Shown: positions 1 through 64,000 of the stretch, in pieces | Layout of the letters: every line of letters starts with the position of its first letter | How positions within the stretch are numbered: the stretch's first letter is position 1 | NCBI GenBank assembly: GCA_002422165.1 | Contig: DITQ01000010.1 | Span: 56,595 to 120,594, forward strand | From: Candidatus Pacebacteria bacterium UBA6180 | GTDB taxonomy: Bacteria; Patescibacteriota; Microgenomatia; UBA1400; PJMF01 | Length of the DNA stretch: 64,000 bases | Reading direction: 5' to 3' | Program-made: the position numbers and the translations under genes | Notes under the pieces: generated by a model | Told to the model about the DNA's origin: nothing | Seen by the model: the letters and a program-made list of their open reading frames with translations, nothing else | Database searches by the model: none

Positions 1-274
1 TCATTGACCAGGATAACTAAGAAGCTGTTGTTGCTGCTACTACCAGTGACGATCAGTTCTTCTTCTGCAGTGAAAAAATCTTCTTCTGGATTATTGATCA
101 CTAATTGTGAACTTTCTACCACCGCTGATTGAGTACTTTGTGGATTGTTGATCAATTGATCAGTAAGATTGTTCTGGCCAATCTTGGCGCGCTCCGAATT
201 TTGGTAAATACCAAAAGTAATCATGAGACCAAGAGTGATGCCGACAAAAACTGCTAAAAGGATTTCTTTACGCA
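1..274 (-). CDS. Hypothetical secreted or membrane-anchored protein; start codon in window (RC of 272-274), 3' end beyond window start
   Basis: Manual minus-strand translation from ATG at 274 gives MRKEILLAVFVGITLGLMITFGIYQNSERAK... with no stop before position 1. It has an N-terminal hydrophobic segment. It is absent from the ORF track because it lacks an in-window stop. Confidence 0.4.
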
Positions 275-328
275 TATTTAAGCTAAGAGAGAGTATCTTA
301 GGGCAATTATACACAAAAGTCAAAGATT

Positions 329-494
329 TTTAGCTGAATATCTAGATTACAGTCATACTCAACTAAAAACTTAGCTTCATTTTAACTAACAATCTTTTTT
401 TCGTTCGACGAAGTCGACGTCAACTTGCTATTTTATTTTGTTACCCCTTTTGCCCGCCGACTTCGACGGACTGTAATCTAGATATTCAGCTATT
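329..494. repeat. MITE-like or cruciform element: 24-bp perfect inverted repeats (331-354 and 469-492) with nested inner IRs (about 405-419 and 455-470)
   Basis: tagctgaatatctagattacagtc at 331-354 is the exact reverse complement of gactgtaatctagatattcagcta at 469-492. Inside, cgacgaagtcg and cgacttcg arms also pair. The element lies in the divergent intergenic region between the minus gene starting at 274 and the plus gene starting at 541. Confidence 0.6.
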
Positions 495-540
495 TAATTA
501 ACTTCGAAATTTTACAAGTTTATGTTACACTCTGAAGCAT

Positions 541-1197
541 ATGCAAATCACTTATCACGGTCATTCTTGTTTCAAGCTCAAGGGCGAATTGGGGAGTGTG
601 GTGCTTGATCCTTTTGACGAAAAAGTGATGGGTTTTCCACTCGCCAAACTTAGTGCTGAGTTGGTGACCATCTCTCACAATCATGACGATCATAACGCTA
701 AGGATAAGGTCAAAGGCACTTCCAAGCGCGAGAAGCCTTTTATCATTGATTTTCCCGGTGAATATGAAGTTGGTGGGATTTCTGTTTTTGGTACCAAGAC
801 TTTTCATGATCAAGTTGGGGGCGCCGAGAAGGGCAACAACATTGTTTTTAAGATTTTAATTGATGGCTTGTCTGTTTGTCATTTGGGTGACTTGGCTCAC
901 CAGCTTGATGAGAAGCAGTTAGACTCCATCGGCATGGTAGATGTCTTGTTTTTACCTGTTGGAGGGCCTTTTTCCCTGATGAACGAAGAAGCAATTAAAG
1001 TTGCCAACGCCATCAGTCCCAGTATCCTGATTCCTATGCACTACAGTGACAGTGCCTATCCAAGTGACACCAGGGTTAAGCCGCTCGAGCAGTTTTTACA
1101 GAGTTTCGGCGTGACCTTAGAACCAGAAGACAAATTAATCGTCGAAAAAGATCGCTTGCCAGAAGAAATGCAATTAGTAGTGCTGCGCCGCAGCTAA
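541..1197 (+). CDS. Metallo-beta-lactamase-fold metal-dependent hydrolase (UPF0173-like)
   Basis: The N-terminal MQITYHGHSCFKL and HNHDDH motifs are typical of small MBL-fold hydrolases. Length is 218 aa. Confidence 0.6.
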   Translation: MQITYHGHSCFKLKGELGSVVLDPFDEKVMGFPLAKLSAELVTISHNHDDHNAKDKVKGTSKREKPFIIDFPGEYEVGGISVFGTKTFHDQVGGAEKGNNIVFKILIDGLSVCHLGDLAHQLDEKQLDSIGMVDVLFLPVGGPFSLMNEEAIKVANAISPSILIPMHYSDSAYPSDTRVKPLEQFLQSFGVTLEPEDKLIVEKDRLPEEMQLVVLRRS

Positions 1198-1210
1198 GGC
1201 TAAAATCAAA

Positions 1211-2530
1211 ATGTCCAACGATCCCAAAATTCCTCCTCACGATCTCGATGCTGAGCGCAGTGTTTTGGCGGCGATTTTGATCGACAAAGACGCTATGATC
1301 AAGGCGTCCGAAATCCTCAAGCCAGAATCCTTCTACAGTCGTGCTCACCAAGTGATTTTTTCTGCCATGATCGAGCTTTACGACAAGCGCATGACTATCG
1401 ATGTCATCACCCTTAAAGATCAGTTGACCAAAGACAAAAACATTCGCACTGCTGGCGGAGTATCTGGCATTAGTCAGTTGTCCAATTTGCTGTCGACTGC
1501 GGCCAACGTTGAAAATTACGCTAACATGGTCAAGGAGAAGTATGTCAAACGCGAGCTAATCGCTTTGTCCAATGAGGTTGGCACCTTAGCTTTCGATGAG
1601 AGCAAGGAAGTCAACGAAATTCTCGACAGTGCTGAGCAGCAAGTGCTCGCCATCTCTCAAACTCATGCTCGCCGTGACTTTTTACCGATTAAGCAGACCT
1701 TAGTGGAGAGTTTTGATCGTTTGGACGAGCTGCAAAAGAGTGGGGGGCAATTGCGTGGTTTACCGACTGGTTTCTCTGATCTTGACAGAATGTTGGCTGG
1801 TTTGCAGAAGTCCAACCTAATCATTCTTGCCGCCCGGCCAGGCACTGGTAAAACTGCCTTTGCTGTCAACATCGCTCAATACGCTTCAATCGTAGCCAAG
1901 AAAAAAATTGGTATTTTCTCTTTGGAAATGAGTCGCGAAGAATTAGTGGATCGTCTGTTAGTGGGTCAAGCCGACATTGATGCTTGGAAGCTCAAAACTG
2001 GCCGCCTCTCACAAGAAGATTTTCTCAAGATCTCTGATGCGATGGGTGTTTTGGCAGAAAGCAAACTTTTTATCGACGATACTCCAGGTTTAAGCATCTA
2101 CGAAATGCGCACCAAAGCGCGCCGTCTAATGATGGAGCAAGATATCGATTTGTTAATCGTCGACTATTTACAGCTAGCTCATGGTCAGAATCGTGAGAAT
2201 CGCGTCCAGGAAGTTGGTGAAATTTCCCAGGGTCTCAAAAACATTGCTCGTGAGCTCAAAATTCCAGTTTTAGCTTTGGCACAGTTGTCGCGTGCGGTCG
2301 AGCAACGTGGTGAGAAAGCACCACAGCTTTCGGATCTTCGCGAATCAGGTTCGATTGAACAGGATGCTGACGTGGTGATGTTTTTGTATCGTAAAGATGA
2401 TGATCTACGCGAATCAGTGACCCTCCGCATCGCTAAGCACCGCAACGGTGGGCTGGGGGACATCGAACTTTACTTCAAGGGTGATCGCGTCAAATTCTTT
2501 GGCATGGAAAGTCGCAGTCATAATCAGTAA
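1211..2530 (+). CDS. dnaB: Replicative DNA helicase DnaB
   Basis: It has the N-terminal ERSVLAAILID motif and Walker A ARPGTGKTAF. Other DnaB-family signatures are DLLIVDYLQL, LAQLSRAVEQR and RESGSIEQDADVV. Confidence 0.9.
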   Translation: MSNDPKIPPHDLDAERSVLAAILIDKDAMIKASEILKPESFYSRAHQVIFSAMIELYDKRMTIDVITLKDQLTKDKNIRTAGGVSGISQLSNLLSTAANVENYANMVKEKYVKRELIALSNEVGTLAFDESKEVNEILDSAEQQVLAISQTHARRDFLPIKQTLVESFDRLDELQKSGGQLRGLPTGFSDLDRMLAGLQKSNLIILAARPGTGKTAFAVNIAQYASIVAKKKIGIFSLEMSREELVDRLLVGQADIDAWKLKTGRLSQEDFLKISDAMGVLAESKLFIDDTPGLSIYEMRTKARRLMMEQDIDLLIVDYLQLAHGQNRENRVQEVGEISQGLKNIARELKIPVLALAQLSRAVEQRGEKAPQLSDLRESGSIEQDADVVMFLYRKDDDLRESVTLRIAKHRNGGLGDIELYFKGDRVKFFGMESRSHNQ

Positions 2531-2554
2531 AGCAGAAACTCAAAAGCACGCACT

Positions 2555-2788
2555 TCAAGCGTTGCCAATGCCGAATAACAAGTAAATCAAACCTCCAGAC
2601 AAGAGCAAAAACATGGTGAAAAAACCCAAGTTGGCTTTGAGCTTATTGCTCTGTAGATTATTACTTTGGTTGTCTACGCTAACAATGATGACGAGGGCAA
2701 TCACTAGCCAAATACCACCTCTTACTACCACTGACCAAATGCTGTCAACGGCGAAGGATTTGATGACTAGATCACGAATAGCATCCAT
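2555..2788 (-). CDS. Small two-TM membrane protein (hypothetical)
   Basis: The 77-aa product has two hydrophobic helices. The overlapping plus-strand ORF 2613-2843 looks less protein-like. Confidence 0.3.
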   Translation of the reverse strand: MDAIRDLVIKSFAVDSIWSVVVRGGIWLVIALVIIVSVDNQSNNLQSNKLKANLGFFTMFLLLSGGLIYLLFGIGNA

Positions 2789-2858
2789 AGTTTACCAATA
2801 TCATGACGGATTTTTGAAGCGTCGACAAGTAGCTTTAGCATGATAAAATATTTGCCTT

Positions 2859-3638
2859 ATGAGCACGGCTATTTTTAATCCAATAGATATGATGGTGATA
2901 GCTGATTTTGATGGCACTTTTACCAAGAAGGAAGTGCTTGGTAAAAAAACCTCATCGCTTATGACAGTTCTTGTCAACGAGAAGTATTTGGGTAAGCAAG
3001 GTACTAGGGATTGTCAGGCTCTTTTTGAACACTATTACCCAATTGAAATTGATCCTCATTTGCCTCAGCCAGAAAAAGCCATTTTGATGCACGAGTGGTG
3101 GTATAAAACCTTTGAAGTTTTGAAAAAATCCGGTTTGACCAGAGAGATGTTGCTAGAAGTATGTGATTCGCCTCTTTTGGCCTGGCGCGATGGTTTATTG
3201 GATTTTTTGAGATTATTAGAGCAGCAAAAAATTCCCTTAATTATTTTTTCGGCCGGTGGTTTTGGGCAATTGGCTATTGAATATTTGCTGTCTAAAATTG
3301 GCCTATTTGGTCCCAATGTTCAAGTAATGAGCAATCGTCTTGTTTTTGATGATCAGGGGAAATTTGTGGAGATTGTCGAACCAATCATTCACATCGCCAA
3401 TAAAACTAGCGAGGTTTTGATCAGAAATGGTTTGCTGCCCATCAAGCCGGAGCGCCGCCAGTGCTTGTTGATCGGCGACACCCTCGAAGATGACCAGATG
3501 GTTCAGGGTTTAGATTTTGAACTGATACATAAAGTAGCTTTCGCTGGTCACAATGATGCTCATTTCGAAGAGCGCTTCGATTTGGTTTTGGGAAAAGACG
3601 CCGGTTACGAGCAGATTAGTGCTTTAATTAGTTCGTGA
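2859..3638 (+). CDS. HAD-superfamily hydrolase (5'-nucleotidase-like)
   Basis: The N-terminal DFDGT motif is HAD motif I, with a later GD motif. Length is 259 aa. Confidence 0.5.
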   Translation: MSTAIFNPIDMMVIADFDGTFTKKEVLGKKTSSLMTVLVNEKYLGKQGTRDCQALFEHYYPIEIDPHLPQPEKAILMHEWWYKTFEVLKKSGLTREMLLEVCDSPLLAWRDGLLDFLRLLEQQKIPLIIFSAGGFGQLAIEYLLSKIGLFGPNVQVMSNRLVFDDQGKFVEIVEPIIHIANKTSEVLIRNGLLPIKPERRQCLLIGDTLEDDQMVQGLDFELIHKVAFAGHNDAHFEERFDLVLGKDAGYEQISALISS

Positions 3639-3728
3639 GCTAGTTTAGACAATATGCAGGATTAGACTTGCAGCGAAAATAGGGTAGAATATAGCTCGTC
3701 CGCAAACTCAATATTTGATTAGTTTTTA

Positions 3729-3812
3729 GCCGAGATGGCGGAATTGGTAGACGCGTAGGTCTCAAAAACCTATGAAGGCAACTTCATGAGGGTTCGATTC
3801 CCTCTCTCGGCA
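3729..3812 (+). tRNA. tRNA-Leu (anticodon CAA), long variable arm
   Basis: gccgaga...tctcggc forms the acceptor stem. A GG-containing D-loop is present. The anticodon loop ctCAAaa reads CAA. A long variable arm and a GGTTCGATTCC T-arm follow. CCA is not encoded. Confidence 0.85.
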
Positions 3813-3868
3813 CCGCCAAGTTTGCGAAGCAAACCTGGCTAGTCCTCGAAGAGGGCGCGATACGGTTT

Positions 3869-4663
3869 ATGCTACCCATCATTCTCGACCTGCCATTTTT
3901 CCGTCTCAAATCTCTCGCTCTTTTGGCTTTTTTAGCAGCTTTTTTTTCAGCTTTCATCTTTTGGCGCAAAGGCAGAGAGGAGCACTATGATACTTTGGAA
4001 ATTTTTGATGCTTTTCTTGCCTCTGGAATTTTTGCTTTTATCGTTGGCCGTTTGGCTTTTGTGGCTTTTCATTTTAGTCAATTTAGCGGCAACTTTTGGC
4101 AGGTTTTCAATGTTTTTGAAAAATCTGGCAATGAACCAATGGTTGCTCTCGCTGCCGCCACTTGGTTTATTTATCGGCGTGCTATCAAAAATAAATGGGA
4201 TGCTTTTGAAATTTTGGATTTTTACGTGACGGCCATCAGTTTAGGAATGGCTTTTATTTATTTTGGCTTTTTTCTCGACGGCAGTTACGGCGGTACTTTT
4301 ACCAAGTTGCCTTGGGGAGTGATTTCTGTGGGAACTTTTGAAAAGACTCATCCAGCTCAACTTTATTCTCTTGCTTATTATTTGTTTGCTTACTTCTATC
4401 TTAGCAAGATGGAGTATCGCTATCGTACCCTTGAATGGTATCGCAGTGGTAAAAAGACTGCTCAATCTGGTTTTTTATTTAGCACTTTTTTGATTTTAAC
4501 TGGTTTTTTTCACATGTTGACTCAGGGCACCCGTTTGCCTAGCTTTTTTGTGAACGGTCTAACTCTCGACTATTTTATTTACTTGGCTTTATTGCTGTTT
4601 GGCGCAGTCTTGCTTTTCAAGCGTTCTGGACGCACTTTTATTAAATTTTCTAGAAAATCATGA
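3869..4663 (+). CDS. lgt: Prolipoprotein diacylglyceryl transferase
   Basis: The polytopic membrane protein carries the Lgt-like signature HPAQLYSLAYY (compare HPTQLYE) and G-rich loops. Length is 264 aa. Confidence 0.65.
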   Translation: MLPIILDLPFFRLKSLALLAFLAAFFSAFIFWRKGREEHYDTLEIFDAFLASGIFAFIVGRLAFVAFHFSQFSGNFWQVFNVFEKSGNEPMVALAAATWFIYRRAIKNKWDAFEILDFYVTAISLGMAFIYFGFFLDGSYGGTFTKLPWGVISVGTFEKTHPAQLYSLAYYLFAYFYLSKMEYRYRTLEWYRSGKKTAQSGFLFSTFLILTGFFHMLTQGTRLPSFFVNGLTLDYFIYLALLLFGAVLLFKRSGRTFIKFSRKS

Positions 4664-5514
4664 CAGCGCAAATTATTTATGAAGATCGCGATTTACTAGT
4701 TTTAAATAAAGCCAGCTTCGTCGTGGTCAATCGCGCTACTACGGTTCAGGTTTCCACTTTGCAAGATTGGTTTGTCAATCGCTTCGGCGAAGAATTTTTT
4801 ACTGAGGAGTTTTGGCAAGCGGAAACTGGCTGGCAAGAGTTGATTCCTGCCGATTTCGACTCAAGCTTTGGCCAGCCATTACAAATCTGGCAGGAGCGCT
4901 TGGGGGTAGTTCATCGTCTAGACAAAGATACTAGCGGCGTGTTGGTGATGGCCAAAAATCCCGGTGCGCTGCTGCACTTGTTAGCGCAGTTCAAAAAGCG
5001 CCAGACCAAAAAAACCTACTTAGCTCTAGTGCATGGCAAATTGGCAGAAAAGAGTGGTCAAATAATCGCGCCTTTGGCCAGAAATCCCCACAATCGTCTC
5101 AAGTTTGCTATTAGCGATGGTGGTCGACCAGCTGTCACTAATTACATAGTCAAACAAGAATTTAGTCAGCTGCGGGAAGATTTTTTGCTAGAATTGTCCG
5201 ACCAGCACCACCTGCGTACCAAGAAAATCAAAGAGCTGTATCAAGCAGGTTTTTCCCTGCTTGAGTTGTCACCTGAAACTGGTCGCACTCACCAAATTCG
5301 TGTTCATATGTTGGCAGCTGGTCATCCACTAGTAGCGGATCAGCTCTACGTTGGTAAGAAACGTGCTCAAGTGGACACGCTTTGGTGTCAGCGTCAGTTT
5401 TTGCACGCTAGTGTGCTTGAGCTGACTCACCCTCGAAGTGGTGAGCGCCTAAAACTTGAAGCGCCTCTGGCGACTGATCTAGAAGCCTGTTTGCAAGAGC
5501 TGATTCAAGCTTGA
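4660..5514 (+). CDS. RluA-family 23S rRNA pseudouridine synthase (RluD-like)
   Basis: The catalytic motif HRLDKDTSGVLVMAKN is present, and the C-terminal HQIRVHM motif is typical of the RluA family. Confidence 0.85.
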   Translation: MTAQIIYEDRDLLVLNKASFVVVNRATTVQVSTLQDWFVNRFGEEFFTEEFWQAETGWQELIPADFDSSFGQPLQIWQERLGVVHRLDKDTSGVLVMAKNPGALLHLLAQFKKRQTKKTYLALVHGKLAEKSGQIIAPLARNPHNRLKFAISDGGRPAVTNYIVKQEFSQLREDFLLELSDQHHLRTKKIKELYQAGFSLLELSPETGRTHQIRVHMLAAGHPLVADQLYVGKKRAQVDTLWCQRQFLHASVLELTHPRSGERLKLEAPLATDLEACLQELIQA

Positions 5515-5533
5515 TTTTTGACTTGTCCTACGC

Positions 5534-5539
5534 TATAAT
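5534..5539 (+). promoter_or_regulatory. Candidate -10 box (TATAAT) for the phosphoribosyltransferase operon
   Basis: A perfect TATAAT sits about 260 nt upstream of the 5801 start. The upstream TTGACT is only 10 nt away, so the -35 assignment is doubtful. Confidence 0.35.
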
Positions 5540-5670
5540 CAAGTTACATTAAAAACAGTAATTAAGAGTGCGAAAAGACGTTTAGTTTTTCGTATTCCCA
5601 AGTAACAAACTCGACCGAGAGATCGAGGGGACACCAAGTGAATAAGAAAAAGTGGGCGTCTTTTTTTATT

Positions 5671-5775
5671 TTTTCGGACCCTCCTTTTTTGAGAAACAAA
5701 AAAGGAGCAGGTACGAAAAATGCAAAGCGAATTTCGGACCCTTTGGTCACGAAAGACGCAACGGGTTTTCGGAAA
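5671..5775 (+). repeat. Tandem ~32-bp imperfect-palindrome repeats (locus A): GGTACGAAAaATGCAAaGCGAATTTCGGACCC x2, plus a partial half-site and a 10-bp-stem hairpin at 5683-5708
   Basis: Unit 1 (5710-5741) differs at only 2 of 32 positions from the reverse complement of the unit at 59184-59215. Unit 2 (5744-5775) is a degenerate copy. The half-site ttttcggaccc lies at 5671-5682. Each unit has half-sites GGTaCGAAA and TTTCGgACC around a 13-nt spacer. Confidence 0.75.
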
Positions 5776-5800
5776 GTATTAGACGAAAAAAAGGAAAACT

Positions 5801-6397
5801 ATGACCTTTCAGACAGACAGCTTCACAGGCGACGACGCCAAATACATCACGCCTAGCTGGGATCAGCTGGATAGCTTGACTTTGCACGTGGCCAAGCAAA
5901 TCAAAGCGGCCCAGTTGCATTTCGACCTAGTGGTCGCTTTAGCCAAGGGTGCCTGGCCGATGAGTCGTTCGCTGGTTGATTATTCAGGTATCAAAGAACT
6001 GGCTAGCTTGGGAGTCAAATTTTATAAGGGCATTAACAAACGCCTAGACAAGCCAGAAATTTATCAAGAATTGCCTACTTCGGTTCAGGGCAAAAGAGTA
6101 CTGGTCTTCGACGATGTCGCCGATAGCGGTGAATCACTGGCTTTTACCCTCGATTATTTGCGTCAAGCTGGAGCTAAGGACATCAAAACTGCCACTTTGT
6201 TTTTTAAACCTTGGTCGGTTTTGACCCCAGATTTTTATGGTGAGACAACTGAAGCCTGGATTATTTTTCCTTTCGAAAAGCGTGAAATGATCGAATTATT
6301 GACCAAAAACTGGCGAGAGCAGGGTAGAAGCAAAGAAGAAATTTTAGCCAGATATCAGCAGTTAGGTTTTATGGAGGTTTACGACAGTGTCTGTTGA
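5801..6397 (+). CDS. Phosphoribosyltransferase (purine/xanthine PRTase-like)
   Basis: The PRPP-binding motif VLVFDDVADSGESL is present. Length is 198 aa. Confidence 0.7.
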   Translation: MTFQTDSFTGDDAKYITPSWDQLDSLTLHVAKQIKAAQLHFDLVVALAKGAWPMSRSLVDYSGIKELASLGVKFYKGINKRLDKPEIYQELPTSVQGKRVLVFDDVADSGESLAFTLDYLRQAGAKDIKTATLFFKPWSVLTPDFYGETTEAWIIFPFEKREMIELLTKNWREQGRSKEEILARYQQLGFMEVYDSVC

Positions 6398-7292
6398 ACT
6401 TTTTAATGCAAGCAGAATTCAAGTCGAGCAGCAAGCTCGTATTCAACGCCGCGAAACCCTGCGAGATATTCTCAGAGAAATTTCTTTGCTCATTGTTAAC
6501 ACAGGTAATGATGCTAAGGCTCTAGCAGCTCTTCAACTTGCACAGGCACTTGTAGATCCAGAGCTATCTGTGATAAATGGTAATGTTTTGCAACTTCCTT
6601 CAAAGAAAGATGAGCCAGCAACAGTGCGCGCTGAGGATGTGGCCAGATACAAGGCAGAAACTGCTCGACATGAATATATAGAGGAATATTTTCCAGAACT
6701 AAAAATTTTGCTTACTGCTGTTCAAATTGCTTTACGTAATGATAATGATCAGCTTTTACAGCAACTTATGATCAGTATCACCAATCTTTTGCATGGCAAA
6801 GTGTTTGTGGGAAAAGATGTCAACGCTTTTGTTAATGGAGTGCAGCACCACAAGTTGGAGCGTCGTTATGGTGTAATTTTACCTGAATTCGCTTATGAGG
6901 AACTGCGACGAGATCTATATGAAACCTATGTTTTTCCCGAAAATGGAGTGATAAAAGTTACCTGGGAAATTGCTTCTGTTTACATTAATGGTAAAACTAG
7001 GGGGGCTGTTGATTGGGTGGAGGTCGTTTCCTTACCACTTGATAGAGAATTGGTAGATCATTATTTAGCCAAAGCAGTCCAGGACGGAAAAGTTCTAAGC
7101 TCAAACACTCATATTGCGGCCTTTGAAATGCTTTGCGAACATACGGAACGAATGCTAAGCATCGCCTTGGTATCCAAAGAAATGCTTCAGCAGGGTTATA
7201 CAATTGCTCACTTTCGCCAGTCTCCCAAGCCAGAGTTGCTCGCTGCTGCCAAAAAATCTATTAAAACCAATGTGTCGGTTTACGTGCAATAA
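6387..7292 (+). CDS. Hypothetical protein, translationally coupled to the upstream PRTase (GTG start overlapping by 11 nt)
   Basis: The 301-aa product has no motif I recognise. It is a same-strand overlap. Confidence 0.45.
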   Translation: MSVELFNASRIQVEQQARIQRRETLRDILREISLLIVNTGNDAKALAALQLAQALVDPELSVINGNVLQLPSKKDEPATVRAEDVARYKAETARHEYIEEYFPELKILLTAVQIALRNDNDQLLQQLMISITNLLHGKVFVGKDVNAFVNGVQHHKLERRYGVILPEFAYEELRRDLYETYVFPENGVIKVTWEIASVYINGKTRGAVDWVEVVSLPLDRELVDHYLAKAVQDGKVLSSNTHIAAFEMLCEHTERMLSIALVSKEMLQQGYTIAHFRQSPKPELLAAAKKSIKTNVSVYVQ

Positions 7293-7493
7293 TTTCCATA
7301 GTTTAGTCCCTTGATTTTTGGCCCAAGCCCTTTACAATCAATTCTATGTTTAAAGCTGCTTTTCATTTTCAGCTCTCTTACGCCACTCTCTAATTGTTTT
7401 CTAGTTTTTTGCGGAGCGATTTTTTAGTCGCTGCTTTTCTTTTTTTCTTGCACACTATTTATTATTTTTGAACTCATAGAAAGAACATTTTTT

Positions 7494-8141
7494 ATGCAAC
7501 CTACACAATCTTTTGCCAAAAGCTCGCGCGCTCACAAGCTCGACTTGCTTTTGGCCATCTACATCACCTGCGTGGTGGCGGCCGAGCTGATGGGGGCCAA
7601 AACCTTTCCTTTTTTGTGGCTCAATGCTTCGGTGGCGATTTTTACTTTGCCGATTACCTTCATCATCAACGACGTGGTGACTGAGGTGGAAGGGCGGGCG
7701 AGAGCGCTTAATTTCATGCGCAGCACTTTCGTGATCCTGCTGCTTCTAGCGGCTTTCAATGTTCTGGCGCTCAGTTTGCCACCAAGCACTAGAGCCGCCG
7801 CCTTCGAGCCGGCCTACCAAGAGATTTTTGGCAAATCACTACGTATTACTCTGGCTAGCTTGGCTGCTTTTTTCGTGGCTGAGCGTTTGGATATTTTGAT
7901 TTTCAGTCAAATTCGTGCCAAACTTAAAAACAGCGGCTTGTGGTTGCGTAGTAATGCCTCCAATATCATCAGTATGTTTTTTGACACAGTGATCTTTATG
8001 TTCCTGGCTTTTTTCGAGCCTGGCCACGCTGCTTTTGTCTGGTCGCTGGTTCTGCCATACTGGGGACTGAAGTGTCTCTTCTCGATGGTCGAGACGCCGG
8101 TGACCTATTTGGCAGTGCGCTGGCTAAAAAATACTAAATAA
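7494..8141 (+). CDS. VUT/YhhQ-family membrane protein (putative queuosine-precursor transporter)
   Basis: The polytopic protein carries a PITFIINDVVTEV motif resembling the YhhQ/DUF165 signature. Confidence 0.5.
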   Translation: MQPTQSFAKSSRAHKLDLLLAIYITCVVAAELMGAKTFPFLWLNASVAIFTLPITFIINDVVTEVEGRARALNFMRSTFVILLLLAAFNVLALSLPPSTRAAAFEPAYQEIFGKSLRITLASLAAFFVAERLDILIFSQIRAKLKNSGLWLRSNASNIISMFFDTVIFMFLAFFEPGHAAFVWSLVLPYWGLKCLFSMVETPVTYLAVRWLKNTK

Positions 8142-8165
8142 CTTATATTAACCCTAAAGGAAAAA

Positions 8166-9509
8166 ATGCAAAAAAACACCAAAACTCAAATTAAAAACCA
8201 AGATCCCATTTTCGACCTAGTCCGGCAAGAAGAGCAGCGCCAACTAGAAATGATTGGCCTGATTCCTTCGGAAAACCAGAGCTCGGAGGCGGTCCGCAGT
8301 GTCTTGTCGTCCTGTCTGTCCAGCAAGTATGCTGAAGGTTATCCCAAGCGCCGCTACTACGAGGGCAATCAAGTCATCGATCAGATCGAAATTCTGGCTC
8401 AAGAGCGAATCAAAAAACTTTTTGATGTAGAGCACGTCAACGTTCAGCCTTATTCTGGTTCGCCCGCTAATTCGGCGGTTGAATTCGCTGTCCTGGAAGC
8501 TGGCGACACCATGATGGGTTTGGCGCTCTCAAGCGGCGGTCACCTAACTCACGGTCATCCCAAGGTGACTTTTTCGGGGCGTTACTTCAACTCGGTTCAG
8601 TATGGTTTGGACAAAAATGCTCGTATCGATTACAAGGCAGTTCGCCAGTTAGCTCTCAAGCACAAGCCTAAATTGATTGTGGCAGGCACGACTGCTTACC
8701 CTTTCGCCTTGGACTTCGCCAAATTTGCGGCCATCGCTGATGAGGTTGGTGCCTATTTGCTGGCTGACATTTCTCACATCACGGGTCTTGTGGCAGCTGG
8801 CGAGCACCAGAGTCCAGTGCCTTACGCTCACGTGGTCATGTCGACCACTCATAAAACTTTCCGTGGGCCGCGTGGAGCGATGATCATGGTCACCAAGCGT
8901 GGTTTGAAGAAAGATCCTGATTTAGCCAATAAGATTGATCAGGCCGTCTTTCCAGCCTTGCAAGGTGGACCGCACAACGAAACGACTGCCGCCATCGCCA
9001 TTGCTGCTGGCGAGGCCCTGCGACCAGAGTTTAAAAAATACGCCAAGCAAATTCGCCGCAACGCCACAGCTTTGGCAGTCGCTTTGCAGAAGGAAGGCCT
9101 AAAACTAGTTGGCGATGGCACTGATAACCATCTCTTGCTGGTTGACTTGACACCTTTTGGCGAAGGTTTTGGCACGCAAGTCGCTTTTGCCATGGATGTG
9201 GCTGGCATCTACGCTAACCGCAACACCATTCCCAATGAGCCTTGCTCACCCTTCTATCCCTCTGGCCTGCGCATCGGCACGCCGCTAGTCACCACCAGAG
9301 GTATGAAAGAGCGAGAGATGACAAAAATTGCTCAATGGATCGCTGGGGTAGTGGACCATATAAAAACCGAACAATTGCCTGCCGACAAAGCACTGCGCCG
9401 CAGCTTTTTGCAGGAATTCAAGAAACGGGTGGTCAAAGATAAGACACTTTTAAAAATTCGTGAGGAAGTAAATGAGATGGCTTTGCAATTTCCGTTATTT
9501 AGTTGGTAA
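8166..9509 (+). CDS. glyA: Serine hydroxymethyltransferase
   Basis: Canonical SHMT motifs are present: LIPSENQSS, KYAEGYPKRRYY, GGHLTHGH and the PLP lysine in TTHKTFRGPRG. Confidence 0.92.
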   Translation: MQKNTKTQIKNQDPIFDLVRQEEQRQLEMIGLIPSENQSSEAVRSVLSSCLSSKYAEGYPKRRYYEGNQVIDQIEILAQERIKKLFDVEHVNVQPYSGSPANSAVEFAVLEAGDTMMGLALSSGGHLTHGHPKVTFSGRYFNSVQYGLDKNARIDYKAVRQLALKHKPKLIVAGTTAYPFALDFAKFAAIADEVGAYLLADISHITGLVAAGEHQSPVPYAHVVMSTTHKTFRGPRGAMIMVTKRGLKKDPDLANKIDQAVFPALQGGPHNETTAAIAIAAGEALRPEFKKYAKQIRRNATALAVALQKEGLKLVGDGTDNHLLLVDLTPFGEGFGTQVAFAMDVAGIYANRNTIPNEPCSPFYPSGLRIGTPLVTTRGMKEREMTKIAQWIAGVVDHIKTEQLPADKALRRSFLQEFKKRVVKDKTLLKIREEVNEMALQFPLFSW

Positions 9510-9525
9510 GGGTAAAATAGACTTC

Positions 9526-10560
9526 ATGACCCTGATTTTTAACGGCGAGCAGCTAGCCAAGCAAAAAGCCCTCAAGCTCAAGCAGAAGGTGCTGTCTTAC
9601 CACGCTAAGGGGATTTATCCCAAGGTGGCCGCCATCTTTTTTCGTGAAGATGCTGCCAGCGCGCTTTATACCACCCTTAAAAAGCAAACCGCCGAAGAGC
9701 TGGGCATTGCCTACCAGGCAAAAGCTTTTTCTTTTACTGACTCCGTGGAAGAAATTCAAGCCTACATTGAAGAACTAAACGCTGACCCAAGCATCACCGG
9801 CATCATCATCCAGAAGCCCTGGACACGAAAATGGCTTGAGGTGGTGCCAGGTGGAGATTTTGCTAAATGGTGGAGCAGTTTGGTCTCGCACATCGCTACC
9901 AGGGAGTCGCACGGTGTCAACAAAGACGTCGACGGTCTGGCGCCAGCCACTTTGGCCGCGATCAAAGCCGGCACTTGGATGCAGCAGAGCATGGTTTTGC
10001 CTGCGACTGCTCGAGCGGTTTTGTCGATTCTCAAAGATTACCGTGCCAAAGTTGATCCTAACTTTTCTTATCTGACCGAAAAAGTGTTGATTATCGGCCA
10101 GTCAGATTTGCTGGGACGACCCTTATATTGGCACATCAAAAACCTAATGCAAAAGGGGGCGAGTGTGCCGGTTGCTTTCGGGGAAGCTTGCCAAATTGCG
10201 GTGGAGGAAGCGCAGACTAGCGATAAAAAGTGCGAAGTCAAATTGGTTGGTAAACAGGGATTAGGAGAGCTCATCGAACAAAAAAAGTCACTAAGAGATT
10301 TTCGCGTCATCATCAGCGCCACCGGTCAGAAAAATTTGCTTCACGGCGATCTCGTCGCTGCTCACAGTATTTTAATCGATGTGGGTGAACCGCAGGGCGA
10401 TATCGACTTTCCTAGTTGTCTCAACAAAGCTGACTTCATCACTCCTGTACCAGGTGGAGTAGGGCCGATGACGGTGATTTCCTTGATGGCCAATGCAGTG
10501 GATTTGCTGAAGAATAGTCTGCTAGAATTAAAAAAGCAAACGGAAGGATCAAATGATTAA
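9526..10560 (+). CDS. folD: Bifunctional methylene-THF dehydrogenase/cyclohydrolase FolD (with an internal insertion)
   Basis: The C-terminal TPVPGGVGPMTV motif matches FolD. The ORF track starts at 9472, but the first ATG matching the FolD N-terminus is at 9526. It is longer than a typical FolD. Confidence 0.7.
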   Translation: MTLIFNGEQLAKQKALKLKQKVLSYHAKGIYPKVAAIFFREDAASALYTTLKKQTAEELGIAYQAKAFSFTDSVEEIQAYIEELNADPSITGIIIQKPWTRKWLEVVPGGDFAKWWSSLVSHIATRESHGVNKDVDGLAPATLAAIKAGTWMQQSMVLPATARAVLSILKDYRAKVDPNFSYLTEKVLIIGQSDLLGRPLYWHIKNLMQKGASVPVAFGEACQIAVEEAQTSDKKCEVKLVGKQGLGELIEQKKSLRDFRVIISATGQKNLLHGDLVAAHSILIDVGEPQGDIDFPSCLNKADFITPVPGGVGPMTVISLMANAVDLLKNSLLELKKQTEGSND

Positions 10561-11089
10561 ACCGAATGAACCTCAAACTGTTTTAAGTGCCATTGCTGAT
10601 TCAAAATTAGAAAAAATTGGTTTCACTGCTGTTCCAGGCATGCATGAAATTGACAATTCCAGATTAGAGCGTATCGCCAGATATTTAGAAGCGGTGGCCG
10701 TAGTAGCTAGTAATCCTACGATTAAAGCTGCAACTCTCAAAGTAATTGATGAACAAATAGATTTAATTCAGCAAAGAGATCTTACAGATCTATATGAAAT
10801 TATGAATTTAATTAGAAGAATAATTGCAAATTTTACTAATGAGCCAGCTTTAAAACTAGCTCTCGAATACGCATCTTCAGACAGATCTCAAGACTTAATC
10901 GCTAGAGAAGGGCAGGGTTTGGGCATATATTTAAAAGACGAGCGATTGTTAGACGCAGCGCTTTCAGCTTTAGAATTAGCCAAAGAAAAATACGCTCAAG
11001 AGCATGGTGGTAGAGCTTACCAGACATCTGAGCAGTTGGAAGCCTTAGCTGAGGCAAAAACACGTTCTGCAAAAGCCAAAATTCAATAA
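10553..11089 (+). CDS. Hypothetical alpha-helical protein
   Basis: The 178-aa product overlaps the folD stop by 8 nt. No motif I recognise is present. Confidence 0.4.
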   Translation: MIKPNEPQTVLSAIADSKLEKIGFTAVPGMHEIDNSRLERIARYLEAVAVVASNPTIKAATLKVIDEQIDLIQQRDLTDLYEIMNLIRRIIANFTNEPALKLALEYASSDRSQDLIAREGQGLGIYLKDERLLDAALSALELAKEKYAQEHGGRAYQTSEQLEALAEAKTRSAKAKIQ

Positions 11090-11092
11090 ATA

Positions 11093-11596
11093 ATGCCTCT
11101 AGATAATACTCAAGAACTTTTTTACCGCGTCGATGATGACGATCAAGTTTTAGGCTCCGTGACTAGGGGAGAGGCGCACCAAAATTCTGACATCAAGCAT
11201 CGCAGTATTTTCATCTTGGTTTTTAATGAGGCGGGAGAGCTGTTGCTGCAAAAACGCAACGAGAATAAAGACACCTTCCCTGGCTTTTGGACTTTGTCCG
11301 CCAGTGGCCACGTCAATTATGGCCAGACTTACGATGAAGCCGCCAAGCGCGAACTTAAGGAAGAATTAGGTTTAGAAATCGACTTAACCACCCAGAAGAA
11401 AATTTATCTTCCAGAAGAACGAGAATTTTGCTTTATTTATAAGGCTTTTTTGCCAAATGAGCGCGCAATTAATTTCGACCGAACGGAAATTAGTGAAGTG
11501 CAGTTTGTGAAAACTCGCAAGCTTGAAGCTTTTGCGCAAGGGCATTCGATGACTCCTTCGTCAAAAAGAGTGTTGCAGGCTATGGATTTATCCTGA
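11093..11596 (+). CDS. NUDIX hydrolase
   Basis: The Nudix box is present as GHVNYGQTYDEAAKRELKEELGL (GX5EX7REUXEEXGU). Confidence 0.8.
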   Translation: MPLDNTQELFYRVDDDDQVLGSVTRGEAHQNSDIKHRSIFILVFNEAGELLLQKRNENKDTFPGFWTLSASGHVNYGQTYDEAAKRELKEELGLEIDLTTQKKIYLPEEREFCFIYKAFLPNERAINFDRTEISEVQFVKTRKLEAFAQGHSMTPSSKRVLQAMDLS

Positions 11597-11722
11597 CTTT
11601 GTGTTACAATTCCCTCTATTACAAACTTGTGTGCTCTAGAGCTTTGGTCCTGATCTAGCCCTAAGCACCGTTTTTTGCTTTTAGCCAAAAAAGCCAAGCA
11701 AAAATAAACAAAGGACAAACAT

Positions 11723-12673
11723 ATGACAGAAGTCAAAAAGACAGCCAAAAAAGCTCCAGTCAAAAAAGTTGCCAAAGCTGCTAAGCCAGAGGCTAAAGCC
11801 GCTCCTAAAAAAGCAGTCGCTAAGAAGGCCTCCGCTCCTAAAAAGGTTGTTGCCAAAGAGCCAGCCGTTAAAGTTAAAGCAGCAGAAGAAGTCAAAGCTT
11901 CAGTTGCCCCAGAAACTACCATTGAAGCCCCTGCAGCAGTCGAAGCAGCCAAAGCCGCTGCTCCAGTCAAACCAGCCACCACTAATACCGCCGAAATTAA
12001 CCTTCAGGAAATGTTGGAACTTGGTTGTCACTTTGGCCACCAGGCCAGCAAGTGGCATCCGAAGATGGCCGAATACATCTATGCTCAAAAAGACGGTATT
12101 CATCTTTTCGATTTGCCCAAGGTCGGTGAGCTTTTAGAAGCAGCCAAAGCTTACGTCTACAACCTCGCCAAAGAGGGCAAAACCCTAGTTTTACTGGGTA
12201 CCAAGAAGCAAGCTCGCGACGTGGTCAAAGAGGCCGCTATGGACGCTTCTTGCTTTTACATCAACGCTCGCTGGATGGGGGGTCTACTGACCAACTGGCC
12301 TCAAGTCAGCAAATCCATCAAGCGCATGGAAGAGATTCGTGAAGGTCTGGCGACTGACAAATATAAGGGTTACACCAAATACGAGCGTGTCCAGCTAGAA
12401 AAAGAACAAATCAAACTCGAACGCTTTTTTGGCGGACTCAGGGGTTTAAAAGGCAAGCCAGACTGTATTTTCATCGTTGATCCTAAGAAGGAACATATCG
12501 TCGTCGCTGAAGCCAACAACGTCAATGTGCCGGTGATTGCCTTGACTGATTCAGACAGTGATCCACGCCCAGTGCAATTTGTCTTGCCCGGGAACGATGA
12601 CGCCGTCAAAAGTATCAAGTACTTCGTCGATCACATCGCCGCCGCTTACAAAGCTGGTCGTGCCGCCAAGTGA
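11723..12673 (+). CDS. rpsB: 30S ribosomal protein S2 with a ~95-aa Lys/Ala/Pro-rich N-terminal extension
   Basis: The S2 core begins LELGCHFGHQASKWHPKMAEYIY. The N-terminal AKKAPVKKVAKAAKPEAKAAPKK repeats are histone-H1-like. Confidence 0.88.
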   Translation: MTEVKKTAKKAPVKKVAKAAKPEAKAAPKKAVAKKASAPKKVVAKEPAVKVKAAEEVKASVAPETTIEAPAAVEAAKAAAPVKPATTNTAEINLQEMLELGCHFGHQASKWHPKMAEYIYAQKDGIHLFDLPKVGELLEAAKAYVYNLAKEGKTLVLLGTKKQARDVVKEAAMDASCFYINARWMGGLLTNWPQVSKSIKRMEEIREGLATDKYKGYTKYERVQLEKEQIKLERFFGGLRGLKGKPDCIFIVDPKKEHIVVAEANNVNVPVIALTDSDSDPRPVQFVLPGNDDAVKSIKYFVDHIAAAYKAGRAAK

Positions 12674-12692
12674 ACTGACAGAAAGTAAACTA

Positions 12693-13151
12693 ATGAACAT
12701 TTCCATGGATCAAATCAAAAAACTCCGCGAACTAACTGGTGCTCGCATCTTGGATTGCCAGAAAGCGCTGCAGGAAGCCGCTGGCGATCTGGACAAGGCC
12801 GTGGCCATTGTTGAAGCTAAAGGTTTAGCGAGAGCAGAGAAGAACCAAGATCGTGAGACCAAGGTTGGTTATATCGCCACCTATACTCACAACACTGGCA
12901 TGGTCGCAGCCATGGTCGAGATGCTTTGTGAGACTGATTTTGTCGCCCAAAACGAAGAATTTCGTCAGATGACTCGCGACATCGCCATGCAGGTAGCCGC
13001 CATGGGCGCTGAGAACGTCGAGGATTTACTGCAGCAAGACAGCATCAAAGACCCCGAGAAAACTGTCGAGCTAGTGATCAAGACTCTCTCTGGTAAAATC
13101 GGCGAGAAAATGATCTTGAGCAGATTCGAGCGTTTCGCCATCGCTGCTTAA
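12693..13151 (+). CDS. tsf: Elongation factor Ts, unusually short (153 aa)
   Basis: The N-terminal UBA-like motif LRELTGARILDCQKAL and the following TDFVAQNEEF match EF-Ts. The ORF track start 12558 overlaps rpsB, whereas the ATG at 12693 follows the rpsB stop. Confidence 0.8.
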   Translation: MNISMDQIKKLRELTGARILDCQKALQEAAGDLDKAVAIVEAKGLARAEKNQDRETKVGYIATYTHNTGMVAAMVEMLCETDFVAQNEEFRQMTRDIAMQVAAMGAENVEDLLQQDSIKDPEKTVELVIKTLSGKIGEKMILSRFERFAIAA

Positions 13152-13170
13152 GTTAAAATGAAATTTAGAG

Positions 13171-13202
13171 AAGCCTGCTTGCTCGCAAGCAGGCTTTTTT
13201 GT
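13171..13202 (+). terminator. Rho-independent terminator after tsf
   Basis: The stem aagcctgcttg / caagcaggctt (11 bp perfect) with loop ctcg is followed by TTTTTT. Confidence 0.8.
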
Positions 13203-13233
13203 AAGATTAAGCCGCGCTATCAAAGCAAAAAAC

Positions 13234-14082
13234 ATGCTCAAAGATTATTCTGCCGTCGCCAAAACTGCCAAAGTCAAAAAAGAGACAATTCTTAAGCAGG
13301 GTTTGACCTGGAAAATTGCTTTGTTTCTGTTATTTTCGGTCGTAGTTATTGTAGTAATTTTGCTAGGGCTGGGTGAATTTCGCAAGCTTTTCTCACTGCG
13401 TGACAACCAGCGCATTCTGTTGGTGCACAACCACCAGCCAGTGGCAGTCTTGTCTTTTCGCGTAGCTGAGAATCAGCTCCTGATTAGCGACTTGCGCACT
13501 ACCGAGTTTGATTTGAAAATGGAGAATTGGGAGAGCGATGAGCTAGTGGCGACTGAGGCATCGAGCAACCTAATTTATAGTTTTATTTTGGGCACAGTTC
13601 TTGATCAAGTTGATGATTATCAATTTGAGGATTTTAGCAAAACCAATCTGTTGAATTTTTTCAAGGCAAAGCGGTCTCACTATTTATTTCTCCAAAATCC
13701 AGACCTCTTAATCAGAGAACAGCGTTTTAGCGGGAGTTTACCTGCTTTGCGCGAGAGTGATTTTGCTTGCCCGATCGCCTTAATTAACACTACGACTGAA
13801 AGCGGCTTGGCTACGACGATGGCCATGGTTTTGCAGCAGAGTTCTTTTTCGATTGTCAAGAAAGACAGCACCAAGGATAATCTTACTCAAAGTAAAATCG
13901 TCTATGATCCGCAAGTGCCAGCATGTAAGTCAGTTTTAGCGAAGCTGCAGAAATTTTTACCAGGTAGTTTTTTGGAGGCTGACGAGACAATCGAAGCAAC
14001 CCATCGCAGTAGCGTGGCGGTTTATATTGGTCAAGATTTGGCGAAACTACACGTCTTTTTTGTTGATCTTTTCCATCGCTAA
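13234..14082 (+). CDS. Membrane-anchored protein with a LytR_C-like C-terminal domain
   Basis: An N-terminal TM helix is present. The C-terminal CPIALINTTTESGLATTMAMVLQQSSFSIV...IVYDP resembles the LytR C-terminal domain. Confidence 0.4.
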   Translation: MLKDYSAVAKTAKVKKETILKQGLTWKIALFLLFSVVVIVVILLGLGEFRKLFSLRDNQRILLVHNHQPVAVLSFRVAENQLLISDLRTTEFDLKMENWESDELVATEASSNLIYSFILGTVLDQVDDYQFEDFSKTNLLNFFKAKRSHYLFLQNPDLLIREQRFSGSLPALRESDFACPIALINTTTESGLATTMAMVLQQSSFSIVKKDSTKDNLTQSKIVYDPQVPACKSVLAKLQKFLPGSFLEADETIEATHRSSVAVYIGQDLAKLHVFFVDLFHR

Positions 14083-14784
14083 CTCGAGTTCGTCTTCGTC
14101 ATTTTCTTCACCTGTGACTTCAAAAGGAATATCCTCTTCTAGGATGAAATCATTGGGGAGAACCAAGTTGCCTTGTGATTTGCTGGGAAATGAAATTAAT
14201 TGTGAATTTTTCTTGGAGCGAAAGGTTTCTTTGATTTGCACTAAACACTGTTTTTCGTTAACCTTATAGACAACACAGCGATATTCGTTGCCATTGCCAA
14301 TCAGTTTGCTCAAGCGAAAAGAAATGTCCTCAGGTAAAGCACCAATGTGTTTGCCATGTTCATCAACGATGCTGATGTAGCGATTTTTTAGTTGCAGTTT
14401 GCAAACTTGGCCAATTTTGACTTTCTTGATTTGTTCTCGACCAGTAAGGCGATGTAAAGCGACAATCTTGCTTTTTCCTGGTTCTTCGATGAAGTCATTG
14501 TTTTTGTCAAAAATAATGTCAGGACTAACTTCATTATTTTTAAGTTTACTCAAGTGTTTATTAGCGATAATGTTGGAACTATCGATCTCCAAAACCTGCC
14601 TAAAAGTTTTTTTGGCCAAGCCAAGTTGTTCGGTTTTAAGCAGCGCCAATCCAAGGCGATTCATCGCTTCCAGATCACGGCTATTTTGTTCTAGGATTTC
14701 TTGGTTGAGGGCAATGGCTTTTTGCCAGTCGGCATTTCTGGCGGCATTAATGGCTTCTTGTCGAAGGAGCATTTGGCTTTGCAT
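14047..14784 (-). CDS. TPR-repeat protein with an uncharacterised C-terminal domain
   Basis: The N-terminal 80 aa show a TPR-like pattern (WQKAIALNQEILEQN..AMNRLGLALL..AKKTFRQVLEID). Its 3' end converges on and overlaps the upstream plus-strand gene by 36 nt. Confidence 0.5.
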   Translation of the reverse strand: MQSQMLLRQEAINAARNADWQKAIALNQEILEQNSRDLEAMNRLGLALLKTEQLGLAKKTFRQVLEIDSSNIIANKHLSKLKNNEVSPDIIFDKNNDFIEEPGKSKIVALHRLTGREQIKKVKIGQVCKLQLKNRYISIVDEHGKHIGALPEDISFRLSKLIGNGNEYRCVVYKVNEKQCLVQIKETFRSKKNSQLISFPSKSQGNLVLPNDFILEEDIPFEVTGEENDEDELELAMEKINKKDV

Positions 14785-14952
14785 GAGTAGAACCTTCCTT
14801 TAAAATTCTCCGAGATGTTACAGGTCTCACTTGTAAAAGTCAATAGTCCTCTCAAATGTCATCAGAAAAGACTAAAACATGCTAAAATCTATACTTAACT
14901 AGCCAATTGTCTTGTTTAGCAGGAAGTCTAATACCCAAAGAGAAAATTTATT

Positions 14953-15513
14953 ATGTCTGGTCACAGTAAATGGAACAACATCAAAAATCGTAAGGGCGCC
15001 CAGGACAAGCTCAAAAGCAAAGTCTTTAGTCAGCTGTCTCGCCTGATTAGGGCGGCTGCTCGTCAAGGCAATTCTGGCGATCCCAAGAGCAACCCGAGCT
15101 TGCGTCTGATTCTCGATAAAGCACGCTTAGCCAACATGCCCAAGGATAAAGTTCAAAAAGCCATCGATGTCGGCTTGGGTAAAAATGACGGTAAACAGAT
15201 TCAAGAGATAGTTTATGAAGCTTTTGGTCCTGGTGGTACAGGAATGATGATCGTCGCTCTCGCTGACAACGTCAACCGCAGCAGCTCAGAAATTCGTTTC
15301 ATTCTAAGCAAATTTGGCGCCTCCCTCGGTTCTCCTGGTTCAGCCAAGTACATGTTTAGTCGCAATGACGAAGGCGAATTTGTTGCTACTATGAAACTTG
15401 AGTTGAGTGGGGAAGATCAGTCAAAAATGCTTGAATTAATGGACAGTTTGCGGGAGAACGAAGATGTGGAGGATGTTTTTGTTGCTTGCGACCTCCTCGA
15501 TTCGTTAGATTAA
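14953..15513 (+). CDS. YebC/PmpR-family transcriptional regulator (short form)
   Basis: The N-terminal MSGHSKWNNIKNRKGAQD is the YebC/TACO1 signature. At 186 aa it is shorter than typical. Confidence 0.7.
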   Translation: MSGHSKWNNIKNRKGAQDKLKSKVFSQLSRLIRAAARQGNSGDPKSNPSLRLILDKARLANMPKDKVQKAIDVGLGKNDGKQIQEIVYEAFGPGGTGMMIVALADNVNRSSSEIRFILSKFGASLGSPGSAKYMFSRNDEGEFVATMKLELSGEDQSKMLELMDSLRENEDVEDVFVACDLLDSLD

Positions 15514-15529
15514 TTAGGATTATTTAAAT

Positions 15530-16297
15530 ATGCGTCGTCGAGAAAAATTTGTCATTGTTTCTGTTTTGCTCAGCGCTGGACTTTTGGCTACCCAATATAT
15601 TCCACTTGATTGGCGCTATTTGAGTATTCTAGTCTTGTTTTTGCTATCATATTTGAGTTCAGTTTGGGCCTTGTCAGACGATTTGCAGGCTCACGAGTGG
15701 TTAACCATTGTTCCTTTTCCGGCTCTGTACGCGAGCGCAGTAGCCTTGTTTTATTTTTTATTACCAGAGATTTTTTGGTCGAGATTGATTGTCATTTTGG
15801 TTTTTGGTGTCGGTATGTATGGCTTGTTTTTGACTTCTAACATTTTTTCAGTTGCCAAAGGTCGCACGATTCAGTTACTTTATGCAGCTCATGCAGTTGG
15901 TTTGTTTTTTACCATGTTGACCTCGCTTTTGTTTAGCAATGTCATTTTTTCGCTGCGCCTGCCTTTTTACTACAATGCTTTGCTTCTTTTTGCCAGTCAT
16001 TTTCCACTGGTTCTGATGTCTCTCTGGTCAATTGAATTGCGCCAGAAAATTAGTCGCGAACTTACCCTTTATTCTCTGGTTTTTAGTTTAATTTTGGCTG
16101 AGTTGGGAATTTTATTTTCTTTCTTGCCTTTGCAAATTTGGAGTCAGGCTCTTTTTGTCATGTCTTTTTTGTATTTAGGTCTTTCTATCCTTCAAAATCT
16201 CTTCAAAGGTAGGTTATTTCGCAATACCATCAATGAATACAATTTAGTTGCTTTCTTAATGTTGTTTTTGTTTATCATTTTGTTTCCTTCTAAATAA
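15530..16297 (+). CDS. Polytopic membrane protein (hypothetical)
   Basis: The product is 255 aa with at least seven hydrophobic helices. Confidence 0.45.
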   Translation: MRRREKFVIVSVLLSAGLLATQYIPLDWRYLSILVLFLLSYLSSVWALSDDLQAHEWLTIVPFPALYASAVALFYFLLPEIFWSRLIVILVFGVGMYGLFLTSNIFSVAKGRTIQLLYAAHAVGLFFTMLTSLLFSNVIFSLRLPFYYNALLLFASHFPLVLMSLWSIELRQKISRELTLYSLVFSLILAELGILFSFLPLQIWSQALFVMSFLYLGLSILQNLFKGRLFRNTINEYNLVAFLMLFLFIILFPSK

Positions 16298-16326
16298 AAA
16301 AGATTGATACATCAATCTTTTTTATT
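16297..16326 (+). terminator. Rho-independent terminator
   Basis: The stem agattga(t) / (a)tcaatct with a 3-nt loop is flanked by an A-run and TTTTTT. Confidence 0.7.
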
Positions 16327-17362
16327 GATTATTCCTCAAGCAGGGTAGAGTGATTGGGGTTTTGCAGGCGTCAGTTAGACCTAATGAGAAGAGTTGGTTG
16401 GAAAATAATCAGATTTTCCGACGCCTTTTCGATTTAAAAAGGCTTAAAAAGCAAAAAGCAGTCGGAAATAAATTTTTTTTAAATAAATTAAACTAGGGAA
16501 GAGGTCTGGAAAATTTTGGCATACCCATGTAAACAGGGTAGAGTGATATAGTTTGATACAGTCGTGAAAATTGTGGAAAACTCAAAAGTTATAGGACTTT
16601 GTAGCCTGGAGTGACCTAGTTTGAGCTATAAAACTTAGATAACTTGCTGCAAAAGTATGCGGTAATAAATTCGTCTTGATTTCCCAGATCAGGGCGAATA
16701 AGTTAATCTCGATATCTGCCAGATGAGCTTGGGCCTCTATTCTGAATAGTTTAAGTGTTCAAAATATCCTGATAAGTCAATAAAAAACCCGAATAGACTT
16801 ATCCAGGGAGGGGTCAAAGGTAGGAGCTTATGTCTGAAGCAAGAAAGTCGCTAAGGGGTGCAGGCGCGGAGAGTGTAAAGCGCTCTTAAAAGAATAAGCA
16901 AGAAATTATTTTCTAACACTTCTGCCCCAGCAGTAGGGGGTCAGTTTTTTTGAAATTAGGCTAGATAGATTATGTCGCACAATATAACTTTTGCGACATA
17001 AACAACTAATTAAGCCGAGAGGGTTCTTTTTATTTGTTTACCTTTTGTTTTCATTTCTTCGCACCAACTCGATGTTTACAGCTGTTTTATGGCTAGTTCT
17101 CCTCTGGGACTGCTCGCCTTCGCTGTCAGATCGTAATTAGTCAGTTTGACTCCTAACTGCCTATCTAGATGATCTGCCCCAGATGTGCCCAGGCTAAGAA
17201 TCTCTGTCTCGTGGAGCAGCCATTAGACAAATAAACTGATATATCAAGGTATTTACCTCTAGTGAGCCGTTTAGCGGCCCAAAATCGGCTTTTTATGGCG
17301 GAGGCTTGCCTTGGTATCGGCTGAAATGAGTGAATCGCTCATGTTACAATCGTTTTTGGCAA

Positions 17363-17947
17363 ATGACAGAGCTTTTTCTAAGCAAACCAGCACTTCGTTA
17401 TAAAAACAGCTTCTTGGAAGCAGTGCGGGAGGTGCAGGCTGAGCGAGCCAGCAATCCTTTCAGCGCCACGATGGCGGAAAACCACTTAGACATCGACCAG
17501 CTACGAGACGACTTTCTTTTCGAAGGGTTTTTGGAAAAAATGGAGCGCGAGTCGCTAGCCACGACCACTGATGAAAATGGCTATGTGCCAAACACAACTT
17601 TGTGGTTGATTGGGCGAGCGGCTGACGACACTGAGGTTTTCATCGGCCGCGTCAACATTCGTCACTACCTAACTGAGAAATTACGCAATACTTTTGGACA
17701 TTCGGGGTTTTTAATTCGACCGACAGAACGTGATAAAGGCTACGGGCGATCGCTGCTTCAGTTAGCGTTGTTCAAAGCTAAAGAGATTGTTACTGATGCG
17801 GAAAAATTTGACCACAAAGTTCTAATCACTTGCAGAGCCAACAACGCCATTTCTCAAAAAATTATCATAGGCGCTGGCGGCATCTTTGAACGGAGCGTCA
17901 TTTTGCCAAGCGGCGAGAGCGAGCTGCTCCACTGGGTACCACTTTAA
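17363..17947 (+). CDS. GNAT-family N-acetyltransferase
   Basis: The Q/RxxGxG/A-like acetyl-CoA motif RDKGYGRSLL is present. The ORF track starts at 17330, and the first plausible ATG is at 17363 (MTELFL...). Confidence 0.55.
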   Translation: MTELFLSKPALRYKNSFLEAVREVQAERASNPFSATMAENHLDIDQLRDDFLFEGFLEKMERESLATTTDENGYVPNTTLWLIGRAADDTEVFIGRVNIRHYLTEKLRNTFGHSGFLIRPTERDKGYGRSLLQLALFKAKEIVTDAEKFDHKVLITCRANNAISQKIIIGAGGIFERSVILPSGESELLHWVPL

Positions 17948-18224
17948 CGAGTTCTCCCCTCTCTGGAATCTCGAGGGCCTTTTTGGTGTGAATGCTATAT
18001 TGTGAAAAGCAGCTGCAACAGCATTCTCTATGGCAAAAAAGACTGATTCATAGCGAGAAATGTCATATAGATCAAATTAGCAGAATTTAGACTCGTCTGC
18101 CAAAGACTGATAATAATTCCTAAAAAATGAAAAGAAAAAACCTTACCAATTGATAAATTGATTGAAACGCTGCTGCCGCTAGTGCATTAAGCTTAAATTT
18201 ATTGTAGATTGAAGTCAGTAACAA

Positions 18225-19172
18225 ATGCAATCACCAAAACACAACAGAACTAACCCTGATCTCGCCTTGATCGACTTTTTGGAATCCCTTGAAGTCGAAA
18301 AAAACCTGAGCCGATTAACTATTCGTAACTACGGTCACTATTTGCGCCGTTTTAACGAGTGGTTTAAGGATCAGGGCTACAAAGATCTCAAAGAATTGGA
18401 CCGAGAAATTCTGCGCAAATACCGGATTTTTCTTGCTCGCTACAGTGACGAAATGTCAAGAACCCTATCAAAAAAGACACAAAGCTATCATGTGATCGCC
18501 TTGCGTTCTTGGTTTAAGTGGCTGACCAAAAATGACCAAGAAGTCATGCATCCGGAAAAAATTGACTTGCCTAAAGGTGAATCAACCCACATGCAGTTTG
18601 TCAACGTCGAAGAAATTGAGCGCCTGCTGTCGCAGCCAGAGCTTTCAAGTAAGGAAGGTCTTCGTGATAAGGCTATTTTGGAACTACTCTTCTCTACTGG
18701 TTTGCGGGTTAGCGAATTGGTGGGCCTCAACCGCGACCAGATTGACCTAGGCCGGCGCGAATTTGGTGTGATCGGCAAGGGTCGCCGGCCACGAGTAGTT
18801 TTTCTAAGCGAGCGAGCAGCTACCTGGCTGCAGCGCTATCTGGTTTCCAGAGAGGATAATTGGCGACCAATTTTCGTTCGTCACTCTGGTAAAAAACCTG
18901 ATCCTCTGATGGATGGCGATGAGATGCGCTTGACCACTCGCAGTATTCAGCGTCTAGTCGACCATTATGCTCGGCAGGCGCGCCTGACAGTCAAATTGAG
19001 TCCGCACGGCATCCGTCATAGTTTCGCCACGGATTTGCTAATCAATGGTGCAGGCTTGCGCGATGTCCAGGAGATGCTTGGGCACAAAAACATTGCCACG
19101 ACGCAGATTTACACCCATGTTACTCAGCCACAGCTTAAGAAGGTCTACGATGAAACCCACTCGAAGATGTAG
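18225..19172 (+). CDS. xerD: Tyrosine recombinase XerC/XerD family
   Basis: An N-terminal core-binding domain is present. The C-terminal HGIRHSFATDLL...LGHKNIATTQIYTHV carries the R-H-R-Y catalytic signature. Confidence 0.8.
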   Translation: MQSPKHNRTNPDLALIDFLESLEVEKNLSRLTIRNYGHYLRRFNEWFKDQGYKDLKELDREILRKYRIFLARYSDEMSRTLSKKTQSYHVIALRSWFKWLTKNDQEVMHPEKIDLPKGESTHMQFVNVEEIERLLSQPELSSKEGLRDKAILELLFSTGLRVSELVGLNRDQIDLGRREFGVIGKGRRPRVVFLSERAATWLQRYLVSREDNWRPIFVRHSGKKPDPLMDGDEMRLTTRSIQRLVDHYARQARLTVKLSPHGIRHSFATDLLINGAGLRDVQEMLGHKNIATTQIYTHVTQPQLKKVYDETHSKM

Positions 19173-19249
19173 GCTTAGTTTATAGAAGTGGCGCATTGAA
19201 AACCAAGTCTAGTGATGTTAAAATTCCCCTTGTCTTAAAATCACAAATC

Positions 19250-19323
19250 GGGCCGGTAGCTCAGTTGGCTAGAGCGCTTCTATGGCATAGAAGAGGTCAG
19301 GGGTTCAAGTCCCCTTCGGTCCA
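19250..19323 (+). tRNA. tRNA-Ala (anticodon GGC)
   Basis: The acceptor stem gggccgg / tcggtcc includes a G3:U70 pair. The anticodon loop atGGCat reads GGC. A GGTTCAAGTCC T-arm is present. CCA is not encoded. Confidence 0.85.
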
Positions 19324-19326
19324 CAC

Positions 19327-20196
19327 ATGAATAGACCATTATATCCTGCTTTTTCGCTTCTTTTGGCTACTTTCCTCTACAGCTTCTTTGGTGTCTTGAC
19401 TAGGATAATGGGCTTTGATTTGCCGATTTATTTCGCCAGTTTTACAAGAGATCTGGCGGGAGCGCTGATTTTGCTGCTACCTCTGGTGCTACTGGGCAAA
19501 TTGCAAAAAGTTGCTAAACAAGATTGGCCTTGGCTGATTTTACGCTCGGCTGGCGGAGTTTTTGGCTTCCTTGGTTCTTATTATGCTATGTATAATTTGC
19601 CGATTGGCACGGCTTATTTCATTTTCTATGGTGGCTCGACGATTTTTGGTTTCCTATCTGGAGCTTGGCTATTCAAGGAAAAAATTAGCTTCATCGAAGG
19701 CTTGTCGCTTTTGGTTTCGCTGCTTGGCTTGATCATGATTTATTCCATCGGTGGAGTGGGCGTTGGTTTATTGCCTTACGTGATTTGGGCTTTTGTAGGC
19801 GGCATGGGGGCAGCGGTCTGGAACACTTTTTCCAAGAAAATCTCAGGGATTTACAGTGCTACTCAGCTCAATGGTTTGGATTTTGCGATTTTTACAGTTA
19901 TGATGCTTGGTTTATCGCTTTTGGCTGGTGAAACTTGGGTGGCGCCTGCATGGAATCTAATTTGGCTAGCTAACTTACTCTTCGTCATCATGTTTGTGGT
20001 GACTGGTCAGTTGATGATTTATGGTTTTAAGTACCTCGATGCGCAGAAAGGCAGTCTGATTATGCTGCTAGAGGTAGTTTTTGGCGCACTGATTGGTTGG
20101 CTGTTTTATCAGGAAGCGCTTGGTATAGGAGCTCTCCTTGGTGGCTTACTGATTTTGCTTGGGGCGGTATTGCCGCAGGTAAGCAAAAAAGCTTAA
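19327..20196 (+). CDS. EamA/DMT-family transporter
   Basis: The 289-aa product has ten predicted TM helices in two repeated halves. The start lies 4 nt after the tRNA, and an alternative ATG exists at 19405. Confidence 0.55.
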
Positions 20197-22934
20197 GCTT
20201 TATCCCCTTCACCCTCGTCCATGGTTAAGGCCACAGCGACAACCTGATCACCATCGCTCATTTTCATCAGGATCACGCCTTGTGTGGGACGAGTCAGGGT
20301 GGGAATGGAAGCTTTGCTGATCGGCATTTTGATAGCTTTGCCGGTTTTGGTGCTGATGACGACTTCTTTATTTGCGTCAGTGACCATTTTGGCAGAGGCG
20401 ACTTTGCCAGTGCGCTTGGTGATTTCAGAAACTTTGACTCCGAGGCCAGATCGTTTCTGAAGTGGGTAGTTCTCTAGAGTAGTGCGCTTGCCCATGCCGT
20501 TTTCAGTGATAATGAGCAAGCTGTTTTCTTTGAGAACTTCTTTTTTGTCCTCAAAAACCTCGACGCCGACAACAGAATCGCCGCTATGTAGGGTAATGCC
20601 TTTGACACCCTTGGTGTCGCGTTGGCTGGATTTAACCTCTTCTTCGCTGAAGCGAATTGATTTACCATCGTGAGTGATGAGCATGATGTGGTCGTGACCC
20701 GTGGTGATCTTGCCCCAGACGAGCTCATCACCGTCGTTGAGGATGATGGCTACGATGCCGCTTTGGCGAATATTGCTGAAGAGTTTGAGGGCAGTTTTCT
20801 TGACTAGACCATTTTTGGTGGCCAGGGTGACAAATTTATCTTTGTCAGCTTCTTGATCGACGACCAGTATGGAGAGAACTTTCTCTTCGCCCTTGAGATT
20901 GAGAATGTTGACGATGGCGGTGCCTTTGGCTTGGCGGCTGGCGTCAGGGATCTCGTAGGCCTTCATTTCGAAGACACGGCCCTGATTGGTGAAGAGGAAG
21001 AGGTTGTCATGAGTGTTGCAGGTGACGATACACTTGAGGACATCCTCAGCTTTCATGTTGAGGCCTTTACTGCCTTTACCGCCGCGAGACTGCGAGCGGA
21101 AGGCGTCTGGACTGAGGCGCTTGATGTAGCCACTTTCAGTCAGTGTGATAACCGTCGATTCATCGGCGATTAAGTCTTCTTCGTTGAATTCACCAATTTT
21201 GCCTTTGATGACTTTGGTGCGGCGCTCGTCACCGTAAAGCTCGATCATTTCCTTGGTTTCTTCAGCAATCTTGGCCAGAATTTTGGCAGGATCATTGAGC
21301 AAGTGGATCAAGATGCCAATGGCAGCCTGAATGGCGGCATATTCTTCTTCAATTTTCTGGCGCTCGAGAGCGGCCAGACGCTTGAGTTGCATTTCCAGGA
21401 TGGCGGATGCCTGCAGGTCACTGAGGCCAAATTTTTTCATCAGGGCTTCATGAGCGGTGGGCGTGTCTTTGGAGGAACGGATAGTTTGGATGACTTCGTC
21501 GAGATTATTGAGGGCGATAATCAGGCCTTCGAGGATGTGGGCGCGGTCGCGAGCTTCCTTGAGCTCGTTTTGGCTGCGGCGGACGACTACTAGTTGGCGG
21601 TGAATGATGTATTCGCGTAGTACCTGGCGCAAAGTCATCAGAGAAGGAGTGCCTTCGCTGTTGAGAGCGACCATATTCATCGAGAAGCTGCTTTGCAGCT
21701 CCGAGTATTTGAAGAGCTTGTTAAGGACGACGTTTGGGCGAGCGTCTTTTTTGAGCTCGACGGTGATTTCCATGCCCTTGCGGTCAGAGTCGTCGCGCAG
21801 GTTGCGGATGCCGACGATTTTTTTGTCGCGGACCAGGTCGGCGATCTTCATTAGCAAGCGAGCTTTGTTGACCTGATAAGGTAACTCGGTGATCGAAATC
21901 GAGAAAGAGCCTTTCTTGTCTTCCTCGATGCTGGCTTTGCCACGGATGACGATGCGACCCCGGCCAGTACGGTAGGCCTCAGAAATCTCCTTTTGGTCAT
22001 AGATGATGCCGGCGGTGGGGAAATCTGGACCCTTGATGTGCTCCATCAGTTCTTCGTGAGTAATGTCGCTTTCGAATTTACCAGTTAGAGCACTTGGTGC
22101 AGCAGCTAAAATAGCGTTAATACACTCCGAATCAGAACTGAGTTTCTCCTCACCAATTTCAATGGTGCTTTCAGTGGTAGCTTTGCCCTTGGCCAGCATG
22201 GCGACGATAGCGTTGCTGACCTCAGTTAAATTGTGAGGGGGGATTTTGGTGGCCATACCCACAGCAATACCTTCTGAGCCCATCAACAGGAAATTGGGAA
22301 TACGAGTTGGCATGACAGTGGGCTCTTTGGTGGAGCCATCGAAGTTGTCGACAAAGTCGACGGTACCTTTATTAATATCGGCCAAAAGTTCTTGGGCGAT
22401 TTTGGCGCTGCGAGCTTCGGTGTAACGCATAGCCGCTGGGCTGTCGCCGTCAATCGAACCAAAGTTACCCTGCCCATCAATTAGTGGGTAACGCATGCTA
22501 AAGTCCTGCGCTAAACGCACTAGGGCCATATAAACGGCACTGTCACCGTGAGGGTGATATCTACCCAGGACATCACCGACGATACGCGCAGATTTCTTGT
22601 AAGGCGTGTTGTAGTGAATGCCCGATTTGAACATGGAATAAAGGATGCGGCGGTGTACTGGCTTGAGACCATCACGGACGTCAGGCAGAGCGCGCGAGAC
22701 AATGACGCTCATCGCGTAATCGAGGTAGGATTTTTCCATCTCGTTGACGATGGAAGTGTGTTTGAGTTTGCCATAAGCACTGTCCTCGATGGTGCCGATT
22801 TTAGAGGCGAGCTCTTCTTCATTAATTTCTTCGATTTCGCTGGTAATTTCGTGTTTAGTGGTCTCGTCGGCAGAGTCAGTCTCTTCGAGATTTTCAACGC
22901 TGATGTTTAATTCGTCTGCCTGTGCTTTTGACAT
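20193..22934 (-). CDS. gyrA: DNA gyrase subunit A
   Basis: The N-terminal [28 protein letters not shown] includes the catalytic Tyr region. Length is 913 aa, with C-terminal beta-pinwheel repeats. Confidence 0.95.
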
Positions 22935-23069
22935 ATTGTTTTACTTATTGATCTATTGTTTTATATATTGATTGTTTTTGATTATACTTGAGTAAATAGA
23001 TTGATGAGTCAATCAAATTATTTACTTAGCCCTTTTAGCAGTCAATTCTCTACTCTGCTAATTAGCTGC

Positions 23070-24023
23070 TCACTTGCTCGCTCCAAAAATTGCCTCGATC
23101 GGTGGAGCGATTTCTTTCTTGCGTGACAAACGCGCGCCGATATCTAACACTTGTTTGGTCACTTGACCGCCGAAGGCTTGCTCAGCCACAGCAGCACCAC
23201 TTTCGTCCAAAACCAAGAGTTTGCTATTGAGCTTGAGGATATCGGTAATGACCACGAAAATGTGTTCGACACCGAGGTCTTTTTTGACCTTAGCCATCGC
23301 TTCCAGTAAGCAGTCTTTTTTGTCGGCTAAGATGGTGTCTTGTTCGACTGTCTCCAGCTGATCGATCATGACTTTCGAACCAGCGAAATCAAAGATCTTG
23401 TAATCGTTTTTGACGATTTCTTCACAGCTTAGTTTGCTTACATCTGACTTAGCTTTGAAGATCTCCAAAGTGAAGGCGTCGACGTCGTCAATGTTTGCTA
23501 ACCCTGCTAGCCAAGCCGCTACATCGCGGTCCTTGGGGGTGCAGGTAGCGGACTTGAAACCAACGGTGTCGGATAAAATGGCCGCCAGCATCAGAGCTGC
23601 TAATTTGGAATCCGGGGTGAAGTTATTTTTTTGCATCATGTGGGCGATGATGGTGTTGACAGAGCCCCAAGGTTTGAAAGTTAGGAAGATTGGCTGGTTG
23701 AAGTTGAGGTTGGCTTTGTGGTGATCAACGATCTCGACAATCTGTTTTTCAGGCAGATCGATCAAGCGCTGATTCGCTTCGTTGTGGTCGACCAGAACGA
23801 CTTGGTCATCGGTTTGCAGTTGTGTGGCAGTGAGCACATTGGGAGCAGATAATTCAAATTTGTCTAAGAGAAACTTAGTCTCGTTGTTGACCTCTTCTGT
23901 GATAGCCGGAATAACGTCCTGGTAGCCGAAGCAATCAGCGCCCTGGTAAAGAGCAGCTAGCGACATGGCTGCAACTACAGAGTCAGTGTCTGGTTTGAGG
24001 TGTCCGATGACGTAAGTTTTCAT
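23070..24023 (-). CDS. ppaC: DHH-family manganese-dependent inorganic pyrophosphatase
   Basis: The N-terminal GHLKPDTDSVVAAM carries the DHH motif. The ~310-aa length and DHHA2-like C-terminus fit PpaC. Confidence 0.7.
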   Translation of the reverse strand: MKTYVIGHLKPDTDSVVAAMSLAALYQGADCFGYQDVIPAITEEVNNETKFLLDKFELSAPNVLTATQLQTDDQVVLVDHNEANQRLIDLPEKQIVEIVDHHKANLNFNQPIFLTFKPWGSVNTIIAHMMQKNNFTPDSKLAALMLAAILSDTVGFKSATCTPKDRDVAAWLAGLANIDDVDAFTLEIFKAKSDVSKLSCEEIVKNDYKIFDFAGSKVMIDQLETVEQDTILADKKDCLLEAMAKVKKDLGVEHIFVVITDILKLNSKLLVLDESGAAVAEQAFGGQVTKQVLDIGARLSRKKEIAPPIEAIFGASK

Positions 24024-24059
24024 ATGGTGCTCTCTACTCCTTTCTGTTTAGGTTTTAGT

Positions 24060-26195
<2,136 letters not shown>

Positions 26196-26212
26196 TTACT
26201 GTATTTTACAGG

Positions 26213-26863
26213 CTAGTTGCGTAGGCCTACCAGAGAAAAAAAGCATTTTTCTAGAGATAATTGCACGTTTTGGTTGTGTCGCAGCGCCTGGTAAGCTTCC
26301 AGGAAACTTTTTTGTGCTGGGGAATTGGCAAGCATGAGTCCTCCGATGAGGCTGAGGGCTTTGTTGCGATCTTTGTTTGCTTGCGCCAACTGGATCGCCT
26401 CGGTGTAGTTGTTTGGCCAGGAGAAGTTGTTTTCTACCCTAGTTTGACTCTGGGCAAGTGAGATCACTAAGCAGCGTGAAATAATGGTTTCCAAAATTTT
26501 CCAAAGTTCGTAGACTGGCAACAAAATCAAGGTGTGAGCTGGACTTTCCTCGAGGATTTTGAGGGCGGCATTTTGGGCCTCGGCACCTGCCGTTTCGAAG
26601 TTGAGCAAGACGAAGGCGCGTTGGCCTTGGCCTGAGAAGCTGCTGCTATAGGCAGCAGCAGTTTGCATCAGTCTAACTTCTTCGATGGGAAAGTTGGCGT
26701 AAGTTTCGTTAAAAAAAGTGATATTTTCTCTTGTAATGTTGATTTTGGTCGCGCTTAGGTAATCAAGAACATTTTGCTTGACCACTTCGATTTGATTTTC
26801 TGGCTCAAGTAAAGCATTTCCTTGATCTAACAGTAAAATTTGACTAGTATGAAAAACTGACAT
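26213..26863 (-). CDS. DNA polymerase III delta'-like clamp-loader subunit (degenerate, no Walker A)
   Basis: RAFVLLNFETAGAEAQNAALKILEESPAHTLILL resembles the NALLKTLEEPP sensor motif of HolB/DnaX. Confidence 0.45.
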   Translation of the reverse strand: MSVFHTSQILLLDQGNALLEPENQIEVVKQNVLDYLSATKINITRENITFFNETYANFPIEEVRLMQTAAAYSSSFSGQGQRAFVLLNFETAGAEAQNAALKILEESPAHTLILLPVYELWKILETIISRCLVISLAQSQTRVENNFSWPNNYTEAIQLAQANKDRNKALSLIGGLMLANSPAQKSFLEAYQALRHNQNVQLSLEKCFFSLVGLRN

Positions 26864-26950
26864 TGCATTAACCGATCTTGCTTCGTAAAAATCTACTTTG
26901 ATTCTTCAACTCAGATTGATTTTGTGCCATTATAAAGGCAGAGTTTAGAT

Positions 26951-28723
26951 ATGTTAACTGCCCAAACCGATTCTAGCGGAGCTGTGTATATCCCCACCAA
27001 TTCTTTTGTGGATGTTTTGTATCAAAAAGGCCAATTGACTCAGGCTCAGGTTGAATTGTTGCGCCAAGAACAATTGAGTGCTTCGGAAGATTATGAATCT
27101 TTAATCAAAAATCAAAATTTACTTAGTGCAGCAATTATCAATCAAGCCAAAGCTGAATATAACCATTTGGGCTACGTTGATTTGGCGGCGGTGGGAATTG
27201 ACTCAGAGGCGCTTGGTTTGCTTGATGAAGCAATTGCTAAGCGTTACAAAGTGTTGCCTTTTGCTCTAGATAAAGAGCAGGACTCGATCAAAATCGCCAT
27301 GCTTGATCCTTTGGATTTGACGACGATTGAGTTTTTGCGCCAAAAAACAGGTCATAATGTCGAGGCTTACTATGCTGACGCTGAAGCTTTGGAAAGGCTA
27401 ATAGTTGAGCGTTATTCTCAGAATTTGTCAACCGAAGTTGATGAGGCTCTGCGCACCACCAGTCAATTTCAGAACCAAGCGGCGCGAGGCGTGGCAGTTA
27501 ATAATTCTGGTCAAATTTTGCGCGATGCACCAATCAATCGCATTGTGGAGAATATTTTGGATTTCGCCATTAGTTCGCGAGCTTCTGACGTTCACATCGA
27601 ACCACAGGGAAATAGCGTCCGAGTGCGTTATCGCATCGATGGTATTTTGGTAGAGAAATTAATTTTACCGCGCAATGTCCATGATGCAGTGATTTCAAGA
27701 ATCAAAATTATGTCCAACTTGAAGATTGACGAAAAGCGTTTGCCTCAGGATGGACGCTTCGATTATGCATCTTCTGGCAAGGAGGTTGATTTACGTATTT
27801 CTACTCTGCCAACTGTACATGGAGAGAAAATCGTAATGCGTCTACTTGAAAAGAACACGGCCGTGCCTTCGCTACAGGATTTAGGATTGCGTGGACTAGC
27901 GCTACAGCGAGTTATGGACAGCATCAAGATTCCTCACGGCATTATTTTGATCACTGGTCCTACCGGTTCTGGTAAAACTACTACTCTCTACTCCATCCTA
28001 CACATGATTAATAATGTCGGAGTCAACATCATGACTATTGAGGATCCAGTTGAATACCAGATTCCTGGAGTTAGCCAGGTGCAGGTTAACCCTAAGGCAG
28101 GTTTAACTTTTGCTTCTGGTTTGCGGTCATTTTTGCGTCAAGATCCAGACATTATTATGGTGGGAGAAATTCGTGATAACGAAACTGCTGATCTGGCTTT
28201 GCAGGCTTCACTAACTGGTCATTTGGTGTTCTCCACCCTTCACACAAATAGTGCGGCTGGAGCGTTGCCTCGTCTACTCGACATGGAGGCTGAGCCATTT
28301 CTCTTATCATCATCGATGCTCTTGACTCTTGGTCAACGGGTGGTACGACGTATCAATCCTAACTATAAAGAAGAATACAAGCCAGATGAAACTGTGATTG
28401 CCAATATCAAGAAAGTTTTGGGACCACTTTTTGAAAATTTTTGCAAAGAAAACAATAAAGATCCAAACAACATCACTCTTTTTCGTCCGATGGCCAATCG
28501 GCCGCCTACGGAACCAGAATACAAGGGTCGGGTGGCTATTTTTGAGGTGATGGCGATAACACCACAAATTTCTCAACTTATCATGAAGCGTAGTTCTGAG
28601 CCAGAATTAGAGGGCGTGGCGCTTCAGCAAGGGATGATGCTGATGAAGCAAGATGGTTATCTCAAGGCTCTTGAGGGAGTAACGACGATTGAGGAAGTAA
28701 TTAGAGTGGCTGAGGTCAAATAA
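26951..28723 (+). CDS. pilB: Type IV pilus assembly ATPase PilB (GspE family)
   Basis: Walker A GPTGSGKTTTLYS, the Asp box and a His box are present. The N-terminal GSPII-like domain fits PilB. Confidence 0.9.
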   Translation: MLTAQTDSSGAVYIPTNSFVDVLYQKGQLTQAQVELLRQEQLSASEDYESLIKNQNLLSAAIINQAKAEYNHLGYVDLAAVGIDSEALGLLDEAIAKRYKVLPFALDKEQDSIKIAMLDPLDLTTIEFLRQKTGHNVEAYYADAEALERLIVERYSQNLSTEVDEALRTTSQFQNQAARGVAVNNSGQILRDAPINRIVENILDFAISSRASDVHIEPQGNSVRVRYRIDGILVEKLILPRNVHDAVISRIKIMSNLKIDEKRLPQDGRFDYASSGKEVDLRISTLPTVHGEKIVMRLLEKNTAVPSLQDLGLRGLALQRVMDSIKIPHGIILITGPTGSGKTTTLYSILHMINNVGVNIMTIEDPVEYQIPGVSQVQVNPKAGLTFASGLRSFLRQDPDIIMVGEIRDNETADLALQASLTGHLVFSTLHTNSAAGALPRLLDMEAEPFLLSSSMLLTLGQRVVRRINPNYKEEYKPDETVIANIKKVLGPLFENFCKENNKDPNNITLFRPMANRPPTEPEYKGRVAIFEVMAITPQISQLIMKRSSEPELEGVALQQGMMLMKQDGYLKALEGVTTIEEVIRVAEVK

Positions 28724-28735
28724 AGGGGTGAACAA

Positions 28736-29791
28736 ATGCAAATACAAGACTTACTTCAATTTATAATTGATAACAAAGGTTCTGATATTCATCTAGTAGC
28801 TGGGTCACCGCTGTCAGTGCGGGTCAATGGTGTTTTGAGTTTTCCAGCTGGACCACAACCGCTCAATAAAGAGCAGGTGCAAGCTCTGATTTTTGCTATT
28901 CTCACTCCAACTCAGCGCACTGCTTTGGAAGAAAAAAAAGAAATTGACTTGGCTTATCAGTTCGCTGATCGAGGTCGTTTTAGAATCAATGTTTATCGGC
29001 AAATGGAAAGCTATGCTGCAGCACTGCGTTTGATTCCTGATACGATTCTAAGCATTGATGATCTTGGTTTACCCAAAATTTTTCACAGTTTCGCCAACTA
29101 CAATCAAGGTCTAGTGCTTTTTACTGGGCCAACTGGCGAAGGCAAATCAACTTCGTTGGCAGCTATTATCGACGAAATCAATCAGACTGAGAGCCGCCAC
29201 ATTTTAACCATTGAAGATCCAGTTGAGTTTGTCTACAAATCCGCCAAAAGCGTAATTTCGCAGCGTGAGGTGGGTAAAGACACTCATGCTTGGCAGGCGG
29301 CCTTGCGCTCGGCCTTGCGTAGTGATCCAGACGTAGTGTTGGTTGGTGAAATGCGCGATTTCGAGACAATTTCTTTGACGATGACCTTAGCAGAGACTGG
29401 TCACTTGGTTTTTGCGACCTTACACACCAACACTTCCTCGCAGACCATCGATCGCATTGTTGATGTTTTTCCATCTCACCAGCAAGCACAAGTTCGCCAA
29501 CAACTTTCAACAGTACTTAACGCAGTGGTCTCGCAGCGCCTGGTTCCTAGAATCCATGGCGGGCGTGTGGCAGCGGTAGAGATTATGCTCAACACGCCCG
29601 CCATCGCTAACTTAATCCGTGAGAAAAAAGTTTTTCAGATCGATGGTGTTATTCAGACATCTTCTGGTTCTGGGATGATGCTTTTGGAGAGTCACCTGCT
29701 GGACTTAGTTAATCAAAAAATTATTAGCAAAGAAACTGCGCTCAAGAGAGCTTTTCGACCAAACGAGCTTATTAGATTGATGGGTGACTAA
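28736..29791 (+). CDS. pilT: Twitching-motility retraction ATPase PilT
   Basis: Walker A GPTGEGKSTSLAA is present. The 351-aa length and AIANLIREKK motif fit the PilT family. Confidence 0.9.
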   Translation: MQIQDLLQFIIDNKGSDIHLVAGSPLSVRVNGVLSFPAGPQPLNKEQVQALIFAILTPTQRTALEEKKEIDLAYQFADRGRFRINVYRQMESYAAALRLIPDTILSIDDLGLPKIFHSFANYNQGLVLFTGPTGEGKSTSLAAIIDEINQTESRHILTIEDPVEFVYKSAKSVISQREVGKDTHAWQAALRSALRSDPDVVLVGEMRDFETISLTMTLAETGHLVFATLHTNTSSQTIDRIVDVFPSHQQAQVRQQLSTVLNAVVSQRLVPRIHGGRVAAVEIMLNTPAIANLIREKKVFQIDGVIQTSSGSGMMLLESHLLDLVNQKIISKETALKRAFRPNELIRLMGD

Positions 29792-29815
29792 TTTTTGAAA
29801 ACTTGATTATTAGAT

Positions 29816-31018
29816 ATGCCAATTTTTAAATACGTAGTCAAAAATAAACAGGGAGAAACTGTTAGAGGTAAGGTGGAAGCATCTTCGCATGTCCAAGCAG
29901 TTTCTACTCTGATGGGTCGAGACTTGTTTGTGATCGACGTGGTTCCTTTGGGTCAGCAGGATGGATTTTTGACTGGACTCTTGCACAACAAAGTCAAATT
30001 TGAAGATTTGGTCAATTTTACTCGTCAATTAGCGACCATGATCAATGCTGGTTTGCCTTTGGCGACGTCGCTTTCGATTTTAGAGGAGCAAGGCAAATCG
30101 GAAATGGCCAAATTAACAGGCAATTTACTCAAGGATGTTGAAGGCGGACTCAGCTTTTCTGCTTCTTTGGATAAGTATAAGGATAGTTTTTCACGAATCT
30201 ACGTGCAGCTAGTGAAAGCTGGTGAGATAGGTGGTGTTTTGGACAACGTCTTGGATCGGTTGGCTGTGACCATGGAGAAAGAAAAAGATTTTCGTGCCAA
30301 AACTAGAGGAGCGATGGTTTATCCAGTTATCATTATCTTGGCGATGGTGGCGGTTGTGATTGTGATGATGGTAGCAGTTATTCCAAAATTGACGGAGATG
30401 TATCAGGATTTCGGGGCGGACCTGCCAATGGCAACTCAAGTGCTAATGAGTGTGTCTAATTTTTTTGTCAACTCTTGGTGGTTTTTGGCTTTGTTGACGG
30501 CTGGCTTGGTTTTTGCTTTGCGCTCTTTCAAGAAAACTCCTCGTGGTGAAAAAGCAATTGATGGTCTTTTTTTGCGTATGCCAATCATCGGAGTGCTTAA
30601 GCAAAAAATTGTTTTGACTGATTTCACTCGCACTCTCTCTCTTTTGCTAGGAGCAGGTGTTTCTCTTCTCGAGGCTTTAGACATCGTGGCTTCAGCAATT
30701 AGCAGCGCAGTTTACCGAGAACAGTTACAAGAGATTAATAAACAAGTTGAAAAGGGCGTTGCTCTTTCTGACGCCATTTCTAGTTATGAAAACTTCCCCC
30801 CCATCTTGCATCAGATGGTTGCTGTGGGTGAAGAAACGGGCAAGTTGGACGAAATTTTATCTAAAATTTCTGAATATTTCGAGAAAGAAAGTGAGTACGC
30901 TATCAAGAATTTAACTACTGCCATTGAGCCAATGATTATGATTTTACTTGGCATTGGGGTCGGATTTATCGTGATTGCGATCATTATGCCAATCTACAGC
31001 TTGACTAGTCAGTTTTAA
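29816..31018 (+). CDS. pilC: Type IV pilus platform protein PilC (GspF family)
   Basis: Two GspF repeats and three TM segments are present. Length is 400 aa. Confidence 0.88.
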   Translation: MPIFKYVVKNKQGETVRGKVEASSHVQAVSTLMGRDLFVIDVVPLGQQDGFLTGLLHNKVKFEDLVNFTRQLATMINAGLPLATSLSILEEQGKSEMAKLTGNLLKDVEGGLSFSASLDKYKDSFSRIYVQLVKAGEIGGVLDNVLDRLAVTMEKEKDFRAKTRGAMVYPVIIILAMVAVVIVMMVAVIPKLTEMYQDFGADLPMATQVLMSVSNFFVNSWWFLALLTAGLVFALRSFKKTPRGEKAIDGLFLRMPIIGVLKQKIVLTDFTRTLSLLLGAGVSLLEALDIVASAISSAVYREQLQEINKQVEKGVALSDAISSYENFPPILHQMVAVGEETGKLDEILSKISEYFEKESEYAIKNLTTAIEPMIMILLGIGVGFIVIAIIMPIYSLTSQF

Positions 31019-31034
31019 TTGCGCTAAACTATTT

Positions 31035-31682
31035 GTGAATAGGAATTCTATGCAAAAAATTAAATTTTTCCAAAAAATTAAAAATCAGGCTGCTTTCACC
31101 ATGATTGAGCTTTTGATCGTGATCGCGATTCTTGGTATTTTGGCAGTGGCTGTTTTGGCAGCTATCAATCCAATTGAACAGATCAACCGCGGTCGTGACA
31201 CTGGTTCTCGGTCTGATTCTGAGCAGTTGCTCAGTGCCATTGATCGCTTCTATGCTTACAAGGGTTACTACCCATGGTTGACTAATCCCAATGACACTTC
31301 AACTTTAGCCTGGCGCGGTGTGGCCGGAGATACAACAATCACTTTTAGTGATGGAGGCTCGATTTCAGCTTGGCCTGACAACACTTCTCCAGATCCTTGT
31401 TATGTTTTGGATAAGATTGCTAATGGAGATGGCAGCACTTGTGACGGCACCAACGAGGTTAAACGTAGCTTCGTCGATAAAATAACTAAATCTGATTACA
31501 ACCATCTCTATGTTTATTACAATGGTGACCCAGGGAGCAGTCTCTATGTCTGTTTCAAGCCACAGTCAGGAGCCATGAAGGAAGAAGCTTCGAGTCGCTG
31601 TAGTGCTGGATTGCCAGAAGATCTGCAGGGTGCAGTTAGCGAAATTTGTACTTCAGGCGCAGAATACATCTGTCTCCCATAA
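31035..31682 (+). CDS. Type IV pilin (prepilin N-methylation motif; candidate major pilin)
   Basis: A class III signal QAAF|TMIELLIVIAILGILA is present. Residue -1 is Ala rather than Gly. Length is 215 aa with a Cys pair near the C-terminus. Confidence 0.8.
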   Translation: MNRNSMQKIKFFQKIKNQAAFTMIELLIVIAILGILAVAVLAAINPIEQINRGRDTGSRSDSEQLLSAIDRFYAYKGYYPWLTNPNDTSTLAWRGVAGDTTITFSDGGSISAWPDNTSPDPCYVLDKIANGDGSTCDGTNEVKRSFVDKITKSDYNHLYVYYNGDPGSSLYVCFKPQSGAMKEEASSRCSAGLPEDLQGAVSEICTSGAEYICLP

Positions 31683-31688
31683 ATTCTG

Positions 31689-32489
31689 ATGCTATTTTTT
31701 GAATTAGCTTTGGTTTTTATTTGCTCCTACTTTTTGGCGATCCTAGCTAGCTTTTTTAATGTGGTTATTTTTCGTACAGCCAGAGAAGAGTCTTTTGTTG
31801 GGGGTCGTTCTAAATGTGAGCACTGTGGGAAGCAAATCAGTTGGCGAGACAATCTACCCATCTACTCTTTTATTATGCTTGCTGGTAGGTGTCGAAGCTG
31901 TCACAGTCAAATATCTAGGAGACATTTCATCAGCGAATTATTAGCTTTTGTTAGCGGCTGGTTTTTCTATTTTGGTTTATTGCATGCACAAGCTTTACAG
32001 GGTTTACCAATAGGGCAGCTGATTGTCTATTTTTTATGCTTTTTTGTGTTGGCTTTCATAGTTTGGGCAGATCTACAGTATTTTTTGGTTCCAGATTTTC
32101 TAGTAATTTTGCTGACAATTTTTACGGTGATTTTGCTCTTTTTGACTGAGAGTGCTTGGCAAACTGCGTTGTTAGCAGTAATTTTCTCTTGTGCTGTTTT
32201 TGCCATGATTTACTTGGTGGCGCGCAAATTTTTAGCCAAAGAAGCCCTGGGCTTAGGTGATTTGAAATTGATGGTCCCCTTGTCTTTGCTGCTTTCTTGG
32301 CCGCTAATTCTTGTCAATATTTTTTTAGCGTTCATTTTAGGTGGGATTTTTGCTATGATTGCTTTAGTTACAGGTCGTAAAAAATTTGGCCAAGCGTTGC
32401 CTTTTGCTCCTTTCCTTGTTTTGGCAGCGTTGATTAGCTTGTTTTATGGTAAGTTTTTGATCGACTGGTATTTAGGTTTTTTGTTATAA
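31689..32489 (+). CDS. pilD: Prepilin peptidase PilD (A24 family)
   Basis: The N-terminal zinc-binding CEHCGKQ...CRSC motif and polytopic membrane topology fit PilD. Confidence 0.8.
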   Translation: MLFFELALVFICSYFLAILASFFNVVIFRTAREESFVGGRSKCEHCGKQISWRDNLPIYSFIMLAGRCRSCHSQISRRHFISELLAFVSGWFFYFGLLHAQALQGLPIGQLIVYFLCFFVLAFIVWADLQYFLVPDFLVILLTIFTVILLFLTESAWQTALLAVIFSCAVFAMIYLVARKFLAKEALGLGDLKLMVPLSLLLSWPLILVNIFLAFILGGIFAMIALVTGRKKFGQALPFAPFLVLAALISLFYGKFLIDWYLGFLL

Positions 32490-32499
32490 AAATAAATTT

Positions 32500-33501
32500 A
32501 TGCGTATCATAAAGTTTTTTTTAGCAGCTCTCTTAGGCACGATTATTATTGGAGGATTGGTTATATTGGTTCTTCGCGAAGTAGTTTTGGTGGCGGGCGC
32601 ATCTTCCTTATCTGGAGACTATAAGAGCTTGCTAAATAAAAACTATAGCCAAGAGTGTATGCGCCAGCACGGTTATGTCCAAGATTATTTCACGCAAATT
32701 CGTTTCACTTCCAACAGAGAATATAAGACCGAGGTTGTCTGTGCTGATTTTACCTCCACGCCAATTGTTTTAGAAAGTAAAAAATTGCCGATATTGTTAT
32801 TCAAAACCTCAATTGGTTCTGGCTTTGTGATTGATGAGCGAAAGTTGCCTTCGACAATTAAATTGAGTTCTCTAGGTCGGAAGATTTTTGTCTATACAGA
32901 GAATGGTCAAATGCACAGCAACTACCTGCGACCAGCAGATTTAGATTATGAGCTGGGGCCAGTTAGTGTCTGTCAGGCCCACGATTACCAGTGTTGCGAT
33001 CTGGATGTTCAGAGTGGCGAAGGAGAACAACTAACCAGAGTTAACGATTGCCCAAAGAGTTGCTATACCAGCTGTTTGTTGAGGCCAGTAGTGTTGTCTT
33101 TCAATACTCGCCCCGCGCTTGATACAGAAACGCGCATTGTCGAAGTGCGCGCAAATGAATTGGTCACTTTTTCTTACGTAGTTGGTGATGGTAAAACTGA
33201 TGTTTTTGCTGGTCAAATTGCCAAAAATGAAGAGTTAAATTTACTAGAAAAAATGCAAGCTTTAATCGCAGGTCCCAAATCAAGTAAAGCTGGCGGTTTA
33301 TCTTTACCAGTTACAGTGACAATAGACTTTGGTGATGGAGAGATTTGGCAAAGCAATAAGTTACAAGACACCATTGATCATCAATACGCTTGTACTAGTC
33401 AAACTTGCGTTTTTCAGGTCAAATTAAGTGCAAGTGACAGCCGTGGAGTCTTGTCAGTTGGTAATGAATTGACTAGAATGATTATTAAGGTGGACAGGTA
33501 A
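32500..33501 (+). CDS. Cys-rich, membrane-anchored hypothetical protein inside the pilus operon
   Basis: An N-terminal TM helix is followed by about 12 Cys (VCQAHDYQCCDLDV, NDCPKSCYTSC). No homology I recognise. Confidence 0.45.
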   Translation: MRIIKFFLAALLGTIIIGGLVILVLREVVLVAGASSLSGDYKSLLNKNYSQECMRQHGYVQDYFTQIRFTSNREYKTEVVCADFTSTPIVLESKKLPILLFKTSIGSGFVIDERKLPSTIKLSSLGRKIFVYTENGQMHSNYLRPADLDYELGPVSVCQAHDYQCCDLDVQSGEGEQLTRVNDCPKSCYTSCLLRPVVLSFNTRPALDTETRIVEVRANELVTFSYVVGDGKTDVFAGQIAKNEELNLLEKMQALIAGPKSSKAGGLSLPVTVTIDFGDGEIWQSNKLQDTIDHQYACTSQTCVFQVKLSASDSRGVLSVGNELTRMIIKVDR

Positions 33502-33515
33502 CAGAATTCAAGATC

Positions 33516-33935
33516 ATGAAAAAAAACAAACAAAAAGGTTTTACTCTTCTAGAAATCCTTGTGGTTATTTCGATTATTGGCATTTTGGTGGCACTGGGAA
33601 CAGCGGCTTTTTCGACCACTCAGAAGAAAAGTCGCGATGCACGACGTAAATCTGACCTTAAGGCTGTCCAGAACGGTTTAGAACAATATCACGCCAAAGT
33701 TGGCTCCTACCCGACATCATCTGAAGAGGCAAATGACGAGACAATTTTCCCAGCTGGTCTGCCTGAAGACCCTAGAAATATTAGTCCAAATACCTACACA
33801 ATCAACTTTAATAGTGATTCTTTCTGCGTCTGTGCCCTTTTGGAAAATAGTGCGGGCAATGCTGCCAACCTGCCTTCTGGTTCTGCTTGTGAGTACGGCA
33901 GTGGCAACTATTATTGTCTGGGGAATCTGCAATGA
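33516..33935 (+). CDS. Minor pilin / pseudopilin
   Basis: KQKG|FTLLEILVVISIIGILVALG is a canonical prepilin cleavage/methylation motif. Confidence 0.8.
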   Translation: MKKNKQKGFTLLEILVVISIIGILVALGTAAFSTTQKKSRDARRKSDLKAVQNGLEQYHAKVGSYPTSSEEANDETIFPAGLPEDPRNISPNTYTINFNSDSFCVCALLENSAGNAANLPSGSACEYGSGNYYCLGNLQ

Positions 33936-34336
33936 ACAAAAAAAATCGTGGCTTCACGATGATTGAATTATTGGTGGTGGCGACGGTGATTATTTTATTA
34001 ACAGCGATAGGCTTAGTTTCCTTTAGTCAGACAGTGCGTAGTAGCCGCAATGCCAAGCGCAAAGCCGATTTGGAGACTGTTAGACAAGCCCTAGTGCTAT
34101 ACAAACAAGACCACACTTATTATTCTGACAATACTAGTTTGAACTTTGATAGCTTAGTTGGCGAACTACATGCGGCAGAATACCTAACAGAATCAACCAT
34201 AGTGGATCCTAAGAACACGATTCCTTACACCTATCAAGCGATTTGCTCGACAGTCAGTGGCCCGAATTGCATCAAGGTGACTTTGCGAGCGGTGCTAGAG
34301 CCAGATGAGCAAACCTATGACCTTATCGCTCTCTAA
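33932..34336 (+). CDS. Minor pilin / pseudopilin
   Basis: KNRG|FTMIELLVVATVIILL is a prepilin motif. ATGA overlaps the upstream stop. Confidence 0.8.
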   Translation: MNKKNRGFTMIELLVVATVIILLTAIGLVSFSQTVRSSRNAKRKADLETVRQALVLYKQDHTYYSDNTSLNFDSLVGELHAAEYLTESTIVDPKNTIPYTYQAICSTVSGPNCIKVTLRAVLEPDEQTYDLIAL

Positions 34337-34844
34337 GAGACAATCCAATGCAGCTTTCACTCTAATTGAGATGACAATCGCTGTTTCTGTGATGGTTATT
34401 TCCTTGTTAATTGGTTTAGCCAACTATTTACGTTTTCTAGACAAACAGCGTCTTTATCAGGCAGGGGCAAATGTAGAGATAATGCTTAAGGATGGTCGTT
34501 CCAAAGCGCAAAATGGATATTTAGGTAGTGAGGAGTTGGGTTATTGCACACAACTGGCGGGAGTAGAGATTAGTTCTGCGACCGATGTTAGCGGTCGAAT
34601 TTCAATTATTGGGCGCTTGAGTTGTGCTGACGATAGCTCTTTGATTTATGAAAGCTTCACTCTTGAGCAAGCGGAAGTTGCTATCGACCAGCACTTTCAG
34701 ATTATATTTTTACCTTCTCGGGGAGCTCGTTTGACCCTTGGTGGAGCTACGACCAGTAGTGGCGCTGCTGTGCTTAGTCAGCGTGATAGTGCAGTTATTT
34801 TTAATTTAGATCAGGGAGGAACGATTGATGTCAGTTATCAGTAG
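34305..34844 (+). CDS. Minor pilin / pseudopilin
   Basis: SNAA|FTLIEMTIAVSVMVISLL is a prepilin-like motif with Ala at -1. Confidence 0.65.
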   Translation: MSKPMTLSLSKRQSNAAFTLIEMTIAVSVMVISLLIGLANYLRFLDKQRLYQAGANVEIMLKDGRSKAQNGYLGSEELGYCTQLAGVEISSATDVSGRISIIGRLSCADDSSLIYESFTLEQAEVAIDQHFQIIFLPSRGARLTLGGATTSSGAAVLSQRDSAVIFNLDQGGTIDVSYQ

Positions 34845-35325
34845 AGCAGCTGTGGGAGAACCCATCGCTCACCGCGCGCAGCGCGGTTCTACTCTAGTAG
34901 AAATTTTAGTGGCGGTGACCATCATCTCTCTGGTGTTGACGGCGGTTTCAGCAATGATTTCCATGTCTGTTAAGCTAGCGGAAAGTAACGAAAAAAAACA
35001 ACTAGCATTGCAAAAAGCTGAAGAAGCAATGGAGTTTTTTCGCAAAGAACGAGTGATTTCTAGTTGGTATAGTTTTTCTACTCCTCTGACTGATGGGGCA
35101 ACTTATTGTGTAAGTAGTTTGCCAGAAGATGTTGCTAGTTTGTCAGCGAAGTTAGGTGGTTGTAGCAATAGCGACACGATGGAAGCTGCGCGATATAGCT
35201 TCCAGCGTCAGGCAGTTGTCAATTTTAACAGCGTCAATCGACTTAATATACAGATAGAGATGCTCTGGAATGATGGCTCTAAGGCAAAGAACTTAGTTTT
35301 AGAGCAGAGCTTTGAGAATTATTAG
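34825..35325 (+). CDS. Minor pilin / pseudopilin (PilV/FimT-like)
   Basis: AQRG|STLVEILVAVTIISLVL is a prepilin motif. Confidence 0.65.
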   Translation: MMSVISRAAVGEPIAHRAQRGSTLVEILVAVTIISLVLTAVSAMISMSVKLAESNEKKQLALQKAEEAMEFFRKERVISSWYSFSTPLTDGATYCVSSLPEDVASLSAKLGGCSNSDTMEAARYSFQRQAVVNFNSVNRLNIQIEMLWNDGSKAKNLVLEQSFENY

Positions 35326-35874
35326 TTAATTTCTTGTTACCACGCCACTACCAAAATCCAGACTACTCGTTCTTGGGTTGTTCTCTATTTCGTCAGAACC
35401 AACTTTTAAATTAAAGTTGACTTCAATGTATTTTTTTCCCTCTTCTGTCGGGTAACAAGTAAAGAGTAAGTTTTGAACATAATCTGTACTTAGACTGCTG
35501 CCTTCAGTCAAGTAATATTTGCCATTTGCAGATATAGAGGCGATGCGATCATCTTCTTCACGGATAATAGTTTCCAAATCATCGCTGCCGATAATAGATA
35601 TGTAGTCAAGTTGAGTTTCACTCTCGCAGGGTGAAGTGATTTCGTTTGCGTTGCGCAGCATGTCAATGATCTGACGAGTAGCGTTGCCACCGGACTCACG
35701 CAAGTTTTGACTGATACGGCTTTTGTATGCGGTGGCCAGGAAAGTGATAAAAAGGCTGCTGATGGCTAAAAGTAGCAAAGCTGTGACGCCAGTGGTGATA
35801 AGCAGCTCAAGTAAAGTAAAGGCGCGCTGAGAGATGGTGGAAAATAAAGTGGTTTTCGAAGCAGATCGAGACAT
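35326..35874 (-). CDS. Pseudopilin-like protein
   Basis: SQRA|FTLLELLITTGVTALLLLAISS is a prepilin-like motif with Ala at -1. It is the first gene of a divergent minus-strand block. Confidence 0.6.
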   Translation of the reverse strand: MSRSASKTTLFSTISQRAFTLLELLITTGVTALLLLAISSLFITFLATAYKSRISQNLRESGGNATRQIIDMLRNANEITSPCESETQLDYISIIGSDDLETIIREEDDRIASISANGKYYLTEGSSLSTDYVQNLLFTCYPTEEGKKYIEVNFNLKVGSDEIENNPRTSSLDFGSGVVTRN

Positions 35875-35935
35875 AGATAAATTCGTAGTTGATTTTTGCT
35901 ACATGCCCACTATTTTTTTGCAACTTTTTAATTGC

Positions 35936-37732
35936 CTACTGTGTGATTAACCGTGGATTGATTTCGCGCCAATTGCTAGTACTAGCCTTGAGTTTGACTG
36001 GCCAGTTGAATAGTAGATCGGAACGATAGATGAAATTTTCGATCGCTTGGTTGTTATTGAGAATGGGGCCAAGATTTCCATCATCAAATGTACGGTTGAG
36101 AGTGACGCCGCCCCAGCCAACGAAGGTGCCAGCCCCGATGAACTTGCGATCAGGAGGAACTTCGCCGATGTCGGTTTTGCTTTGCAGGATTAGGCTATCA
36201 TTGGCGATGAAAACACCTTCTAAATTGCTGTTCGCTATAGCAACCACAGGCACTGTAGGCGTATTAGGATCGAGCTCATAGCCGATATTTGGTGTAATCC
36301 AGATGTCACCGCTAGCGATGAAGGCCAGGAAGCCTCCGTTGGCAACGCTTGTGATTTTGCGATTAGTGTCTCCAGGATTGCTGTCATCGAAGGTCAAGCG
36401 GCCGTCGACAAAGACGACCAGCTGTTGGCCACTAGACAGAAAGAAACCTTGGCTTTCATCAATGCTGACATTGCCATTGATTTTGACATAGTTAACCTCA
36501 TCAGGTTGCCACCAGGGGGCAGAAGTAAAGTCACTGAGTAGAGGTTCCAGGTCTTCACCATTACCTATAGTGATAGCACTGTTTTCAGCTAGTCGGTAGA
36601 AATAGTCATAGGAAAGCGGTGCCAAATCAGTACGTAGAGCATAGGCATTACGGTTTTCAGGTCGAGATGTCAAATGAAGGTAAGAGTGATAGGCGCTACT
36701 GACGTTGCTGGTTTGAACGCGGCTTGGATCACTACTCGTGATAATCGTAAAGCCGCTGCTGAGAGGATTACTGCTGTTGCTGGGCAAGTTTAGGGCTGGT
36801 TGGCAGCCAGGATCGCCAGCACAAAAACTTTCGGGGATGGTGCTGGCGACTAAGTTGCTGGCAAAGAGATTGCCGCCGAAAACTTGAAACCAAGAAGTAT
36901 TGGAGAGACTGTATTCTCTTAGGTAAAAATTGACTCCTGCTAGTGGTGGATAAACGCCTGAGTAGCGACAGAGATAGGGGTCAGTGACACTGATTGGCGC
37001 AGGACAGGAACAAACGTAATTGGTTCCAACCTGATTGGTAAGATCTAGAGTAACGGTGTAACCAGTGCCCGTCATGACATTGGAGATGCTGTAGTTACTA
37101 GGATTAGCGAAGCTAAAGGTGGCATCCTGGGTGGTTTGGCTCGGGGCCGACGCACGCAGGGTAATGTTTGATAAGTTATTGATCGGGGAAGCGCTGGCCT
37201 GGGTGCAATAAGCGCCACTGAGGGCAGCAGAAAGGTCGGTTTGAATTGAGCCCTGTATGAGACTGACAGTTGGGGTAGGTGTAGGTGTAGGTGTGCCTGT
37301 CGGGGGAGGTGTGCCTGTCGGGGGAGGTGTGCTACCACCACTTCCATCATCTTGCGGAGGCTCACAGTTACAGAGGACGTCGGCTTCCTCGTATATGCAG
37401 TTGCCACCAACCTCCGAGCAGTCACTGCATCGAACTTCATTACAACAAACTCCAGAGACAGGGTAAAAATTATTTGGATCGCTTGGGTCAGTGCAAGCAC
37501 CGCTGTCAAAGCACTCATAAGTTGCACATTGAGCCGGAGCTGGAGGTGGATTACTTGGGCAATTCGCATCACTTGAATAATTTAAGGTATGGGAATAAAT
37601 AACCGTTTGGGTACCGCAGTAGCCGCTACATTCACCCCAGACGGTGTCGTTGCATGCTGCTAAAGCTTGATTATTTGTAGTTAATAAAATTAGAAATAAT
37701 ACGGTAGTAATTATGGTTGATTTTAATCGCAT
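35936..37732 (-). CDS. Large secreted protein: signal peptide, ~100-aa Cys-rich module, Pro/Thr linker, ~430-aa C-terminal domain (candidate pilus-associated adhesin)
   Basis: Signal peptide is MRLKSTIITTVLFLILLTTNNQALA. At least 16 Cys occur in the first 110 mature residues. The PPPTGTPPPTGTPTPTPTPT linker is encoded by tandem nucleotide repeats at 37257-37340. Confidence 0.6.
   Translation of the reverse strand: MRLKSTIITTVLFLILLTTNNQALAACNDTVWGECSGYCGTQTVIYSHTLNYSSDANCPSNPPPAPAQCATYECFDSGACTDPSDPNNFYPVSGVCCNEVRCSDCSEVGGNCIYEEADVLCNCEPPQDDGSGGSTPPPTGTPPPTGTPTPTPTPTVSLIQGSIQTDLSAALSGAYCTQASASPINNLSNITLRASAPSQTTQDATFSFANPSNYSISNVMTGTGYTVTLDLTNQVGTNYVCSCPAPISVTDPYLCRYSGVYPPLAGVNFYLREYSLSNTSWFQVFGGNLFASNLVASTIPESFCAGDPGCQPALNLPSNSSNPLSSGFTIITSSDPSRVQTSNVSSAYHSYLHLTSRPENRNAYALRTDLAPLSYDYFYRLAENSAITIGNGEDLEPLLSDFTSAPWWQPDEVNYVKINGNVSIDESQGFFLSSGQQLVVFVDGRLTFDDSNPGDTNRKITSVANGGFLAFIASGDIWITPNIGYELDPNTPTVPVVAIANSNLEGVFIANDSLILQSKTDIGEVPPDRKFIGAGTFVGWGGVTLNRTFDDGNLGPILNNNQAIENFIYRSDLLFNWPVKLKASTSNWREINPRLITQ
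37257..37340. repeat. Coding tandem repeats (6-bp ggtgta x3 and 21-bp cctgtcgggggaggtgtg-containing unit x2) encoding the PT linker
   Basis: gtaggtgtaggtgtaggtgtgcctgtcgggggaggtgtgcctgtcgggggaggtgtgct is visible directly in the sequence. Confidence 0.8.
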
Positions 37733-38307
37733 AGATCAGTAACAATAATTTTCTTCACATAGTTGGTTCTAGCTTGATCAAAATCTTCAGTGAGCTGGAC
37801 TAAGAGAAAATTTAGTTGATTGCTTTTTTCGACGAAGTCAGTGAAACTAATGATTTTTTCTCCAGGAACAAACAAGGTTGCTCCATCCTTGACTGGAATT
37901 CGCAGGTTCTTCAGAGAATAACTTTTGCCAGTGTTGAGATCGGTATATGTTTCTGGCACACAGTAAACGCTTTGGCTAGGAGATAACTTTAGATCAACAG
38001 GTTCAAACAAACTACTCTGGGTAAAAGCGATAGCAGCCCTAATATTTAAGGTTTGTGAAGTCTCATCGTAGAAGTTGAAATAACCCTTCATTAAGGAATG
38101 GTTATTTAAGCCATCAGTGTTGTTAGATTTGATAACTTTAGAGGGGTTGATGCCTTTAGAATCAAGCGCAGTTTTTTCCCACTGACCAGTGAATTGGTTA
38201 TAGAAATCGCCTTCTATTTTATTACTTTGCTTGTTTTGGTAAAGGTAGTAATAAATGGCAAAAAAAGCCAAGGAAACGAGTAGTAAAACCAACCATGTTT
38301 TTTTCAC
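37723..38307 (-). CDS. N-terminally anchored hypothetical protein
   Basis: An N-terminal TM helix is MKKTWLVLLLVSLAFFAIYYYL. Length is 194 aa, with an 8-nt overlap with the upstream gene. Confidence 0.45.
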   Translation of the reverse strand: MKKTWLVLLLVSLAFFAIYYYLYQNKQSNKIEGDFYNQFTGQWEKTALDSKGINPSKVIKSNNTDGLNNHSLMKGYFNFYDETSQTLNIRAAIAFTQSSLFEPVDLKLSPSQSVYCVPETYTDLNTGKSYSLKNLRIPVKDGATLFVPGEKIISFTDFVEKSNQLNFLLVQLTEDFDQARTNYVKKIIVTDLCD

Positions 38308-38351
38308 CTACTTAGTTTAGCACGATAGCGAAAGTTAAAGCAATTATATGA

Positions 38352-39974
38352 TTAGTTACCGGCTTCTAATACTAGCACTTTTGCTTCTAAAAGGGGTAAT
38401 TTATTGTTAACTTGGTTTCCAGTAATGACATTGTGAGTTTGACTTGATGGAGCTAGCCCCTCATAGTCAGTGGTTGGTTCTTTTCCGTCTGATTTGGGGT
38501 AGGATTGAGCAAATTCTGCTTTTTGATCCACTTCGTACATTACGTAGTACAATCTATTTATTTTGAGTGCTTTATAAAAATCGCTGATTTCCCTGATTTT
38601 TCCAAGGTTGGCAGCTTTGAAGTTGTCTCCATACAGATTAGGGGCTCCAGTTATCAATACTGTTGTAACTGAAAAGGGATCGCTTTCATTGATTACAAAT
38701 CCCATCAAGGTGCCAGCTACGCCAAAACCAGGAATATTTATTTCTCCAATCTCTTTTCCCAAAAAGAAAGTTGGAACCATGTTAACTTGTTTTCCGTATG
38801 CTTTATGTAAATATTCAGGATTAGTCAAGCCTTGAAGATTTGGGTCTGTTACCCACTGAGGATCAACTTTCTCTCCGGCCGGCCAAGGGAAATTGTCAAA
38901 ATTACCGAACATAATATTTTGCGAGCCTTCAATTCTAATCCACGATCCTTTATAGAAAACATGGGTGTACCCCTCGTTATCAACTACTCTTGGAAGAGTA
39001 TTGTCGATGGTTCGTTGTTCGGCGGAAGTGCCGTCGCTGACCGGCTTAAAATCTAGGGTAACAGGGTCGATATAAAATTTGTCACCATTTCTATCTGTAA
39101 AAATAATTGGGTTAGAACCTCTTCTCGCGTCCTTTTCTTTGTCCAGGGCAATGCTAAAGGTCTTGCGTTGTTCAAAGCTAAGAGAGCTGACATCAACGCT
39201 GCCTCCCTCCATAGCTTCATCTACCAATTTTTGGATTATTTCTGCTTCGCTTAGCACAACCACTTCAACTGTTGGAGAGGGTGGCTGAGTGGGAGCCTCC
39301 GCGGTCACAATCGGATCTTCCTGTGGTGGTGGCGGAGTCAAGCTGGGGTCAACTTCTCCTGGGAAGTTAGGAGCGCTTGCTTGGTTGGGATCAACATCAG
39401 CTTTGGGGGCAGAAAGTCCGCAGGCTAATTGCATCGCACCCAGAATTACAATTAAAGTTAAGCCTGCGTAAACGCCTTTAGGCATTGCGTAGAGTACTCT
39501 GTCAAATAATTCGGCAAAAGATGTAAATGGTTTTTTAAGTTCTTCCAGTAAATAACGTCGCATCAGAGCAGCTAATTCTGCCTCATTTTTTGGTGTGGAT
39601 TTTGATTCAACGGCAATGTTTTTGGCTTGTCGTTTGAGTTCTGCTACACGACTTCTAATTTGTTGCCAATTAGCTTGTAATGCTGCAGCAACTTCTATTG
39701 GCAAGTTCTTCTCGCTGATATCGAGAATTTGTTCATTTAATAAATAATTAAGTTGAAGAGCACGGGCGGTATCAATGGTTTGTTCTAAACCTTTTAGCTG
39801 TCTTTTCTTGGTTTTTCTAGCAAAAGCTTTTTTTCCAGACTCAAGAACTGAAGCTACTGTGGCCTGCTGAGGACTAAAGGGTTCGTGTTTATCTCTGTCG
39901 CCGCGAAGTTGTGAGCGAAAATTAATTTCTGCTCGCCTTTTCGAATCACTATTATGTAGTTCTTTTCTCCCCAT
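38352..39974 (-). CDS. Bitopic membrane protein with Pro-rich spacer and large extracytoplasmic domain (hypothetical)
   Basis: A ~190-aa cytoplasmic coiled-coil-like N-terminus is followed by a TM helix GLTLIVILGAMQLAC. A PPPPQEDPIVTAEAPTQPPSPT linker and a ~300-aa domain follow. Confidence 0.5.
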   Translation of the reverse strand: MGRKELHNSDSKRRAEINFRSQLRGDRDKHEPFSPQQATVASVLESGKKAFARKTKKRQLKGLEQTIDTARALQLNYLLNEQILDISEKNLPIEVAAALQANWQQIRSRVAELKRQAKNIAVESKSTPKNEAELAALMRRYLLEELKKPFTSFAELFDRVLYAMPKGVYAGLTLIVILGAMQLACGLSAPKADVDPNQASAPNFPGEVDPSLTPPPPQEDPIVTAEAPTQPPSPTVEVVVLSEAEIIQKLVDEAMEGGSVDVSSLSFEQRKTFSIALDKEKDARRGSNPIIFTDRNGDKFYIDPVTLDFKPVSDGTSAEQRTIDNTLPRVVDNEGYTHVFYKGSWIRIEGSQNIMFGNFDNFPWPAGEKVDPQWVTDPNLQGLTNPEYLHKAYGKQVNMVPTFFLGKEIGEINIPGFGVAGTLMGFVINESDPFSVTTVLITGAPNLYGDNFKAANLGKIREISDFYKALKINRLYYVMYEVDQKAEFAQSYPKSDGKEPTTDYEGLAPSSQTHNVITGNQVNNKLPLLEAKVLVLEAGN

Positions 39975-40083
39975 TTTTCCTCACTTTCACTTCTTCTTCA
40001 CGAAGAAACAAAATTGATATTTTTTGACTGCGGTTTGCTGCAACACCTGAGTGAACAGTTAAAGTTTGATTCTACCTTATGTC

Positions 40084-41184
40084 CTATAACTTTGTCAAAT
40101 CCTCTACTAGCTCTTTAATTTTTTCCTTCCCCACCTGTTGCATCACCAGGACGTGGGCGAACTCATCGGAGATAGCCAGTTGCCATTTTTCGCAAATTTG
40201 CTTTGGTGGTTTCTGGAAATAGACAATGTTGGAGTACGGATTGAGCCAACTTGGCCAGGCGATGTCCTGGAGGCGCTGATGTAGGTACTTGGCGTTGGCT
40301 AGGCAGGCGCGGGCTTCTCGAGCGAAGCCCTGCCTGCCCCTAGTCTGAATAGCGTACCAGAGGAATAAAGGGGTGTGGCCGTTGCGACAGCCAGCGATGG
40401 TGGTGTCCAGCGAGCCGATGTAGTCGACGGCGTTGCCGACGCGCTCCACCAGCGATTTTCGCGCCAGGACGATCCCCACAGGCATGTGGGTACCGATAAA
40501 TTTGTGGCCAGAAATAGCTAGACTGCCGATGCTCTGACGAAAATCTGCCTGAGGGGCGCCGCTTAGGAAGGGCAAAGTCATACCGAAGAGGGCGGCGTCG
40601 CAGTGTAGGTGGAAGCGCTTGATGCCTTGTCGCTTGAGGACTGCTTCAGCCAAGTCGATTCGGTCAATTGCTCCGCGCATGGTGGTGCCAAGGTTGAGAT
40701 TGAGGAGGACGGGTAAGTGGCGGCGAGCGGCAATTTGCTGTTCTAGATCAGTGTAGTCGATCTCGCCGTGGGCTTGGGACTTAACCATCACGGTAGGGAT
40801 GCGCAGCAGGCGAGCAATTTTCTGAATCGAATAATGAGTGTCAGCGGAGAAGTACAGGACGCCTTCTGGGTAGAGTTGGCGGCCGACAAAAATTCCGTAA
40901 GTGTTGCCCTCAGTGCCGCCTGAAGTCAAGTAACCCCAGAAGTCTTCCTTGGGCATTCGGTAAAGCCGGCCAAAAAAGCGTAACGCCTCCTGCTCAAACT
41001 TTTCAGAATTGATCCGCCAACTAGAGGGAACAAAAGGATCACCAAGATTTATGAGAGCATAATCGAGAAAATCATAGAGGGGACGAAAATTAGCACTGGT
41101 GTTGATTGGATAGCCGAGCATGGAAGCAGTTTTGGCATCCATGTCTTTTTTGAACGAAGTAAGCCGCTGGTTGACTTTATCCAT
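40084..41184 (-). CDS. hdc: PLP-dependent (group II) histidine-decarboxylase homolog
   Basis: WGYLTSGGTEGN, YFSADTHYSI, GEIDYTDL and the PLP-lysine motif SGHKFIG align closely with bacterial PLP-dependent HdcA (WGYVTNGGTEGN ... SGHKMIG). Length is 366 aa. Confidence 0.65.
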   Translation of the reverse strand: MDKVNQRLTSFKKDMDAKTASMLGYPINTSANFRPLYDFLDYALINLGDPFVPSSWRINSEKFEQEALRFFGRLYRMPKEDFWGYLTSGGTEGNTYGIFVGRQLYPEGVLYFSADTHYSIQKIARLLRIPTVMVKSQAHGEIDYTDLEQQIAARRHLPVLLNLNLGTTMRGAIDRIDLAEAVLKRQGIKRFHLHCDAALFGMTLPFLSGAPQADFRQSIGSLAISGHKFIGTHMPVGIVLARKSLVERVGNAVDYIGSLDTTIAGCRNGHTPLFLWYAIQTRGRQGFAREARACLANAKYLHQRLQDIAWPSWLNPYSNIVYFQKPPKQICEKWQLAISDEFAHVLVMQQVGKEKIKELVEDLTKL

Positions 41185-41297
41185 GTATCATCTATGTTTC
41201 TATCACAAATGATCTCAACTTATCAATCTTGCGCTTCCTTTCCCAAGCAGGTATAATCAAACTCTTCTAAAGTCAAATCTAAAGAAAAAGGACACCT

Positions 41298-41453
41298 ATG
41301 GGAGCATTACCCAAGAACAAAATTACTCGAGTCGAGCAAGGTAAGCGTCGCGCGGGCAATAAAGCCCAAGTCAAAAAAGACCCTAAAGTCACCGCTATCC
41401 CTCTACACAAGCAGGGTTTCGTGGCTAGCATGCGCAAAAGCCTGGGTTTATAG
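41298..41453 (+). CDS. rpmF: Small basic protein, possibly 50S ribosomal protein L32
   Basis: The 51-aa manual translation is MGALPKNKITRVEQGKRRAGNKAQVKKDPKVTAIPLHKQGFVASMRKSLGL. The N-terminus resembles L32 (MAVPKRKTSKSRR...). An RBS-like aaaggaca sits upstream. It is below the ORF-track length cutoff. Confidence 0.4.
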   Translation: MGALPKNKITRVEQGKRRAGNKAQVKKDPKVTAIPLHKQGFVASMRKSLGL

Positions 41454-41502
41454 GTTTCTTTTGCCTATTGAAAAAGCCGTCGCTCTCCCCTAGTCTACCT
41501 AT

Positions 41503-41964
41503 ATGTATTTTCTTGATGATGACGATCGAATCAAGGGTGAAGGGCGTCACCAGCGTCGTGCTTTCTTGATGCAGTTGCTTTTTGCTCACACTTTTGATGA
41601 AGTTGGAGATCAAGCTCTTAGTGAACTAGATGAGCAAGCTTTGCCAGAGGCAGAGAGTCAGCTTCTAGAGCAAATTTTGGCTGCTGCTCCAGACATTGAC
41701 ACTTTGATCGCTGCGCACGCGCCAGAACGCCCACTCTCAGAGATCAATCGGGTAGATTTATCGATTATGCGCTTGATTATTTTCGAGAGTCAGACCGAGA
41801 AAACCCCCAAGAAAGTTTTGGTCGACGAAGCCGTCGAGTTAGCTAAGGAATTTGGTAGTGATACTTCTGCCAAATTCGTCAATGGAGTTTTGGGCAAAAT
41901 TTTATTTACAGAGCTTGACCAGGCTGAGGTTAGCTCTTCAGACGAGAAAGAAAACCAATTATGA
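41503..41964 (+). CDS. nusB: Transcription antitermination factor NusB
   Basis: The C-terminal VDLSIMRLIIFE...KVLVDEAVELAKEFGSDTSAKFVNGVLGKI matches the NusB core. Confidence 0.7.
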   Translation: MYFLDDDDRIKGEGRHQRRAFLMQLLFAHTFDEVGDQALSELDEQALPEAESQLLEQILAAAPDIDTLIAAHAPERPLSEINRVDLSIMRLIIFESQTEKTPKKVLVDEAVELAKEFGSDTSAKFVNGVLGKILFTELDQAEVSSSDEKENQL

Positions 41965-42242
41965 GTTTCGCCAAAATTGACCCAGAAGTTTTTAATCGCC
42001 TTCGCCAAGTGTTGGTTGAGTTGACAGGTAATGACATCGAGGAAGTGGTGCCTGATTCTGATCTGGAAGAAGACCTTGGTCTCAATCTCGATATCGACAT
42101 GGCTAGAATCGTGTCCCGTCTTAACCAAGAATTTGACATCAATTTGCAAGAAAAATTAGTTTATCAAGAACTAACTGAGGAAACTGGTGCTAGTGTGGCA
42201 GAGTTAGCCAAATTAGTTTATGATGAATATGAATTAGGCTGA
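41961..42242 (+). CDS. Acyl-carrier-protein-like small acidic protein lacking the phosphopantetheine-attachment serine
   Basis: EEDLGLNLDIDMARIVSRLNQEF aligns with the ACP sequence [21 protein letters not shown], but the Asp-Ser-Leu serine is replaced. Its position immediately upstream of rnc matches the acpP-rnc arrangement. Confidence 0.45.
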   Translation: MSFAKIDPEVFNRLRQVLVELTGNDIEEVVPDSDLEEDLGLNLDIDMARIVSRLNQEFDINLQEKLVYQELTEETGASVAELAKLVYDEYELG

Positions 42243-42243
42243 T

Positions 42244-42909
42244 ATGACCCTGACTTTTCGCAACCCAGAACTCTTAGAGACTGCTCTTAGTCATCGCAGC
42301 TCGCTCAATGAAAAAAGCCAGTCAGGCACAACCTCGATGCAGTCCAATGAGCGCTTGGAATTTTTAGGTGATGCTGTCCTAGAGCTGGCAGCTACTCTTT
42401 ATCTTTACAATCACCAGCCTAACGAAAATGAAGGCAAGCTAACCGCTTATCGTAGTGCTCTGGTTCGCACTGAGACCTTGGCGGCTCTAGCTCGTGAGCT
42501 GGAGCTCAATAAGCAGATGTATCTGAGCAAAGGTGAGGAGCAAGGTGGTGGCCGCGACAACGACAGTTTGCTGGCTGACTTGATGGAGGCAGTCATAGGC
42601 GCTCTCTACCTCGATCAAGGCTTCGAAGCCGTCCAGGATTTTCTAGCCCAGCATTTGTTTCCCAAATTTGAAAATATTTTGCAAAATAAAAGTTACAAAG
42701 ATCAAAAAAGCTTGTTGCAAGAAGAAGTTCAAGCTCGCTCGCTTCCCACGCCAGTTTATCGTTTGGTCAAAGCTGTTGGCCCAGATCACGACAAAGAATT
42801 TACAATAGAAGTTCTGGTCAATGATCAAGTTTGGGGAGTCGGCACGGGTCACAGCAAGCAAATCGCTCAGCAGGCAGCAGCAGCTAAGGCATTGCAAAAG
42901 ATCGCTTGA
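42244..42909 (+). CDS. rnc: Ribonuclease III
   Basis: The RNase III signature ERLEFLGDAVLEL and a C-terminal dsRBD are present. Confidence 0.9.
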   Translation: MTLTFRNPELLETALSHRSSLNEKSQSGTTSMQSNERLEFLGDAVLELAATLYLYNHQPNENEGKLTAYRSALVRTETLAALARELELNKQMYLSKGEEQGGGRDNDSLLADLMEAVIGALYLDQGFEAVQDFLAQHLFPKFENILQNKSYKDQKSLLQEEVQARSLPTPVYRLVKAVGPDHDKEFTIEVLVNDQVWGVGTGHSKQIAQQAAAAKALQKIA

Positions 42910-42942
42910 GAAATTGGCGACTTCAAGGTAAAATTCATCTCT

Positions 42943-43353
42943 ATGCTAAAAATAAAACTTGCTAGATTCGGTAAAAAACACCAAGCCCACTATCGTATCG
43001 TGGTCAACGAAGCTCGTGACAAAAGAGATGGCAGTTACACTGCTCTACTCGGCCACTACAGCCCAGTTGTACCCAAGAAATTGGAAATCGACGTTGCCGC
43101 TTACGAAGCTTGGATAGTCAAGGGTGCTCAGCCAACTGAGACAGTCGCTGCTCTTTTCAGGCGTTTCAAGTCTGGCGATCCTTTCCCTGTCAAGAAGCCT
43201 GGTCTCTCCAAGAAAGCCAAAGCCAAGGCTGTAGCTGCTGCTAAGCAAGCTAGTGAGCCAGTTGTCGAGCCAGCCAAAGAAACTGTCGCAGAAGAAGCTG
43301 CTCCAATTGTCGAAACCGAAGTCGCCGAAGCTACTGAAAAAATTGCTGCTTAA
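42943..43353 (+). CDS. rpsP: 30S ribosomal protein S16 with Ala/Lys/Glu-rich C-terminal extension
   Basis: The N-terminal MLKIKLARFGKKHQAHYRIVV matches S16. The C-terminal ~55 aa are low complexity. Confidence 0.88.
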   Translation: MLKIKLARFGKKHQAHYRIVVNEARDKRDGSYTALLGHYSPVVPKKLEIDVAAYEAWIVKGAQPTETVAALFRRFKSGDPFPVKKPGLSKKAKAKAVAAAKQASEPVVEPAKETVAEEAAPIVETEVAEATEKIAA

Positions 43354-43365
43354 GTAAATTATTAT

Positions 43366-43623
43366 TTGCTTGTAAATCAAAATAACACTATGAAAAGCTT
43401 ACTTGAATTCATCTTACTTCGCATGGTCGAACACCCAGAAGATCTAAAGATTGATGAGGTTCAAGAAATGGGTCTGACTATTTACAAACTTAAGCTTCAT
43501 CCTGATGATGTTGGTCGCGTGATTGGTCGCTCTGGCAACGCCATTAAAGCTATTCGCAAACTCGCCAGTGTGCGTGCGGTAAAAGAACGCTTGCGCGTGA
43601 GAGTGGTTTTGCAGGAAGACTAA
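43366..43623 (+). CDS. KH-domain RNA-binding protein (YlqC/UPF0109 family)
   Basis: The VGRVIGRSGNAIKAIR GXXG KH motif is present. Synteny after rpsP is conserved. An alternative start exists at 43390. Confidence 0.75.
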   Translation: MLVNQNNTMKSLLEFILLRMVEHPEDLKIDEVQEMGLTIYKLKLHPDDVGRVIGRSGNAIKAIRKLASVRAVKERLRVRVVLQED

Positions 43624-44465
43624 AGCTCTTCTTCAGTTTCATTTATTCTACTCAGTTCATCAGCTGGTTCTACAGATGCATTTAGGCTTTGTTCTAACTC
43701 TTCAACGCTCAGGTTTCCAATTCCAAATAAATTGCCGCGGTCACCGCGGATAACCTGGTCTTGAAGCTGCAGATCTCCCGGGATTAGTTGGTTGATGTTA
43801 TCGAGAATTTTGCGCTCTGCCAAGGTAATGTCAGGTAAGGGATTGGTGATAGTGGTGCGAATGGATTGGGTGAAATAAAAACTGCGCAAGACCAGATCAG
43901 CCTGAGCAATAGCGTTGCGATCTTGCTCAATATTGCGATTAATTGAGATGCTGGTAATAGTGCTGATTGGAGTAACTTGTTCTATTAGACTCATAAACTC
44001 CTGAATGCGCCAAAGTGGACCACTGACGCTAAAATCTAAATCGAGAAAATCATAGCTTGTAGTGTTGCTGCTGCGGCGTACTTGAGTGGAATCAGTGGCA
44101 ATTTCACCAGGATTGAGGCTGAAGTTTTTGATCACCACCTCTGTGGTGTTGGCAACTTTGTTAAGATTATTGAGAATTTCTAAAAGTGGTTTGTGAGAAG
44201 GCAAAACTTTATTGATATCAGAAGCCTGGTTGAAATTGGGGTCGATGGCTAGCTGTTTGAGTTGTTCTGCCTTATTATAAAATTTGGCTAGCTCTAGTTC
44301 ACGCTCATTAAGTTTATTTAAGTCAGTCAAAATTGGAGTAATTTGTTGGATCACGCCAATTAATAAAACTAGTCCAGCGAGGATGAAAAAAAGTACTCCT
44401 AAGACTAATTCCTTACGAGTGTTCCAAAATAAGCGCCAGTTTACTTCGGTTTTATTTTCAATCAT
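43620..44465 (-). CDS. PilO-like type IV pilus assembly protein (bitopic)
   Basis: An N-terminal TM helix and a coiled-coil precede the periplasmic domain. It sits downstream of pilM and pilN on the same strand with overlapping ends. Confidence 0.45.
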   Translation of the reverse strand: MIENKTEVNWRLFWNTRKELVLGVLFFILAGLVLLIGVIQQITPILTDLNKLNERELELAKFYNKAEQLKQLAIDPNFNQASDINKVLPSHKPLLEILNNLNKVANTTEVVIKNFSLNPGEIATDSTQVRRSSNTTSYDFLDLDFSVSGPLWRIQEFMSLIEQVTPISTITSISINRNIEQDRNAIAQADLVLRSFYFTQSIRTTITNPLPDITLAERKILDNINQLIPGDLQLQDQVIRGDRGNLFGIGNLSVEELEQSLNASVEPADELSRINETEEEL

Positions 44466-45018
44466 TTTTTTTGAGTTCTAATTTGAGAGTCAGTTTATAG
44501 CTACCATTGTCTGCTCTAGACAAAGTATTTTTTTCGATGTCATGATATTGCCCTCGTAATTTTTCGCTATCTAGAATTTGGTTGACTTCTCTGAATTTGA
44601 AGATATTTTCGCTGCTTAATTGCAACACCAACCCACCCTGCTCTTCCTGGTAGCTCATGCCGACAATTTCAGCTTTTTCAGCAAAAGTTTCAGAGAAGTA
44701 GTTCATTGCAGCCTGCTTATCACTACGTTTTTGATAAATTTCACTGATGGCTCGAATTTTATTGACAAAAATTAAATAATTAAGCTCGACATTTTCTTGG
44801 GCGAGAATGCTTGCTCGATATTCCTTGATTTTGTTTTCGGTAGTATTAATGCGCAAATTATTAAACAATTTAAAACCAAAAACCCCAATCATGAGTAGGC
44901 AAGCTACTCCCAATACATAGCTGCTTAAGCGAAAAATGCGAACATCTTGCTCTTTTTGCTTGCTTTTTTGTTTAACACGGTTGGCTAAAAAATTGATGTT
45001 GATCATGAGTTTTGCCAT
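44458..45018 (-). CDS. pilN: PilN-like type IV pilus assembly protein
   Basis: The N-terminal ININFLANR resembles the PilN INLLP motif. A single TM helix is present. Length is 186 aa. Confidence 0.55.
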   Translation of the reverse strand: MAKLMININFLANRVKQKSKQKEQDVRIFRLSSYVLGVACLLMIGVFGFKLFNNLRINTTENKIKEYRASILAQENVELNYLIFVNKIRAISEIYQKRSDKQAAMNYFSETFAEKAEIVGMSYQEEQGGLVLQLSSENIFKFREVNQILDSEKLRGQYHDIEKNTLSRADNGSYKLTLKLELKKND

Positions 45019-45022
45019 TAAG

Positions 45023-46030
45023 CTAGAGCTGTCTAGTGATTAGGCCCATGCAAACGCTATAGCTAGCTTGATTGAGTTCTGGAACTTGGCCTTTGGCTTT
45101 GGCGAAAGGAGCTGCTATCAACACTTCCACTCCCAAATTTTGACTGATTTTTTCGACCAAACCCTTTAGTTGAGCTGGCCCACCAGCTAAAGCAATGCGC
45201 TTAATTTTTTGTTCAGGGTGATTTTGGTTAAAAAAGCGCATCGTTTTTTGCAAATCAATGATTAGGTTGTTAATAATTGGGTCAATGACTTGGTATAGCT
45301 TGCCTTCCATTTGATTGGGATCGAGACCATAGTTAATTTTGTATTCTTCTGCCTGTTTAAGGTCGAGATTGAAACTTTGGCTAATAGCAGCGTCAATTAG
45401 TGAGCTGCCAGTTTTAGAATTAAAAACGAACTCGAACATATTATTGGCAACCACAGCGATGTCGTTGCTACTGGAGCCCATTTGGACAATGATGGTCTCA
45501 GGATCATTGGCTTCTATATCTAGCGAGCGAATGACAGAAAAAATTTGGGTTTCAAGAAGGGTTGCTTCGATGCCAATGTTGAGAAAAACATTATTGATTT
45601 TTTCAACCAGGGATTTACGCGATCCAACTAGCAAAACTTTCATTGTTGCATTAACTGCTTTTTTATTGGGTTTTTCTAGAACTTGATACTGCAAGATAAG
45701 GTCATTTTTGGGGATGGGGATGGACTGTTCAGCTTGCCAGCCAATCGCTGAAGCCAGCTCAGCATCACTAAGGACAGGCACATCAATCACTTTACTAGTG
45801 ACTAGATATTCAGGCAAACTAAGTCTGACGTCGCTTTGATCGAGCTTGTAGTCGTGGAAAAGGTTGCTAATTAGCTCAGCGAACTGCAGTGCTTCTTGGT
45901 CGCTTTTGGGAGCGACTAATCCTAATTTATTTTTGATTTCTACAGCTTTATTAATCGCTTGACTTCTGCTGTCTTTAGCAACAACGATCTTAATCGTGTG
46001 GGTGCCGATGTCTAGGGCAGTTATTGACAT
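45023..46030 (-). CDS. pilM: Type IV pilus assembly protein PilM (actin-like ATPase fold)
   Basis: The N-terminal ITALDIGTHTIKIVV matches the PilM/FtsA-like phosphate-1 motif. Length is 335 aa. Confidence 0.7.
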   Translation of the reverse strand: MSITALDIGTHTIKIVVAKDSRSQAINKAVEIKNKLGLVAPKSDQEALQFAELISNLFHDYKLDQSDVRLSLPEYLVTSKVIDVPVLSDAELASAIGWQAEQSIPIPKNDLILQYQVLEKPNKKAVNATMKVLLVGSRKSLVEKINNVFLNIGIEATLLETQIFSVIRSLDIEANDPETIIVQMGSSSNDIAVVANNMFEFVFNSKTGSSLIDAAISQSFNLDLKQAEEYKINYGLDPNQMEGKLYQVIDPIINNLIIDLQKTMRFFNQNHPEQKIKRIALAGGPAQLKGLVEKISQNLGVEVLIAAPFAKAKGQVPELNQASYSVCMGLITRQL

Positions 46031-46040
46031 ATTTATAGTT

Positions 46041-46838
46041 TTATTTTGCTAAACTTCCTCCGCTAACTAGGGCAAAATCCATAAAAGCCGGGGCGGCAGG
46101 AATTGACCTTTTAACCTCGATGGCTTTGGAGCTAGAACCATCTGGCATCTGAGCCATCGACAAAATCGTGTATTGGGCGCTGGCTAGTAGGTTGCTGCTG
46201 CCACTCAAGTGAAGATCGGTGCCCTGGTCAAGTGGTAGGATGCGTAAAAAAGCTCCTTGGTTATTACTGCCGTCAATGCCGATGGTGTATTGAAATTGGT
46301 AAAGATCTTCTGTGGAGGCTGTTGCGCTAAGTAGGTTCTGGTCACTTTGGCTAGCACAGTTGCCAACCATATAATAATTAACATCCGTCGCGCCACCACT
46401 AAGGAAGTAATGACCAATTAGAAGGTTGGCCGCTCCCTGATCACAAGCACTTTGAGACCAGTGTAGAGTTAGATTGCCAGTTTGTGTGTCGCTAATGCGC
46501 ACTTCCAGCGCTGTTTTTTCTGGCACAAAACCAGTGAATTCATCAGCAGAGCTAATACTGACCTGGTTAAAGTTGGCATCTTCAAAGGAAAATTCAGCAG
46601 GCAATTGGATATTTTGATCGCTTTCGAATTGAAAAATGTTGCCGAGAGCTTGTTGGATTCCTGATTCGGCAGTACTAAAAACGCGAGCAGTGTCCTCTTG
46701 TGCGATATTACTTTGACTTTCTCTGATGGTGCGGTTGGCGATGGAAAGGCCAATCACCAAGATGATGGCTGAAATTAGTAGGACAATTACCCCAACTTGC
46801 CCATCTTGACTGGAACTAAAAGCAATGTGTTTCTGCAT
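46041..46838 (-). CDS. Membrane-anchored hypothetical protein at the head of the pilMNO cluster
   Basis: An N-terminal hydrophobic helix is VGVIVLLISAIILVIGLSIA. Length is 265 aa. It is pilus-associated by context only. Confidence 0.4.
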   Translation of the reverse strand: MQKHIAFSSSQDGQVGVIVLLISAIILVIGLSIANRTIRESQSNIAQEDTARVFSTAESGIQQALGNIFQFESDQNIQLPAEFSFEDANFNQVSISSADEFTGFVPEKTALEVRISDTQTGNLTLHWSQSACDQGAANLLIGHYFLSGGATDVNYYMVGNCASQSDQNLLSATASTEDLYQFQYTIGIDGSNNQGAFLRILPLDQGTDLHLSGSSNLLASAQYTILSMAQMPDGSSSKAIEVKRSIPAAPAFMDFALVSGGSLAK

Positions 46839-46881
46839 GCTAAATCATGATAGCAGAATTGCTTGTTTGTAAGCAAGTATA

Positions 46882-48936
46882 CTAATTAGTGGCAGCTTCA
46901 AGCGTGGCGTTCTGGATTTTTTCCAAGTATGGTCGCAAAAAAGATTGATAGTTTGGTTCTTGTTGCAGCAGAGTTGCAGCTTGGTGGATAATTTCAGTAT
47001 TGGTCCAAGAGGCAAAGCGTAAATTGTGCAGACCACTTTGGTTGTAGCCAAGTAAATTTCCTGCCCCACGATTTTCTAGATCAAGTTGGGCCAGTTTAAG
47101 CCCATTTTTTTCTTGGCAGAAATTTTGCAAACGCTTTTGATTTTCTGGATTTTTATCGATGTCAGTCGAGCTAAAAAGTAAGCAGTAACTAGTTTGGCCA
47201 CGCCGACCAACGCGACCTCGCAACTGGTGTAAACTCGATAAGCCGAAGCGTTCGGCCGATTGAATCAGCATAATGTCAGCATTTGGCAAATCAACTCCAA
47301 CTTCGATCATTGGAGTACTAATAAGGATTTGGATTTCCTGACTGTAAACTTGCTCTATAATGGCTGTTTGCTTTTTTTTGCTCAGCTTCGAATGTAAGAC
47401 ATCAATTTTGAATTGTTGGTTAGTTGGAATATTGAGGCGTTTATAAATTTTTTGAAGTTTTGTCTCAAGTAAGGATGAGGCTTCTTTGACGGCGGCGACA
47501 TTTTCTGTCGCTGCTGCTGTAGATGGATTGATAAAAGGACAAACAATTAAAGCCTGCTTAGTTCGTTGTTGATGGACTTTAGTTGAATTAGCTTTCGTGG
47601 AGTTGAGCAACTCCTTGACTAGCCATTCAATGGCTTTATCCTCTTTGTGTTTAGGTACCAGCCAAGTGGTGGCCATTTGTCGCTGGTTAGGCATTTCATC
47701 TAAGTGACTGAGGTCCAAATGACTGAAAATACTGAGCATCAAGCTTCTGGGAATGGGTGTTGCAGTCATGCTGAGCAGGTGTGTTCTAGTCTCCGCTTGA
47801 TCTAGATGTTCTTCTAGTTGGCGGTGTTTAACTCCAAAGCGTTGTTGTTCATCGTAAATCACCAAGCCTGGTTGAATCTGTTCTAGTTTGCCAAGCAGGC
47901 TATGAGTACCGACATAAAAAGTGGCCCGATCGCTTCGTGTGAATTTCTCACCAGCTTGGACGAGAGTGAGCTTGATGTCAGGTAGTAGGCTTTGTAATTT
48001 GTCGAAGTGTTGTTTGGCCAGAATTTTGGTGGGGGCAAGCAAGCAGACATTTTGACCTGCCTGAACGAGCAAGCTGGCTGGCAAAGCAGCGACAATAGTT
48101 TTGCCGCTGCCGACGTCGCCAACTAATAGTCGGTTCATTGGGGATTTTCGTTGTAGATCACTGATGATTTCCTGAACTGCTTTTTTCTGAGCAGTAGTGA
48201 GCGTAAAAGGTAGTTGTGGCAAATTGTGTTTATCAGCTTCCTGAAGTTGAAATTTGGCTCGTTTGCTTTGGTGAAGTTGTTTGTTGGCAGCGGATTTTTG
48301 CATCAGGAAAATGATTTCTTCTCTAGCTAAGCGTTCGCGTGCTTCGACAACTTCTTGAGTCGTATTTGGGAAATGCAGATTTTTGAAGAGTTGCTCGAGT
48401 TCGCCAGCCTGGTGCAGTTTACCGATGACTTCCGCGAGCAGGCGGCGGAGATTGCCTTGTTTGAGGTCGCCGAGTTTAGGGTAAATGGGCACCAGGCGGC
48501 CAGTGTGGATATTTTGCTCAGTAATTTTTTCGACCGTGGCCTGCATTAGTTGGCCGTCTTTGATTTTACCTGAGAAAAAATATTCTTGACCTACGAGAAG
48601 TTTATTTTTGAGAAATTTGTTATTAAACCACAGGCAGTTGATTTGATCGCTCGTGTCGACGATGGTGGCCCGACCAATCAATAAACGGCCTTTGCGGTAT
48701 TCTTGCCATTTAAGTAGTTTAGCCTGGCAGGTGATGAAGTTTTTCTCTCCTATTTCGCCGCTAGCGGCAGCTTGTTTGAGCTCGGCGATGTTTTTGGTCA
48801 AGGATCTATCCTCGTAGCGCAAGGGCAAAAATAATAAAAAATCGAGCAATTGCTCGATTTGGTATTCTGCAAGGGCAAAATTTAGATTGTCACCGATGCC
48901 TTTGATCGTCAGAACAGGATCTGCTAGTTGGTACAT
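46882..48936 (-). CDS. recG: ATP-dependent DNA helicase RecG
   Basis: Walker A is DVGSGKT. A DEQQRFG-like DEAH motif is present. An N-terminal wedge domain and TRG-like C-terminus complete the 684-aa protein. Confidence 0.88.
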   Translation of the reverse strand: MYQLADPVLTIKGIGDNLNFALAEYQIEQLLDFLLFLPLRYEDRSLTKNIAELKQAAASGEIGEKNFITCQAKLLKWQEYRKGRLLIGRATIVDTSDQINCLWFNNKFLKNKLLVGQEYFFSGKIKDGQLMQATVEKITEQNIHTGRLVPIYPKLGDLKQGNLRRLLAEVIGKLHQAGELEQLFKNLHFPNTTQEVVEARERLAREEIIFLMQKSAANKQLHQSKRAKFQLQEADKHNLPQLPFTLTTAQKKAVQEIISDLQRKSPMNRLLVGDVGSGKTIVAALPASLLVQAGQNVCLLAPTKILAKQHFDKLQSLLPDIKLTLVQAGEKFTRSDRATFYVGTHSLLGKLEQIQPGLVIYDEQQRFGVKHRQLEEHLDQAETRTHLLSMTATPIPRSLMLSIFSHLDLSHLDEMPNQRQMATTWLVPKHKEDKAIEWLVKELLNSTKANSTKVHQQRTKQALIVCPFINPSTAAATENVAAVKEASSLLETKLQKIYKRLNIPTNQQFKIDVLHSKLSKKKQTAIIEQVYSQEIQILISTPMIEVGVDLPNADIMLIQSAERFGLSSLHQLRGRVGRRGQTSYCLLFSSTDIDKNPENQKRLQNFCQEKNGLKLAQLDLENRGAGNLLGYNQSGLHNLRFASWTNTEIIHQAATLLQQEPNYQSFLRPYLEKIQNATLEAATN

Positions 48937-48949
48937 AACTAATTTAATT

Positions 48950-49059
48950 TAATAAGAGAAAAATAACAGTACAGCGCTGGCGGCGCTGCTCAAGATCAGA
49001 AAAGCAATTGCCGCGATTGCAAATCCTTTAATGAGAATGTCTTTTTGTTTTTTAGTCAT
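48950..49059 (-). CDS. Possible 36-aa small membrane protein overlapping the tyrS stop
   Basis: Manual translation gives MTKKQKDILIKGFAIAAIAFLILSSAASAVLLFFSY. It is below the ORF-track cutoff and speculative. Confidence 0.2.
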
Positions 49060-50245
49060 TTTTATGAGTAATTCTATACCAATCGCGTTTGCCCAACTTC
49101 ACTTGACTGTCCTCCGGCAAATCTAGCAACTGCTGGCGAGTGGTGATTTTTTCTAAGTTAGGTAGCAGTTTGACGGCGCCTTGCTCGAGGCGACGATTGA
49201 TTTCACTAGAACTAAGTGGTGGTTCTGCGGTGATCGTTTTGTCACTAATAATCAGGGTGCCGAACTCTGATGAGTCTGGAGCGGCATCACCCTGTACAGT
49301 ATCAGTAAAAAACTGCGCGGCTTCTACGGCAGCTACTTCATCATGTAGGTCTCTGGTTATAGTTAGGGCGAGCTTTTTCTTGAACTGCATGGGGTTTTGG
49401 CCAGCTCGCATAGCTCGCTCCATCTCTTCAATCTCAGTGAGCGAGATATCAGTTAGCAAGGTGAAATATTTAATAATTAGTTCATCTGCGACTCGCATTA
49501 GCTTGCCGTACATGTCGCGCGGCGCTTCAGTCAAGGCGACGTAGTTATTAAAAGACTTGCTCATCTTGCGCCCATCAGTGCCTTCGATGAGAGGGGTGCT
49601 AAGCACCCATTTCTCGTGCTGATTGTATTGCTGCTGGAGGTGGCGACCCATCAGCATGTTGAAAGTCTGGTCAGTGCCGCCAATTTCAAGATCGACGTCC
49701 ATAGCTACTGAATCATAACCCTGTAAAAGTGGGTAGATAATTTCGTGGCCATGAATCGGTAGTTTTTTAGCGAGGCGCTGCTCAAACATGTCGCGCTCGA
49801 GTAATTGCTGGACGGTAGTTTTAGCCATCAGTTTGACCATGTCGGCGTAAGTAAGCTTGTCTAGCCAGTCGCCGTTGTGGCGAATTTCGATCAAGTCGAA
49901 GTCAAGAATCTTACTCGCCTGCTTCTTCCAATCTTGAAAATTGGTTTCGATGGTGGCTTCATCCAACATCGGTCGACTCTCATCACGCCCGGTAGGATCG
50001 CCAATTTTGACCGTGCCGTTGCCGACTAGCAATATGACTTGGTGACCCAACTCAGCGAATTGCTGGAGTTTGCGTAGGGCTACGGCGTGTCCGAGGTGCA
50101 AAAAGGCACCTGTGGGGTCAATTCCTAGGAAGAGGCGAATTTGTCGTTCCGCCATGAGCGCCGCCAGAGTTTCTTTTTTAGGCAGAATTTCACTAACTCC
50201 TCTTTCGAGAACTGAAGAAATTGTTACTGAATCGGTATTTGGCAT
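49052..50245 (-). CDS. tyrS: Tyrosine--tRNA ligase
   Basis: The HIGH-class motif GIDPTGAFLHLGH and KMSKS are present. A C-terminal S4-like domain is present. Confidence 0.9.
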   Translation of the reverse strand: MPNTDSVTISSVLERGVSEILPKKETLAALMAERQIRLFLGIDPTGAFLHLGHAVALRKLQQFAELGHQVILLVGNGTVKIGDPTGRDESRPMLDEATIETNFQDWKKQASKILDFDLIEIRHNGDWLDKLTYADMVKLMAKTTVQQLLERDMFEQRLAKKLPIHGHEIIYPLLQGYDSVAMDVDLEIGGTDQTFNMLMGRHLQQQYNQHEKWVLSTPLIEGTDGRKMSKSFNNYVALTEAPRDMYGKLMRVADELIIKYFTLLTDISLTEIEEMERAMRAGQNPMQFKKKLALTITRDLHDEVAAVEAAQFFTDTVQGDAAPDSSEFGTLIISDKTITAEPPLSSSEINRRLEQGAVKLLPNLEKITTRQQLLDLPEDSQVKLGKRDWYRITHKND

Positions 50246-50301
50246 AAGGTGTAAATTCGCCTTATTCTAGCATTAACTCCAATATTTGGTAAAATGATTA
50301 T

Positions 50302-53031
50302 GTGTTTACTACTCTGAGGAAGAAAATACTTGGCTTGTTGCCTCGCAGGTGGCGTGTTTATTTCATGCGTAGTCGTCGTGTCGTTTCCACTGAAAGCAAA
50401 AAACTATTGAAGGTCAAGCGCCTGCGCTTATTGGCCATCGGCTTTTTGGGCCTAGTGATCTTGGGCATGATTGGTTTCCTGATCATGTTTGCCTGGTATT
50501 CCAGAGAATTACCTAAGCCTGGTGAAGTGGTGAGGCGAGAAGGTTTTAGCAGCAAAATTTATGATCGTGATGGGCAACTGCTTTACGACTTGTTTGAAGA
50601 AGAGCGTCGCAACCCAATCAAATTGGCCGACGTGCCAGTAGACCTTAGAAACGCCACAGTGGCGATCGAGGACCGCGACTTCTACAAGCACAAAGGTTTT
50701 GATTTCATGACCATCGTGCGCATTCCTTATAACCTACTTTTTCGTCAGCGAGTGGTCGGTGGCTCTACTCTGACTCAGCAATTGGTCAAAAATGTCCTCC
50801 TTACCAACGAAAAAACTATCACTCGCAAATTCAAAGAGTTCGTCATTTCCGTGCAGATTGAGCGTAAGTTTAGCAAAGATGAAATTTTGGAAATGTATCT
50901 CAATGAGGCTCCTTATGGTGGTAATGGTTGGGGGGTCGGTACAGCGGTCGAAATTTACTTCAACAAGCCACTGACAGAATTGACCTTGCTAGAATCAGCT
51001 TTCTTAGCTGGTTTACCTCAAAGGCCTAGCGTCTATTCACCATATTCTGGAATTTTAGATGACGATGGGAAACCCTACTGGCAATTGCGCACTCGCGCTG
51101 TGTTGGCGGCGATGAAGGATAATGACTACATTACTGAAGCAGCTTACCAGGACGCCCTCTCGTCCATAGAAAACCTCAAGTTTGAGCGGGCTGTTTCCCA
51201 GATCAAAGCTCCGCACTTTGTTTTTTACGTCCGCTCCAAACTCGAAGAATTATTTGGTAGTGAACTAGTCAGTCGTGGTGGTTTGAGAGTAACCACTTCA
51301 CTTGACTGGAAGTTACAGGAAAAGACCCAGATGGTAGTGATGGAAGAAGTGGAGACAGTTACTAAATACAACATAAGCAATGGCGCTGCCCTGGCCATGA
51401 ATCCACGCAGTGGTGAGATTTTGGCGATGGTTGGCAGTAAAGATTATTTCGACTCTGAAATTGGCGGTCAATACAATGTAGCAGTCGACGCTTTGCGTCA
51501 GCCTGGTTCGGCGATCAAGCCGATCACTTACCTGGGGATGATTCAGCAGGGTTATAACCCAGCTTCGATGTTGATGGATGTGCAGACCACCTTCAACCGC
51601 AACGATCGTGAGCAACCCTACACCCCCAGAAACTACGACGGTGTTTTTCGCGGCCCAGTTAACCTGCGCGAATCGCTTGGCAGCTCACTCAACATTCCTG
51701 CGGTCAAATCTTTGGCGATTATTGGTCTAGATCACTTTCTCAACTTAGCCTACAGCATGGGTCTAGAAACTTTGCAGCCAACCAAGGAAAATTTGCAGCG
51801 TTTCGGTTTGGCGGTGACTTTGGGAGGTGCAGAGGTAAAAATGATTGATTTAGTGACAGCTTACAGCTCTTTTGCCAATGGTGGAATTAAGGTTGAGCCA
51901 GTTTCTATCCTGCGCGTCGAAGATTCAGATGGCAAATTGCTCTACGAGCATCGTCCAGTCGAGGGTCCGCGAATTATTGACGAAGGTGAAACTTTCATCA
52001 TCAACGATATTTTGTCTGATAACAACGCTCGTCTGCTGGCCTTTGGTGCTAATTCTCTACTCAACACTGGCAAACCTATCGCAGTTAAGACTGGTACAAC
52101 CAACAGCATGAAAGACAACTGGACGATTGGCTGGAGTCAAGAAGTGATCGTTGGCACTTGGGTGGGTAATAATGACGGCACAGCCATGAGCTACGTGGCC
52201 TCTGGTATTACTGGTGCCTCCCCAATTTGGCGACGGATTATTTTTGCAGCGCTCGATCTTGGTTATCAAGCTCCAGAATGGAAAATGCCAGATAATGTGG
52301 AGCGAGTTGAGCTGGATGCTTTGTCTGGTTTTCGTAGTCACGATAATTTCCCAAGTCGCTGGGACTTTGTTATCAAGGGTACCCTCAGTAATGAACTTGA
52401 CCCGATCCATCGATTACTGCGTGTTTGCAAGGGCGAGGAGCATAAGCTAGCTACGGAAGCCAAGATTTCCGCCGGCGACTCGGTCGAAAAGGAATTTATT
52501 ACCTTGCGCGAAGATGATCCTTTCAGTGAAGATGGTCGCAATCGCTGGCAGGAAGGCATCGATGCTTGGCTTAGTTCACAAACCGATTCACGCTACGGCA
52601 ACCCCACCGAGTATTGCGGTGAAGAGTCAGACGTCAGCGTTAGTTTGAATCGTCCCAAAAACGAAGAAAACTTCGATGGTGAAAAAATTGCTTATCAAAT
52701 CAAGGCAGGTAGTGATGATGGTATCGCCAAGATTGAACTGTACGTCAAGAAAGAAGGTGGTGATTACAAGCTCGAAAAAACCTTTGACAACGAACGCGAA
52801 GTCGCTGCAGAAATCGAACTCAAGCGTGGCAAGTACGAACTCTACGCTAAGGCTTATTCACGCGGCGGCAAAACAAAAGAAAGCTCCAAGGTCAAAATCG
52901 GCACTGGTGGGATGGCCTGGGATTTCAAAGAGCCAACTCCAACCCCTTCACCTACCCCAACTCCCACAGTTATTCCAACTCTTAGTGTAACTGTGAGCCC
53001 GACCGTTTCCCCCACTCCAAAAGACGATTAG
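50302..53031 (+). CDS. Class A penicillin-binding protein (PBP1A, glycosyltransferase + transpeptidase) with Pro/Thr-rich C-terminal tail
   Basis: GT51 motifs are EDRDFYKHKGFD and GGSTLTQQLVKN. Transpeptidase motifs are SAIKP (SxxK), SLNIP (SxN) and KTGTT. The tail is EPTPTPSPTPTPTVIPTLSVTVSPTVSPTP. Confidence 0.9.
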   Translation: MFTTLRKKILGLLPRRWRVYFMRSRRVVSTESKKLLKVKRLRLLAIGFLGLVILGMIGFLIMFAWYSRELPKPGEVVRREGFSSKIYDRDGQLLYDLFEEERRNPIKLADVPVDLRNATVAIEDRDFYKHKGFDFMTIVRIPYNLLFRQRVVGGSTLTQQLVKNVLLTNEKTITRKFKEFVISVQIERKFSKDEILEMYLNEAPYGGNGWGVGTAVEIYFNKPLTELTLLESAFLAGLPQRPSVYSPYSGILDDDGKPYWQLRTRAVLAAMKDNDYITEAAYQDALSSIENLKFERAVSQIKAPHFVFYVRSKLEELFGSELVSRGGLRVTTSLDWKLQEKTQMVVMEEVETVTKYNISNGAALAMNPRSGEILAMVGSKDYFDSEIGGQYNVAVDALRQPGSAIKPITYLGMIQQGYNPASMLMDVQTTFNRNDREQPYTPRNYDGVFRGPVNLRESLGSSLNIPAVKSLAIIGLDHFLNLAYSMGLETLQPTKENLQRFGLAVTLGGAEVKMIDLVTAYSSFANGGIKVEPVSILRVEDSDGKLLYEHRPVEGPRIIDEGETFIINDILSDNNARLLAFGANSLLNTGKPIAVKTGTTNSMKDNWTIGWSQEVIVGTWVGNNDGTAMSYVASGITGASPIWRRIIFAALDLGYQAPEWKMPDNVERVELDALSGFRSHDNFPSRWDFVIKGTLSNELDPIHRLLRVCKGEEHKLATEAKISAGDSVEKEFITLREDDPFSEDGRNRWQEGIDAWLSSQTDSRYGNPTEYCGEESDVSVSLNRPKNEENFDGEKIAYQIKAGSDDGIAKIELYVKKEGGDYKLEKTFDNEREVAAEIELKRGKYELYAKAYSRGGKTKESSKVKIGTGGMAWDFKEPTPTPSPTPTPTVIPTLSVTVSPTVSPTPKDD

Positions 53032-53035
53032 TTTC

Positions 53036-54274
53036 CTAAATTAGCAAATAAAACAATGCTGTCAAGCCCAAGCCTGAAAACTGGGTTAGCAGATAGTGAT
53101 CCAGGCTGGCGATGGCCAGAAGTATAAGGGTTTTTTGGTAAAAGCGCTCAATCTTGACTTGTCTGATTAGGAAAAACAAAATTATTAACAACAGTAAACC
53201 TCCCTCACTTAAGATTAAAAATAGCAAATTGTGAACTGGTTGAACGAAGCGCACGATTTCCTGATTGATGGCAGCGCCAGCGTATTTTTCGACTTGAATA
53301 GTGAAATTATTGATGCCCACTCCAAAAAGTGGGTTAGCTTCAAACATAGCGAAGGCAGCCTGGTTGAGGGCGTTGCGGCGGTTAACCGAATTTGTGTCTA
53401 GTTTGCCGTATACGCTTCCACTTAGTAGGTAGGGCAAGAAAAGCAGAAAAAAATAATAAGTGATAAACAAAATAGCTTTTTTGGCCTTGATGCGATCGAG
53501 CAACAAATAGAGCCCAAATAAGCCAAGGGTAAGCAAGGCTGAGAAAGACTGGGTCAGGAAAATAATTAGCAAAGCGTTCGCCAGCAAGAGGACTTGCGCT
53601 TTAATGGAGCCTTTGCTCTTGTTGATGAGTAAAATCGACAAAATAGTGATCAGTCCAGCCAAAACATTGGGATGAGCGAGAGTACCATAGGGCAAAATGC
53701 GTTCGCCGAAGGCAAATTGCGCCCGACTGATGTTGGCCAGATCGCGCAGATTAGTCTCGCCCAGGAATTGGTAAGCCAAAAGCGACTGCTGAAAGACGAA
53801 TTGATAAACCGCCAAGAGACTCTGAAAAATGACCACTGCCAAGAGCGAACTGAGGATAAACTTCTCTGCCCTCTTGGTTTTGAAAAGTGGGTTGGATCTA
53901 ACCACGCTAAAAAATAAGAAAACTTCCAGCAAATGGATCAAGTGGGTAAAAGCAGCCAAGGCAGAAGTGCTGAAAAGCTGCCGCAGCAGTAGCAGTATGA
54001 CCAATAGGCAAAAAAAAGTGTTGAGCTTGATCTTTTTGAGCTGGTGCAAGTTCAGAAGTAGAAAAGGAAGCAGAAAAATTTCCGCTAGGTAGAATTTGGG
54101 AATTAGATAATCTATTAGTAAGCCGTGGACGTAGGCGCCATCGAGCGAGATCTTGTAAAACAAATTGAGACTAAAAGTAAAAATGATGAAAAAAAGCAAA
54201 AACAAGTGCAATAAGTCAAGATTGCTTTGAACAAAAGATTTAAATTTCCCCCACCAGTTTAGCTTTGAATTCAT
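53036..54274 (-). CDS. O-antigen-ligase-family-like polytopic membrane protein
   Basis: About 10-12 TM helices surround a central loop. Length is 412 aa. This is a weak, topology-based call. Confidence 0.35.
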   Translation of the reverse strand: MNSKLNWWGKFKSFVQSNLDLLHLFLLFFIIFTFSLNLFYKISLDGAYVHGLLIDYLIPKFYLAEIFLLPFLLLNLHQLKKIKLNTFFCLLVILLLLRQLFSTSALAAFTHLIHLLEVFLFFSVVRSNPLFKTKRAEKFILSSLLAVVIFQSLLAVYQFVFQQSLLAYQFLGETNLRDLANISRAQFAFGERILPYGTLAHPNVLAGLITILSILLINKSKGSIKAQVLLLANALLIIFLTQSFSALLTLGLFGLYLLLDRIKAKKAILFITYYFFLLFLPYLLSGSVYGKLDTNSVNRRNALNQAAFAMFEANPLFGVGINNFTIQVEKYAGAAINQEIVRFVQPVHNLLFLILSEGGLLLLIILFFLIRQVKIERFYQKTLILLAIASLDHYLLTQFSGLGLTALFYLLI

Positions 54275-56246
54275 CTTGGCCTACCTTGACAAGCTTCTGC
54301 CTAATGGGCTCGACTGCTTCATTGCTGATATTATCCTTTTTGTCCTGAAAAATAAAGCTAAAACTGTAGTTGTTTTGGTAAATGTCCAACAACTCGACTT
54401 GCTTGATGCGCTCGTCAACCGATTTGAAGCGAGCTATTAGTTCGCCCACTGCGATGCCGTCAGGTAAAGTAAAAGTCATTTCTTCGCTGATGGCAGCGGT
54501 TTTGATGAGCTTCTGGTAGCGAGGGTAGCGCTTGGCTACTTGCAGCAAGGCTTGCCAATTGAGTTCTAGAGCGGTGGACTTGTTTTTTAGCAACTGCAGC
54601 GAGCCAATGTTAGTTTTAGTTTTACCGTATTTAACGATCAAATCGGCCTCTTGTCTGGCAAGCGGCGAGCTGATGTCTTTTTTAATTTTCTCCTGTGTCA
54701 GCAGCTCGCCGCCATTAGCAAAAACGAACAGGCGCGCCAAGAGGTTTTCTAGAGCGCCCTTGACTTGGCGGTAAGGCTTGGTAGAAAGCATGGTCAACAT
54801 TAATGGCTGCTCTGGCAGATCTCCTAGTTGAGGGTGGTAAACACAAGCCAATTCGAAAATAGACATGTCTTTGCGACTTGGGTTGGTGGCGACAATTTCC
54901 AGAAGCGACGGGATGAGGCTGCGCCGCAAGTAGGTGTTTTCTTCTTTGAGCGGGTTGGCAAGCTTGAGGTGCTGGTCAAGGGTGAAGCCAGCCTCCAGCG
55001 CTTGGCTCGCGCTTACTAGTGAATAGCTGTAAATTTCCTGCCAGCCTAAGTTGGCCAGGAAATGTTTAACTAAATTTTCGAAATGATAATTGGTGCTTGG
55101 ATCGGTTTGAAGGGCTAATTCTCCAGGCATGAGGCGGCTAGGCAGATTGTGATAACCATAGATGCGAGCGAGCTCCTCGACCACGTCGGCAGGAATTTCG
55201 ATGTCCGGTCGGAAAGTCGGCGGAGTGACGACAATGTAGCTAGGCTCAATTTTTACCAGACAGCTGAGGTCAGTCAAAATTTCTTTGATTTCCCCATCAC
55301 TTAGTTTAACCCCAAGGTAATTTTCGACTGTTTGCTTAGTAACTTTGACCGGTTTAGGTTTGATCTGACCAGGGAAATAATCATAGAGTGCTGAAGCAAC
55401 TTTGGCGCCACAGAGTTTCTCAAGCAGGGCGACGCCGCGCTGCAAAACCTCCAAAGCTAGGTGCGGATCGACGTTTTTTTCGTTGAGCTGGGCGGCGACT
55501 GTGCGAATGGCGTGCCCCATCGAAGCTTGGCGAACTTTTTTGGCATCGAGCGACTCGATCCAAAACAACACTGATTTGGTGTTAGTGTCGACGCCAGTGT
55601 TGAGCGTACCCTTGATCGCGGGTAAGTCGATAATTTCGCCGCTGACCGACTCGAAAACGATTTCTCCGCCCAGAGTCTCATGTTCCACCTCGTCGAGGGT
55701 GACGAATTTTTTACCTTTGCGTGCTTCGGTAATGATAATTTTGCCACCGAAGCTCATAACTTTGTCATAGTCAAATACGTGACAAGGGTGGCCAAGTTCG
55801 TGTGTGATGTAGTTACTGATGTCAATCAAAGCATCGTGGACGTTGACCTCGATGGCTCGCAGGCGTTCTTGCATGACTGTAGGACTTGGGCGTAGGGTCA
55901 AATCAGTCAGCACTACGCCCAAAACGCGGCGCACGGCGTCAGTTTGATAGACGATTTCTGGCAGTGGCAGGTTTTTGCTAGGATGCTGTTTGATTTCTGC
56001 CAGCTCGAGTGGCTTGAGCTTGGCGGCGATGCCGGCACGCTTGAGGATGGTGGCTGCTTCGCGAGCGATGCCTCGAACCGACATACTGTCGACGCGGTTA
56101 GTGGTGACTTCGATGTCGTAGACTTCGTCGTTATAAATCCGCTCCACCGACGGCCCACTCAGTGACAGATACTTCTGCAGGTCTTTTTTGCTGGCTTTAG
56201 TCTGGAGATGTTCACGCAGCCACTGGTCAGGAATGAGGATGTTCAT
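54240..56246 (-). CDS. pheT: Phenylalanine--tRNA ligase beta subunit (short form)
   Basis: The N-terminal MNILIPDQWLREH resembles the PheT MKFSELWLREW. B3/4 and B5 regions are present. It overlaps pheS-side and downstream neighbours as in an operon. Confidence 0.8.
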   Translation of the reverse strand: MNILIPDQWLREHLQTKASKKDLQKYLSLSGPSVERIYNDEVYDIEVTTNRVDSMSVRGIAREAATILKRAGIAAKLKPLELAEIKQHPSKNLPLPEIVYQTDAVRRVLGVVLTDLTLRPSPTVMQERLRAIEVNVHDALIDISNYITHELGHPCHVFDYDKVMSFGGKIIITEARKGKKFVTLDEVEHETLGGEIVFESVSGEIIDLPAIKGTLNTGVDTNTKSVLFWIESLDAKKVRQASMGHAIRTVAAQLNEKNVDPHLALEVLQRGVALLEKLCGAKVASALYDYFPGQIKPKPVKVTKQTVENYLGVKLSDGEIKEILTDLSCLVKIEPSYIVVTPPTFRPDIEIPADVVEELARIYGYHNLPSRLMPGELALQTDPSTNYHFENLVKHFLANLGWQEIYSYSLVSASQALEAGFTLDQHLKLANPLKEENTYLRRSLIPSLLEIVATNPSRKDMSIFELACVYHPQLGDLPEQPLMLTMLSTKPYRQVKGALENLLARLFVFANGGELLTQEKIKKDISSPLARQEADLIVKYGKTKTNIGSLQLLKNKSTALELNWQALLQVAKRYPRYQKLIKTAAISEEMTFTLPDGIAVGELIARFKSVDERIKQVELLDIYQNNYSFSFIFQDKKDNISNEAVEPIRQKLVKVGQDEFKAKLVGEI

Positions 56247-56266
56247 AAGTTTTAGTTTTTCGTTGT

Positions 56267-57316
56267 CTAAAATTGCTCCAAAAATTCTAAATTACCGCTG
56301 TAAAACAAGCGAATGTCATCGATGTTTAGACCTTCCTTGAGGGTGTAGGTGCGTTCGACTCCCCAACCGAAGGCGAAACCGGTGTAAATCTCTGGGTCAA
56401 TGCCACCAGCCTTGAGGACATTGGGGTGGACCATGCCGGCACCGCCAACTTCGTGCCAGCCAGATTTACAAAAACGACAATTTTCTTTGCCGCGCGAACC
56501 AGTGCCGCGGCAAATGTGGCAACTGAAGTCAACTTCGAAAGAAGGTTCGGTAAATTTGAAGTGAAAGGGGCGGATGCGGCTTTTGGTGCCTTTGCCATAA
56601 AACTGCTCGGCGAAATAATCGAGCGTACCCTTGAGGTGCTGGATATTGATGCCCTGATCGACCACCAAACCTTCGAACTGGTGAAACATCTGGGTGTGGG
56701 TGGCGTCGCTTTGGCGACGGTAAGTGCGAGCGATGTTGATCATGCGAATGGGCGGTTTGGACTTGAGGCGCTCCATCTCACGCACCTGTCCATTGGAGGT
56801 GTGGGTGGTGAGGACGACTTTGCCCATTTTCTGGTCAGCGGGAGTGTCGACGAAGAAAGTCTCCCACTCGTCGCGTGCGGGGTGGTTTTTAGGCATATTG
56901 AGGGCTTCGAAGACGTAATAATCGAAGTCAACTTCTGGATATCTGACTCGATTGAAGCCAATTTTTTCGAAAATCTGACTAATTTCTTCGATGGCTTGGG
57001 AAATTGGGTGTAGGTGACCTACTTTTTGCCGTTCTCCAGGCAGGCTGAGATCGAGATTGCTTCCTTGGCTTTTACCCTGCTGCTGCAGATTTTGCAGGTA
57101 GCTCTCGATTTTACCCTTAAGTGAATTGAGTTCTTGACCAAAAACTTTTTTTTGATCGTTAGATAAGTTTTTGATTTCAGCTCCAAGCTGTTTGAACAAG
57201 CCGTTTTTACCCAGATACTTGATGCGCAGGTCCTCTACTTGCGCTGGTTTTTCAGCGACAAGTTTTTGCCAGAGGGCTTGGCAAAGTTGGACTGGGTCGG
57301 CTTGAGTCATGATCAT
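56267..57316 (-). CDS. pheS: Phenylalanine--tRNA ligase alpha subunit
   Basis: Class II motifs FNRVRYPEVDFDYYVFEALNMPKNHPARDEWETFF and GFAFGWGVER are present. Confidence 0.9.
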   Translation of the reverse strand: MIMTQADPVQLCQALWQKLVAEKPAQVEDLRIKYLGKNGLFKQLGAEIKNLSNDQKKVFGQELNSLKGKIESYLQNLQQQGKSQGSNLDLSLPGERQKVGHLHPISQAIEEISQIFEKIGFNRVRYPEVDFDYYVFEALNMPKNHPARDEWETFFVDTPADQKMGKVVLTTHTSNGQVREMERLKSKPPIRMINIARTYRRQSDATHTQMFHQFEGLVVDQGINIQHLKGTLDYFAEQFYGKGTKSRIRPFHFKFTEPSFEVDFSCHICRGTGSRGKENCRFCKSGWHEVGGAGMVHPNVLKAGGIDPEIYTGFAFGWGVERTYTLKEGLNIDDIRLFYSGNLEFLEQF

Positions 57317-57553
57317 TTTATATTCTAAAAATTTACCTTTAGTTTTAAAACACAGTTTCGTTCTTTAATTCAGTCCATTGAAGGCGCTGAGCTGCAGTGT
57401 AAACGAATTGCAATGCTCTTAGACAGCGCCTTCATTGAGTAAGAAGAAGATTGTTGATTTCAATGAAGCAAGCATTTTCGTCGCACGTGACTGGATTAAA
57501 GAACGAAACTGTGTTTGTATTATAACGCTAGATCTTAGCCAGGCCAAGCTCTT
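57317..57553 (-). promoter_or_regulatory. pheST promoter (TTGGCC-N17-TATAAT, minus strand) plus structured leader with nested or alternative hairpins and an 18-codon leader ORF
   Basis: The minus-sense sequence reads ...agagcTTGGCCtggctaagatctagcgtTATAATacaaacacag.... The 22-bp outer arms at 57348-57369 and 57495-57516 pair exactly. Inner hairpins tgaaggcgctg/cagcgccttca and cttcattga/tcaatgaag are mutually exclusive. The leader ORF at 57419-57475 encodes MLASLKSTIFFLLNEGAV. Confidence 0.5.
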
Positions 57554-57710
57554 TTAGGTAAGCTAACAAGTATAATTCTGGAGAATTTGATTGAAACTGA
57601 GGGTGTTTTTGCATAATTTGTCCTAAACTCTTAGCCTTGGAGGCTAAGACCTGATAGGCTTTGGAAGCCGAATTTTTTTCTGAGTCGACAAAATGCGTGT
57701 TGTCTGGCAT
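57528..57710 (-). CDS. Hypothetical 60-aa ORF between the rplT terminator and the pheST promoter (possibly spurious)
   Basis: No recognisable motif is present. Its 3' end overlaps the predicted pheST -35 region. Confidence 0.2.
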   Translation of the reverse strand: MPDNTHFVDSEKNSASKAYQVLASKAKSLGQIMQKHPQFQSNSPELYLLAYLKELGLAKI

Positions 57711-57785
57711 TTTTCGCTTCCTTTCTTTTTATTTAGAGTTTTCGCTTTCCGCCTCAGATGTTTTTTGAAACAAGGCCTATTAACG

Positions 57786-57820
57786 AAAAACCCCGCTTGG
57801 TGAAGCGGGGTTTTGGTTTT
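57786..57820. terminator. Bidirectional rho-independent terminator downstream of rplT
   Basis: The 8-bp GC-rich stem ccccgctt / aagcgggg with loop ggtg has an A-run on one side and a T-run on the other. Confidence 0.8.
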
Positions 57821-57935
57821 ACTTTAACTAATTTATGTACCAATTACCCCACTCTTCCCTTCATCAAGAAGCTTTGAAAAGAAATAATGGTGTGTTGGCG
57901 ACAAGCTTTGAACATTGAATTTATTATTTATACAC

Positions 57936-58289
57936 TTATTTTTGGGTTTTGGCAACAATTTCCTTAAAAGTGTCAAAATCTTTGACGGCGATCTCAGAAA
58001 GCATCTTGCGGTTGAGTTCAATCTTGGCAGTTTTGAGAGCCTTGATAAATCTGGAATAGTTGAGACTCTCACCAATTGATTTGACAGCGGCGGTGATGCG
58101 GACGATCCACAAGCGACGAATATCTCTTTTGCGCAATTTGCGACCAATGTAGGCGTATTGGCCAGCGTGAAGCAGGGCTTCATGAGCGCGTTTGTAGAGG
58201 CGGTTATTGGTGCCACGAAAACCCTTGGTGAGTTTCAGGACTTTTTTGTGGCGTTTGTGACGAACAACGCTAGTTTTGGTTCTGGACAT
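57936..58289 (-). CDS. rplT: 50S ribosomal protein L20
   Basis: MSRTKTSVVRHKRHKKVLKLTKGFRG is the canonical L20 N-terminus. Confidence 0.93.
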   Translation of the reverse strand: MSRTKTSVVRHKRHKKVLKLTKGFRGTNNRLYKRAHEALLHAGQYAYIGRKLRKRDIRRLWIVRITAAVKSIGESLNYSRFIKALKTAKIELNRKMLSEIAVKDFDTFKEIVAKTQK

Positions 58290-58315
58290 AATCTAATCTT
58301 TCTAGTTGATGCAAC

Positions 58316-58519
58316 TTAGGCGAGACCAAGCATTTTCTTGATCTTCAGGGCAAATCTGCCGGTGACTTCGACTGGAATGCGGTAATTTCTAATGGCTTTT
58401 TTGCTTTTGTTCTTGCGCAAGTGGCGGCGGTTTTGGATGCGACGCATGACCTTACCGGTGGCTGTCAAATGAAAACGTCTAGCGACGCCTTTTCTGGTTT
58501 TTACTTTGATTTTTTTCAT
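58316..58519 (-). CDS. rpmI: 50S ribosomal protein L35
   Basis: MKKIKVKTRKGVARRFHLTATGKV is the L35 signature. Confidence 0.9.
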   Translation of the reverse strand: MKKIKVKTRKGVARRFHLTATGKVMRRIQNRRHLRKNKSKKAIRNYRIPVEVTGRFALKIKKMLGLA

Positions 58520-58527
58520 AGTTTTCC

Positions 58528-59157
58528 CTATTTTTTCTTGCCAATTGGGTCGATTTGTGCTTGTAGCTTCTTGCCAAGCAGTTTTGGCTCGATGCCTACT
58601 TTGCCCAAATCTTCATTTTCTTTAAAAATCCTGTTAATGACCTCGAAGCCGAGATCTTTGCGGACAATTTGACGACCCTTGAAGGTTAATGTCAATTTGA
58701 CCTTGTTGCCCTTTTCCAAAAAGTCTCTAACCTTACGGTTGCGAGCTTCGAAATCTGCTTCGCCCATGAAGGGGGTGAAGCGCAGCTCCTTGAGTTCCAG
58801 AGTCTTGGACTTTTTGCGCGTATCAGCCGTCTTTTTCTTGAGCTGATACTTGTATTTTGAAAGTTCAATAATCTTAACGACCGGCGGGTTAGCCTTCTCA
58901 GTGACTAAGACCAGGTCACTTTCTAACTCCATGGCTTTGGCCAGGGCCTCGTTGGAAGACATCTCTCCCAAGGATTCCCCAGACTCGCTTAGAACATACA
59001 CTTTGGGAAAACGAACCTGATGATTCGCCTTCACATATATTTGTTCGCTTCTATTTTTGTTGTATTTTTTTCTAATCACAAAAGATCGTTTATTATATAC
59101 CAATTGTTTAAAAATCTCGACGAGAGGAATTATAACCGATGAAGGCTGTTGTAGCAA
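58528..59157 (-). CDS. infC: Translation initiation factor IF-3 (true start uncertain, possibly a non-AUG start downstream of 59157)
   Basis: The C-terminal VKEIKFRPF-like ELRFTPFMGEADFEARNRKVRDFLEKGNKVKLTLTFKGRQI matches the IF3 C-domain. Synteny is infC-rpmI-rplT. Confidence 0.8.
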   Translation of the reverse strand: MLQQPSSVIIPLVEIFKQLVYNKRSFVIRKKYNKNRSEQIYVKANHQVRFPKVYVLSESGESLGEMSSNEALAKAMELESDLVLVTEKANPPVVKIIELSKYKYQLKKKTADTRKKSKTLELKELRFTPFMGEADFEARNRKVRDFLEKGNKVKLTLTFKGRQIVRKDLGFEVINRIFKENEDLGKVGIEPKLLGKKLQAQIDPIGKKK

Positions 59158-59183
59158 TTAGAGCTTGCGTTGCAAAAAGCGTG

Positions 59184-59290
59184 AGGGTCCGAAATTCGCG
59201 TTGCATCTTTCGTACCAAAAGGTCCGAAATTCGCGTTGCATCTTTCGTACCAGCTGCTTTTTGCCTTGCAAAAAGACAGGGTCCGAAATA
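59184..59290 (+). repeat. Tandem ~32-bp imperfect-palindrome repeats (locus B): GGGTCCGAAATTCGCGTTGCATCTTTCGTACC x2 plus partial third copy
   Basis: Near-identical units lie at 59184-59215 and 59220-59250. A partial gggtccgaaat sits at 59278-59288. The reverse complement matches locus A (5710-5741) at 30 of 32 positions. Confidence 0.8.
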
Positions 59291-59311
59291 TAATCACCAG
59301 TTGTTGTGAGT

Positions 59312-59386
59312 CGAGCTTGTAGCTCAGTTGGTTAGAGCGCTTCGTTGACATCGAAGAGGTCAGAGGTTCGAGTCCTCTCAAGCTCA
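59312..59386 (+). tRNA. tRNA-Val (anticodon GAC)
   Basis: The acceptor stem gagcttg / caagctc is perfect. The D-arm is tagctcagttggttagagc. The anticodon loop ttGACat reads GAC. A GGTTCGAGTCC T-arm is present. Confidence 0.85.
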
Positions 59387-59421
59387 CGATTTTTCAAACC
59401 AGTAATATAAAAAATAATAAA

Positions 59422-59646
59422 ATGACAGAGCAAAATATCGTAGGTTCACCACATCGATTAACTTCAGAGGAAGAGGCTGTTTGCGCATCTCGGGTATATG
59501 ACCAAGAATATTTAAATAAAATTGCTATTTTAGCCAATGAAAGAGGTATACCTGCAAATGTAATAGCAAGGGTTGTTTTATCAATGAAGCGAAACGCTTC
59601 AACTCCACATCGCTGGAGAGACTCGAGTTCTATGAAGGGAGTTTAA
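59422..59646 (+). CDS. Small hypothetical protein (74 aa)
   Basis: It lies immediately 3' of tRNA-Val. No motif I recognise is present. Confidence 0.3.
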   Translation: MTEQNIVGSPHRLTSEEEAVCASRVYDQEYLNKIAILANERGIPANVIARVVLSMKRNASTPHRWRDSSSMKGV

Positions 59647-59734
59647 ACTAATTTCTTTGGCAATTTTCACCCCATGGGAAACTCAATGGTTTTCAGCTCC
59701 AACTATATCAAATTATATCCAAATATGGTATAAT

Positions 59735-59743
59735 ATAGGCTGT
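59735..59743 (+). promoter_or_regulatory. Extended -10 promoter (TGgTATAAT) about 130 nt upstream of the GC-rich membrane-protein gene; strong RBS AAGGAGG at 59864-59870
   Basis: tggtataat is visible. aaggagg lies 6 nt before the ATG at 59876. Confidence 0.45.
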
Positions 59744-59875
59744 TCTTTCGAAACTGTGGCGATCGCTGCCACTTGGTTTGCGTGAGCAAATCTTCGGAGG
59801 AACGATCTTTAATAAAAATCATCATCCAGGCTCGCGGAGCTTGGAGGTGATTAGACAAACGCATAAGGAGGCGTT

Positions 59876-60637
59876 ATGAGCGGAAAGAGGTTTTTCATTG
59901 GGCTGAGTGCAATTGTAATCTCGCTCGCCCTGGGAGGCATCATGACCTCCCTCACCCGTGATCCGCGGTGGATTGAAATTCCACTGTGGCTCTACGGCGC
60001 CACCCTAGCACTGCTAGTGGTCTGGGGTCTTTACAGGCTATACCAGACAAAGGGGCCGGGGGTGGTGATTTTTGGAGGGATGGGAGTAGGCAGCATCGTT
60101 GCTTGCCTGCTACTGTCATACTTAGGGGGAATGTTCACGAGGTGGGGTTCCACGGTCAACGTGGCCAGCTCCCTTGGTGGATACCAAGGCAGCTGGTGGG
60201 AGTACATCGGTACTCCTGGCTTCATCTACTTGGGATTCCTGGCCGCCGCCTTTGTCACCATCTGGGTGACGGGGGCAAGCCGTTGGCTCCCAACCCTAAT
60301 TTTGGCTGGCGCCAGCTTTGCAGGCGCCCTCTATCTAGGTCAGGTAGAGGTGTTTTGGAAGGCGGCCGCTGGCGGCGCAATTAGCGTCGTCATCGGAACA
60401 GCCCTCGACCTAGGGCTGGTGAAGAAACCCTCCGCCAGCAGCGGCTTGACAGCCGTTGCTTTCGGTGCCATTGCCCACTCGATCATTTATCTGGTCGTGG
60501 GGGCGTTGCTCGCTCAGATTACTCTGAGCGTGGGGTTCTTCAATCCGTCTGCTGGGCAGACGGTCATCGCCGGCTTCCTCGCCGGTGCTGGTGTAACCAG
60601 CATGGTGAGGAACTACATTTTTTTGAGGGGGGTTTAA
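59876..60637 (+). CDS. Gly/Ala-rich polytopic membrane protein encoded by a markedly GC-richer segment (hypothetical, likely horizontally acquired)
   Basis: The 253-aa product has about seven TM helices and GxxxG-rich stretches. By eye its nucleotide composition is much more GC-rich than flanking genes. Confidence 0.55.
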   Translation: MSGKRFFIGLSAIVISLALGGIMTSLTRDPRWIEIPLWLYGATLALLVVWGLYRLYQTKGPGVVIFGGMGVGSIVACLLLSYLGGMFTRWGSTVNVASSLGGYQGSWWEYIGTPGFIYLGFLAAAFVTIWVTGASRWLPTLILAGASFAGALYLGQVEVFWKAAAGGAISVVIGTALDLGLVKKPSASSGLTAVAFGAIAHSIIYLVVGALLAQITLSVGFFNPSAGQTVIAGFLAGAGVTSMVRNYIFLRGV

Positions 60638-60653
60638 ATGCGTTTGTCGAAAA

Positions 60654-60700
60654 AGAGGTCTTGTGGAAGCGAAAGCGACCACAAGACCTCTTGATCTATT
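60654..60700 (+). terminator. Terminator-like hairpin after the GC-rich gene
   Basis: A 13-bp perfect stem agaggtcttgtgg / ccacaagacctct with a 12-nt loop is followed by a T-rich tract. Confidence 0.5.
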
Positions 60701-60836
60701 TATTTGACTGTGATTTTGTTCTAGTTAGCTGACAGCTTAAGCCAATTAACAAGCTTAAACTGACTATTTACTCTAAGGGTTGTTTTTTGTTAGACTGGTG
60801 GATGGCAGCTTTTTTGTTTTTAGGAACCCTCTCACC

Positions 60837-62387
60837 ATGCAGATCATGAGGCTGATTAGGAGAGTTTTTGCTCCTGTCCACAGGCTTACCACCAGCGAAC
60901 TACTTGCCAATTTCAAGCAATCTAACTTTTTGAAGCGTTTGCTTGGCATGGCAAAAGTCGGCGATCGCCGCTCTGCTTTAGTGCGGGCCAAAGCAGTTTA
61001 CCAGCAGCTCATCGGTGACAAGCATCACCAAGGTCAGCTAAATTCTCTTGAAGTCGAAAACATTTTTCTCACTCAAACTGGAGTACTGGTTTTTTACCAT
61101 GTCGTCCAAGGACAGCAAATTCAAATTTGGACGATGCTTTTCGAAACTGCTTCGCCACGCCATTTCCTGTGGCGCAAACCGCGTTTGATTACGGAGTTCA
61201 GAGATGAGGGGGACGAGTGGCGTTTCATCTCGCTGCAGCAAACTGACTCGAACTTTGAAGCCTTCTGGCACTCCAAACTTTTGGGTCAACTGCTCAAGGT
61301 TTATCCCAGATACCGCTTTCAGCGGCAAATCGAACTCAAAAACCCTATTCCTCTACTGATGAAGCCGCATCACTACAACCCGATGATAAGTCCGCACCTC
61401 AGAAATTCTTGGGAGGCGCTTTCGACTTTCAACCCAGCGGCTTTTTACGCTGCTGATCAAGTACATTTACTTTACCGTGCGCAAGGTTTTGACTATGTTT
61501 CGCAAATTGGTTACGCGACTAGCAGCGATGGCCTCACTGTTACCAAGCGTTTTACAGAGCCTATTTATCGACCGACAGCTGCATTTGAGGGAGCGAGTTT
61601 GCCACCTGGTGATCCAGCTGGCCAATTTGCTTCTGGTGGCGGCAGTGGTGGGATTGAAGACCCGCGTGCGACTGTTATCGATGATCGCGTTTACATGACC
61701 TACGTCGCTTATGACGGTTGGAGTCCGCCGCGAGTGGCCTTGACCTCGATTGCCTTGACTGATTTTCTGAATCACAATTTCCTCTGGGAGAAGCCGGTTT
61801 TAATTTCGCCTCCAGGCATAGTCGATAAGAGTGCCGTAATTTTTCCGGAGAAGATCAATGGCAAATACGTCATCATGCATCGAGTTTTCCCAGATATCTT
61901 AATTGACTATGTCGATTCTTTGGATTTCGATGGTAATACTTTTCTAACTGGTCAACACAAAATTTCTCCGCGCTCTCGTGATTTTTGGGACAGTCGCAAA
62001 GTTGGTGCTGGCGCACCACCCCTCAAAACCCCAGCCGGCTGGCTACTCATTTACCAGGGAGTGGATGACAAAGACGCTAGTGAATACAAGGTTGGAGCGA
62101 TGCTATTAGATCTAAATGACCCTGCCAAAGTCTTGGCTAGATCCGCTGAGCCGATTCTTCTACCCAGAGAAAAATATGAGAATAATGGTTTTAAGGCAGG
62201 CGTAGTTTACCCCTGTGGCGCCCTGATCAAAGACGACACTTTGTTCGTCTATTATGGCGGAGCTGACTCTTACGTCTGTGTCGCTACTGCTGTGCTAAAC
62301 AAATTTCTCGAAGCTTTACAAAAAACTGGCAACACCAATTTAAACTCAGTCTTATTGGCTGTAGAACAGGAAGATCCTCATGAGTAA
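60837..62387 (+). CDS. GH130-family glycoside phosphorylase/hydrolase with ~190-aa uncharacterised N-terminal region
   Basis: The C-terminal ~320 aa carry GH130 hallmarks: GIEDPRATVIDDRVYMTYVAYDG, VVYPCGALIKDDTLFVYYGGAD, WDSRKVGAG. The ORF track begins at a TTG at 60780, and the first ATG is at 60837. Confidence 0.7.
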   Translation: MQIMRLIRRVFAPVHRLTTSELLANFKQSNFLKRLLGMAKVGDRRSALVRAKAVYQQLIGDKHHQGQLNSLEVENIFLTQTGVLVFYHVVQGQQIQIWTMLFETASPRHFLWRKPRLITEFRDEGDEWRFISLQQTDSNFEAFWHSKLLGQLLKVYPRYRFQRQIELKNPIPLLMKPHHYNPMISPHLRNSWEALSTFNPAAFYAADQVHLLYRAQGFDYVSQIGYATSSDGLTVTKRFTEPIYRPTAAFEGASLPPGDPAGQFASGGGSGGIEDPRATVIDDRVYMTYVAYDGWSPPRVALTSIALTDFLNHNFLWEKPVLISPPGIVDKSAVIFPEKINGKYVIMHRVFPDILIDYVDSLDFDGNTFLTGQHKISPRSRDFWDSRKVGAGAPPLKTPAGWLLIYQGVDDKDASEYKVGAMLLDLNDPAKVLARSAEPILLPREKYENNGFKAGVVYPCGALIKDDTLFVYYGGADSYVCVATAVLNKFLEALQKTGNTNLNSVLLAVEQEDPHE

Positions 62388-64000
62388 AATTCTTGCCCGT
62401 CGCTGCGACCGCAACCCCTTGCTGATTCCCGACGAGCAATTGCTTTGGCAGGCCCGGGCAGTCTTTAACGCTTGTCCAGTTGACCTTGGTGAGAAAATTG
62501 GCTTACTGTATCGAGCAGAATCAGAAGAACAGGAGTTTGAAGGTCGATCTTACCGCGTTTCGACTATTGGTTACGCTGAGAGCAATGACAGGAACGAGAT
62601 TTCTGGAATCAGGCAATTCATCTCGCCTTCAGAAAGTTTTGATAAATTTGGCTGTGAAGATCCGCGAGTTACCAAAATAGACGATCAATACTTGATTTTT
62701 TATACAGCGCTCTCTGATTTTCCACCCTCGGCTGATTCCATCAAAGTTGGCTTAGCCATAAGTCCTGATCTAAAAACCGTTGCCGCTAAACACCTAGTTA
62801 CCCCCTTCAACGCCAAAGCAATGGTGCTTTTTCCAGAGAAAATCAATGGTCAATACGTGGCGATTTTGACCGTCAACACGGATCGCCCACCTTCCAGCAT
62901 TGCTCTGGTGCGCTTCGATCGTTTGGAGCAAATTTGGGATCAGCAGTTTTGGTGTGACTGGTACGCTACTTATGAGGAGAAAACTTTGCCTATTCAGCGC
63001 TTAAATACCGATCACGTCGAAGTTGGTGCGGTGCCTGTTAAAACCAGTGCGGGTTGGATTATGGTTTATGCTCACATACAGCACTACCAAAATTCAGAGC
63101 AGCGCATTTTTGGGATCGAAGCAGTTCTGCTTGATTTGGACGATCCGAGTCGCATAATTGGTCGCACCACTGAGCCATTTTTGCAGCCAGAGCTAGAGTA
63201 CGAAAGAAAAGGTGTGATTCCCAATGTCATCTTTCCTTCTGGGGCAATTATTAGGCAGGATGAGCTGCGCATTTATTACGGAGCGGCAGACACGGTGGTG
63301 GCGATGGCGCGCTTGAAGCTAGATGCACTACTGAGCTACTTACAGCAGAATGTTCATTTGGTAGCACCCAAACTGATCAGGTTCAGGGGAAACCCCATCC
63401 TGACACCCATTGAACAAGTCAACTGGCGTGCTCAGGCTGTTTTTAATTCTGCCGCAGTTTATGCCAATGATAAATTTCATTTGCTTTATCGCGCCATGTC
63501 ACCAGACAACACCTCGACAATTGGCTACGCCAGCAGTCGAGATGGTTTCAACTTCGATGAGCAGAGTTTGGAGCCAGTTTACATTCCGCGGATGAGTTTT
63601 GAGCAAAAAACCAGAGTAAATGATTTTTCTGGCTGCGAAGATCCAAGACTGACGCTTTTTGAAGACAGGTTTTATATGTTTTATACTGCTTACGATGGTA
63701 TTCGCCCACCTCAGGTGGCTCTGACTAGCATCGCAGTTGCTGATTTTGCTAGGCAGGAATGGCTGTGGAGCGAGCCGATCTTGATTTCTGATCCGACCAC
63801 TGATAACAAAAATGCTTGCTTGTTCCCCAGGAAAATCAAGGATAAGTTTGTCATTTTACACCGCGTTCTTGGTCAAGACATCGCCATAGATCTTGTGGAC
63901 GATTTAGAGTTTAAGCAAGGTTCTTGGTTGGAGAAGGAGGGTTTGATTTCTGCGCGTGCTGGTCACTGGGACAGCGCCAAGATTGGCATCGCTGGTCCAC
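62380..64000 (+). CDS. Tandem double GH130-domain protein (3' end beyond window); ATGA-type overlap with upstream GH130 gene
   Basis: Manual translation from ATG at 62380 gives at least 540 codons without a stop. Domain 1 has GCEDPRVTKIDDQYLIFYTA and IFPSGAIIRQDELRIYYGAAD. Domain 2 begins at about 63360 with GCEDPRLTLFEDRFYMFYTAYDG. It is absent from the ORF track because it has no in-window stop. Confidence 0.7.
   Translation, partial: MSKILARRCDRNPLLIPDEQLLWQARAVFNACPVDLGEKIGLLYRAESEEQEFEGRSYRVSTIGYAESNDRNEISGIRQFISPSESFDKFGCEDPRVTKIDDQYLIFYTALSDFPPSADSIKVGLAISPDLKTVAAKHLVTPFNAKAMVLFPEKINGQYVAILTVNTDRPPSSIALVRFDRLEQIWDQQFWCDWYATYEEKTLPIQRLNTDHVEVGAVPVKTSAGWIMVYAHIQHYQNSEQRIFGIEAVLLDLDDPSRIIGRTTEPFLQPELEYERKGVIPNVIFPSGAIIRQDELRIYYGAADTVVAMARLKLDALLSYLQQNVHLVAPKLIRFRGNPILTPIEQVNWRAQAVFNSAAVYANDKFHLLYRAMSPDNTSTIGYASSRDGFNFDEQSLEPVYIPRMSFEQKTRVNDFSGCEDPRLTLFEDRFYMFYTAYDGIRPPQVALTSIAVADFARQEWLWSEPILISDPTTDNKNACLFPRKIKDKFVILHRVLGQDIAIDLVDDLEFKQGSWLEKEGLISARAGHWDSAKIGIAGP

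Follow-up and report, generated by a model that had tools for sequence, protein, structure and literature searches.

To our knowledge, only four substrate specificities, for histidine, serine, alanine and methionine, have been characterized in the decarboxylase family considered here. The choice between serine and alanine has been shown experimentally to be set by residue X of a pocket motif, YPX: it is Tyr111 in the serine decarboxylase AtSerDC and Phe106 in the alanine decarboxylase CsAlaDC, and the AtSerDC Y111I substitution leaves less than 5% of the serine activity, with a marginal gain of alanine activity (PMC11407765). AtSerDC Tyr341, equivalent to CsAlaDC Tyr336, is needed for activity, and AtSerDC Ser352 or CsAlaDC Ser347, contributed by the partner subunit, hydrogen-bonds the PLP phosphate (PMC11407765). 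In CsAlaDC, Phe106 and Gly168 are both essential for alanine activity. A C-terminal zinc finger has been reported as distinctive of the plant SerDC and AlaDC enzymes.

The gene analyzed here (40084..41184, minus strand, ATG start) lies in a window of 64 kb, i.e. the whole stretch of DNA that was analyzed, and encodes a protein of 366 aa. A previous sequence-only reading had quoted four motifs, all of which were located in the translation: WGYLTSGGTEGN (residues 83-94), YFSADTHYSI (111-120), GEIDYTDL (140-147) and SGHKFIG (225-231), the last containing the PLP lysine, K228. The homology to bacterial PLP-dependent histidine decarboxylases (HDCs), claimed in the same reading, is borne out by the PF00282 profile it had proposed (70.1 bits against a cut-off of 27, E=1.9e-19), by NCBIfam NF002748 (448.4 bits, E=1.6e-134, cut-off 305, profile positions 6-368 of 382) and by matches in the PDB. 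NF002748, or PRK02769, is referred to below as the HDC/SDC-like subfamily. The best PDB matches (E=4e-101) are the plant enzymes, 8JG7 and 8JIJ, at 341 bits, with the Photobacterium HDC, 7ERV, at 282 bits, and Foldseek ranks the structures in the same way. The AlphaFold monomer (pTM 0.77) superimposes on 8JG7, 8JIJ and 7ERV with TM 0.79-0.80 and is predicted to have the three-domain fold-type I; its pLDDT falls below 50 at residues 19-60 and 252-269, i.e. in pocket segments.

Six catalytic or PLP-binding positions, K228, H227, H117, D196, A198 and Y255, align with AtSerDC K314, H313, H201, D282, A284 and Y341, and are kept in 236 to 251 out of 252 family members (Lys in 250, Tyr in 236). K228 also aligns with CsAlaDC Lys309, and Tyr255 with CsAlaDC Tyr336, so that the PLP lysine assigned in the previous reading is confirmed by alignment. 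As judged from these correspondences, the product is a group II PLP-dependent decarboxylase with intact catalytic residues (K228, H117, D196 and Y255). Cys266, in contrast, takes the place of the phosphate-binding serine of the plant enzymes; this position is occupied by Ser in 225 out of 252 members and by Cys in 19, 17 of which belong to the clade of the query. Cys266, a possible equivalent of human HDC Ser354, might conceivably make PLP binding different or weaker. The features discussed in the text are collected in the table.

Table. Position of the main features of the decarboxylase gene and of its insertion site
Feature	Coordinates	Strand	Remarks
Inferred inserted segment, about 1.13 kb	40098..41224	-	40-nt leader and CDS to about codon 362; GATT at both ends
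Conserved 73-nt intergenic block, left insertion flank	41225..41297	.	Promoter region of divergent bL32-like/nusB genes
Y25-P26-I27, pocket YPX motif, X = Ile	41104..41112	-	X corresponds to AtSerDC Tyr111 / CsAlaDC Phe106
N46-L-G-D-P-F51 loop (NLGDPF)	41032..41049	-	Pro50 in 232/252 members
S225-G-H-K228-F-I-G-T-H233, PLP-lysine motif	40486..40512	-	His233 replaces a Pro 93% conserved
Tyr255, putative proton donor of catalytic loop	40420..40422	-	Aligned with AtSerDC Tyr341, CsAlaDC Tyr336
Cys266, clade-specific	40387..40389	-	Replaces a Ser 96% conserved; aligned with AtSerDC Ser352, CsAlaDC Ser347
Sigma-70-type promoter TTGACA-18-TAGAAT	40069..40098	-	11/12 consensus match; faces downstream 540-aa ORF

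A neighbor-joining tree of the 252 family members and a bootstrap analysis (100 replicates) place the query in a separate clade of 17 proteins, hereafter the YPIN clade, with 100% bootstrap; the plant/eukaryote sequences form another clade (bootstrap 91), apart from it. YPIN members come mainly from MAGs labelled as Patescibacteria or Roizmanbacteria, and the motifs YPIN, LGDPF, HCDAALFG, SGHKFIG and GCRN are invariant in all of them. Mean column identity within the clade is 67%, with about 120 invariant positions, signature residues included, which points to purifying selection. The query branch is an uncharacterized clade of a known decarboxylase family.

At the sites validated for serine/alanine specificity the query carries Ile27, Gly89, Met234 and Thr271, a combination corresponding to no known specificity and mixed in character: Met234 is SDC-like, Gly89 is found in both AlaDC and HDC, Thr271 is HDC-like. 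With respect to CsAlaDC, Gly89 matches Gly168 and Ile27 differs from Phe106. Residue X of YPX, hypervariable in the family at large (C, I, Y, V, L, E, A, F and others), is an invariant Ile in the YPIN clade and Glu in all reference HDCs. Seven clade-signature residues, Ile27, Thr29, Ile45, Glu61, His233, Pro252 and Cys266, lie in or near active-site segments, and the clade replaces Asn45, Pro233 and Ser266, each 91-96% conserved elsewhere. The NLGDPF loop presumably contributes to the pocket of the partner subunit, by analogy with DOPA decarboxylase structures; its Pro50 is replaced by Trp in the HDC clade ("CGDW"). With the core kept and the pocket remodelled in the YPIN clade, the enzyme probably acts on a small neutral L-amino acid, either aliphatic or hydroxylated (Ala, Ser, Thr, Val-like), rather than on histidine, as suggested by pocket residues and by analogy with plant enzymes of only about 40% identity. 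The previous reading had allowed for decarboxylation of a different amino acid, and the evidence points in that direction.

A more specific proposal, that the protein makes ethanolamine as a bacterial serine decarboxylase, i.e. a functional orthologue of plant SDC, seems unlikely. The best solved-structure matches are indeed AtSerDC and CsAlaDC, and the query has in common with the plant enzymes NLGDPF, HCDxALFG, SGHKF and Met234, whose counterpart in CsSDC, Met321, abolishes SDC activity when mutated. However, Ile27 stands for the Tyr of YPY (AtSerDC Tyr111, CsSDC Tyr112), the very change that inactivates AtSerDC almost completely; Gly89 falls at the Cys174 site, where the CsSDC C174G mutation causes loss of most SDC activity; Thr271 falls at the Ala358 site, where A358S abolishes it. 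Furthermore, the query stops at residue 366 with no plant C-terminal zinc finger, and bacterial clades featuring YPYN, in cyanobacteria, Chloroflexi and Legionella, are better SDC candidates. A literature search returned no paper on HDC-like enzymes of Patescibacteria or on bacterial serine decarboxylases of the same family.

Glu61, where other family members have Arg, Lys or His, is a charge reversal and could instead indicate a basic substrate. Together with the new His located five residues past the PLP lysine, and with Cys266, it might accommodate a basic or unusual substrate, for instance ornithine, lysine, diaminobutyrate or some non-proteinogenic amino acid; models of DABA decarboxylase gave distant matches, and an ornithine/acetylornithine-type class-III aminotransferase adjoins the orthologue in two clade loci, L003 and L014. 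We regard this as distinctly unlikely: Ile27 and Phe51 favor a non-polar pocket, matches to DABA/ornithine-type families are far under the cut-offs, and a pocket role for residues 61 and 233 is hard to argue where AlphaFold confidence is so low. In the same two loci, in two different arrangements, the gene also adjoins NSAR/OSBS-type enolases and an ArgE/DapE M20 deacylase; this context, which on the whole gives a hint of a hydrophobic or neutral substrate, is limited to 2 out of 6 clade loci and is absent from the 64-kb window. The contexts of other homologs with an Ile pocket (Vibrio campbellii, a Saccharibacteria MAG, L011 and L012) are heterogeneous and uninformative, and an all-vs-all BLAST of the ORFs from 10 loci revealed no clade-wide partner gene.

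The view that the enzyme is a genuine histidine decarboxylase yielding histamine, put forward in the sequence-only reading and reflecting the name that its homologs carry at NCBI and JGI, is improbable. In its favor, the query clears the cut-off of the "histidine decarboxylase" equivalog NF002748, is 38-41% identical over the full length to proven HDCs, and has Thr271 and Gly89 in the HDC state. Yet proven serine and alanine decarboxylases, AtSerDC (464 bits) and CsAlaDC (458 bits), outscore the query (448) on the same model, true HDCs scoring 606-625: since it admits these enzymes, NF002748, from which the database name comes, defines a subfamily, not a substrate. The reference HDCs (AngH, BasG, the Klebsiella plasmid HDC and Photobacterium 7ERU) form one clade with 100% bootstrap, to which the query is external, and the YPIN clade was never grouped with HDCs (0 out of 100 replicates). 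The four references, and two further members of the HDC clade, have in common the signature YPES, CGDW, HADAALSG and SGHKMIG, and none of the four elements is found in the aligned query. No histidine/histamine antiporter with HisRS paralogue, nor siderophore genes, were found in the 64-kb window or in five other clade loci, unlike angH, which is located amid the anguibactin genes. Judged by clade or by pocket signature, the query is non-canonical, and probably not a bona fide HDC (EC 4.1.1.22); given the distinct pocket and the lone, inserted gene, its labelling as a histamine maker is unjustified. Of the earlier HDC assignment, the homology, the PLP lysine and the missing antiporter stand, and the histidine specificity is unsupported. 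The rival clades had been expected among glutamate, tyrosine or aspartate decarboxylases: the histidine call is indeed disfavored, but the competing clade is that of serine/alanine decarboxylases, from the same subfamily and with a higher PDB score than the Photobacterium HDC.

By RecG, the nearest relatives that bear a name are Candidatus Woesebacteria, Pacebacteria and other Patescibacteria, in keeping with the streamlined genome assumed in the previous reading. The same gene order, without the decarboxylase, is found in four syntenic relatives (L054, L056/L057 and L059), where tblastn detected no decarboxylase remnant; these relatives with an empty site are rather remote (RecG 64-65%, GC 0.35-0.38). 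The contig of the closest relative (L058, from SRR33394503; RecG 72%) ends at the insertion site. GC content is 0.525 in the decarboxylase and 0.447 in the rest of the window, and a control indicated that high GC is not intrinsic to the family. On the left flank, the conserved 73-nt block, which includes a TATAAT within 41249-41263 on the plus strand, can be aligned to the intergenic regions of L054 and L056 as far as "...GCAAGATT". On the other side, the -35 box of the sigma-70-type promoter falls inside decarboxylase codons 363-364; a counterpart is present in the intergenic region of the relatives, 16 out of 19 positions being identical to L056. The last decarboxylase residues and the stop codon come from host intergenic DNA; across the YPIN clade the C-terminal tail past "DL" is naturally variable. 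A target-site duplication was considered and rejected: the junctions share only 4 bp, GATT, which were treated as microhomology. Neither a transposase or integrase nor long repeats border the gene, and no terminator was found 3' of it. Gene order in the relatives and GC anomaly make it most likely that a single gene was inserted, in this lineage only, between two divergent promoters, although the event is unrooted and we infer its direction, gain as against loss; the gene was probably acquired recently and by lateral transfer.

That random insertion left a decaying, non-functional passenger, as foreign GC, a single inserted gene, the lack of an obvious Shine-Dalgarno, a merely weak upstream promoter candidate and an end supplied by host DNA might suggest, is extremely improbable, since the ORF is full-length with every catalytic residue intact, the 17-member clade is conserved as described, its tail after "DL" varies naturally, and an identical protein occurs in ENA ERZ27315062 and Logan SRR5323109, which are independent datasets.

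The gene had been described as standing alone next to a pilus block, and both statements hold. PilM/N/O-like genes are found at 43620-46030, and pilins, a prepilin peptidase and PilC at 29816-35874. A hydropathy scan, with Pfam searches on multi-pass proteins, revealed no APC-type antiporter or other amino-acid/amine exchanger in the 64-kb window, nor is a pyruvoyl HDC present there. Multi-pass membrane proteins in the window are Lgt, Vut_1, EamA, Wzy_C-like, PilC and the prepilin peptidase, along with two ORFs far smaller than APC transporters: 15530-16297 (255 aa, a weak DUF5656 match under cut-off) and 59876-60637 (253 aa, no Pfam match). Acid tolerance, or an amine directed at a host, as had been speculated, finds no contextual support at the locus. 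With no transporter or pathway partner, the amine would probably be an end-product of catabolism or salvage, not part of antiporter-coupled acid resistance.

On the whole, we consider it likely that the gene encodes a competent decarboxylase of a non-HDC clade, probably acting on a small neutral substrate, and is an accessory insertion in a conserved syntenic block. The enzyme would be a homodimeric L-amino-acid alpha-decarboxylase of the HDC/SDC-like subfamily. Following family chemistry, Lys228 would carry PLP as internal aldimine, with His117 stacked on the pyridine ring and Asp196 forming a salt bridge to N1; the substrate would form the external aldimine and lose CO2, and Tyr255, which the partner subunit carries on its mobile loop, would protonate C-alpha, to release the primary amine. 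A broader scenario, which we hold as doubtful, is that the YPIN/GCRN clade, most of whose members come from MAGs labelled CPR, has a new substrate specificity, moves as a single gene between Patescibacteria genomes, and converts a scavenged amino acid to an amine in auxotrophic episymbionts. If so, the amino acid might derive, for example, from N-acyl/D-amino-acid racemase-deacylase salvage, as in L003 and L014, and amine formation would either consume protons, as a step in energy or pH balance, or supply a molecule with an effect on the host cell.

The name "histidine decarboxylase" is given to hundreds of bacterial proteins, among them all those examined from Patescibacteria, by a non-discriminating model; as this model is blind to histidine versus serine/alanine, claims of histamine production in metagenomes based on the name are unsafe. 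The YPIN clade, by altering Asn45, Pro233 and Ser266, is a good target in the search for new specificities. The locus is also a clean case of one metabolic gene set between two promoters of a reduced genome, in a region whose synteny is otherwise rigid, and illustrates the gain of accessory metabolism in CPR organisms.

Among known systems, archaeal MfnA (TIGR03812; 3F9T, 6JY1) has a group II fold and a size similar to the query; membership of this tyrosine/aspartate decarboxylase family was considered and rejected (123 bits against a cut-off of 299, about 20% identity). The L-methionine decarboxylase of Streptomyces sp. 590 (7CIF) shares fold and NNLGDPF motif and shows that an enzyme of the same superfamily branch can act on a hydrophobic substrate; its Q64/A65 lie on the same G-Y-x-X motif, and Gln64, a substrate-recognition residue for which a Q64A mutant structure is deposited, adjoins the residue equivalent to X. 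It differs from the query by identity (about 24%), length (557 aa), large insertions, GYQA instead of GYPI, and Ser at the Cys266 site. Gram-negative HDCs (Photobacterium phosphoreum 7ERU/7ERV, Vibrio anguillarum AngH, Acinetobacter BasG and Klebsiella) belong to the NF002748 subfamily like the query and share its length class (about 370-386 aa), catalytic residues, Thr271 and Gly89, but differ by the HDC signature and a much higher NF002748 score. The highest likeness is to AtSerDC (8JG7) and CsAlaDC (8JIJ/8JIK), 40-41% identical to the query with TM 0.80. These plant enzymes have an N-terminal extension and a C-terminal zinc finger, both missing in the query, whose end aligns at about residue 386 of their 418-421 residue chains; X of YPX is Tyr or Phe instead of Ile, and Ile45, Glu61, His233, Pro252 and Cys266 also set the query apart. 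In contrast, PLP-binding and catalytic residues coincide, as do the NLGDPF, HCDxALFG and SGHKF motifs; Gly89 is shared with AlaDC and Met234 with SDC.

The decarboxylase ORF (366 aa, ATG start) runs on the minus strand at exactly 40084..41184; its translation contains all the motifs from which the sequence-only reading had proposed a decarboxylase homolog (see table). This call is real and far beyond chance: the protein scores 70 bits against Pfam PF00282 (cut-off 27) and, nearly full length, 448 bits against NCBIfam NF002748 (cut-off 305). Active-site residues were mapped by HMMER alignments to solved plant enzymes, using the residue roles described for AtSerDC and CsAlaDC (PMC11407765). The PLP lysine is kept on alignment, together with the other positions listed; among 252 full-length family members, the catalytic K, H, D and Y are found in 250, 251, 251 and 236 sequences, respectively. 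An AlphaFold model (pTM 0.77, mean pLDDT 75.5; weak at residues 19-60 and 252-269) superposes best on 8JG7/8JIJ, then on 7ERV, 7CIF and MfnA, the same ranking as that of the sequence scores. Since the catalytic residues are conserved and the fold ranking agrees with the sequence, the protein is predicted to be an intact group II PLP-dependent alpha-decarboxylase.

Four syntenic loci, fetched by using RecG as anchor (L054 from Woesebacteria, L056, L057 and L059), share with the window the order PheST, Wzy-like, PBP, Trp/Tyr-RS, RecG, 265-aa ORF, PilM, PilN-like, PilO-like, KH, S16, RNase III, ACP-like, NusB, 51-aa bL32-like gene, 517-559-aa ORF, ~195-aa ORF, ~600-aa ORF and pilin-like gene. In none of the four does a decarboxylase separate the bL32-like gene from the ~540-aa ORF, nor was any remnant of it detected in them by tblastn, and the flanks are orthologous (NusB 68 %, bL32-like 84-90 %, orf194 38-49 %, orf598 54-56 %). 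The single intergenic region of the relatives matches the window upstream spacer as far as "...GCAAGATT" (window 41225), and alignment picks up again at "GATTTGACAAAGTTATAGG..." (from window 40101), with 16/19 bases identical to L056. This resumed stretch covers the 3' end of the decarboxylase gene (its final five or six codons plus the stop), and also holds the -35 box of a promoter close to consensus (TTGACA-18-TAGAAT, 11/12) that faces the downstream ORF. Because the two junctions have just 4 bp (GATT) in common, the event looks like illegitimate or microhomology-mediated recombination; it does not resemble transposition, and there are neither mobile-element genes nor long repeats.

The GC content of the gene is 0.525 (GC3 0.613) versus 0.447 in the rest of the window, the second highest of 55 genes. 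Such a high GC is no general trait of the family, since orthologues at control loci have a GC at or below the local one (L003, L011, L014, L015) or about equal to it (L012). Insertion into the window lineage is judged likelier than loss in the relatives; the event is unrooted, because the contig of the closest relative (L058, Logan SRR33394503, RecG 72 % identical) ends at 10591, exactly at the bL32-like gene, that is, at the insertion site. The contig may stop there because strains differ at the junction, or by coincidence. In the window genome, the decarboxylase is probably a stand-alone, laterally acquired gene.

Coordinates and residues of the features described (minus and plus denote strands; loci other than the window are named)
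Feature	Position	Strand	Remarks
Motif WGYLTSGGTEGN	residues 83-94
Motif YFSADTHYSI	residues 111-120
Motif GEIDYTDL	residues 140-147
Motif SGHKFIG	residues 225-231
Catalytic residue	Lys228		AtSerDC Lys314; PLP Schiff base
Catalytic residue	His227		AtSerDC His313; PLP phosphate binding
Catalytic residue	His117		AtSerDC His201; ring stacking
Catalytic residue	Asp196		AtSerDC Asp282; salt bridge to N1
Catalytic residue	Ala198		AtSerDC Ala284; packing on ring
Catalytic residue	Tyr255		AtSerDC Tyr341; mobile-loop proton donor
Clade signature	Ile27, Thr29, Pro252
Clade signature	Ile45		elsewhere Asn in 91 %
Clade signature	Glu61		elsewhere Arg/Lys/His; Phe in HDCs
Clade signature	His233		elsewhere Pro in 93 %
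Clade signature	Cys266		elsewhere Ser in 96 %
Four-gene block	35326-39974	minus	540-aa, 194-aa, 598-aa Cys-rich/Thr-Pro-rich, 182-aa pilin-like with N_methyl motif
15-nt element AGGTA[T/G]AATCAAACT	40063-40077	minus	towards 540-aa ORF
15-nt element, other copy	41249-41263	plus	towards bL32-like/nusB genes
51-aa ORF (MGALPKNKITRVEQGKRRAGNK...)	41298-41453	plus	ribosomal protein bL32-like, upstream of nusB; identity range from L054 and L056; below default ORF-list length
93-aa protein	41961-42242	plus	phosphopantetheine-attachment (ACP-like) domain, between nusB and rnc
Small multi-pass protein	15530-16297		no family assignment
ORF with highest GC in window (0.576)	59876-60637	plus	six predicted transmembrane segments, no Pfam match; may be another foreign gene
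L003 cluster	3694-11134		same-strand run: atypically long class-III aminotransferase, unknown gene, NSAR/OSBS-type enolase (TIGR01928, 216 bits), ArgE/DapE M20 deacylase, second NSAR/OSBS-type enolase (287 bits), decarboxylase orthologue (last)
L014 cluster	3161-8254		decarboxylase, atypically long class-III aminotransferase, NSAR/OSBS-type enolase
L009 paralogue with the gene that follows it (Vibrio campbellii)	4974-7294		YPIS, LGDPF

Other features lie around the insertion. The 15-nt element, a -10 box with downstream bases, was found as a 93 % inverted repeat (I4), its copies sitting in two divergent promoters that flank the insertion. The four-gene block, flanked by two sets of type IV pilus genes and syntenic in Woesebacteria-like relatives, has no Pfam domains beyond the pilin motif and may encode pilus-associated surface proteins; its 540-aa protein is very fast-evolving (27 % identity or no match, versus 38-56 % for its neighbours). 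The ACP-like gene keeps its position in all syntenic relatives; this is noteworthy, as fatty-acid synthesis is expected to be missing from such a lineage.

The neighbourhood of the decarboxylase differs in every clade locus looked at. The aminotransferase (50 % identical) and an enolase (78 %) of L003 are retained, in a different arrangement, in L014. Such gene sets resemble the N-succinyl-amino-acid racemase and desuccinylase routes of the enolase superfamily, which mostly concern neutral or hydrophobic amino acids; by analogy, they hint at a substrate of this kind, and the two clusters may represent a CPR operon for N-acyl/D-amino-acid salvage. Their aminotransferase, enolase and deacylase genes are all absent from the window. 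Hydropathy and family searches of its multi-pass proteins revealed no APC-type antiporter, in line with the earlier remark that no histidine/histamine antiporter is nearby; the multi-pass proteins that could be identified are Lgt, Vut_1, EamA, Wzy-like, PilC and prepilin peptidase, and two small ones (15530-16297 and 59876-60637) have no family assignment. The suggested roles in acid tolerance or host-directed amine signalling receive no backing from gene context.

A neighbour-joining tree was built from 252 full-length members, drawn from 120 close homologs, 150 family-wide representatives (exhaustive search) and references. HDCs, taken from annotated plasmids and the PDB, form one clade (bootstrap 100), and the window protein falls in another (bootstrap 100) of 17 proteins at least 60 % identical (P0001-P0017); the plant/eukaryote SDC clade has a bootstrap of 91, and a grouping of the window protein with HDCs one of 0.

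What makes enzymes of this subfamily specific for Ser or for Ala has been defined by two mutagenesis studies (PMC11407765, PMC13522723). One determinant, AtSerDC Tyr111 or CsAlaDC Phe106, is the residue X that closes a conserved Y-P-X motif (PMC11407765); CsSDC Cys174/CsAlaDC Gly168 is a second one, and Met321/Thr315 and Ala358/Ser352 (CsSDC/CsAlaDC) likewise affect activity (PMC13522723). The window protein features Ile27, Gly89, Met234 and Thr271 at these sites, a combination with no match among characterised enzymes; AtSerDC Y111I keeps less than 5 % of serine activity, with a marginal gain in alanine activity (PMC11407765). In Streptomyces methionine decarboxylase (MetDC) the motif reads G-Y-Q64-A65 at the same place, Gln64 being the residue altered in the deposited Q64A structure (7CIG), and three characterised enzymes therefore put substrate recognition there. 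Family-wide, X is hypervariable (C 52, I 34, Y 33, V 17, L 16, E 16, A 14, F 13, and others, in 252 members) and invariant inside clades, a behaviour that would be expected of a specificity determinant.

All 17 clade members are identical at seven positions where their residue occurs in at most 10 % of sequences elsewhere. As at least five of them fall within segments building the active site, the clade seems to have kept its chemistry and rebuilt its pocket. Cys266 aligns with AtSerDC Ser352 of the neighbouring subunit, a PLP-phosphate ligand across the dimer interface, a position which we take to be that of human HDC Ser354. The S354G change switches substrate preference in the human enzyme (cited in PMC13522723). 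The pocket looks non-polar (Ile27, Phe51, Met234), which suggests a small neutral substrate; with the charge reversal at Glu61, a basic one is also conceivable.

Named clade members belong to Candidatus Roizmanbacteria and "Patescibacteria group bacterium". Scanning 185,579 GTDB species representatives with two invariant clade peptides as probes returned only four members, 64-67 % identical (two Roizmanbacteria, one Patescibacteria and one MAG labelled Gammaproteobacteria); remoter matches have other X residues. The window lineage is a Microgenomates-type CPR: its RecG shares 64 % identity with a protein from Candidatus Woesebacteria, the figure for Pacebacteria and other Patescibacteria proteins being about 45 %. 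Given the scan and the named members, the decarboxylase is a sporadic accessory gene within CPR. Some relatives, especially in the YPC[RT] clade, carry C-terminal fusions to ACT (amino-acid-binding regulatory) domains (P0071, P0079, P0090, P0033), and others (P0121-P0124, P0140) are 600-1000-aa multi-domain or tandem proteins. The Vibrio campbellii paralogue, distinct from classical Vibrio HDC, has an Ile pocket residue, and its gene is followed on the same strand by one for homocysteine S-methyltransferase, an arrangement suggestive of a connection with Met/S-methylmethionine metabolism.

The name "histidine decarboxylase" is supported by none of four lines of evidence (solved relatives, naming model, motifs and phylogeny), and the alternative voiced in the sequence-only reading, decarboxylation of another amino acid, is the better one. 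NF002748 is typed "equivalog" for histidine decarboxylase; the crystallised cores of AtSerDC and CsAlaDC score 464 and 458 bits, both above the window protein, and AngH of pJM1 and the Klebsiella plasmid HDC 625 and 606. The two plant enzymes are reported to be specific for Ser and for Ala, respectively (PMC11407765). NF002748 marks out a subfamily, not a substrate, and since proven Ser/Ala decarboxylases exceed its cut-off, automatic "histidine decarboxylase" annotations of bacterial proteins are unreliable as to substrate. The practical value is twofold: a widespread annotation can be corrected, and the search for substrates gains a well-defined target.

Function is established no further than a putative "L-amino acid -> amine + CO2". 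The kind of enzyme is already known; what seems new is an uncharacterised clade of HDC/SDC-like decarboxylases, mainly from CPR-labelled MAGs, with a remodelled pocket. Among solved structures, Arabidopsis serine decarboxylase and tea alanine decarboxylase match the window protein best (341 bits), versus 282 bits for Photobacterium HDC. AngH, BasG, Klebsiella HDC and Photobacterium HDC all feature GYPES, NNCGDW, HADAALSG and SGHKMIG; the window protein has instead GYPIN, NLGDPF, HCDAALFG and SGHKFIG, motifs that the plant enzymes largely share.

Follow-up and report, generated by a model that had tools for sequence, protein, structure and literature searches.

A palindromic array between infC and a tRNA-Val gene in a Patescibacteria genome: a probable portable promoter cassette embedded in a hairpin

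An array of palindromic repeats lies between the divergently oriented infC gene and a gene for tRNA-Val in a 64,000-nt stretch of DNA (the window) from Candidatus Pacebacteria bacterium UBA6180. An earlier note on this DNA had placed the repeats there with the same flanking genes, and we found them as it described. The infC gene has a conserved GTG-ATT start region and is followed by rpmI and rplT. The features of this locus (locus B) and of a second locus in the window (locus A) are as follows.

58528-59079, minus strand: infC (IF-3), the divergent neighbor, with Pfam domains IF3_N and IF3_C and 183-aa homologs
59129-59157, minus strand: predicted infC promoter (TTGCTA, 17 nt, TATAAT), from a promoter scan; conserved in relatives with and without the array
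59165-59194, plus strand: truncated distal unit, from sequence reading and an nhmmer match (59165-59195 to model positions 23-51)
59186-59217, plus strand: short unit 1, composed of right arm (59186-59194), linker TTCGCGTTGCATC (59195-59207) and left arm TTTCGTACC (59208-59216)
59221-59252, plus strand: short unit 2, identical to unit 1, composed of right arm (59221-59229), linker (59230-59242) and left arm (59243-59251)
59243-59288, plus strand: terminal long imperfect palindrome (nhmmer match 59239-59289, E=1e-19; predicted fold; family covariation)
59266-59294, plus strand: predicted sigma-70-type promoter of tRNA-Val (promoter scan, 10 of 12 matches; geometry repeated at 22 modules)
59313-59387, plus strand: tRNA-Val, anticodon GAC (ARAGORN; Rfam tRNA, 74 bits)
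5671-5775, minus strand: locus A, with this architecture in degenerate form (sequence comparison; nhmmer; orthologous sites)

The two 32-nt imperfect palindromes reported earlier at 59186-59217 and 59221-59252 are indeed 100% identical (GGTCCGAAATTCGCGTTGCATCTTTCGTACCA), with a start-to-start distance of 35 nt. The third partial copy was also recovered, as AGGGTCCGAAAT at 59278-59289 (arm proper 59280-59288), and it is the right arm of the terminal palindrome. The location assigned to the array was correct, but its extent (59184-59290) was not, as the array runs from the truncated unit to TATAAT (59165-59294). Nor was the GC-rich islet that had been thought to border it evident: GC content is 0.43-0.48 over the array and tRNA, and the sole stretch above 0.55 (59900-60100) is within a membrane-protein ORF approximately 600 nt away.

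The arms of each unit, GGTCCGAAA and TTTCGTACC, are complementary at 8 of 9 positions, and a second hairpin could be formed by left arm 1 and right arm 2 over an AAAA loop (59217-59220). The terminal palindrome is composed of left arm TTTCGTACC, an AG bulge, the core CTGCTTTTTGC-CTT-GCAAAAAG-A-CAG (59254-59279) and right arm GGTCCGAAA (59280-59288). The truncated distal unit corresponds to the right half of the A/T-rich core (TTGCAAAAAG) followed by CGTGAG and right arm GGTCCGAAA (59186-59194), and its edge is only 8 bp from the infC -35. When the window was searched with the 32-mer at up to 3 mismatches (0.00 matches expected by chance per window), the only other match was in locus A (5709-5740, minus strand). 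The 9-nt arm GGTNCGAAA occurs 9 times in the window versus 2.1 expected, and 8 of these 9 occurrences are within loci A and B. A regulon of solitary arms was considered and rejected, since the single occurrence outside the two loci in 64 kb is at chance level. A 20-nt direct repeat (D3; 59148-59167 and 59300-59319) was also seen. It was rejected as a duplication footprint, being mostly infC promoter sequence that is conserved also in element-free relatives; the remainder, 7 nt (GAGCTTG, 59161-59167) equal to the first 7 nt of tRNA-Val, is all that could be a footprint and is therefore too weak for use.

The predicted promoter consists of a -35 element TTGCAA (59266-59271), a 17-nt spacer that is itself the third repeat arm, and a -10 element TATAAT (59289-59294). 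The TATAAT end of the array points at tRNA-Val, which starts 18 nt past the -10, and transcription would start near 59301. A terminator scan of 59160-59300 found none; the stems lead into TATAAT or the linker, and as no U-tract stands behind them the hairpin is not a canonical terminator. Rfam searches yielded only tRNAs for the whole window at the gathering score and for 20 related loci, and only tRNAs and chance-level matches for loci A and B at E up to 10. Our literature search found no published description of such an element, and it has no Rfam family.

The earlier note proposed that the palindromic sites add a transcriptional layer to the infC operon. Palindromic, transcription-related DNA was a correct reading, but the array is polar, with its TATAAT end toward tRNA-Val, and infC has a conserved promoter of its own. 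A second candidate infC promoter is TCGAGA-17-TATAAT (59120-59092). The infC promoter is kept in all compared relatives at 80-97% IF-3 identity, both where the array is present (L026) and where it is absent (L024 and L036). Comparison of orthologous infC spacers, the check suggested at the time, revealed that the repeat is missing in the syntenic loci L023-L025 (80% IF-3 identity), L036 (85%) and L035 (54%). In the tRNA-Val/infC spacer the element is present in the window and L026 and absent in L023-L025, L035 and L036.

Elsewhere, the same element, as a cassette of ~55 nt, CATC-TTTCGTACC-AG-CTGCTTTTTG-loop-CAAAAAG-A-CAG-GGTCCGAAA-TATAAT, is repeated in related Patescibacteria genomes of ~0.7-0.85 Mb, often with 1-5 additional upstream units. 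In 14 of 22 cassettes ending GGTC[CT]GAAATATAAT, a tRNA gene starts 11-20 nt past the -10, and the tRNA loci served are five: Val, Leu, Arg, Gln and a Thr-Tyr-Thr cluster. In another 6 of the 22, an ORF starts 3-11 nt past the -10, so that these ORFs would be leaderless; at two unrelated ORFs the ATG is exactly 7 nt past TATAAT, which fits leaderless mRNAs. The four ORFs served are unrelated (YebC/TACO1, NAD-dependent epimerase, class II aminoacyl-tRNA synthetase and a protein of unknown function). Single genomes carry the cassette in several contexts: Thr, Arg and Gln in Ga0075855_11, and Thr and aminoacyl-tRNA synthetase in Ga0228535_1000003. Copies at different loci gave nhmmer E values of 1e-12 to 1e-19, and 20 distinct units could be aligned with a mean column identity of 82%, variable loops included.

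It should be noted that the metagenome scan pattern contained TATAAT, and therefore the share of copies in promoter context is overestimated. The genome scan used the internal junction without TATAAT and yielded 4 complete arrays, all 4 ending in TATAAT; three are ahead of tRNA genes and one is ahead of an unidentified stretch of ~110 nt (L006), which had no Rfam match. The copies at locus A, L033 and L010 are in non-promoter contexts and face either nothing or a gene's 3' end. About half of the contexts have a co-oriented gene whose end is 2-40 nt ahead of the element. Two scans of viral contigs and blastn against phage and plasmid records gave no cassette match.

At orthologous loci, the cassette is about 94-100% identical, versus 45-75% for the 150-nt upstream flanks; the leader, tRNA and downstream region together are 81-88% identical. 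Across the 20 distinct units, pairing was observed in 94% of cells, versus 35-55% in slid controls, and one stem position was unpaired in all 20. Two-sided changes occurred in four pairs (14 cells), a level reached in none of 500 shuffles, and this covariation may reflect only ~4-5 independent events. In one L006 array, a G-C pair of one unit is A-T in the unit next to it, both arms having changed in step. Matched changes could also arise without selection, by arm-to-arm template switching in quasi-palindromes. Because conservation is combined with compensatory changes, these alignments show that the whole palindrome is strongly constrained as a predicted paired structure, beyond the -35 and -10 elements.

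The number of units varies. L005 and L012 differ despite flanks of 100% identity; the number is also different between L013 and both L009 and L011; and L026 differs from L027 although IF-3 is the same. These counts may be collapsed in short-read assemblies, and contigs L002, L028 and L029 break within the array; the array accounts for short-read contig breaks at this spot. L012 is on the L009 contig, and the L009 Thr locus matches L008 and L013; the 751-kb contig of L013 also encodes an IF-3 that is 80% identical to that of the window. Short units (junctions AAAA, GCTT, ACAT, GCAG and AGAC) are always upstream and are gene-proximal in no array. The A/T core with the -35 is kept in every gene-proximal unit and lost in distal units only. 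Locus A, in turn, is built of two short units and a long palindrome, whose core (CTCCTTTTTT/AAAAAAGGAG) is compensated, together with a right arm; its -35 and -10 are lost (TCTCAA and AAATAA). The point of insertion has a terminator-like T-run on one side and, on the other, the ribosome-binding site of a phosphoribosyltransferase gene, and the number of units there is 0 in L032, 1 in L033 and 3 in the window. Gain and loss, and a tie to the tRNA gene, had also been suspected earlier, and the presence or absence of the element among relatives bears this out. Insertion boundaries and a target duplication were not callable from empty and filled sites, which are too diverged: when L024 was aligned with L026 and the window, the L024 -10 region fitted two competing registers. 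The left end has TA ahead of it in 8 contexts, and the TA after ...GAAA at the right end belongs to TATAAT.

We compared the cassette with several known systems. Putative mobile promoters (PMPs; Matus-Garcia, Nijveen and van Passel, 2012) are homologous sequences of 50-100 nt with at least 80% identity upstream of non-homologous genes, and their families differ in frequency between close strains, some being spread over genera (PMC3488235). In protein-coding contexts the cassette resembles PMPs in each of these points, with 82% mean column identity over at least 50 nt, and its downstream genes are non-homologous (five tRNA loci and four ORFs). However, PMPs are purely statistical and have no defined anatomy, whereas the cassette has a palindromic architecture and tandem upstream units; it also serves mostly tRNA genes, which are outside the PMP pipeline, and its hosts are uncultivated Patescibacteria.

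The REP/BIME, REPIN, BOX and Correia families are short imperfect palindromes in intergenic DNA with presence/absence polymorphism. Pneumococcal BOX elements are modular, A-B(n)-C, with a variable number of internal units; REPIN hairpins are kept via compensatory change; and Neisseria Correia elements can provide outward promoters and insert hairpins into transcripts. We know of no sequence relationship between the cassette and these families, and the comparison is by description only. The short unit, with 31-32 nt and 8/9 pairing, resembles the 20-40-nt extragenic imperfect palindromes of the REP/REPIN type, but the units of every array are direct repeats in one orientation rather than inverted or alternating copies, and no Y1 transposase of the RAYT type was found among window ORFs with Pfam matches. 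Terminal inverted repeats, as in MITEs and Correia elements, were not found either: at the left end TGCACAGCATC stands before the left arm and the right end is the bare right arm, so the inverted arms are not both terminal. The cassette differs from palindromic repeats also in its apparently low copy number (2 loci in 64 kb) and its polarity, with a full predicted -35/17/-10 at one end.

The rrn P1 and tRNA promoters of E. coli have in common with the cassette a strong near-consensus promoter (predicted here) directly before tRNA genes, as well as repeated conserved sequence and A/T tracts at about -40 to -150. Upstream, however, the cassette has a pairing-constrained palindrome and tandem copies in place of the UP DNA and protein sites of rrn P1, and we know of no Fis-like factor in these organisms. 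The Bacillus PurBox and the CtsR, LexA, CIRCE, parS and dif sites, as far as we know them, gave no match by eye.

TIGR stem-loop arrays are known from candidate-phyla-radiation bacteria and contain variable spacer pairs, box C (CUU or CCA) and box D (UG), with an adjacent tas gene (Faure et al. 2025, PMC12045711; Xu et al. 2026, bioRxiv 10.64898/2026.09.09.750476). The host group is the same, and so are tandem units of ~35-55 nt with stems, two 9-10-nt segments and a short linker. In contrast to variable spacers, the 9-nt arms of the cassette are mutually complementary and invariant within arrays and between genomes. CTT-N10-TG occurs around the left arm only, on the top strand, and around the right arm on neither strand. 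Further, the array is upstream of a predicted promoter and is not a transcribed array beside a tas gene. No Nop-domain (tas) match was found in the window, where the neighbors are infC, tRNA-Val, a 74-aa ORF, a membrane protein (59876-60637) and a GH130-family gene; neither the membrane protein nor the uncharacterized neighbor at 6387-7292 had sequence relatives in the PDB. A TIGR-Tas array was therefore rejected, as three defining features (variable spacers, boxes on both sides and a tas gene) are absent.

Based on the above, we consider it probable that the array is a portable hairpin-embedded promoter cassette which is reused before tRNA and leaderless genes and which most likely drives tRNA-Val. 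Promoter activity is predicted here in a phylum whose promoters are uncharacterized. An unlikely, though not negligible, alternative is a selfish miniature repeat (non-autonomous or self-propagating, REPIN-, BOX- or Correia-like), in which the hairpin would serve propagation and the promoter-like end would be incidental and of no gain to the host; tRNA-Val would simply happen to adjoin an insertion. Such a repeat would explain the presence/absence polymorphism at two orthologous sites, the copies ahead of non-homologous genes and those in non-promoter contexts at locus A, L033 and L010, the sub-variants common to different loci and genomes (e.g., the A-T arm variant in L006 and L026), and the hairpin that compensatory change has preserved even in the decayed copy at locus A. 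The boundaries, consistently TA|TGCACAGCATC on the left and ...GAAA|TA on the right, also resemble a TA target duplication. However, orthologous copies are far more conserved than their flanks, which points to host-level purifying selection or continuing homogenisation and not to neutral decay. The ends are not mutual inverted repeats, the left one having an additional linker of 11-13 nt, and neither a transposase nor an HUH-type or REP-associated transposase was detected among window ORFs with Pfam matches. The element was not found in viral contigs or in phage and plasmid records, and loss of the -35-bearing core in distal units only also counts against such a repeat. Mobility at the tRNA gene itself, i.e., repeats left by site-specific integration at tRNA-Val, as the earlier note offered as its second option, is extremely improbable. 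The array does adjoin a tRNA gene, the element is present or absent among relatives, and GAGCTTG at the distal edge matches the tRNA-Val start over 7 nt. Yet integrases normally target and duplicate the 3' part of a tRNA, whereas these repeats are on its 5' side and, beyond those 7 nt, contain no tRNA-derived sequence; a 3' direct repeat of the tRNA bounding foreign DNA was not found. No integrase or foreign gene block is adjacent (the neighbors are infC and small ORFs), viral, phage and plasmid collections contain no similar sequence, and the same cassette also precedes protein genes.

Two other explanations retain a role in gene expression and assign it to bound protein or to RNA. The 9-nt arms (GGTNCGAAA, in both orientations) might be half-sites of a repressor or activator acting on tRNA-Val and possibly on the divergent infC operon. 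No part of the element is better conserved than the arms; one arm is in the spacer between -35 and -10, so that a protein bound to it would block RNA polymerase; and the distal edge approaches the infC -35 to within 8 bp. Fis sites occur at E. coli rRNA and tRNA promoters, and several sites upstream of a stable-RNA promoter are reminiscent of them. We nevertheless regard such an operator array as rather improbable. The distance between paired arms ranges from 4-6 nt to 28-33 nt and the promoter-proximal loop varies by up to 7 nt, a poor fit to a rigid dimer; the matched double substitutions in both arms of one L006 unit, next to a neighboring unit of the original sequence, fit base pairing and not a fixed protein specificity. 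No solitary arms were found at other promoters in 64 kb, and the infC promoter (L024 and L036) and synteny (L024, L035 and L036) persist without the array. An RNA-level element, transcribed as the infC 5' leader from an antisense start farther upstream or as the 3' end of upstream genes, with hairpins that attenuate, process or stabilize the transcript or even form a TIGR-type guide array, is very unlikely. Consistent with it, a weak minus-strand promoter-like sequence (TCGACT-16-TATATT, 59314-59287) would transcribe the array toward infC, the predicted fold of the minus-strand RNA has an energy of -40.5 kcal/mol (z = -2.2), co-oriented genes end 2-40 nt ahead in about half of the contexts, the element at locus A is within the mRNA leader of the phosphoribosyltransferase gene, and the window has a gene for RNase III; the array is also like stem-loop TIGR units in its period of 35 nt, its two arms of 9 nt, its linker of 13 nt and its flanking half-stems. 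Against this, L026 does not conserve the minus-strand -35, which falls within the tRNA leader and gene, conserved infC promoters are located downstream of the array, and the hairpins have no U-tract after them. Single-unit cassettes occur in divergent intergenic regions with no incoming transcript (L018 and the window), the arms, boxes and absence of a Nop-domain gene do not agree with TIGR, and Rfam matches were zero. We take the cassette to be neither an infC operator nor an integration scar.

Members of this family may be viewed as portable hairpin-embedded promoter cassettes carried by a clade of Patescibacteria (candidate phyla radiation) with small genomes. Their basic unit consists of a 13-nt linker ending in ...GCATC plus an imperfect palindrome of ~45 nt, in which an A/T-rich core hairpin separates left arm TTTCGTACC from right arm GGTCCGAAA. 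In the gene-nearest copy, the right half of the palindrome provides the predicted -35 (TTGCAA) and the 17-nt spacer, and TATAAT comes next. Transcription by RNA polymerase carrying the housekeeping sigma factor would begin ~7 nt downstream of TATAAT, leaving a tRNA-Val precursor leader of probably ~11 nt in the window. The two 32-nt units are upstream tandem copies whose A/T core has shrunk to a 4-nt loop; because the deleted core includes the -35, they cannot themselves be promoters. They probably arose via duplication or slippage, and the comparison of strains shows that their number changes fast. The palindrome, as a hairpin or cruciform, would set or insulate promoter activity, possibly by absorbing or sensing negative supercoiling or by blocking and stabilizing transcripts arriving from upstream. 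The cassette appears to have been copied to non-homologous genes, and comparison reveals its gain and loss at orthologous sites, with infC presumably a mere neighbor that has its own promoter.

An extension of this proposal, to which we assign a low probability, is a structure-dependent promoter switch of Patescibacteria, in which the imperfect hairpin is extruded or recognized by a dedicated factor, tRNA and translation genes are under global control and the hairpin doubles as a copying handle. The obligatory unpaired pyrimidine-pyrimidine position and the fixed bulges could be features of such a hairpin, and the factor could be a structure-specific protein or else a Tas repressor, RNA-guided and nuclease-dead, with 2 x 9-nt targeting that would fit the two 9-nt arms.

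Almost no candidate-phyla-radiation bacteria are in culture, and to our knowledge their promoters and gene regulation are for this reason essentially uncharted. For the window, the comparison removes a tempting but mistaken inference on infC regulation. More generally, TTGCAAAAAGACAGGGTCCGAAATATAAT together with the upstream palindrome is a strongly conserved candidate for a strong native promoter of tRNA genes and apparently leaderless mRNAs, and is of direct use for annotation, for the reading of metatranscriptomes and for genetic tools. The family offers a clean natural case of one predicted promoter that recurs at unrelated genes and, at orthologous sites, comes and goes. The pairing constraint, as judged from the alignments, extends far past the polymerase contacts and points to a possible structural layer of control.

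The array between infC (58528–59079, minus strand) and tRNA-Val(GAC), locus B, is built on a 32-nt unit, GGTCCGAAATTCGCGTTGCATCTTTCGTACCA. A repeat finder and reading of 58600–59900 gave two identical copies, 59186–59217 and 59221–59252, 35 nt apart, and a third copy (59278–59289) that has only the first 12 nt. When up to three mismatches were allowed, 0.00 matches were expected in shuffled windows, and the sole other match (5709–5740, minus strand) was in locus A, a second copy of the array. Thus, the two near-identical units and third partial unit of the earlier note are present far above chance, and the neighbors it named, infC and tRNA-Val, were confirmed by domain matches and by the tRNA at 59313–59387. 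The unit is an imperfect palindrome (GGTCCGAAA versus TTTCGTACC, complementary at 8 of 9 positions), and the generic arm GGTNCGAAA occurred 9 times against 2.1 expected, 8 of these within loci A and B. The array extends further than had been described, however, starting earlier with a truncated unit and ending in TATAAT (59289–59294). The GC-rich islet said to border it was not found: array GC is 0.43–0.48, and values over 0.55 occur only at 59900–60100, within a membrane-protein ORF. Below, distal means away from the served gene.

Features of locus B and its surroundings
infC (IF3_N and IF3_C domains), rpmI, rplT and pheS, minus strand
59120–59092, minus strand, infC promoter-like site TCGAGA-17-TATAAT, on the infC side of the array (promoter scan)
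59157–59129, minus strand, infC promoter-like site TTGCTA-17-TATAAT, on the infC side of the array (promoter scan)
59165–59195, truncated distal unit (profile search)
Array part 1 (distal end), half core TTGCAAAAAG-CGTGAG, then right arm
Array part 2, linker TTCGCGTTGCATC
Array part 3, left arm, AAAA loop, right arm
Array part 4, second linker
Array part 5, left arm, AG, core CTGCTTTTTGC-CTT-GCAAAAAG-A-CAG, right arm
Array part 6 (tRNA end), TATAAT
59313–59387, plus strand, tRNA-Val(GAC)

On the plus strand, the promoter scan placed TTGCAA (59266–59271), a 17-nt spacer and TATAAT (59289–59294), matching the consensus at 10 of 12 positions. The arm GGTCCGAAA, which is the third "partial unit", occupies the end of this spacer, and tRNA-Val starts 18 nt past the -10. 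From this sequence layout we infer that the terminal long unit, a cassette of ~55 nt, acts as promoter for tRNA-Val and that transcription begins near 59301. Hairpins between left and right arms, including the long terminal one, are predicted for the plus strand as single-stranded DNA; a terminator scan of the window array found no U-tract after the stem. Elsewhere in the window, TTGCAGCGAAAATAGGGTAGAATATAGC (3666–3695, plus strand), 5' of tRNA-Leu(CAA), loosely resembles the promoter half of the cassette, TTGCAAAAAGACAGGGTCCGAAATATAAT, and has no left arm; it is under the nhmmer threshold and could be a decayed relative or a chance likeness. A terminator-like hairpin, GTGGCGATCGCTGCCAC (59756–59772, plus strand), which includes the palindrome GCGATCGC, lies 3' of a 74-aa ORF that follows tRNA-Val.

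The earlier note had proposed that the repeats add a transcriptional layer to infC or, alternatively, are remnants of integration at the tRNA. Top homologues of IF-3 and of the phosphoribosyltransferase named Woesebacteria, Pacebacteria and Patescibacteria, among others, and tRNA-Val was divergent from infC in all relatives examined. Relatives with IF-3 86% identical (L026, L027) have a larger array, with two long units and three or at least four short (core-deleted) ones, and both of their arms carry a matched change (TTTCATACC / GGTCTGAAA). The contigs with 97% identical IF-3 (L028, L029) stop in element-like sequence ~125 nt before infC. Despite the same synteny, the spacer is without trace of the element in L036 (IF-3 85% identical), L023–L025 (80%) and L035 (54%), and the infC promoter block TTGC[T/G]A-17-TATAAT is kept in all relatives with 80–97% IF-3 identity. 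By this comparison, which the earlier note had proposed as its check, the element is therefore no conserved component of infC regulation. In some lineages, judging from these spacers, a different promoter region has evidently taken over in front of tRNA-Val. The integration reading is likewise unsupported as it was put. Neither the viral contigs nor the phage and plasmid records searched contained cassette-like sequence. The window itself has an ordinary chromosomal gene content, with dnaB, gyrA/B, rpsB-tsf, genes for RNase III and aminoacyl-tRNA synthetases, and a type IV pilus set.

A perfect GC palindrome, GGCGCGCG-CT-CGCGCGCC (L036:55–85), lies in the cassette-free L036 spacer between a TATAAT and tRNA-Val, which would place it in the tRNA leader. 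A tyrosine recombinase of the window (18225–19172, plus strand; Phage_integrase and N-terminal SAM-like domains, XerC/D-like) ends 78 nt before tRNA-Ala(GGC) (19250–19324) and is probably a chromosomal Xer recombinase, not a prophage integrase. Several long ORFs (182–598 aa; 35326–39974 and 43620–46838, minus strand) adjoin the type IV pilus genes (PilB/T/C, PilD, PilM, pilins) and had no Pfam match.

To search one genome per species, we used the internal junction GGTCCGAAATTCGCNTTGCAT, without TATAAT. It was found at three loci (L002, L003, L006) of a Parcubacteria-group MAG, in CP011212.1 (L005) and in a MAG titled "Pseudomonadales" (L001); a Butyrivibrio match (L004) was due to chance. The repeating unit in the true matches is usually 59 nt (arm, linker, arm, A/T-rich core hairpin). 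L002 is cut off by the contig end, and the four complete arrays all end ...TTGCAAAAAGACAGGGTC[C/T]GAAATATAAT with TATAAT, three before tRNA genes and one (L006) before a stretch of ~110 nt that had no Rfam match. A terminal-sequence scan of the metagenome collection gave 16 more loci, all necessarily with promoter-type ends as the pattern contained TATAAT; several are on contigs of 0.72–0.84 Mb, as long as entire genomes of this group. There are 22 terminal cassettes in total. At 14 of them a tRNA gene (Val, Leu-TAG, Arg-GCG, Gln-TTG or a Thr-Tyr-Thr cluster) starts 11–20 nt past the -10, and at six an ORF starts 3–11 nt past it (YebC/TACO1, NAD-dependent epimerase/dehydratase, class II aminoacyl-tRNA synthetase, and an uncharacterised protein); no target was recognisable downstream of the other two. 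The cassette is polar and recurs just before gene starts. At two unrelated genes ATG comes exactly 7 nt after TATAAT, a leaderless-mRNA look that supports TATAAT as a working -10.

One such gene is the YebC/TACO1 homologue of L016 (872–1417, minus strand) and L021; that of the window (14953–15513, plus strand) has an ordinary leader without a cassette, and by sequence comparison these orthologues illustrate the replacement of one promoter by another. Another conserved motif, CGAGGGAATGnCnGAAGTnnAGGCGGAGGACG, adjoins the distal array end at two loci that are not orthologous and belong to different genomes (L003:5063–5094, plus strand; L016:1580–1611 and L021:860–891, minus strand). In L003 a degenerate left arm lies on one side of it and a right arm on the other, and it was not present in the window. 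Because short-read contigs repeatedly break inside arrays (L002, ending at 3019; L028 and L029, ~125 nt upstream of infC; L027), unit counts from such assemblies may be wrong, and MAGs probably under-represent the element. Contigs titled "Pseudomonadales" (L001, CAZWWE010000004.1) and "candidate division TM6" (L005) have genes and flanks like those of Patescibacteria related to the window organism, and L005 has 37.6% GC versus the 28% implied by its name; these titles, with that of the IF-3 homologue P0078, are probably taxonomic mislabels.

At orthologous loci of different genomes the terminal cassette is 94.5–100% identical, compared with 45–75% for the 150 nt that precede the array, which is more conservation than a neutral repeat would keep. 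The leader, tRNA and downstream sequence are 81–88% identical, and cassette conservation extends ~30 nt past the -35. When 20 distinct long units were aligned, 94% of the cells of the proposed stem were paired. Four pairs vary on both sides (14 cells), which none of 500 shuffles matched, and sliding the partner by 1–3 columns lowered pairing to 35–55%. One column pair never pairs in the 20 units, with T facing C in all but one and C facing T in that one, and AG and A form fixed bulges. Within one array (L006), two adjacent units have G-C in one and A-T in the other, the two arms having changed to match. It should be noted that the independent covariation events are few, perhaps four or five, and that arm-to-arm template switching within a quasi-palindrome could mimic selection for pairing. 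Allowing for both, that pairing matters is well supported. Paired arms are 4–6 nt apart in short units and 28–33 nt in long ones, and the promoter-proximal loop varies by up to 7 nt; such variation speaks for a folded structure, not for a DNA-binding protein that acts as a rigid dimer.

Unit number shifts fast (L005 versus L012, whose flanks are identical; L013 versus L009/L011; L026 versus L027), and the cassette has been both gained and lost at orthologous sites. The two 32-nt units would stem from duplication followed by loss of the A/T core and hence of the -35. Core-less units are distal only, in every array, with deletion junctions that differ by lineage, which fits selection retaining the core just where it is the -35. 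The weakest step is that the palindrome, as hairpin or cruciform, might tune or insulate the promoter. In about half of the contexts a co-oriented upstream gene ends 2–40 nt before the element, where the hairpin might in addition cap or stop transcripts coming in; the remaining contexts, the array of the window included, are divergent.

Locus A (5671–5775, minus strand) has the same part order. Its core is altered on both sides (CTCCTTTTTT/AAAAAAGGAG) with pairing retained, whereas the -35 and -10 have decayed and now read TCTCAA and AAATAA. In L032 nothing occupies the orthologous site, and in L033 it has one inverted unit, the same story as in the tRNA-Val/infC spacer. Beside it, a conserved structured leader or small RNA (5547–5680, plus strand; also L032:2380–2482 and L033:2310–2410), AAGAGTGCGAAAAGACG...GGGGACACCAAG...GGGCGTCTTTTTTT, lies between a TTGATT-17-TATAAT promoter (5511–5539) and the phosphoribosyltransferase gene. 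It has an internal hairpin that covaries among relatives and a terminator-like T-run at its 3' end. Rfam gave no match to it even when E-values up to 10 were allowed, so this may be a riboswitch or attenuator of a new kind.

No Rfam family matched the element, and literature searches with the arm sequence, or with Patescibacteria plus palindromic and promoter terms, gave no description of it. REP/REPIN, BOX and Correia elements are alike in form, but their defining features, where tested, are absent: the units are repeated directly instead of in inverted orientation, and the element does not end in terminal inverted repeats. TIGR stem-loop arrays occur in the same host group with a similar unit size; membership was ruled out by invariant "spacers", missing box motifs and the lack of a nearby tas gene. 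Putative mobile promoters were defined by at least 80% identity over 50–100 nt upstream of non-homologous genes (PMC3488235), and the cassette family fits this operational definition. The best explanation is that a portable hairpin-promoter cassette drives tRNA-Val, with truncated tandem copies upstream. Promoter assignment and family description, taken together, seem to us fairly probable on sequence grounds; any particular role of the hairpin is much less so. The cassette would be akin both to propagated promoters and to small palindromic repeats, in a group whose promoters are otherwise unknown.

Follow-up and report, generated by a model that had tools for sequence, protein, structure and literature searches.

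A GC-rich membrane protein gene beside a tRNA-Val gene in Patescibacteria belongs to a rare expression cassette with an extensively base-paired predicted mRNA

INTRODUCTION

A small GC-rich islet is present directly 3′ of a tRNA-Val gene in the genome of Candidatus Pacebacteria bacterium UBA6180, raising the question of whether its base composition records a recent arrival from a GC-richer donor or has another cause. The original prediction, made from a 64,000-nucleotide stretch of one contig (termed the window throughout), favored recent horizontal acquisition of a gene for a membrane protein, with the tRNA gene as the integration site. The analysis described here examined the composition, genomic setting, relatives and predicted RNA folding of this locus. 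Coordinates are those of the window, and the genes, promoter and RNA elements given with coordinates all lie on its + strand.

RESULTS

The islet was the compositional extreme of the window. Positions 60001 to 60500 had the highest GC content of all 128 windows of 500 nt (0.586, versus 0.562 for the runner-up), and the 253-aa ORF at 59876 to 60637 had the highest GC (0.576 to 0.578), GC2 (0.504) and GC3 (0.673 to 0.676) of the 59 ORFs, for which the means were 0.448 (SD, 0.043) for GC and 0.461 (SD, 0.086) for GC3. The islet was therefore as GC rich as had been claimed, and the ORF was an outlier even by comparison with the other membrane protein genes of the window (GRAVY score of >0.7), which had GC contents of 0.37 to 0.49 and GC3 values of 0.38 to 0.60. 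Given the amino acids encoded and the codon usage of the host (GC, 0.448), the ORF would be expected to have a GC of 0.515 and a GC3 of 0.502. Approximately half of the GC excess was due to Gly and Ala codons and approximately half to G/C-ending synonymous codons; amino acid composition was, therefore, rejected as the sole cause of the high GC. The G/C-ending synonymous codons fell mainly within predicted stems, and the synonymous excess coincided with extreme predicted folding of the RNA. Similar compositions were detected in the relatives of this gene. GC ranged from 0.48 to 0.58 across the five homologues, and in the three hosts with a measurable background (GC, 0.34 to 0.45) the family gene had a GC of 0.51 to 0.58 and a GC3 0.14 to 0.26 above that of the host, with the excess of 0.26 being found in the host with 34% GC. 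High GC characterizes the gene family as such and is not a donor signature.

The product of the ORF is rich in Gly, Ala and Leu and has about eight predicted transmembrane (TM) helices, in agreement with the Gly/Ala-rich polytopic membrane protein first proposed; an AlphaFold model (pLDDT, 61) contained eight long helices. No profile or fold match was detected for this protein in Pfam, NCBIfam, PADLOC, PHROGs or the PDB. The known family consists of the window protein and only four other homologues, which exhibit 28% to 50% identity to it. Homologue lengths are 241 to 253 aa, and the pattern of conservation resembles that of an ordinary functional membrane protein. Codon-position identity followed the order position 2 > position 1 > position 3 in every homologue pair, indicating that the ORF is coding. 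A phage or plasmid origin was considered and rejected, as tblastn yielded no match in phages or plasmids and no relative was present in IMG/VR; 99 viral matches to a 15-mer of the leader described below were attributable to chance and were rejected by a covariance model. Literature searches found no description of the leader motif or the protein family.

The tRNA-Val(GAC) gene was located at 59313 to 59387 (ARAGORN; Rfam tRNA, 74 bits), placing the islet directly 3′ of it as originally noted, and the same tRNA adjoins infC in relatives L018, L020 and L021. Four close relatives with an IF3 80% to 86% identical (L018, L020/21, L023 and ERZ1426840) were compared, and the gene order UvrD-FemAB-AA kinase-GAPDH-Tig-DUF5660-[slot]-tRNA-Val-infC-rpmI-rplT-pheS-pheT-Wzy-PBP was found to be retained. 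The slot contained nothing in L018, a 304-aa ORF in L020/21, an 832-aa ORF in L023 and an MFS transporter plus a 132-aa ORF in ERZ1426840, so that the 253-aa gene is not kept at this position across relatives. In the window, the slot is occupied by a 74-aa ORF (59422 to 59646), the 253-aa ORF and two GH130 genes (Pfam PF04041), the first at 60837 to 62387 and the second extending from 62380 to about 64296, beyond the window end at 64000, according to gene calls on L001. Both GH130 genes were missing from the slot in L018, L020, L021, L023 and ERZ1426840. As the slot is empty or otherwise filled in close relatives, the whole segment, including both GH130 genes, is accessory. The island is hence larger than the segment of about 59.88 to 60.64 kb first assigned to it, running from 59388 to about 64296, and the tRNA-Val gene is the conserved anchor of a variable cargo slot, itself lying outside the cassette described below.

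Two neighboring elements were excluded from consideration as parts of the conserved unit. The 74-aa ORF (three predicted helices; low-confidence AlphaFold model) had no Pfam, NCBIfam, PADLOC or PHROG match; it is 55% identical to a 73-aa ORF of homologue locus L004 and missing from the other three family loci, and, being common only to the window and L004, it does not belong to the conserved cassette. What had been read as a palindromic repeat array was actually a 35-nt direct repeat (59186 to 59252) between infC and the tRNA gene. A relative without the islet carries four copies, indicating that this repeat is unrelated to the islet.

These data bear directly on the possibility that a foreign gene with the GC content of a GC-richer donor was recently integrated at the tRNA gene. 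Several observations were those expected of such an event: the 253-aa gene stands apart from the rest of the window in GC and GC3, the slot is vacant or has other contents in four close relatives, the gene family is extremely rare and patchy, and an IS30-like insertion within the leader in one lineage suggests that the gene is dispensable. Other features conflicted with it. No integrase was present among the 74-aa ORF, the 253-aa ORF and the two GH130 genes of the slot, as had been noted before, and the direct repeat of the tRNA 3′ end proposed as a check was not found in the window, where the 22-mer from this end (allowing up to 3 mismatches) occurred only once; the far junction, present in L001 at 14421 to 14434, was 12 nt long and without a repeat. 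Differences in the acceptor stem relative to the L018 tRNA were compensatory on both arms, indicating that the tRNA is not chimeric. The gene adjoins a tRNA gene in two of the five family loci and not in the other three. L004, the sole close homologue, also follows a tRNA-Val gene together with the same small ORF, yet its gene is only 50% identical to that of the window, with near-saturated synonymous sites, indicating that the association with the tRNA is old or arose independently. The GH130 genes of the same slot have a host-like GC (0.47; the 74-aa ORF, 0.39; host mean, 0.448). Furthermore, three hosts of 34% to 45% GC hold the gene at 51% to 58% GC, although amelioration would erase a donor signature, and the excess at synonymous sites has its explanation in RNA pairing. 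We therefore regard recent import as unlikely. RNA folding explains the GC-richness of the islet better than a recent foreign origin; of the island interpretation, what is retained is a variable slot 3′ of tRNA-Val with accessory cargo in it, while the recency of the acquisition and GC as a donor signature are not. The locus resembles tRNA-linked islands in having accessory cargo directly 3′ of a tRNA gene, missing from close relatives and of strain-variable content, but differs from them in the lack of an integrase, of an att-type repeat of the tRNA end and of an island-wide compositional shift, with the 253-aa gene alone being atypical. The cargo may have been swapped through homologous recombination in the conserved sequences on either side (tRNA-Val/infC and DUF5660).

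The five homologues occupy five different genomic neighborhoods and have in common the layout of promoter, leader, long-range (LR) arms and hairpin, in the order promoter, leader of ∼130 nt, RBS, ORF, post-stop LR arm and terminal hairpin. The islet represents a single copy of an expression cassette that is self-contained, rare and carried by ultrasmall bacteria, the Patescibacteria (CPR). The extended −10 promoter TGGTATAAT, read from the sequence at 59726 to 59734, had been identified in the original prediction and is now backed by conservation in five loci: in L004, L006, L008 and L013, ATAGG is preserved after either TGnTATAAT or TATAAT/TATATT/TATACT. A consensus promoter scan misses this site because there is no −35 hexamer. 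The transcript probably starts inside the conserved ATAGG at 59735 to 59739. At the other end of the leader, the perfect AAGGAGG Shine-Dalgarno (SD) sequence reported earlier was present at 59865 to 59871, 4 nt upstream of the ATG, and GGAGG was located 4 to 9 nt upstream of the ATG in all five loci. In the full-length fold of the window transcript the SD sequence was predicted to be unpaired, with an opening cost of 2.7 kcal/mol. Predicted exposure varied among homologues, being open or loop displayed in the window, L006 and L013/14, partial in L008 and absent (paired) in L004.

The leader was predicted to fold into a three-way junction at 59737 to 59809, consisting of P0 (59737 to 59739/59807 to 59809), P1 (59742 to 59751/59794 to 59803), P2 (59756 to 59772) and P3 (59775 to 59792). 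This is followed by a conserved, single-stranded A-rich linker, UAAUAAAA (59810 to 59817; UCAAAAAA in three homologues), and by hairpin P4 (59818 to 59851), which has an outer 6-bp stem, an A bulge, an inner 9-bp stem and a GCG loop. Pair counts indicated covariation in 6/10 pairs of P1, 5/8 of P2 and 7/7 of P3 and changes on both sides in 9/15 pairs of P4, with 100% of cells paired in each case. The same leader fold was obtained in the minimum free energy (MFE) structure of each sequence alone, and RNAalifold recovered it from a naive alignment. In a structural alignment of the cassette RNA (five sequences, fitted to the structure by hand, the fifth row combining the L013 leader with the L014 3′ end), 99.6% of 251 cells paired, compared with 39% to 48% in slid controls, and both sides changed in 34 of 54 pairs. 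G-U pairs in the conserved stems point to an RNA of the sense strand. The linker had a predicted pairing probability of <0.15 in four full-length folds and may serve as a ribosome standby site or bind a protein. The sequence of the leader was better conserved than that of the CDS, and the leader motif was invariably tied to the gene family of the 253-aa protein.

Lying ahead of a membrane protein gene and always paired with one gene family, the conserved and covarying three-way junction could be a riboswitch, that is, a ligand-sensing aptamer governing a transporter or channel gene. J1/2, J2/3 and J3/1 varied in length (0 to 4 nt) and sequence, however, and the loop of P3 was not conserved (n = 5), indicating that there is no conserved ligand pocket. 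No terminator/antiterminator or consistent SD-sequestering alternative was found, and no U-tract follows P4. A search of Rfam 15 with positions 59000 to 61000 (E ≤ 10) matched only the tRNA, the remaining rows being at chance level. As an aptamer would also leave the CDS-wide structure and the LR helix unexplained, this role for the leader is very unlikely.

The LR helix joins the two untranslated regions. Its 5′ arm, LR5 (GACAAACGCAU, 59854 to 59864), abuts the SD sequence, and its 3′ arm, LR3 (AUGCGUUUGUC, 60638 to 60648), begins at the first base past the stop codon. These arms paired in the full-length MFE structure of the window transcript with a pair probability of 0.89 to 1.00, and a helix of 10 to 11 bp was predicted in 4/4 full-length transcripts folded, most pairs having a probability above 0.9. 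In L008 the arms are GACAUCACAC and GUGUGAUUGUC, with both sides changed in 7 of 11 pairs; the covariation in the helix comes essentially from this one lineage plus one terminal pair. The arms were placed 2 to 3 nt past P4, 0 to 7 nt past the stop codon and 4 to 7 nt before the terminal hairpin, the spacing from the stop codon applying to each of the five loci. This hairpin (60653 to 60692) was as strong as originally predicted, with a stem of 14 bp rather than 13 (arms at 60653 to 60666 and 60679 to 60692, 100% complementary) and a 12-nt loop holding a small GC/GAAA/GC stem-loop. In register over the five loci, 12/12 of its pairs were canonical and 10/12 covaried, as counted by script. The hairpin is presumed to be a terminator and a protector of the 3′ end; its U-tract is weak.

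An alternative is that the inverted repeats of 10 to 11 nt act as DNA, serving as invertase sites, transposon ends or paired operator sites. The repeats GACAAACGCA...TGCGTTTGTC bracket the SD sequence and ORF and change in concert in L008, as would also be expected of paired protein-binding sites. Against this, the promoter and leader are conserved along with the repeats despite not being enclosed by them, 14/14 independent contigs had a single orientation, the positions are fixed relative to P4, the stop codon and the hairpin, and no recombinase or transposase was found nearby in the window. The L008 pair contains a 1-nt bulge, an indel that would be tolerated by an RNA helix but not by recombination cores. 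A DNA-level function of the repeats is thus extremely unlikely. An integron-type cassette was also considered and set aside.

Folding extended well beyond the leader. Full transcripts had folding z scores of −15.6 and −17.1 relative to dinucleotide shuffles. When compared with codon-permuted controls, the window CDS had z scores of −12.1, −11.9 and −11.4 (three runs) and the homologue CDSs −8.4, −7.5, −6.2 and −6.7 (range, about −5 to −8), while the same control applied to the 58 other ORFs of the window yielded −4.8 to +1.7. Codon permutation, which retains the same protein and the same codon set, abolished the excess stability, leading us to reject amino acid composition as the sole cause of structure as well as of GC. 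Antisense z scores were as strong as sense scores in 2/5 homologues. A single conserved RNA fold within the CDS was also rejected: distant homologues had no MFE pairs in common, and their pairing profiles correlated no better than those of permuted controls. CDS pairs remained canonical between distant homologues in 48% to 53% of cases, compared with 40% to 42% in controls. As the CDS pairs are not conserved in position, selection is for structuredness as such. On these folding predictions, the whole ∼960-nt mRNA, CDS included, appears to be selected at synonymous sites for base-pairing.

The transcript might instead be a dual-function RNA, a structured molecule with a role of its own (scaffold, sensor or membrane associated) that also encodes a membrane protein. 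Dedicated structured RNAs reach z scores like the −15 to −17 seen here, GC richness against an AT-rich genomic background is a hallmark by which large noncoding RNAs are discovered, the leader is better conserved than the CDS, and the architecture is closed where P4, LR and the hairpin meet in a terminal junction. A defined tertiary fold needs conserved pairs, however, and the internal CDS pairs are unconserved among distant homologues; the absence of Rfam matches (E ≤ 10) and the strong protein-level constraint that explains the conservation of the ORF also weigh against this proposal, which we consider quite unlikely. GOLLD, ROOL, OLE and raiA are likewise GC-rich, highly structured RNA islands of several hundred nucleotides in AT-rich genomes, and two of the five cassette copies adjoin a tRNA gene. 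The cassette differs from these RNAs in encoding a conserved protein, in its unconserved internal pairs and in having no Rfam match at E ≤ 10.

DISCUSSION

The explanation that we consider probable, though well short of assured, is a cassette in which a structured leader, an SD sequence, an ORF for a protein of about eight TM helices and an end-to-end helix form a densely base-paired mRNA of ∼960 nt. The likeliest role of this architecture, judging from the predicted folds, would be a compact, nuclease-resistant, long-lived mRNA. The RBS and the upstream A-rich, standby-like segment would stay among the few exposed parts of the molecule. A terminating ribosome would have to melt the end-to-end helix, and the 3′ end of translation may thereby be coupled to the region where initiation takes place. 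With such an mRNA, a gene that is weakly transcribed and independent of its context could provide a steady, limited supply of membrane protein.

Ribosomes engaged in translation would unfold the CDS, which is an objection to structure within it. Ribosome standby sites in structured mRNAs are known from the tisB/IstR-1 paradigm. The cassette likewise has a conserved single-stranded segment, which precedes a structured initiation region by ∼50 nt or more in an mRNA that is paired elsewhere; it differs from tisB/IstR-1 in having no known trans-acting RNA, and its standby role is proposed from predicted accessibility. The genomes of single-stranded RNA phages (MS2/Qβ) carry dense structure over coding sequence, and their long-range helices affect ribosome access. 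The cassette shares with them a CDS and dense structure over ∼1 kb, long-range helices and a folding energy far below that of shuffled controls. Unlike these genomes, it is encoded as DNA in a chromosome, has a promoter and a presumed terminator of its own and lacks replicase and coat genes, and it was not found in viral contig collections. In Bacillus subtilis, long-range intramolecular mRNA pairing over hundreds of nucleotides is reported to act in vivo (PMC12697547).

The closest architectural parallel is with toxin mRNAs. As described in PMC9841398, a helix between the 5′ and 3′ untranslated regions closes the full-length mRNA of hok/Sok-type systems (tac/fbi) and of aapA of Helicobacter pylori, and these systems share with the cassette a stable 3′ stem-loop, a compact structured mRNA, a membrane-inserting product and a small autonomous locus. 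The islet could thus be a hok-like or abortive infection-like killer, in which a stable mRNA reservoir for a membrane-damaging protein is blocked in translation by its fold and freed on loss of an unstable repressor (antisense RNA or protein) or of ongoing transcription. Closure of the 5′ and 3′ untranslated regions together with a stable 3′ stem-loop, as in the hok tac/fbi stem (PMC9841398), and the membrane protein product accord with this idea, as does a cassette that is standalone, rare, patchy, located in variable regions and IS disrupted in some strains; the conserved single-stranded linker could serve as an antisense or standby site. The product, however, is 241 to 253 aa in length with about eight TM helices and not a peptide of <60 aa, the window ORF being about five times longer than those of the hok/Sok type, and its conservation is that of a normal functional membrane protein. 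No antisense RNA gene or mok-like leader ORF was found; within the 64-kb window, no promoter-like site lay opposite the leader and the complement of the linker occurred nowhere else. LR3 is internal to the terminal hairpin, so that trimming from the 3′ end cannot free it and open the helix, and the SD sequence is predicted to be exposed in most homologues. There was neither a PADLOC match nor sequence similarity to the hok/Sok type. A killer module is accordingly improbable, to about the same degree as the recent import of a foreign gene. Somewhat less doubtful, though still speculative, is an undescribed class of closed, armored bacterial mRNA, in which a whole protein-coding transcript of ∼1 kb would have been shaped by selection into a viral-genome-like RNA closed from end to end. 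Such a molecule would be either a stable mRNA store for a membrane effector released under certain conditions, in the manner of a giant analogue of hok-type killer or abortive infection loci, or a dual-function RNA working in concert with its own membrane protein product.

Bacterial coding regions are usually regarded as weakly selected for secondary structure. The present case contrasts with this view, as an ORF of 760 nt is 6 to 12 standard deviations below codon-permuted controls across five diverged homologues and is closed by a covarying helix between the untranslated regions. If the cassette model is correct, it would represent a natural, whole-mRNA structural armoring in bacteria, comparable to that pursued in the design of therapeutic mRNAs, and a tractable model for the interplay of ribosomes, RNases and long-range pairing. 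A note of caution also follows for the detection of islands: a GC-rich gene beside a tRNA gene in an AT-rich genome is not necessarily marked by the composition of a donor, as GC3 can be held 0.14 to 0.26 above that of the host by selection on RNA structure. For the Patescibacteria, the little-known regulatory repertoire gains an orphan membrane protein family and a new leader RNA motif.

Composition and genomic setting of the islet

All of the predicted elements of the islet were detected, namely, tRNA-Val(GAC) (59313-59387), a 74-aa ORF (59422-59646), a 253-aa ORF (59876-60637; the target gene), an extended −10 promoter (TGGTATAAT, 59726-34) and an AAGGAGG SD located 4 nt upstream of the target-gene ATG. 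The GC richness was quantitatively true: the value for 60001-60500 (0.586) was the highest among 128 segments of 500 nt, and no other of the 59 ORFs reached the target ORF in GC (0.576, about +3 standard deviations), GC2 (0.504) or GC3 (0.673, about +2.5 standard deviations), with values beyond the range of the remaining membrane-protein genes in the window. A strong hairpin was present 3′ of the gene as anticipated, but it is a perfect 14-bp structure (arms 60653-66 and 60679-92) and not one of 13 bp. The supposed palindromic repeat array proved to be a 35-nt direct repeat (GGTCCGAAATTCGCGTTGCATCTTTCGTACCAAAA) in the infC-tRNA-Val gap, present in four copies in an islet-less relative. These repeats lie at 59160-59300 (TRF, 59186-59252) and at 5700-5900 of L018, a relative lacking the cassette, are bordered by palindromic GCAAAAAG...CTTTTTGC segments and may have a regulatory role at the promoters of tRNA-Val or infC.

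The window belongs to a 161-kb metagenomic contig with Patescibacteria-like core genes, the best named IF3 relatives being Woesebacteria and Pacebacteria. Relatives with 80 to 86% identity in IF3 retained the order UvrD-FemAB-AA kinase-GAPDH-Tig-DUF5660-[slot]-tRNA-Val-infC-rpmI-rplT-pheS-pheT-Wzy-PBP, while the slot was empty in L018 (with a terminator after the tRNA) or contained a 304/305-aa cytidylyltransferase-like ORF (L020 and L021), an MFS transporter and a 132-aa ORF (ERZ1426840) or an 832-aa ORF (L023). In the window, the slot holds the 74-aa ORF, the target gene and two GH130 genes, ending at ∼64296. This variable content amid conserved synteny indicated that the segment is accessory cargo at a hot spot, in support of the accessory-gene part of the original reading. 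No integrase was detected in the slot segment of the window, and a second copy of the tRNA 3′ end was not found in the window. The adjacent, mannoside phosphorylase-like GH130 genes (60780/60837-62387 and 62380 to beyond the window end) have a GC content like that of the host, are missing from the close relatives as part of the accessory slot and carry long N-terminal extensions of about 180 and 350 aa ahead of the GH130 domain. Separately, a 59- to 63-aa ORF without a Pfam match was conserved in the rplT-pheS gap of this genome and all relatives examined (window 57528-57710, minus strand; L018 7318-7497; L020 7310-7501; L023 5899-6078).

The GC excess had been read as a sign of recent foreign origin. 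The host mean GC is 0.448, and the amino acids of the target gene combined with host codon usage gave an expected GC of 0.515 and GC3 of 0.502, compared to observed values of 0.578 and 0.676. Similar excesses were found for family genes in AT-richer hosts (0.52 and 0.51 in a Pacebacteria host with GC of 0.34 and GC3 of 0.25; 0.51 and 0.53 in the host of contig L006, with 0.41 and 0.39). As synonymous sites are near saturation between the two closest copies, the excess has been kept up through long divergence rather than freshly imported, and recent import was not supported. G or C occupied 78% of third positions in predicted stems versus 38% of unpaired ones, a difference that is partly circular as the folding algorithm prefers G-C pairs.

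A tiny family in five neighborhoods

The 253-aa protein had no match in Pfam, NCBIfam, PADLOC, PHROG or PDB. A single homologue (P0002, 50% identity) was detected in 5.8 billion clustered proteins, P0003 and P0004 (∼30% identity) were added when 1.84 billion representatives were searched exhaustively with a profile, and a DNA-pattern scan brought the family to five with a copy present in 'Candidatus Pacebacteria bacterium CG_4_10_14_3_um_filter_34_15' as well as on three metagenome contigs. The family is tiny, and its five copies occupy five distinct neighborhoods: tRNA-Val and GH130 (window); tRNA-Val and YtxH-like small proteins (L004); an acetyltransferase, a 101-aa ORF, LytR_C and the ATP synthase operon (L006); FtsX (L008); and NUDIX, cupin and P-type ATPase genes (L013/L010). 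The 74-aa ORF was present only with the two copies that adjoin a tRNA; the hydrophobic 101-aa ORF of L006 (9421-9726) is unrelated to it and has the equivalent position ahead of the cassette.

A 1.09-kb IS30-like element (L015 6645-7737; also L010 1-∼88 and L014), whose 330-aa transposase carries HTH_38 and rve domains, interrupts leader stem P2 in the Pacebacteria MAG as well as in two metagenome contigs. The insertion separates the gene from its promoter. The co-occurring strain L013 has an intact leader. The interrupted copy is a natural knock-out allele, suggestive of a gene that is dispensable or costly.

Conserved leader and end-to-end pairing

Between the window and L004, the sequence 5′ of the ATG was better conserved than the coding sequence. 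All five loci have a TGnTATAAT-type −10 followed by ATAGG, a P1/P2/P3 three-way junction, an A-rich linker, the long hairpin P4, the motif YAGACAAACGCA and then the SD; 3′ of the stop codon, UGCGUUUGUC(G/A)A precedes a 10- to 14-bp hairpin. The same leader shape was obtained when each sequence was folded singly, and RNAalifold recovered P1 to P4 from a naive MAFFT alignment, with 15 of 39 pairs compensatory. A structural alignment, fitted by hand and hence biased towards the structure, had 99.6% of cells paired and both-sided changes at 34 of 54 pairs, a result matched by none of 500 shuffles (slid controls, 39 to 48% paired). In the terminal hairpin, all pairs were canonical in the five sequences and 10 of 12 covaried. 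G-U pairs within the conserved stems point to a sense RNA. When 212 kb of related DNA was searched with a leader covariance model, only the cassette loci were recovered; viral contigs gave nothing real, and the region had no Rfam match. The octamer GCGATCGC, the cyanobacterial HIP1 palindrome, occurs in the P2 loop (59759-59766) and in a GH130 gene (60960-60967), probably by chance.

The leader arm LR5 (GACAAACGCAU, 59854-64), abutting the SD, is complementary to LR3 (AUGCGUUUGUC, 60638-48), which starts at the first base 3′ of the stop codon. This LR helix, with a range of roughly 780 nt, was present in the minimum free energy (MFE) structure of full-length folds of four transcripts (about 930 to 970 nt), with pair probabilities of 0.89 to 1.0 for the window transcript and, for the most part, >0.9 for the remaining three. 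The arms in L008 are altered in concert (GACAUCACAC / GUGUGAUUGUC, with a 1-nt bulge), giving both-sided changes at 7 of 11 LR pairs. Placement is fixed at 2 to 3 nt past P4, 0 to 7 nt past the stop codon and 4 to 7 nt ahead of the hairpin, indicating that the LR helix meets P4 and the terminal hairpin in a junction fastening the 3′ end to the leader. The single orientation in all 14 independent contigs and the location of the promoter outside the repeats both speak against an inverton or transposon end acting on the DNA.

Folding of the whole mRNA

The window transcript had an MFE of −482 kcal/mol versus −367 kcal/mol for dinucleotide shuffles (z, −15.6; L006, −17.1). Against codon-permuted controls, which leave the protein and codon set unchanged, z scores for the coding sequence alone were −12.1 (window), −8.4 (L004), −7.5 (L006), −6.2 (L008) and −6.7 (L014), while the remaining 58 window ORFs ranged from −4.8 (infC) to +1.7. 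MFE per nt was −0.50 for the target gene and −0.35 or weaker for other genes. Coding-sequence pairs showed only partial retention between the window and L004 (63 to 68% canonical versus 44% in slid controls) and hardly any in more distant homologues; strong folding with such poor conservation of pairs indicated selection on dense pairing itself, with turnover of individual hairpins. The sense strand was favored in three of five homologues, and G-U accounted for 14 to 19% of pairs. Around 70% of nucleotides were paired in full-length folds, with the A-rich linker open and the SD exposed (window), in a hairpin loop (L006 and L013/14), partly exposed (L008) or paired (L004). The next most structured window coding sequences were infC (58528-59157; z, −4.8) and pheS (56267-57316; z, −4.1), genes with known translational or attenuation control, to which this structure may be tied.

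Proposed working of the cassette

The most economical reading of these predictions is probably a compact, RNase-resistant, long-lived mRNA. P0/P1 would shield the 5′ end and the terminal hairpin the 3′ end, while the LR helix would hold the ORF domain shut when free of ribosomes and bring the stop codon beside the initiation region. Judging from the size of a ribosome footprint, a terminating ribosome would have to melt this helix. Long-range mRNA pairing across hundreds of nt works in vivo in B. subtilis (PMC12697547). Among 5′-3′ closed mRNAs with a membrane-protein product, hok (tac/fbi; PMC9841398) is the nearest precedent; however, the cassette does not share the small peptide of type I toxin systems, and no antisense RNA typical of them was found in the 64-kb window.

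On this evidence, all of it computational and from five sequences, the cassette is predicted to consist of an undescribed leader RNA motif and a hyper-structured mRNA, closed end to end, that encodes an orphan membrane protein of Patescibacteria. Structured leaders and hok-like closed mRNAs are already known; the scale of this cassette is unprecedented.
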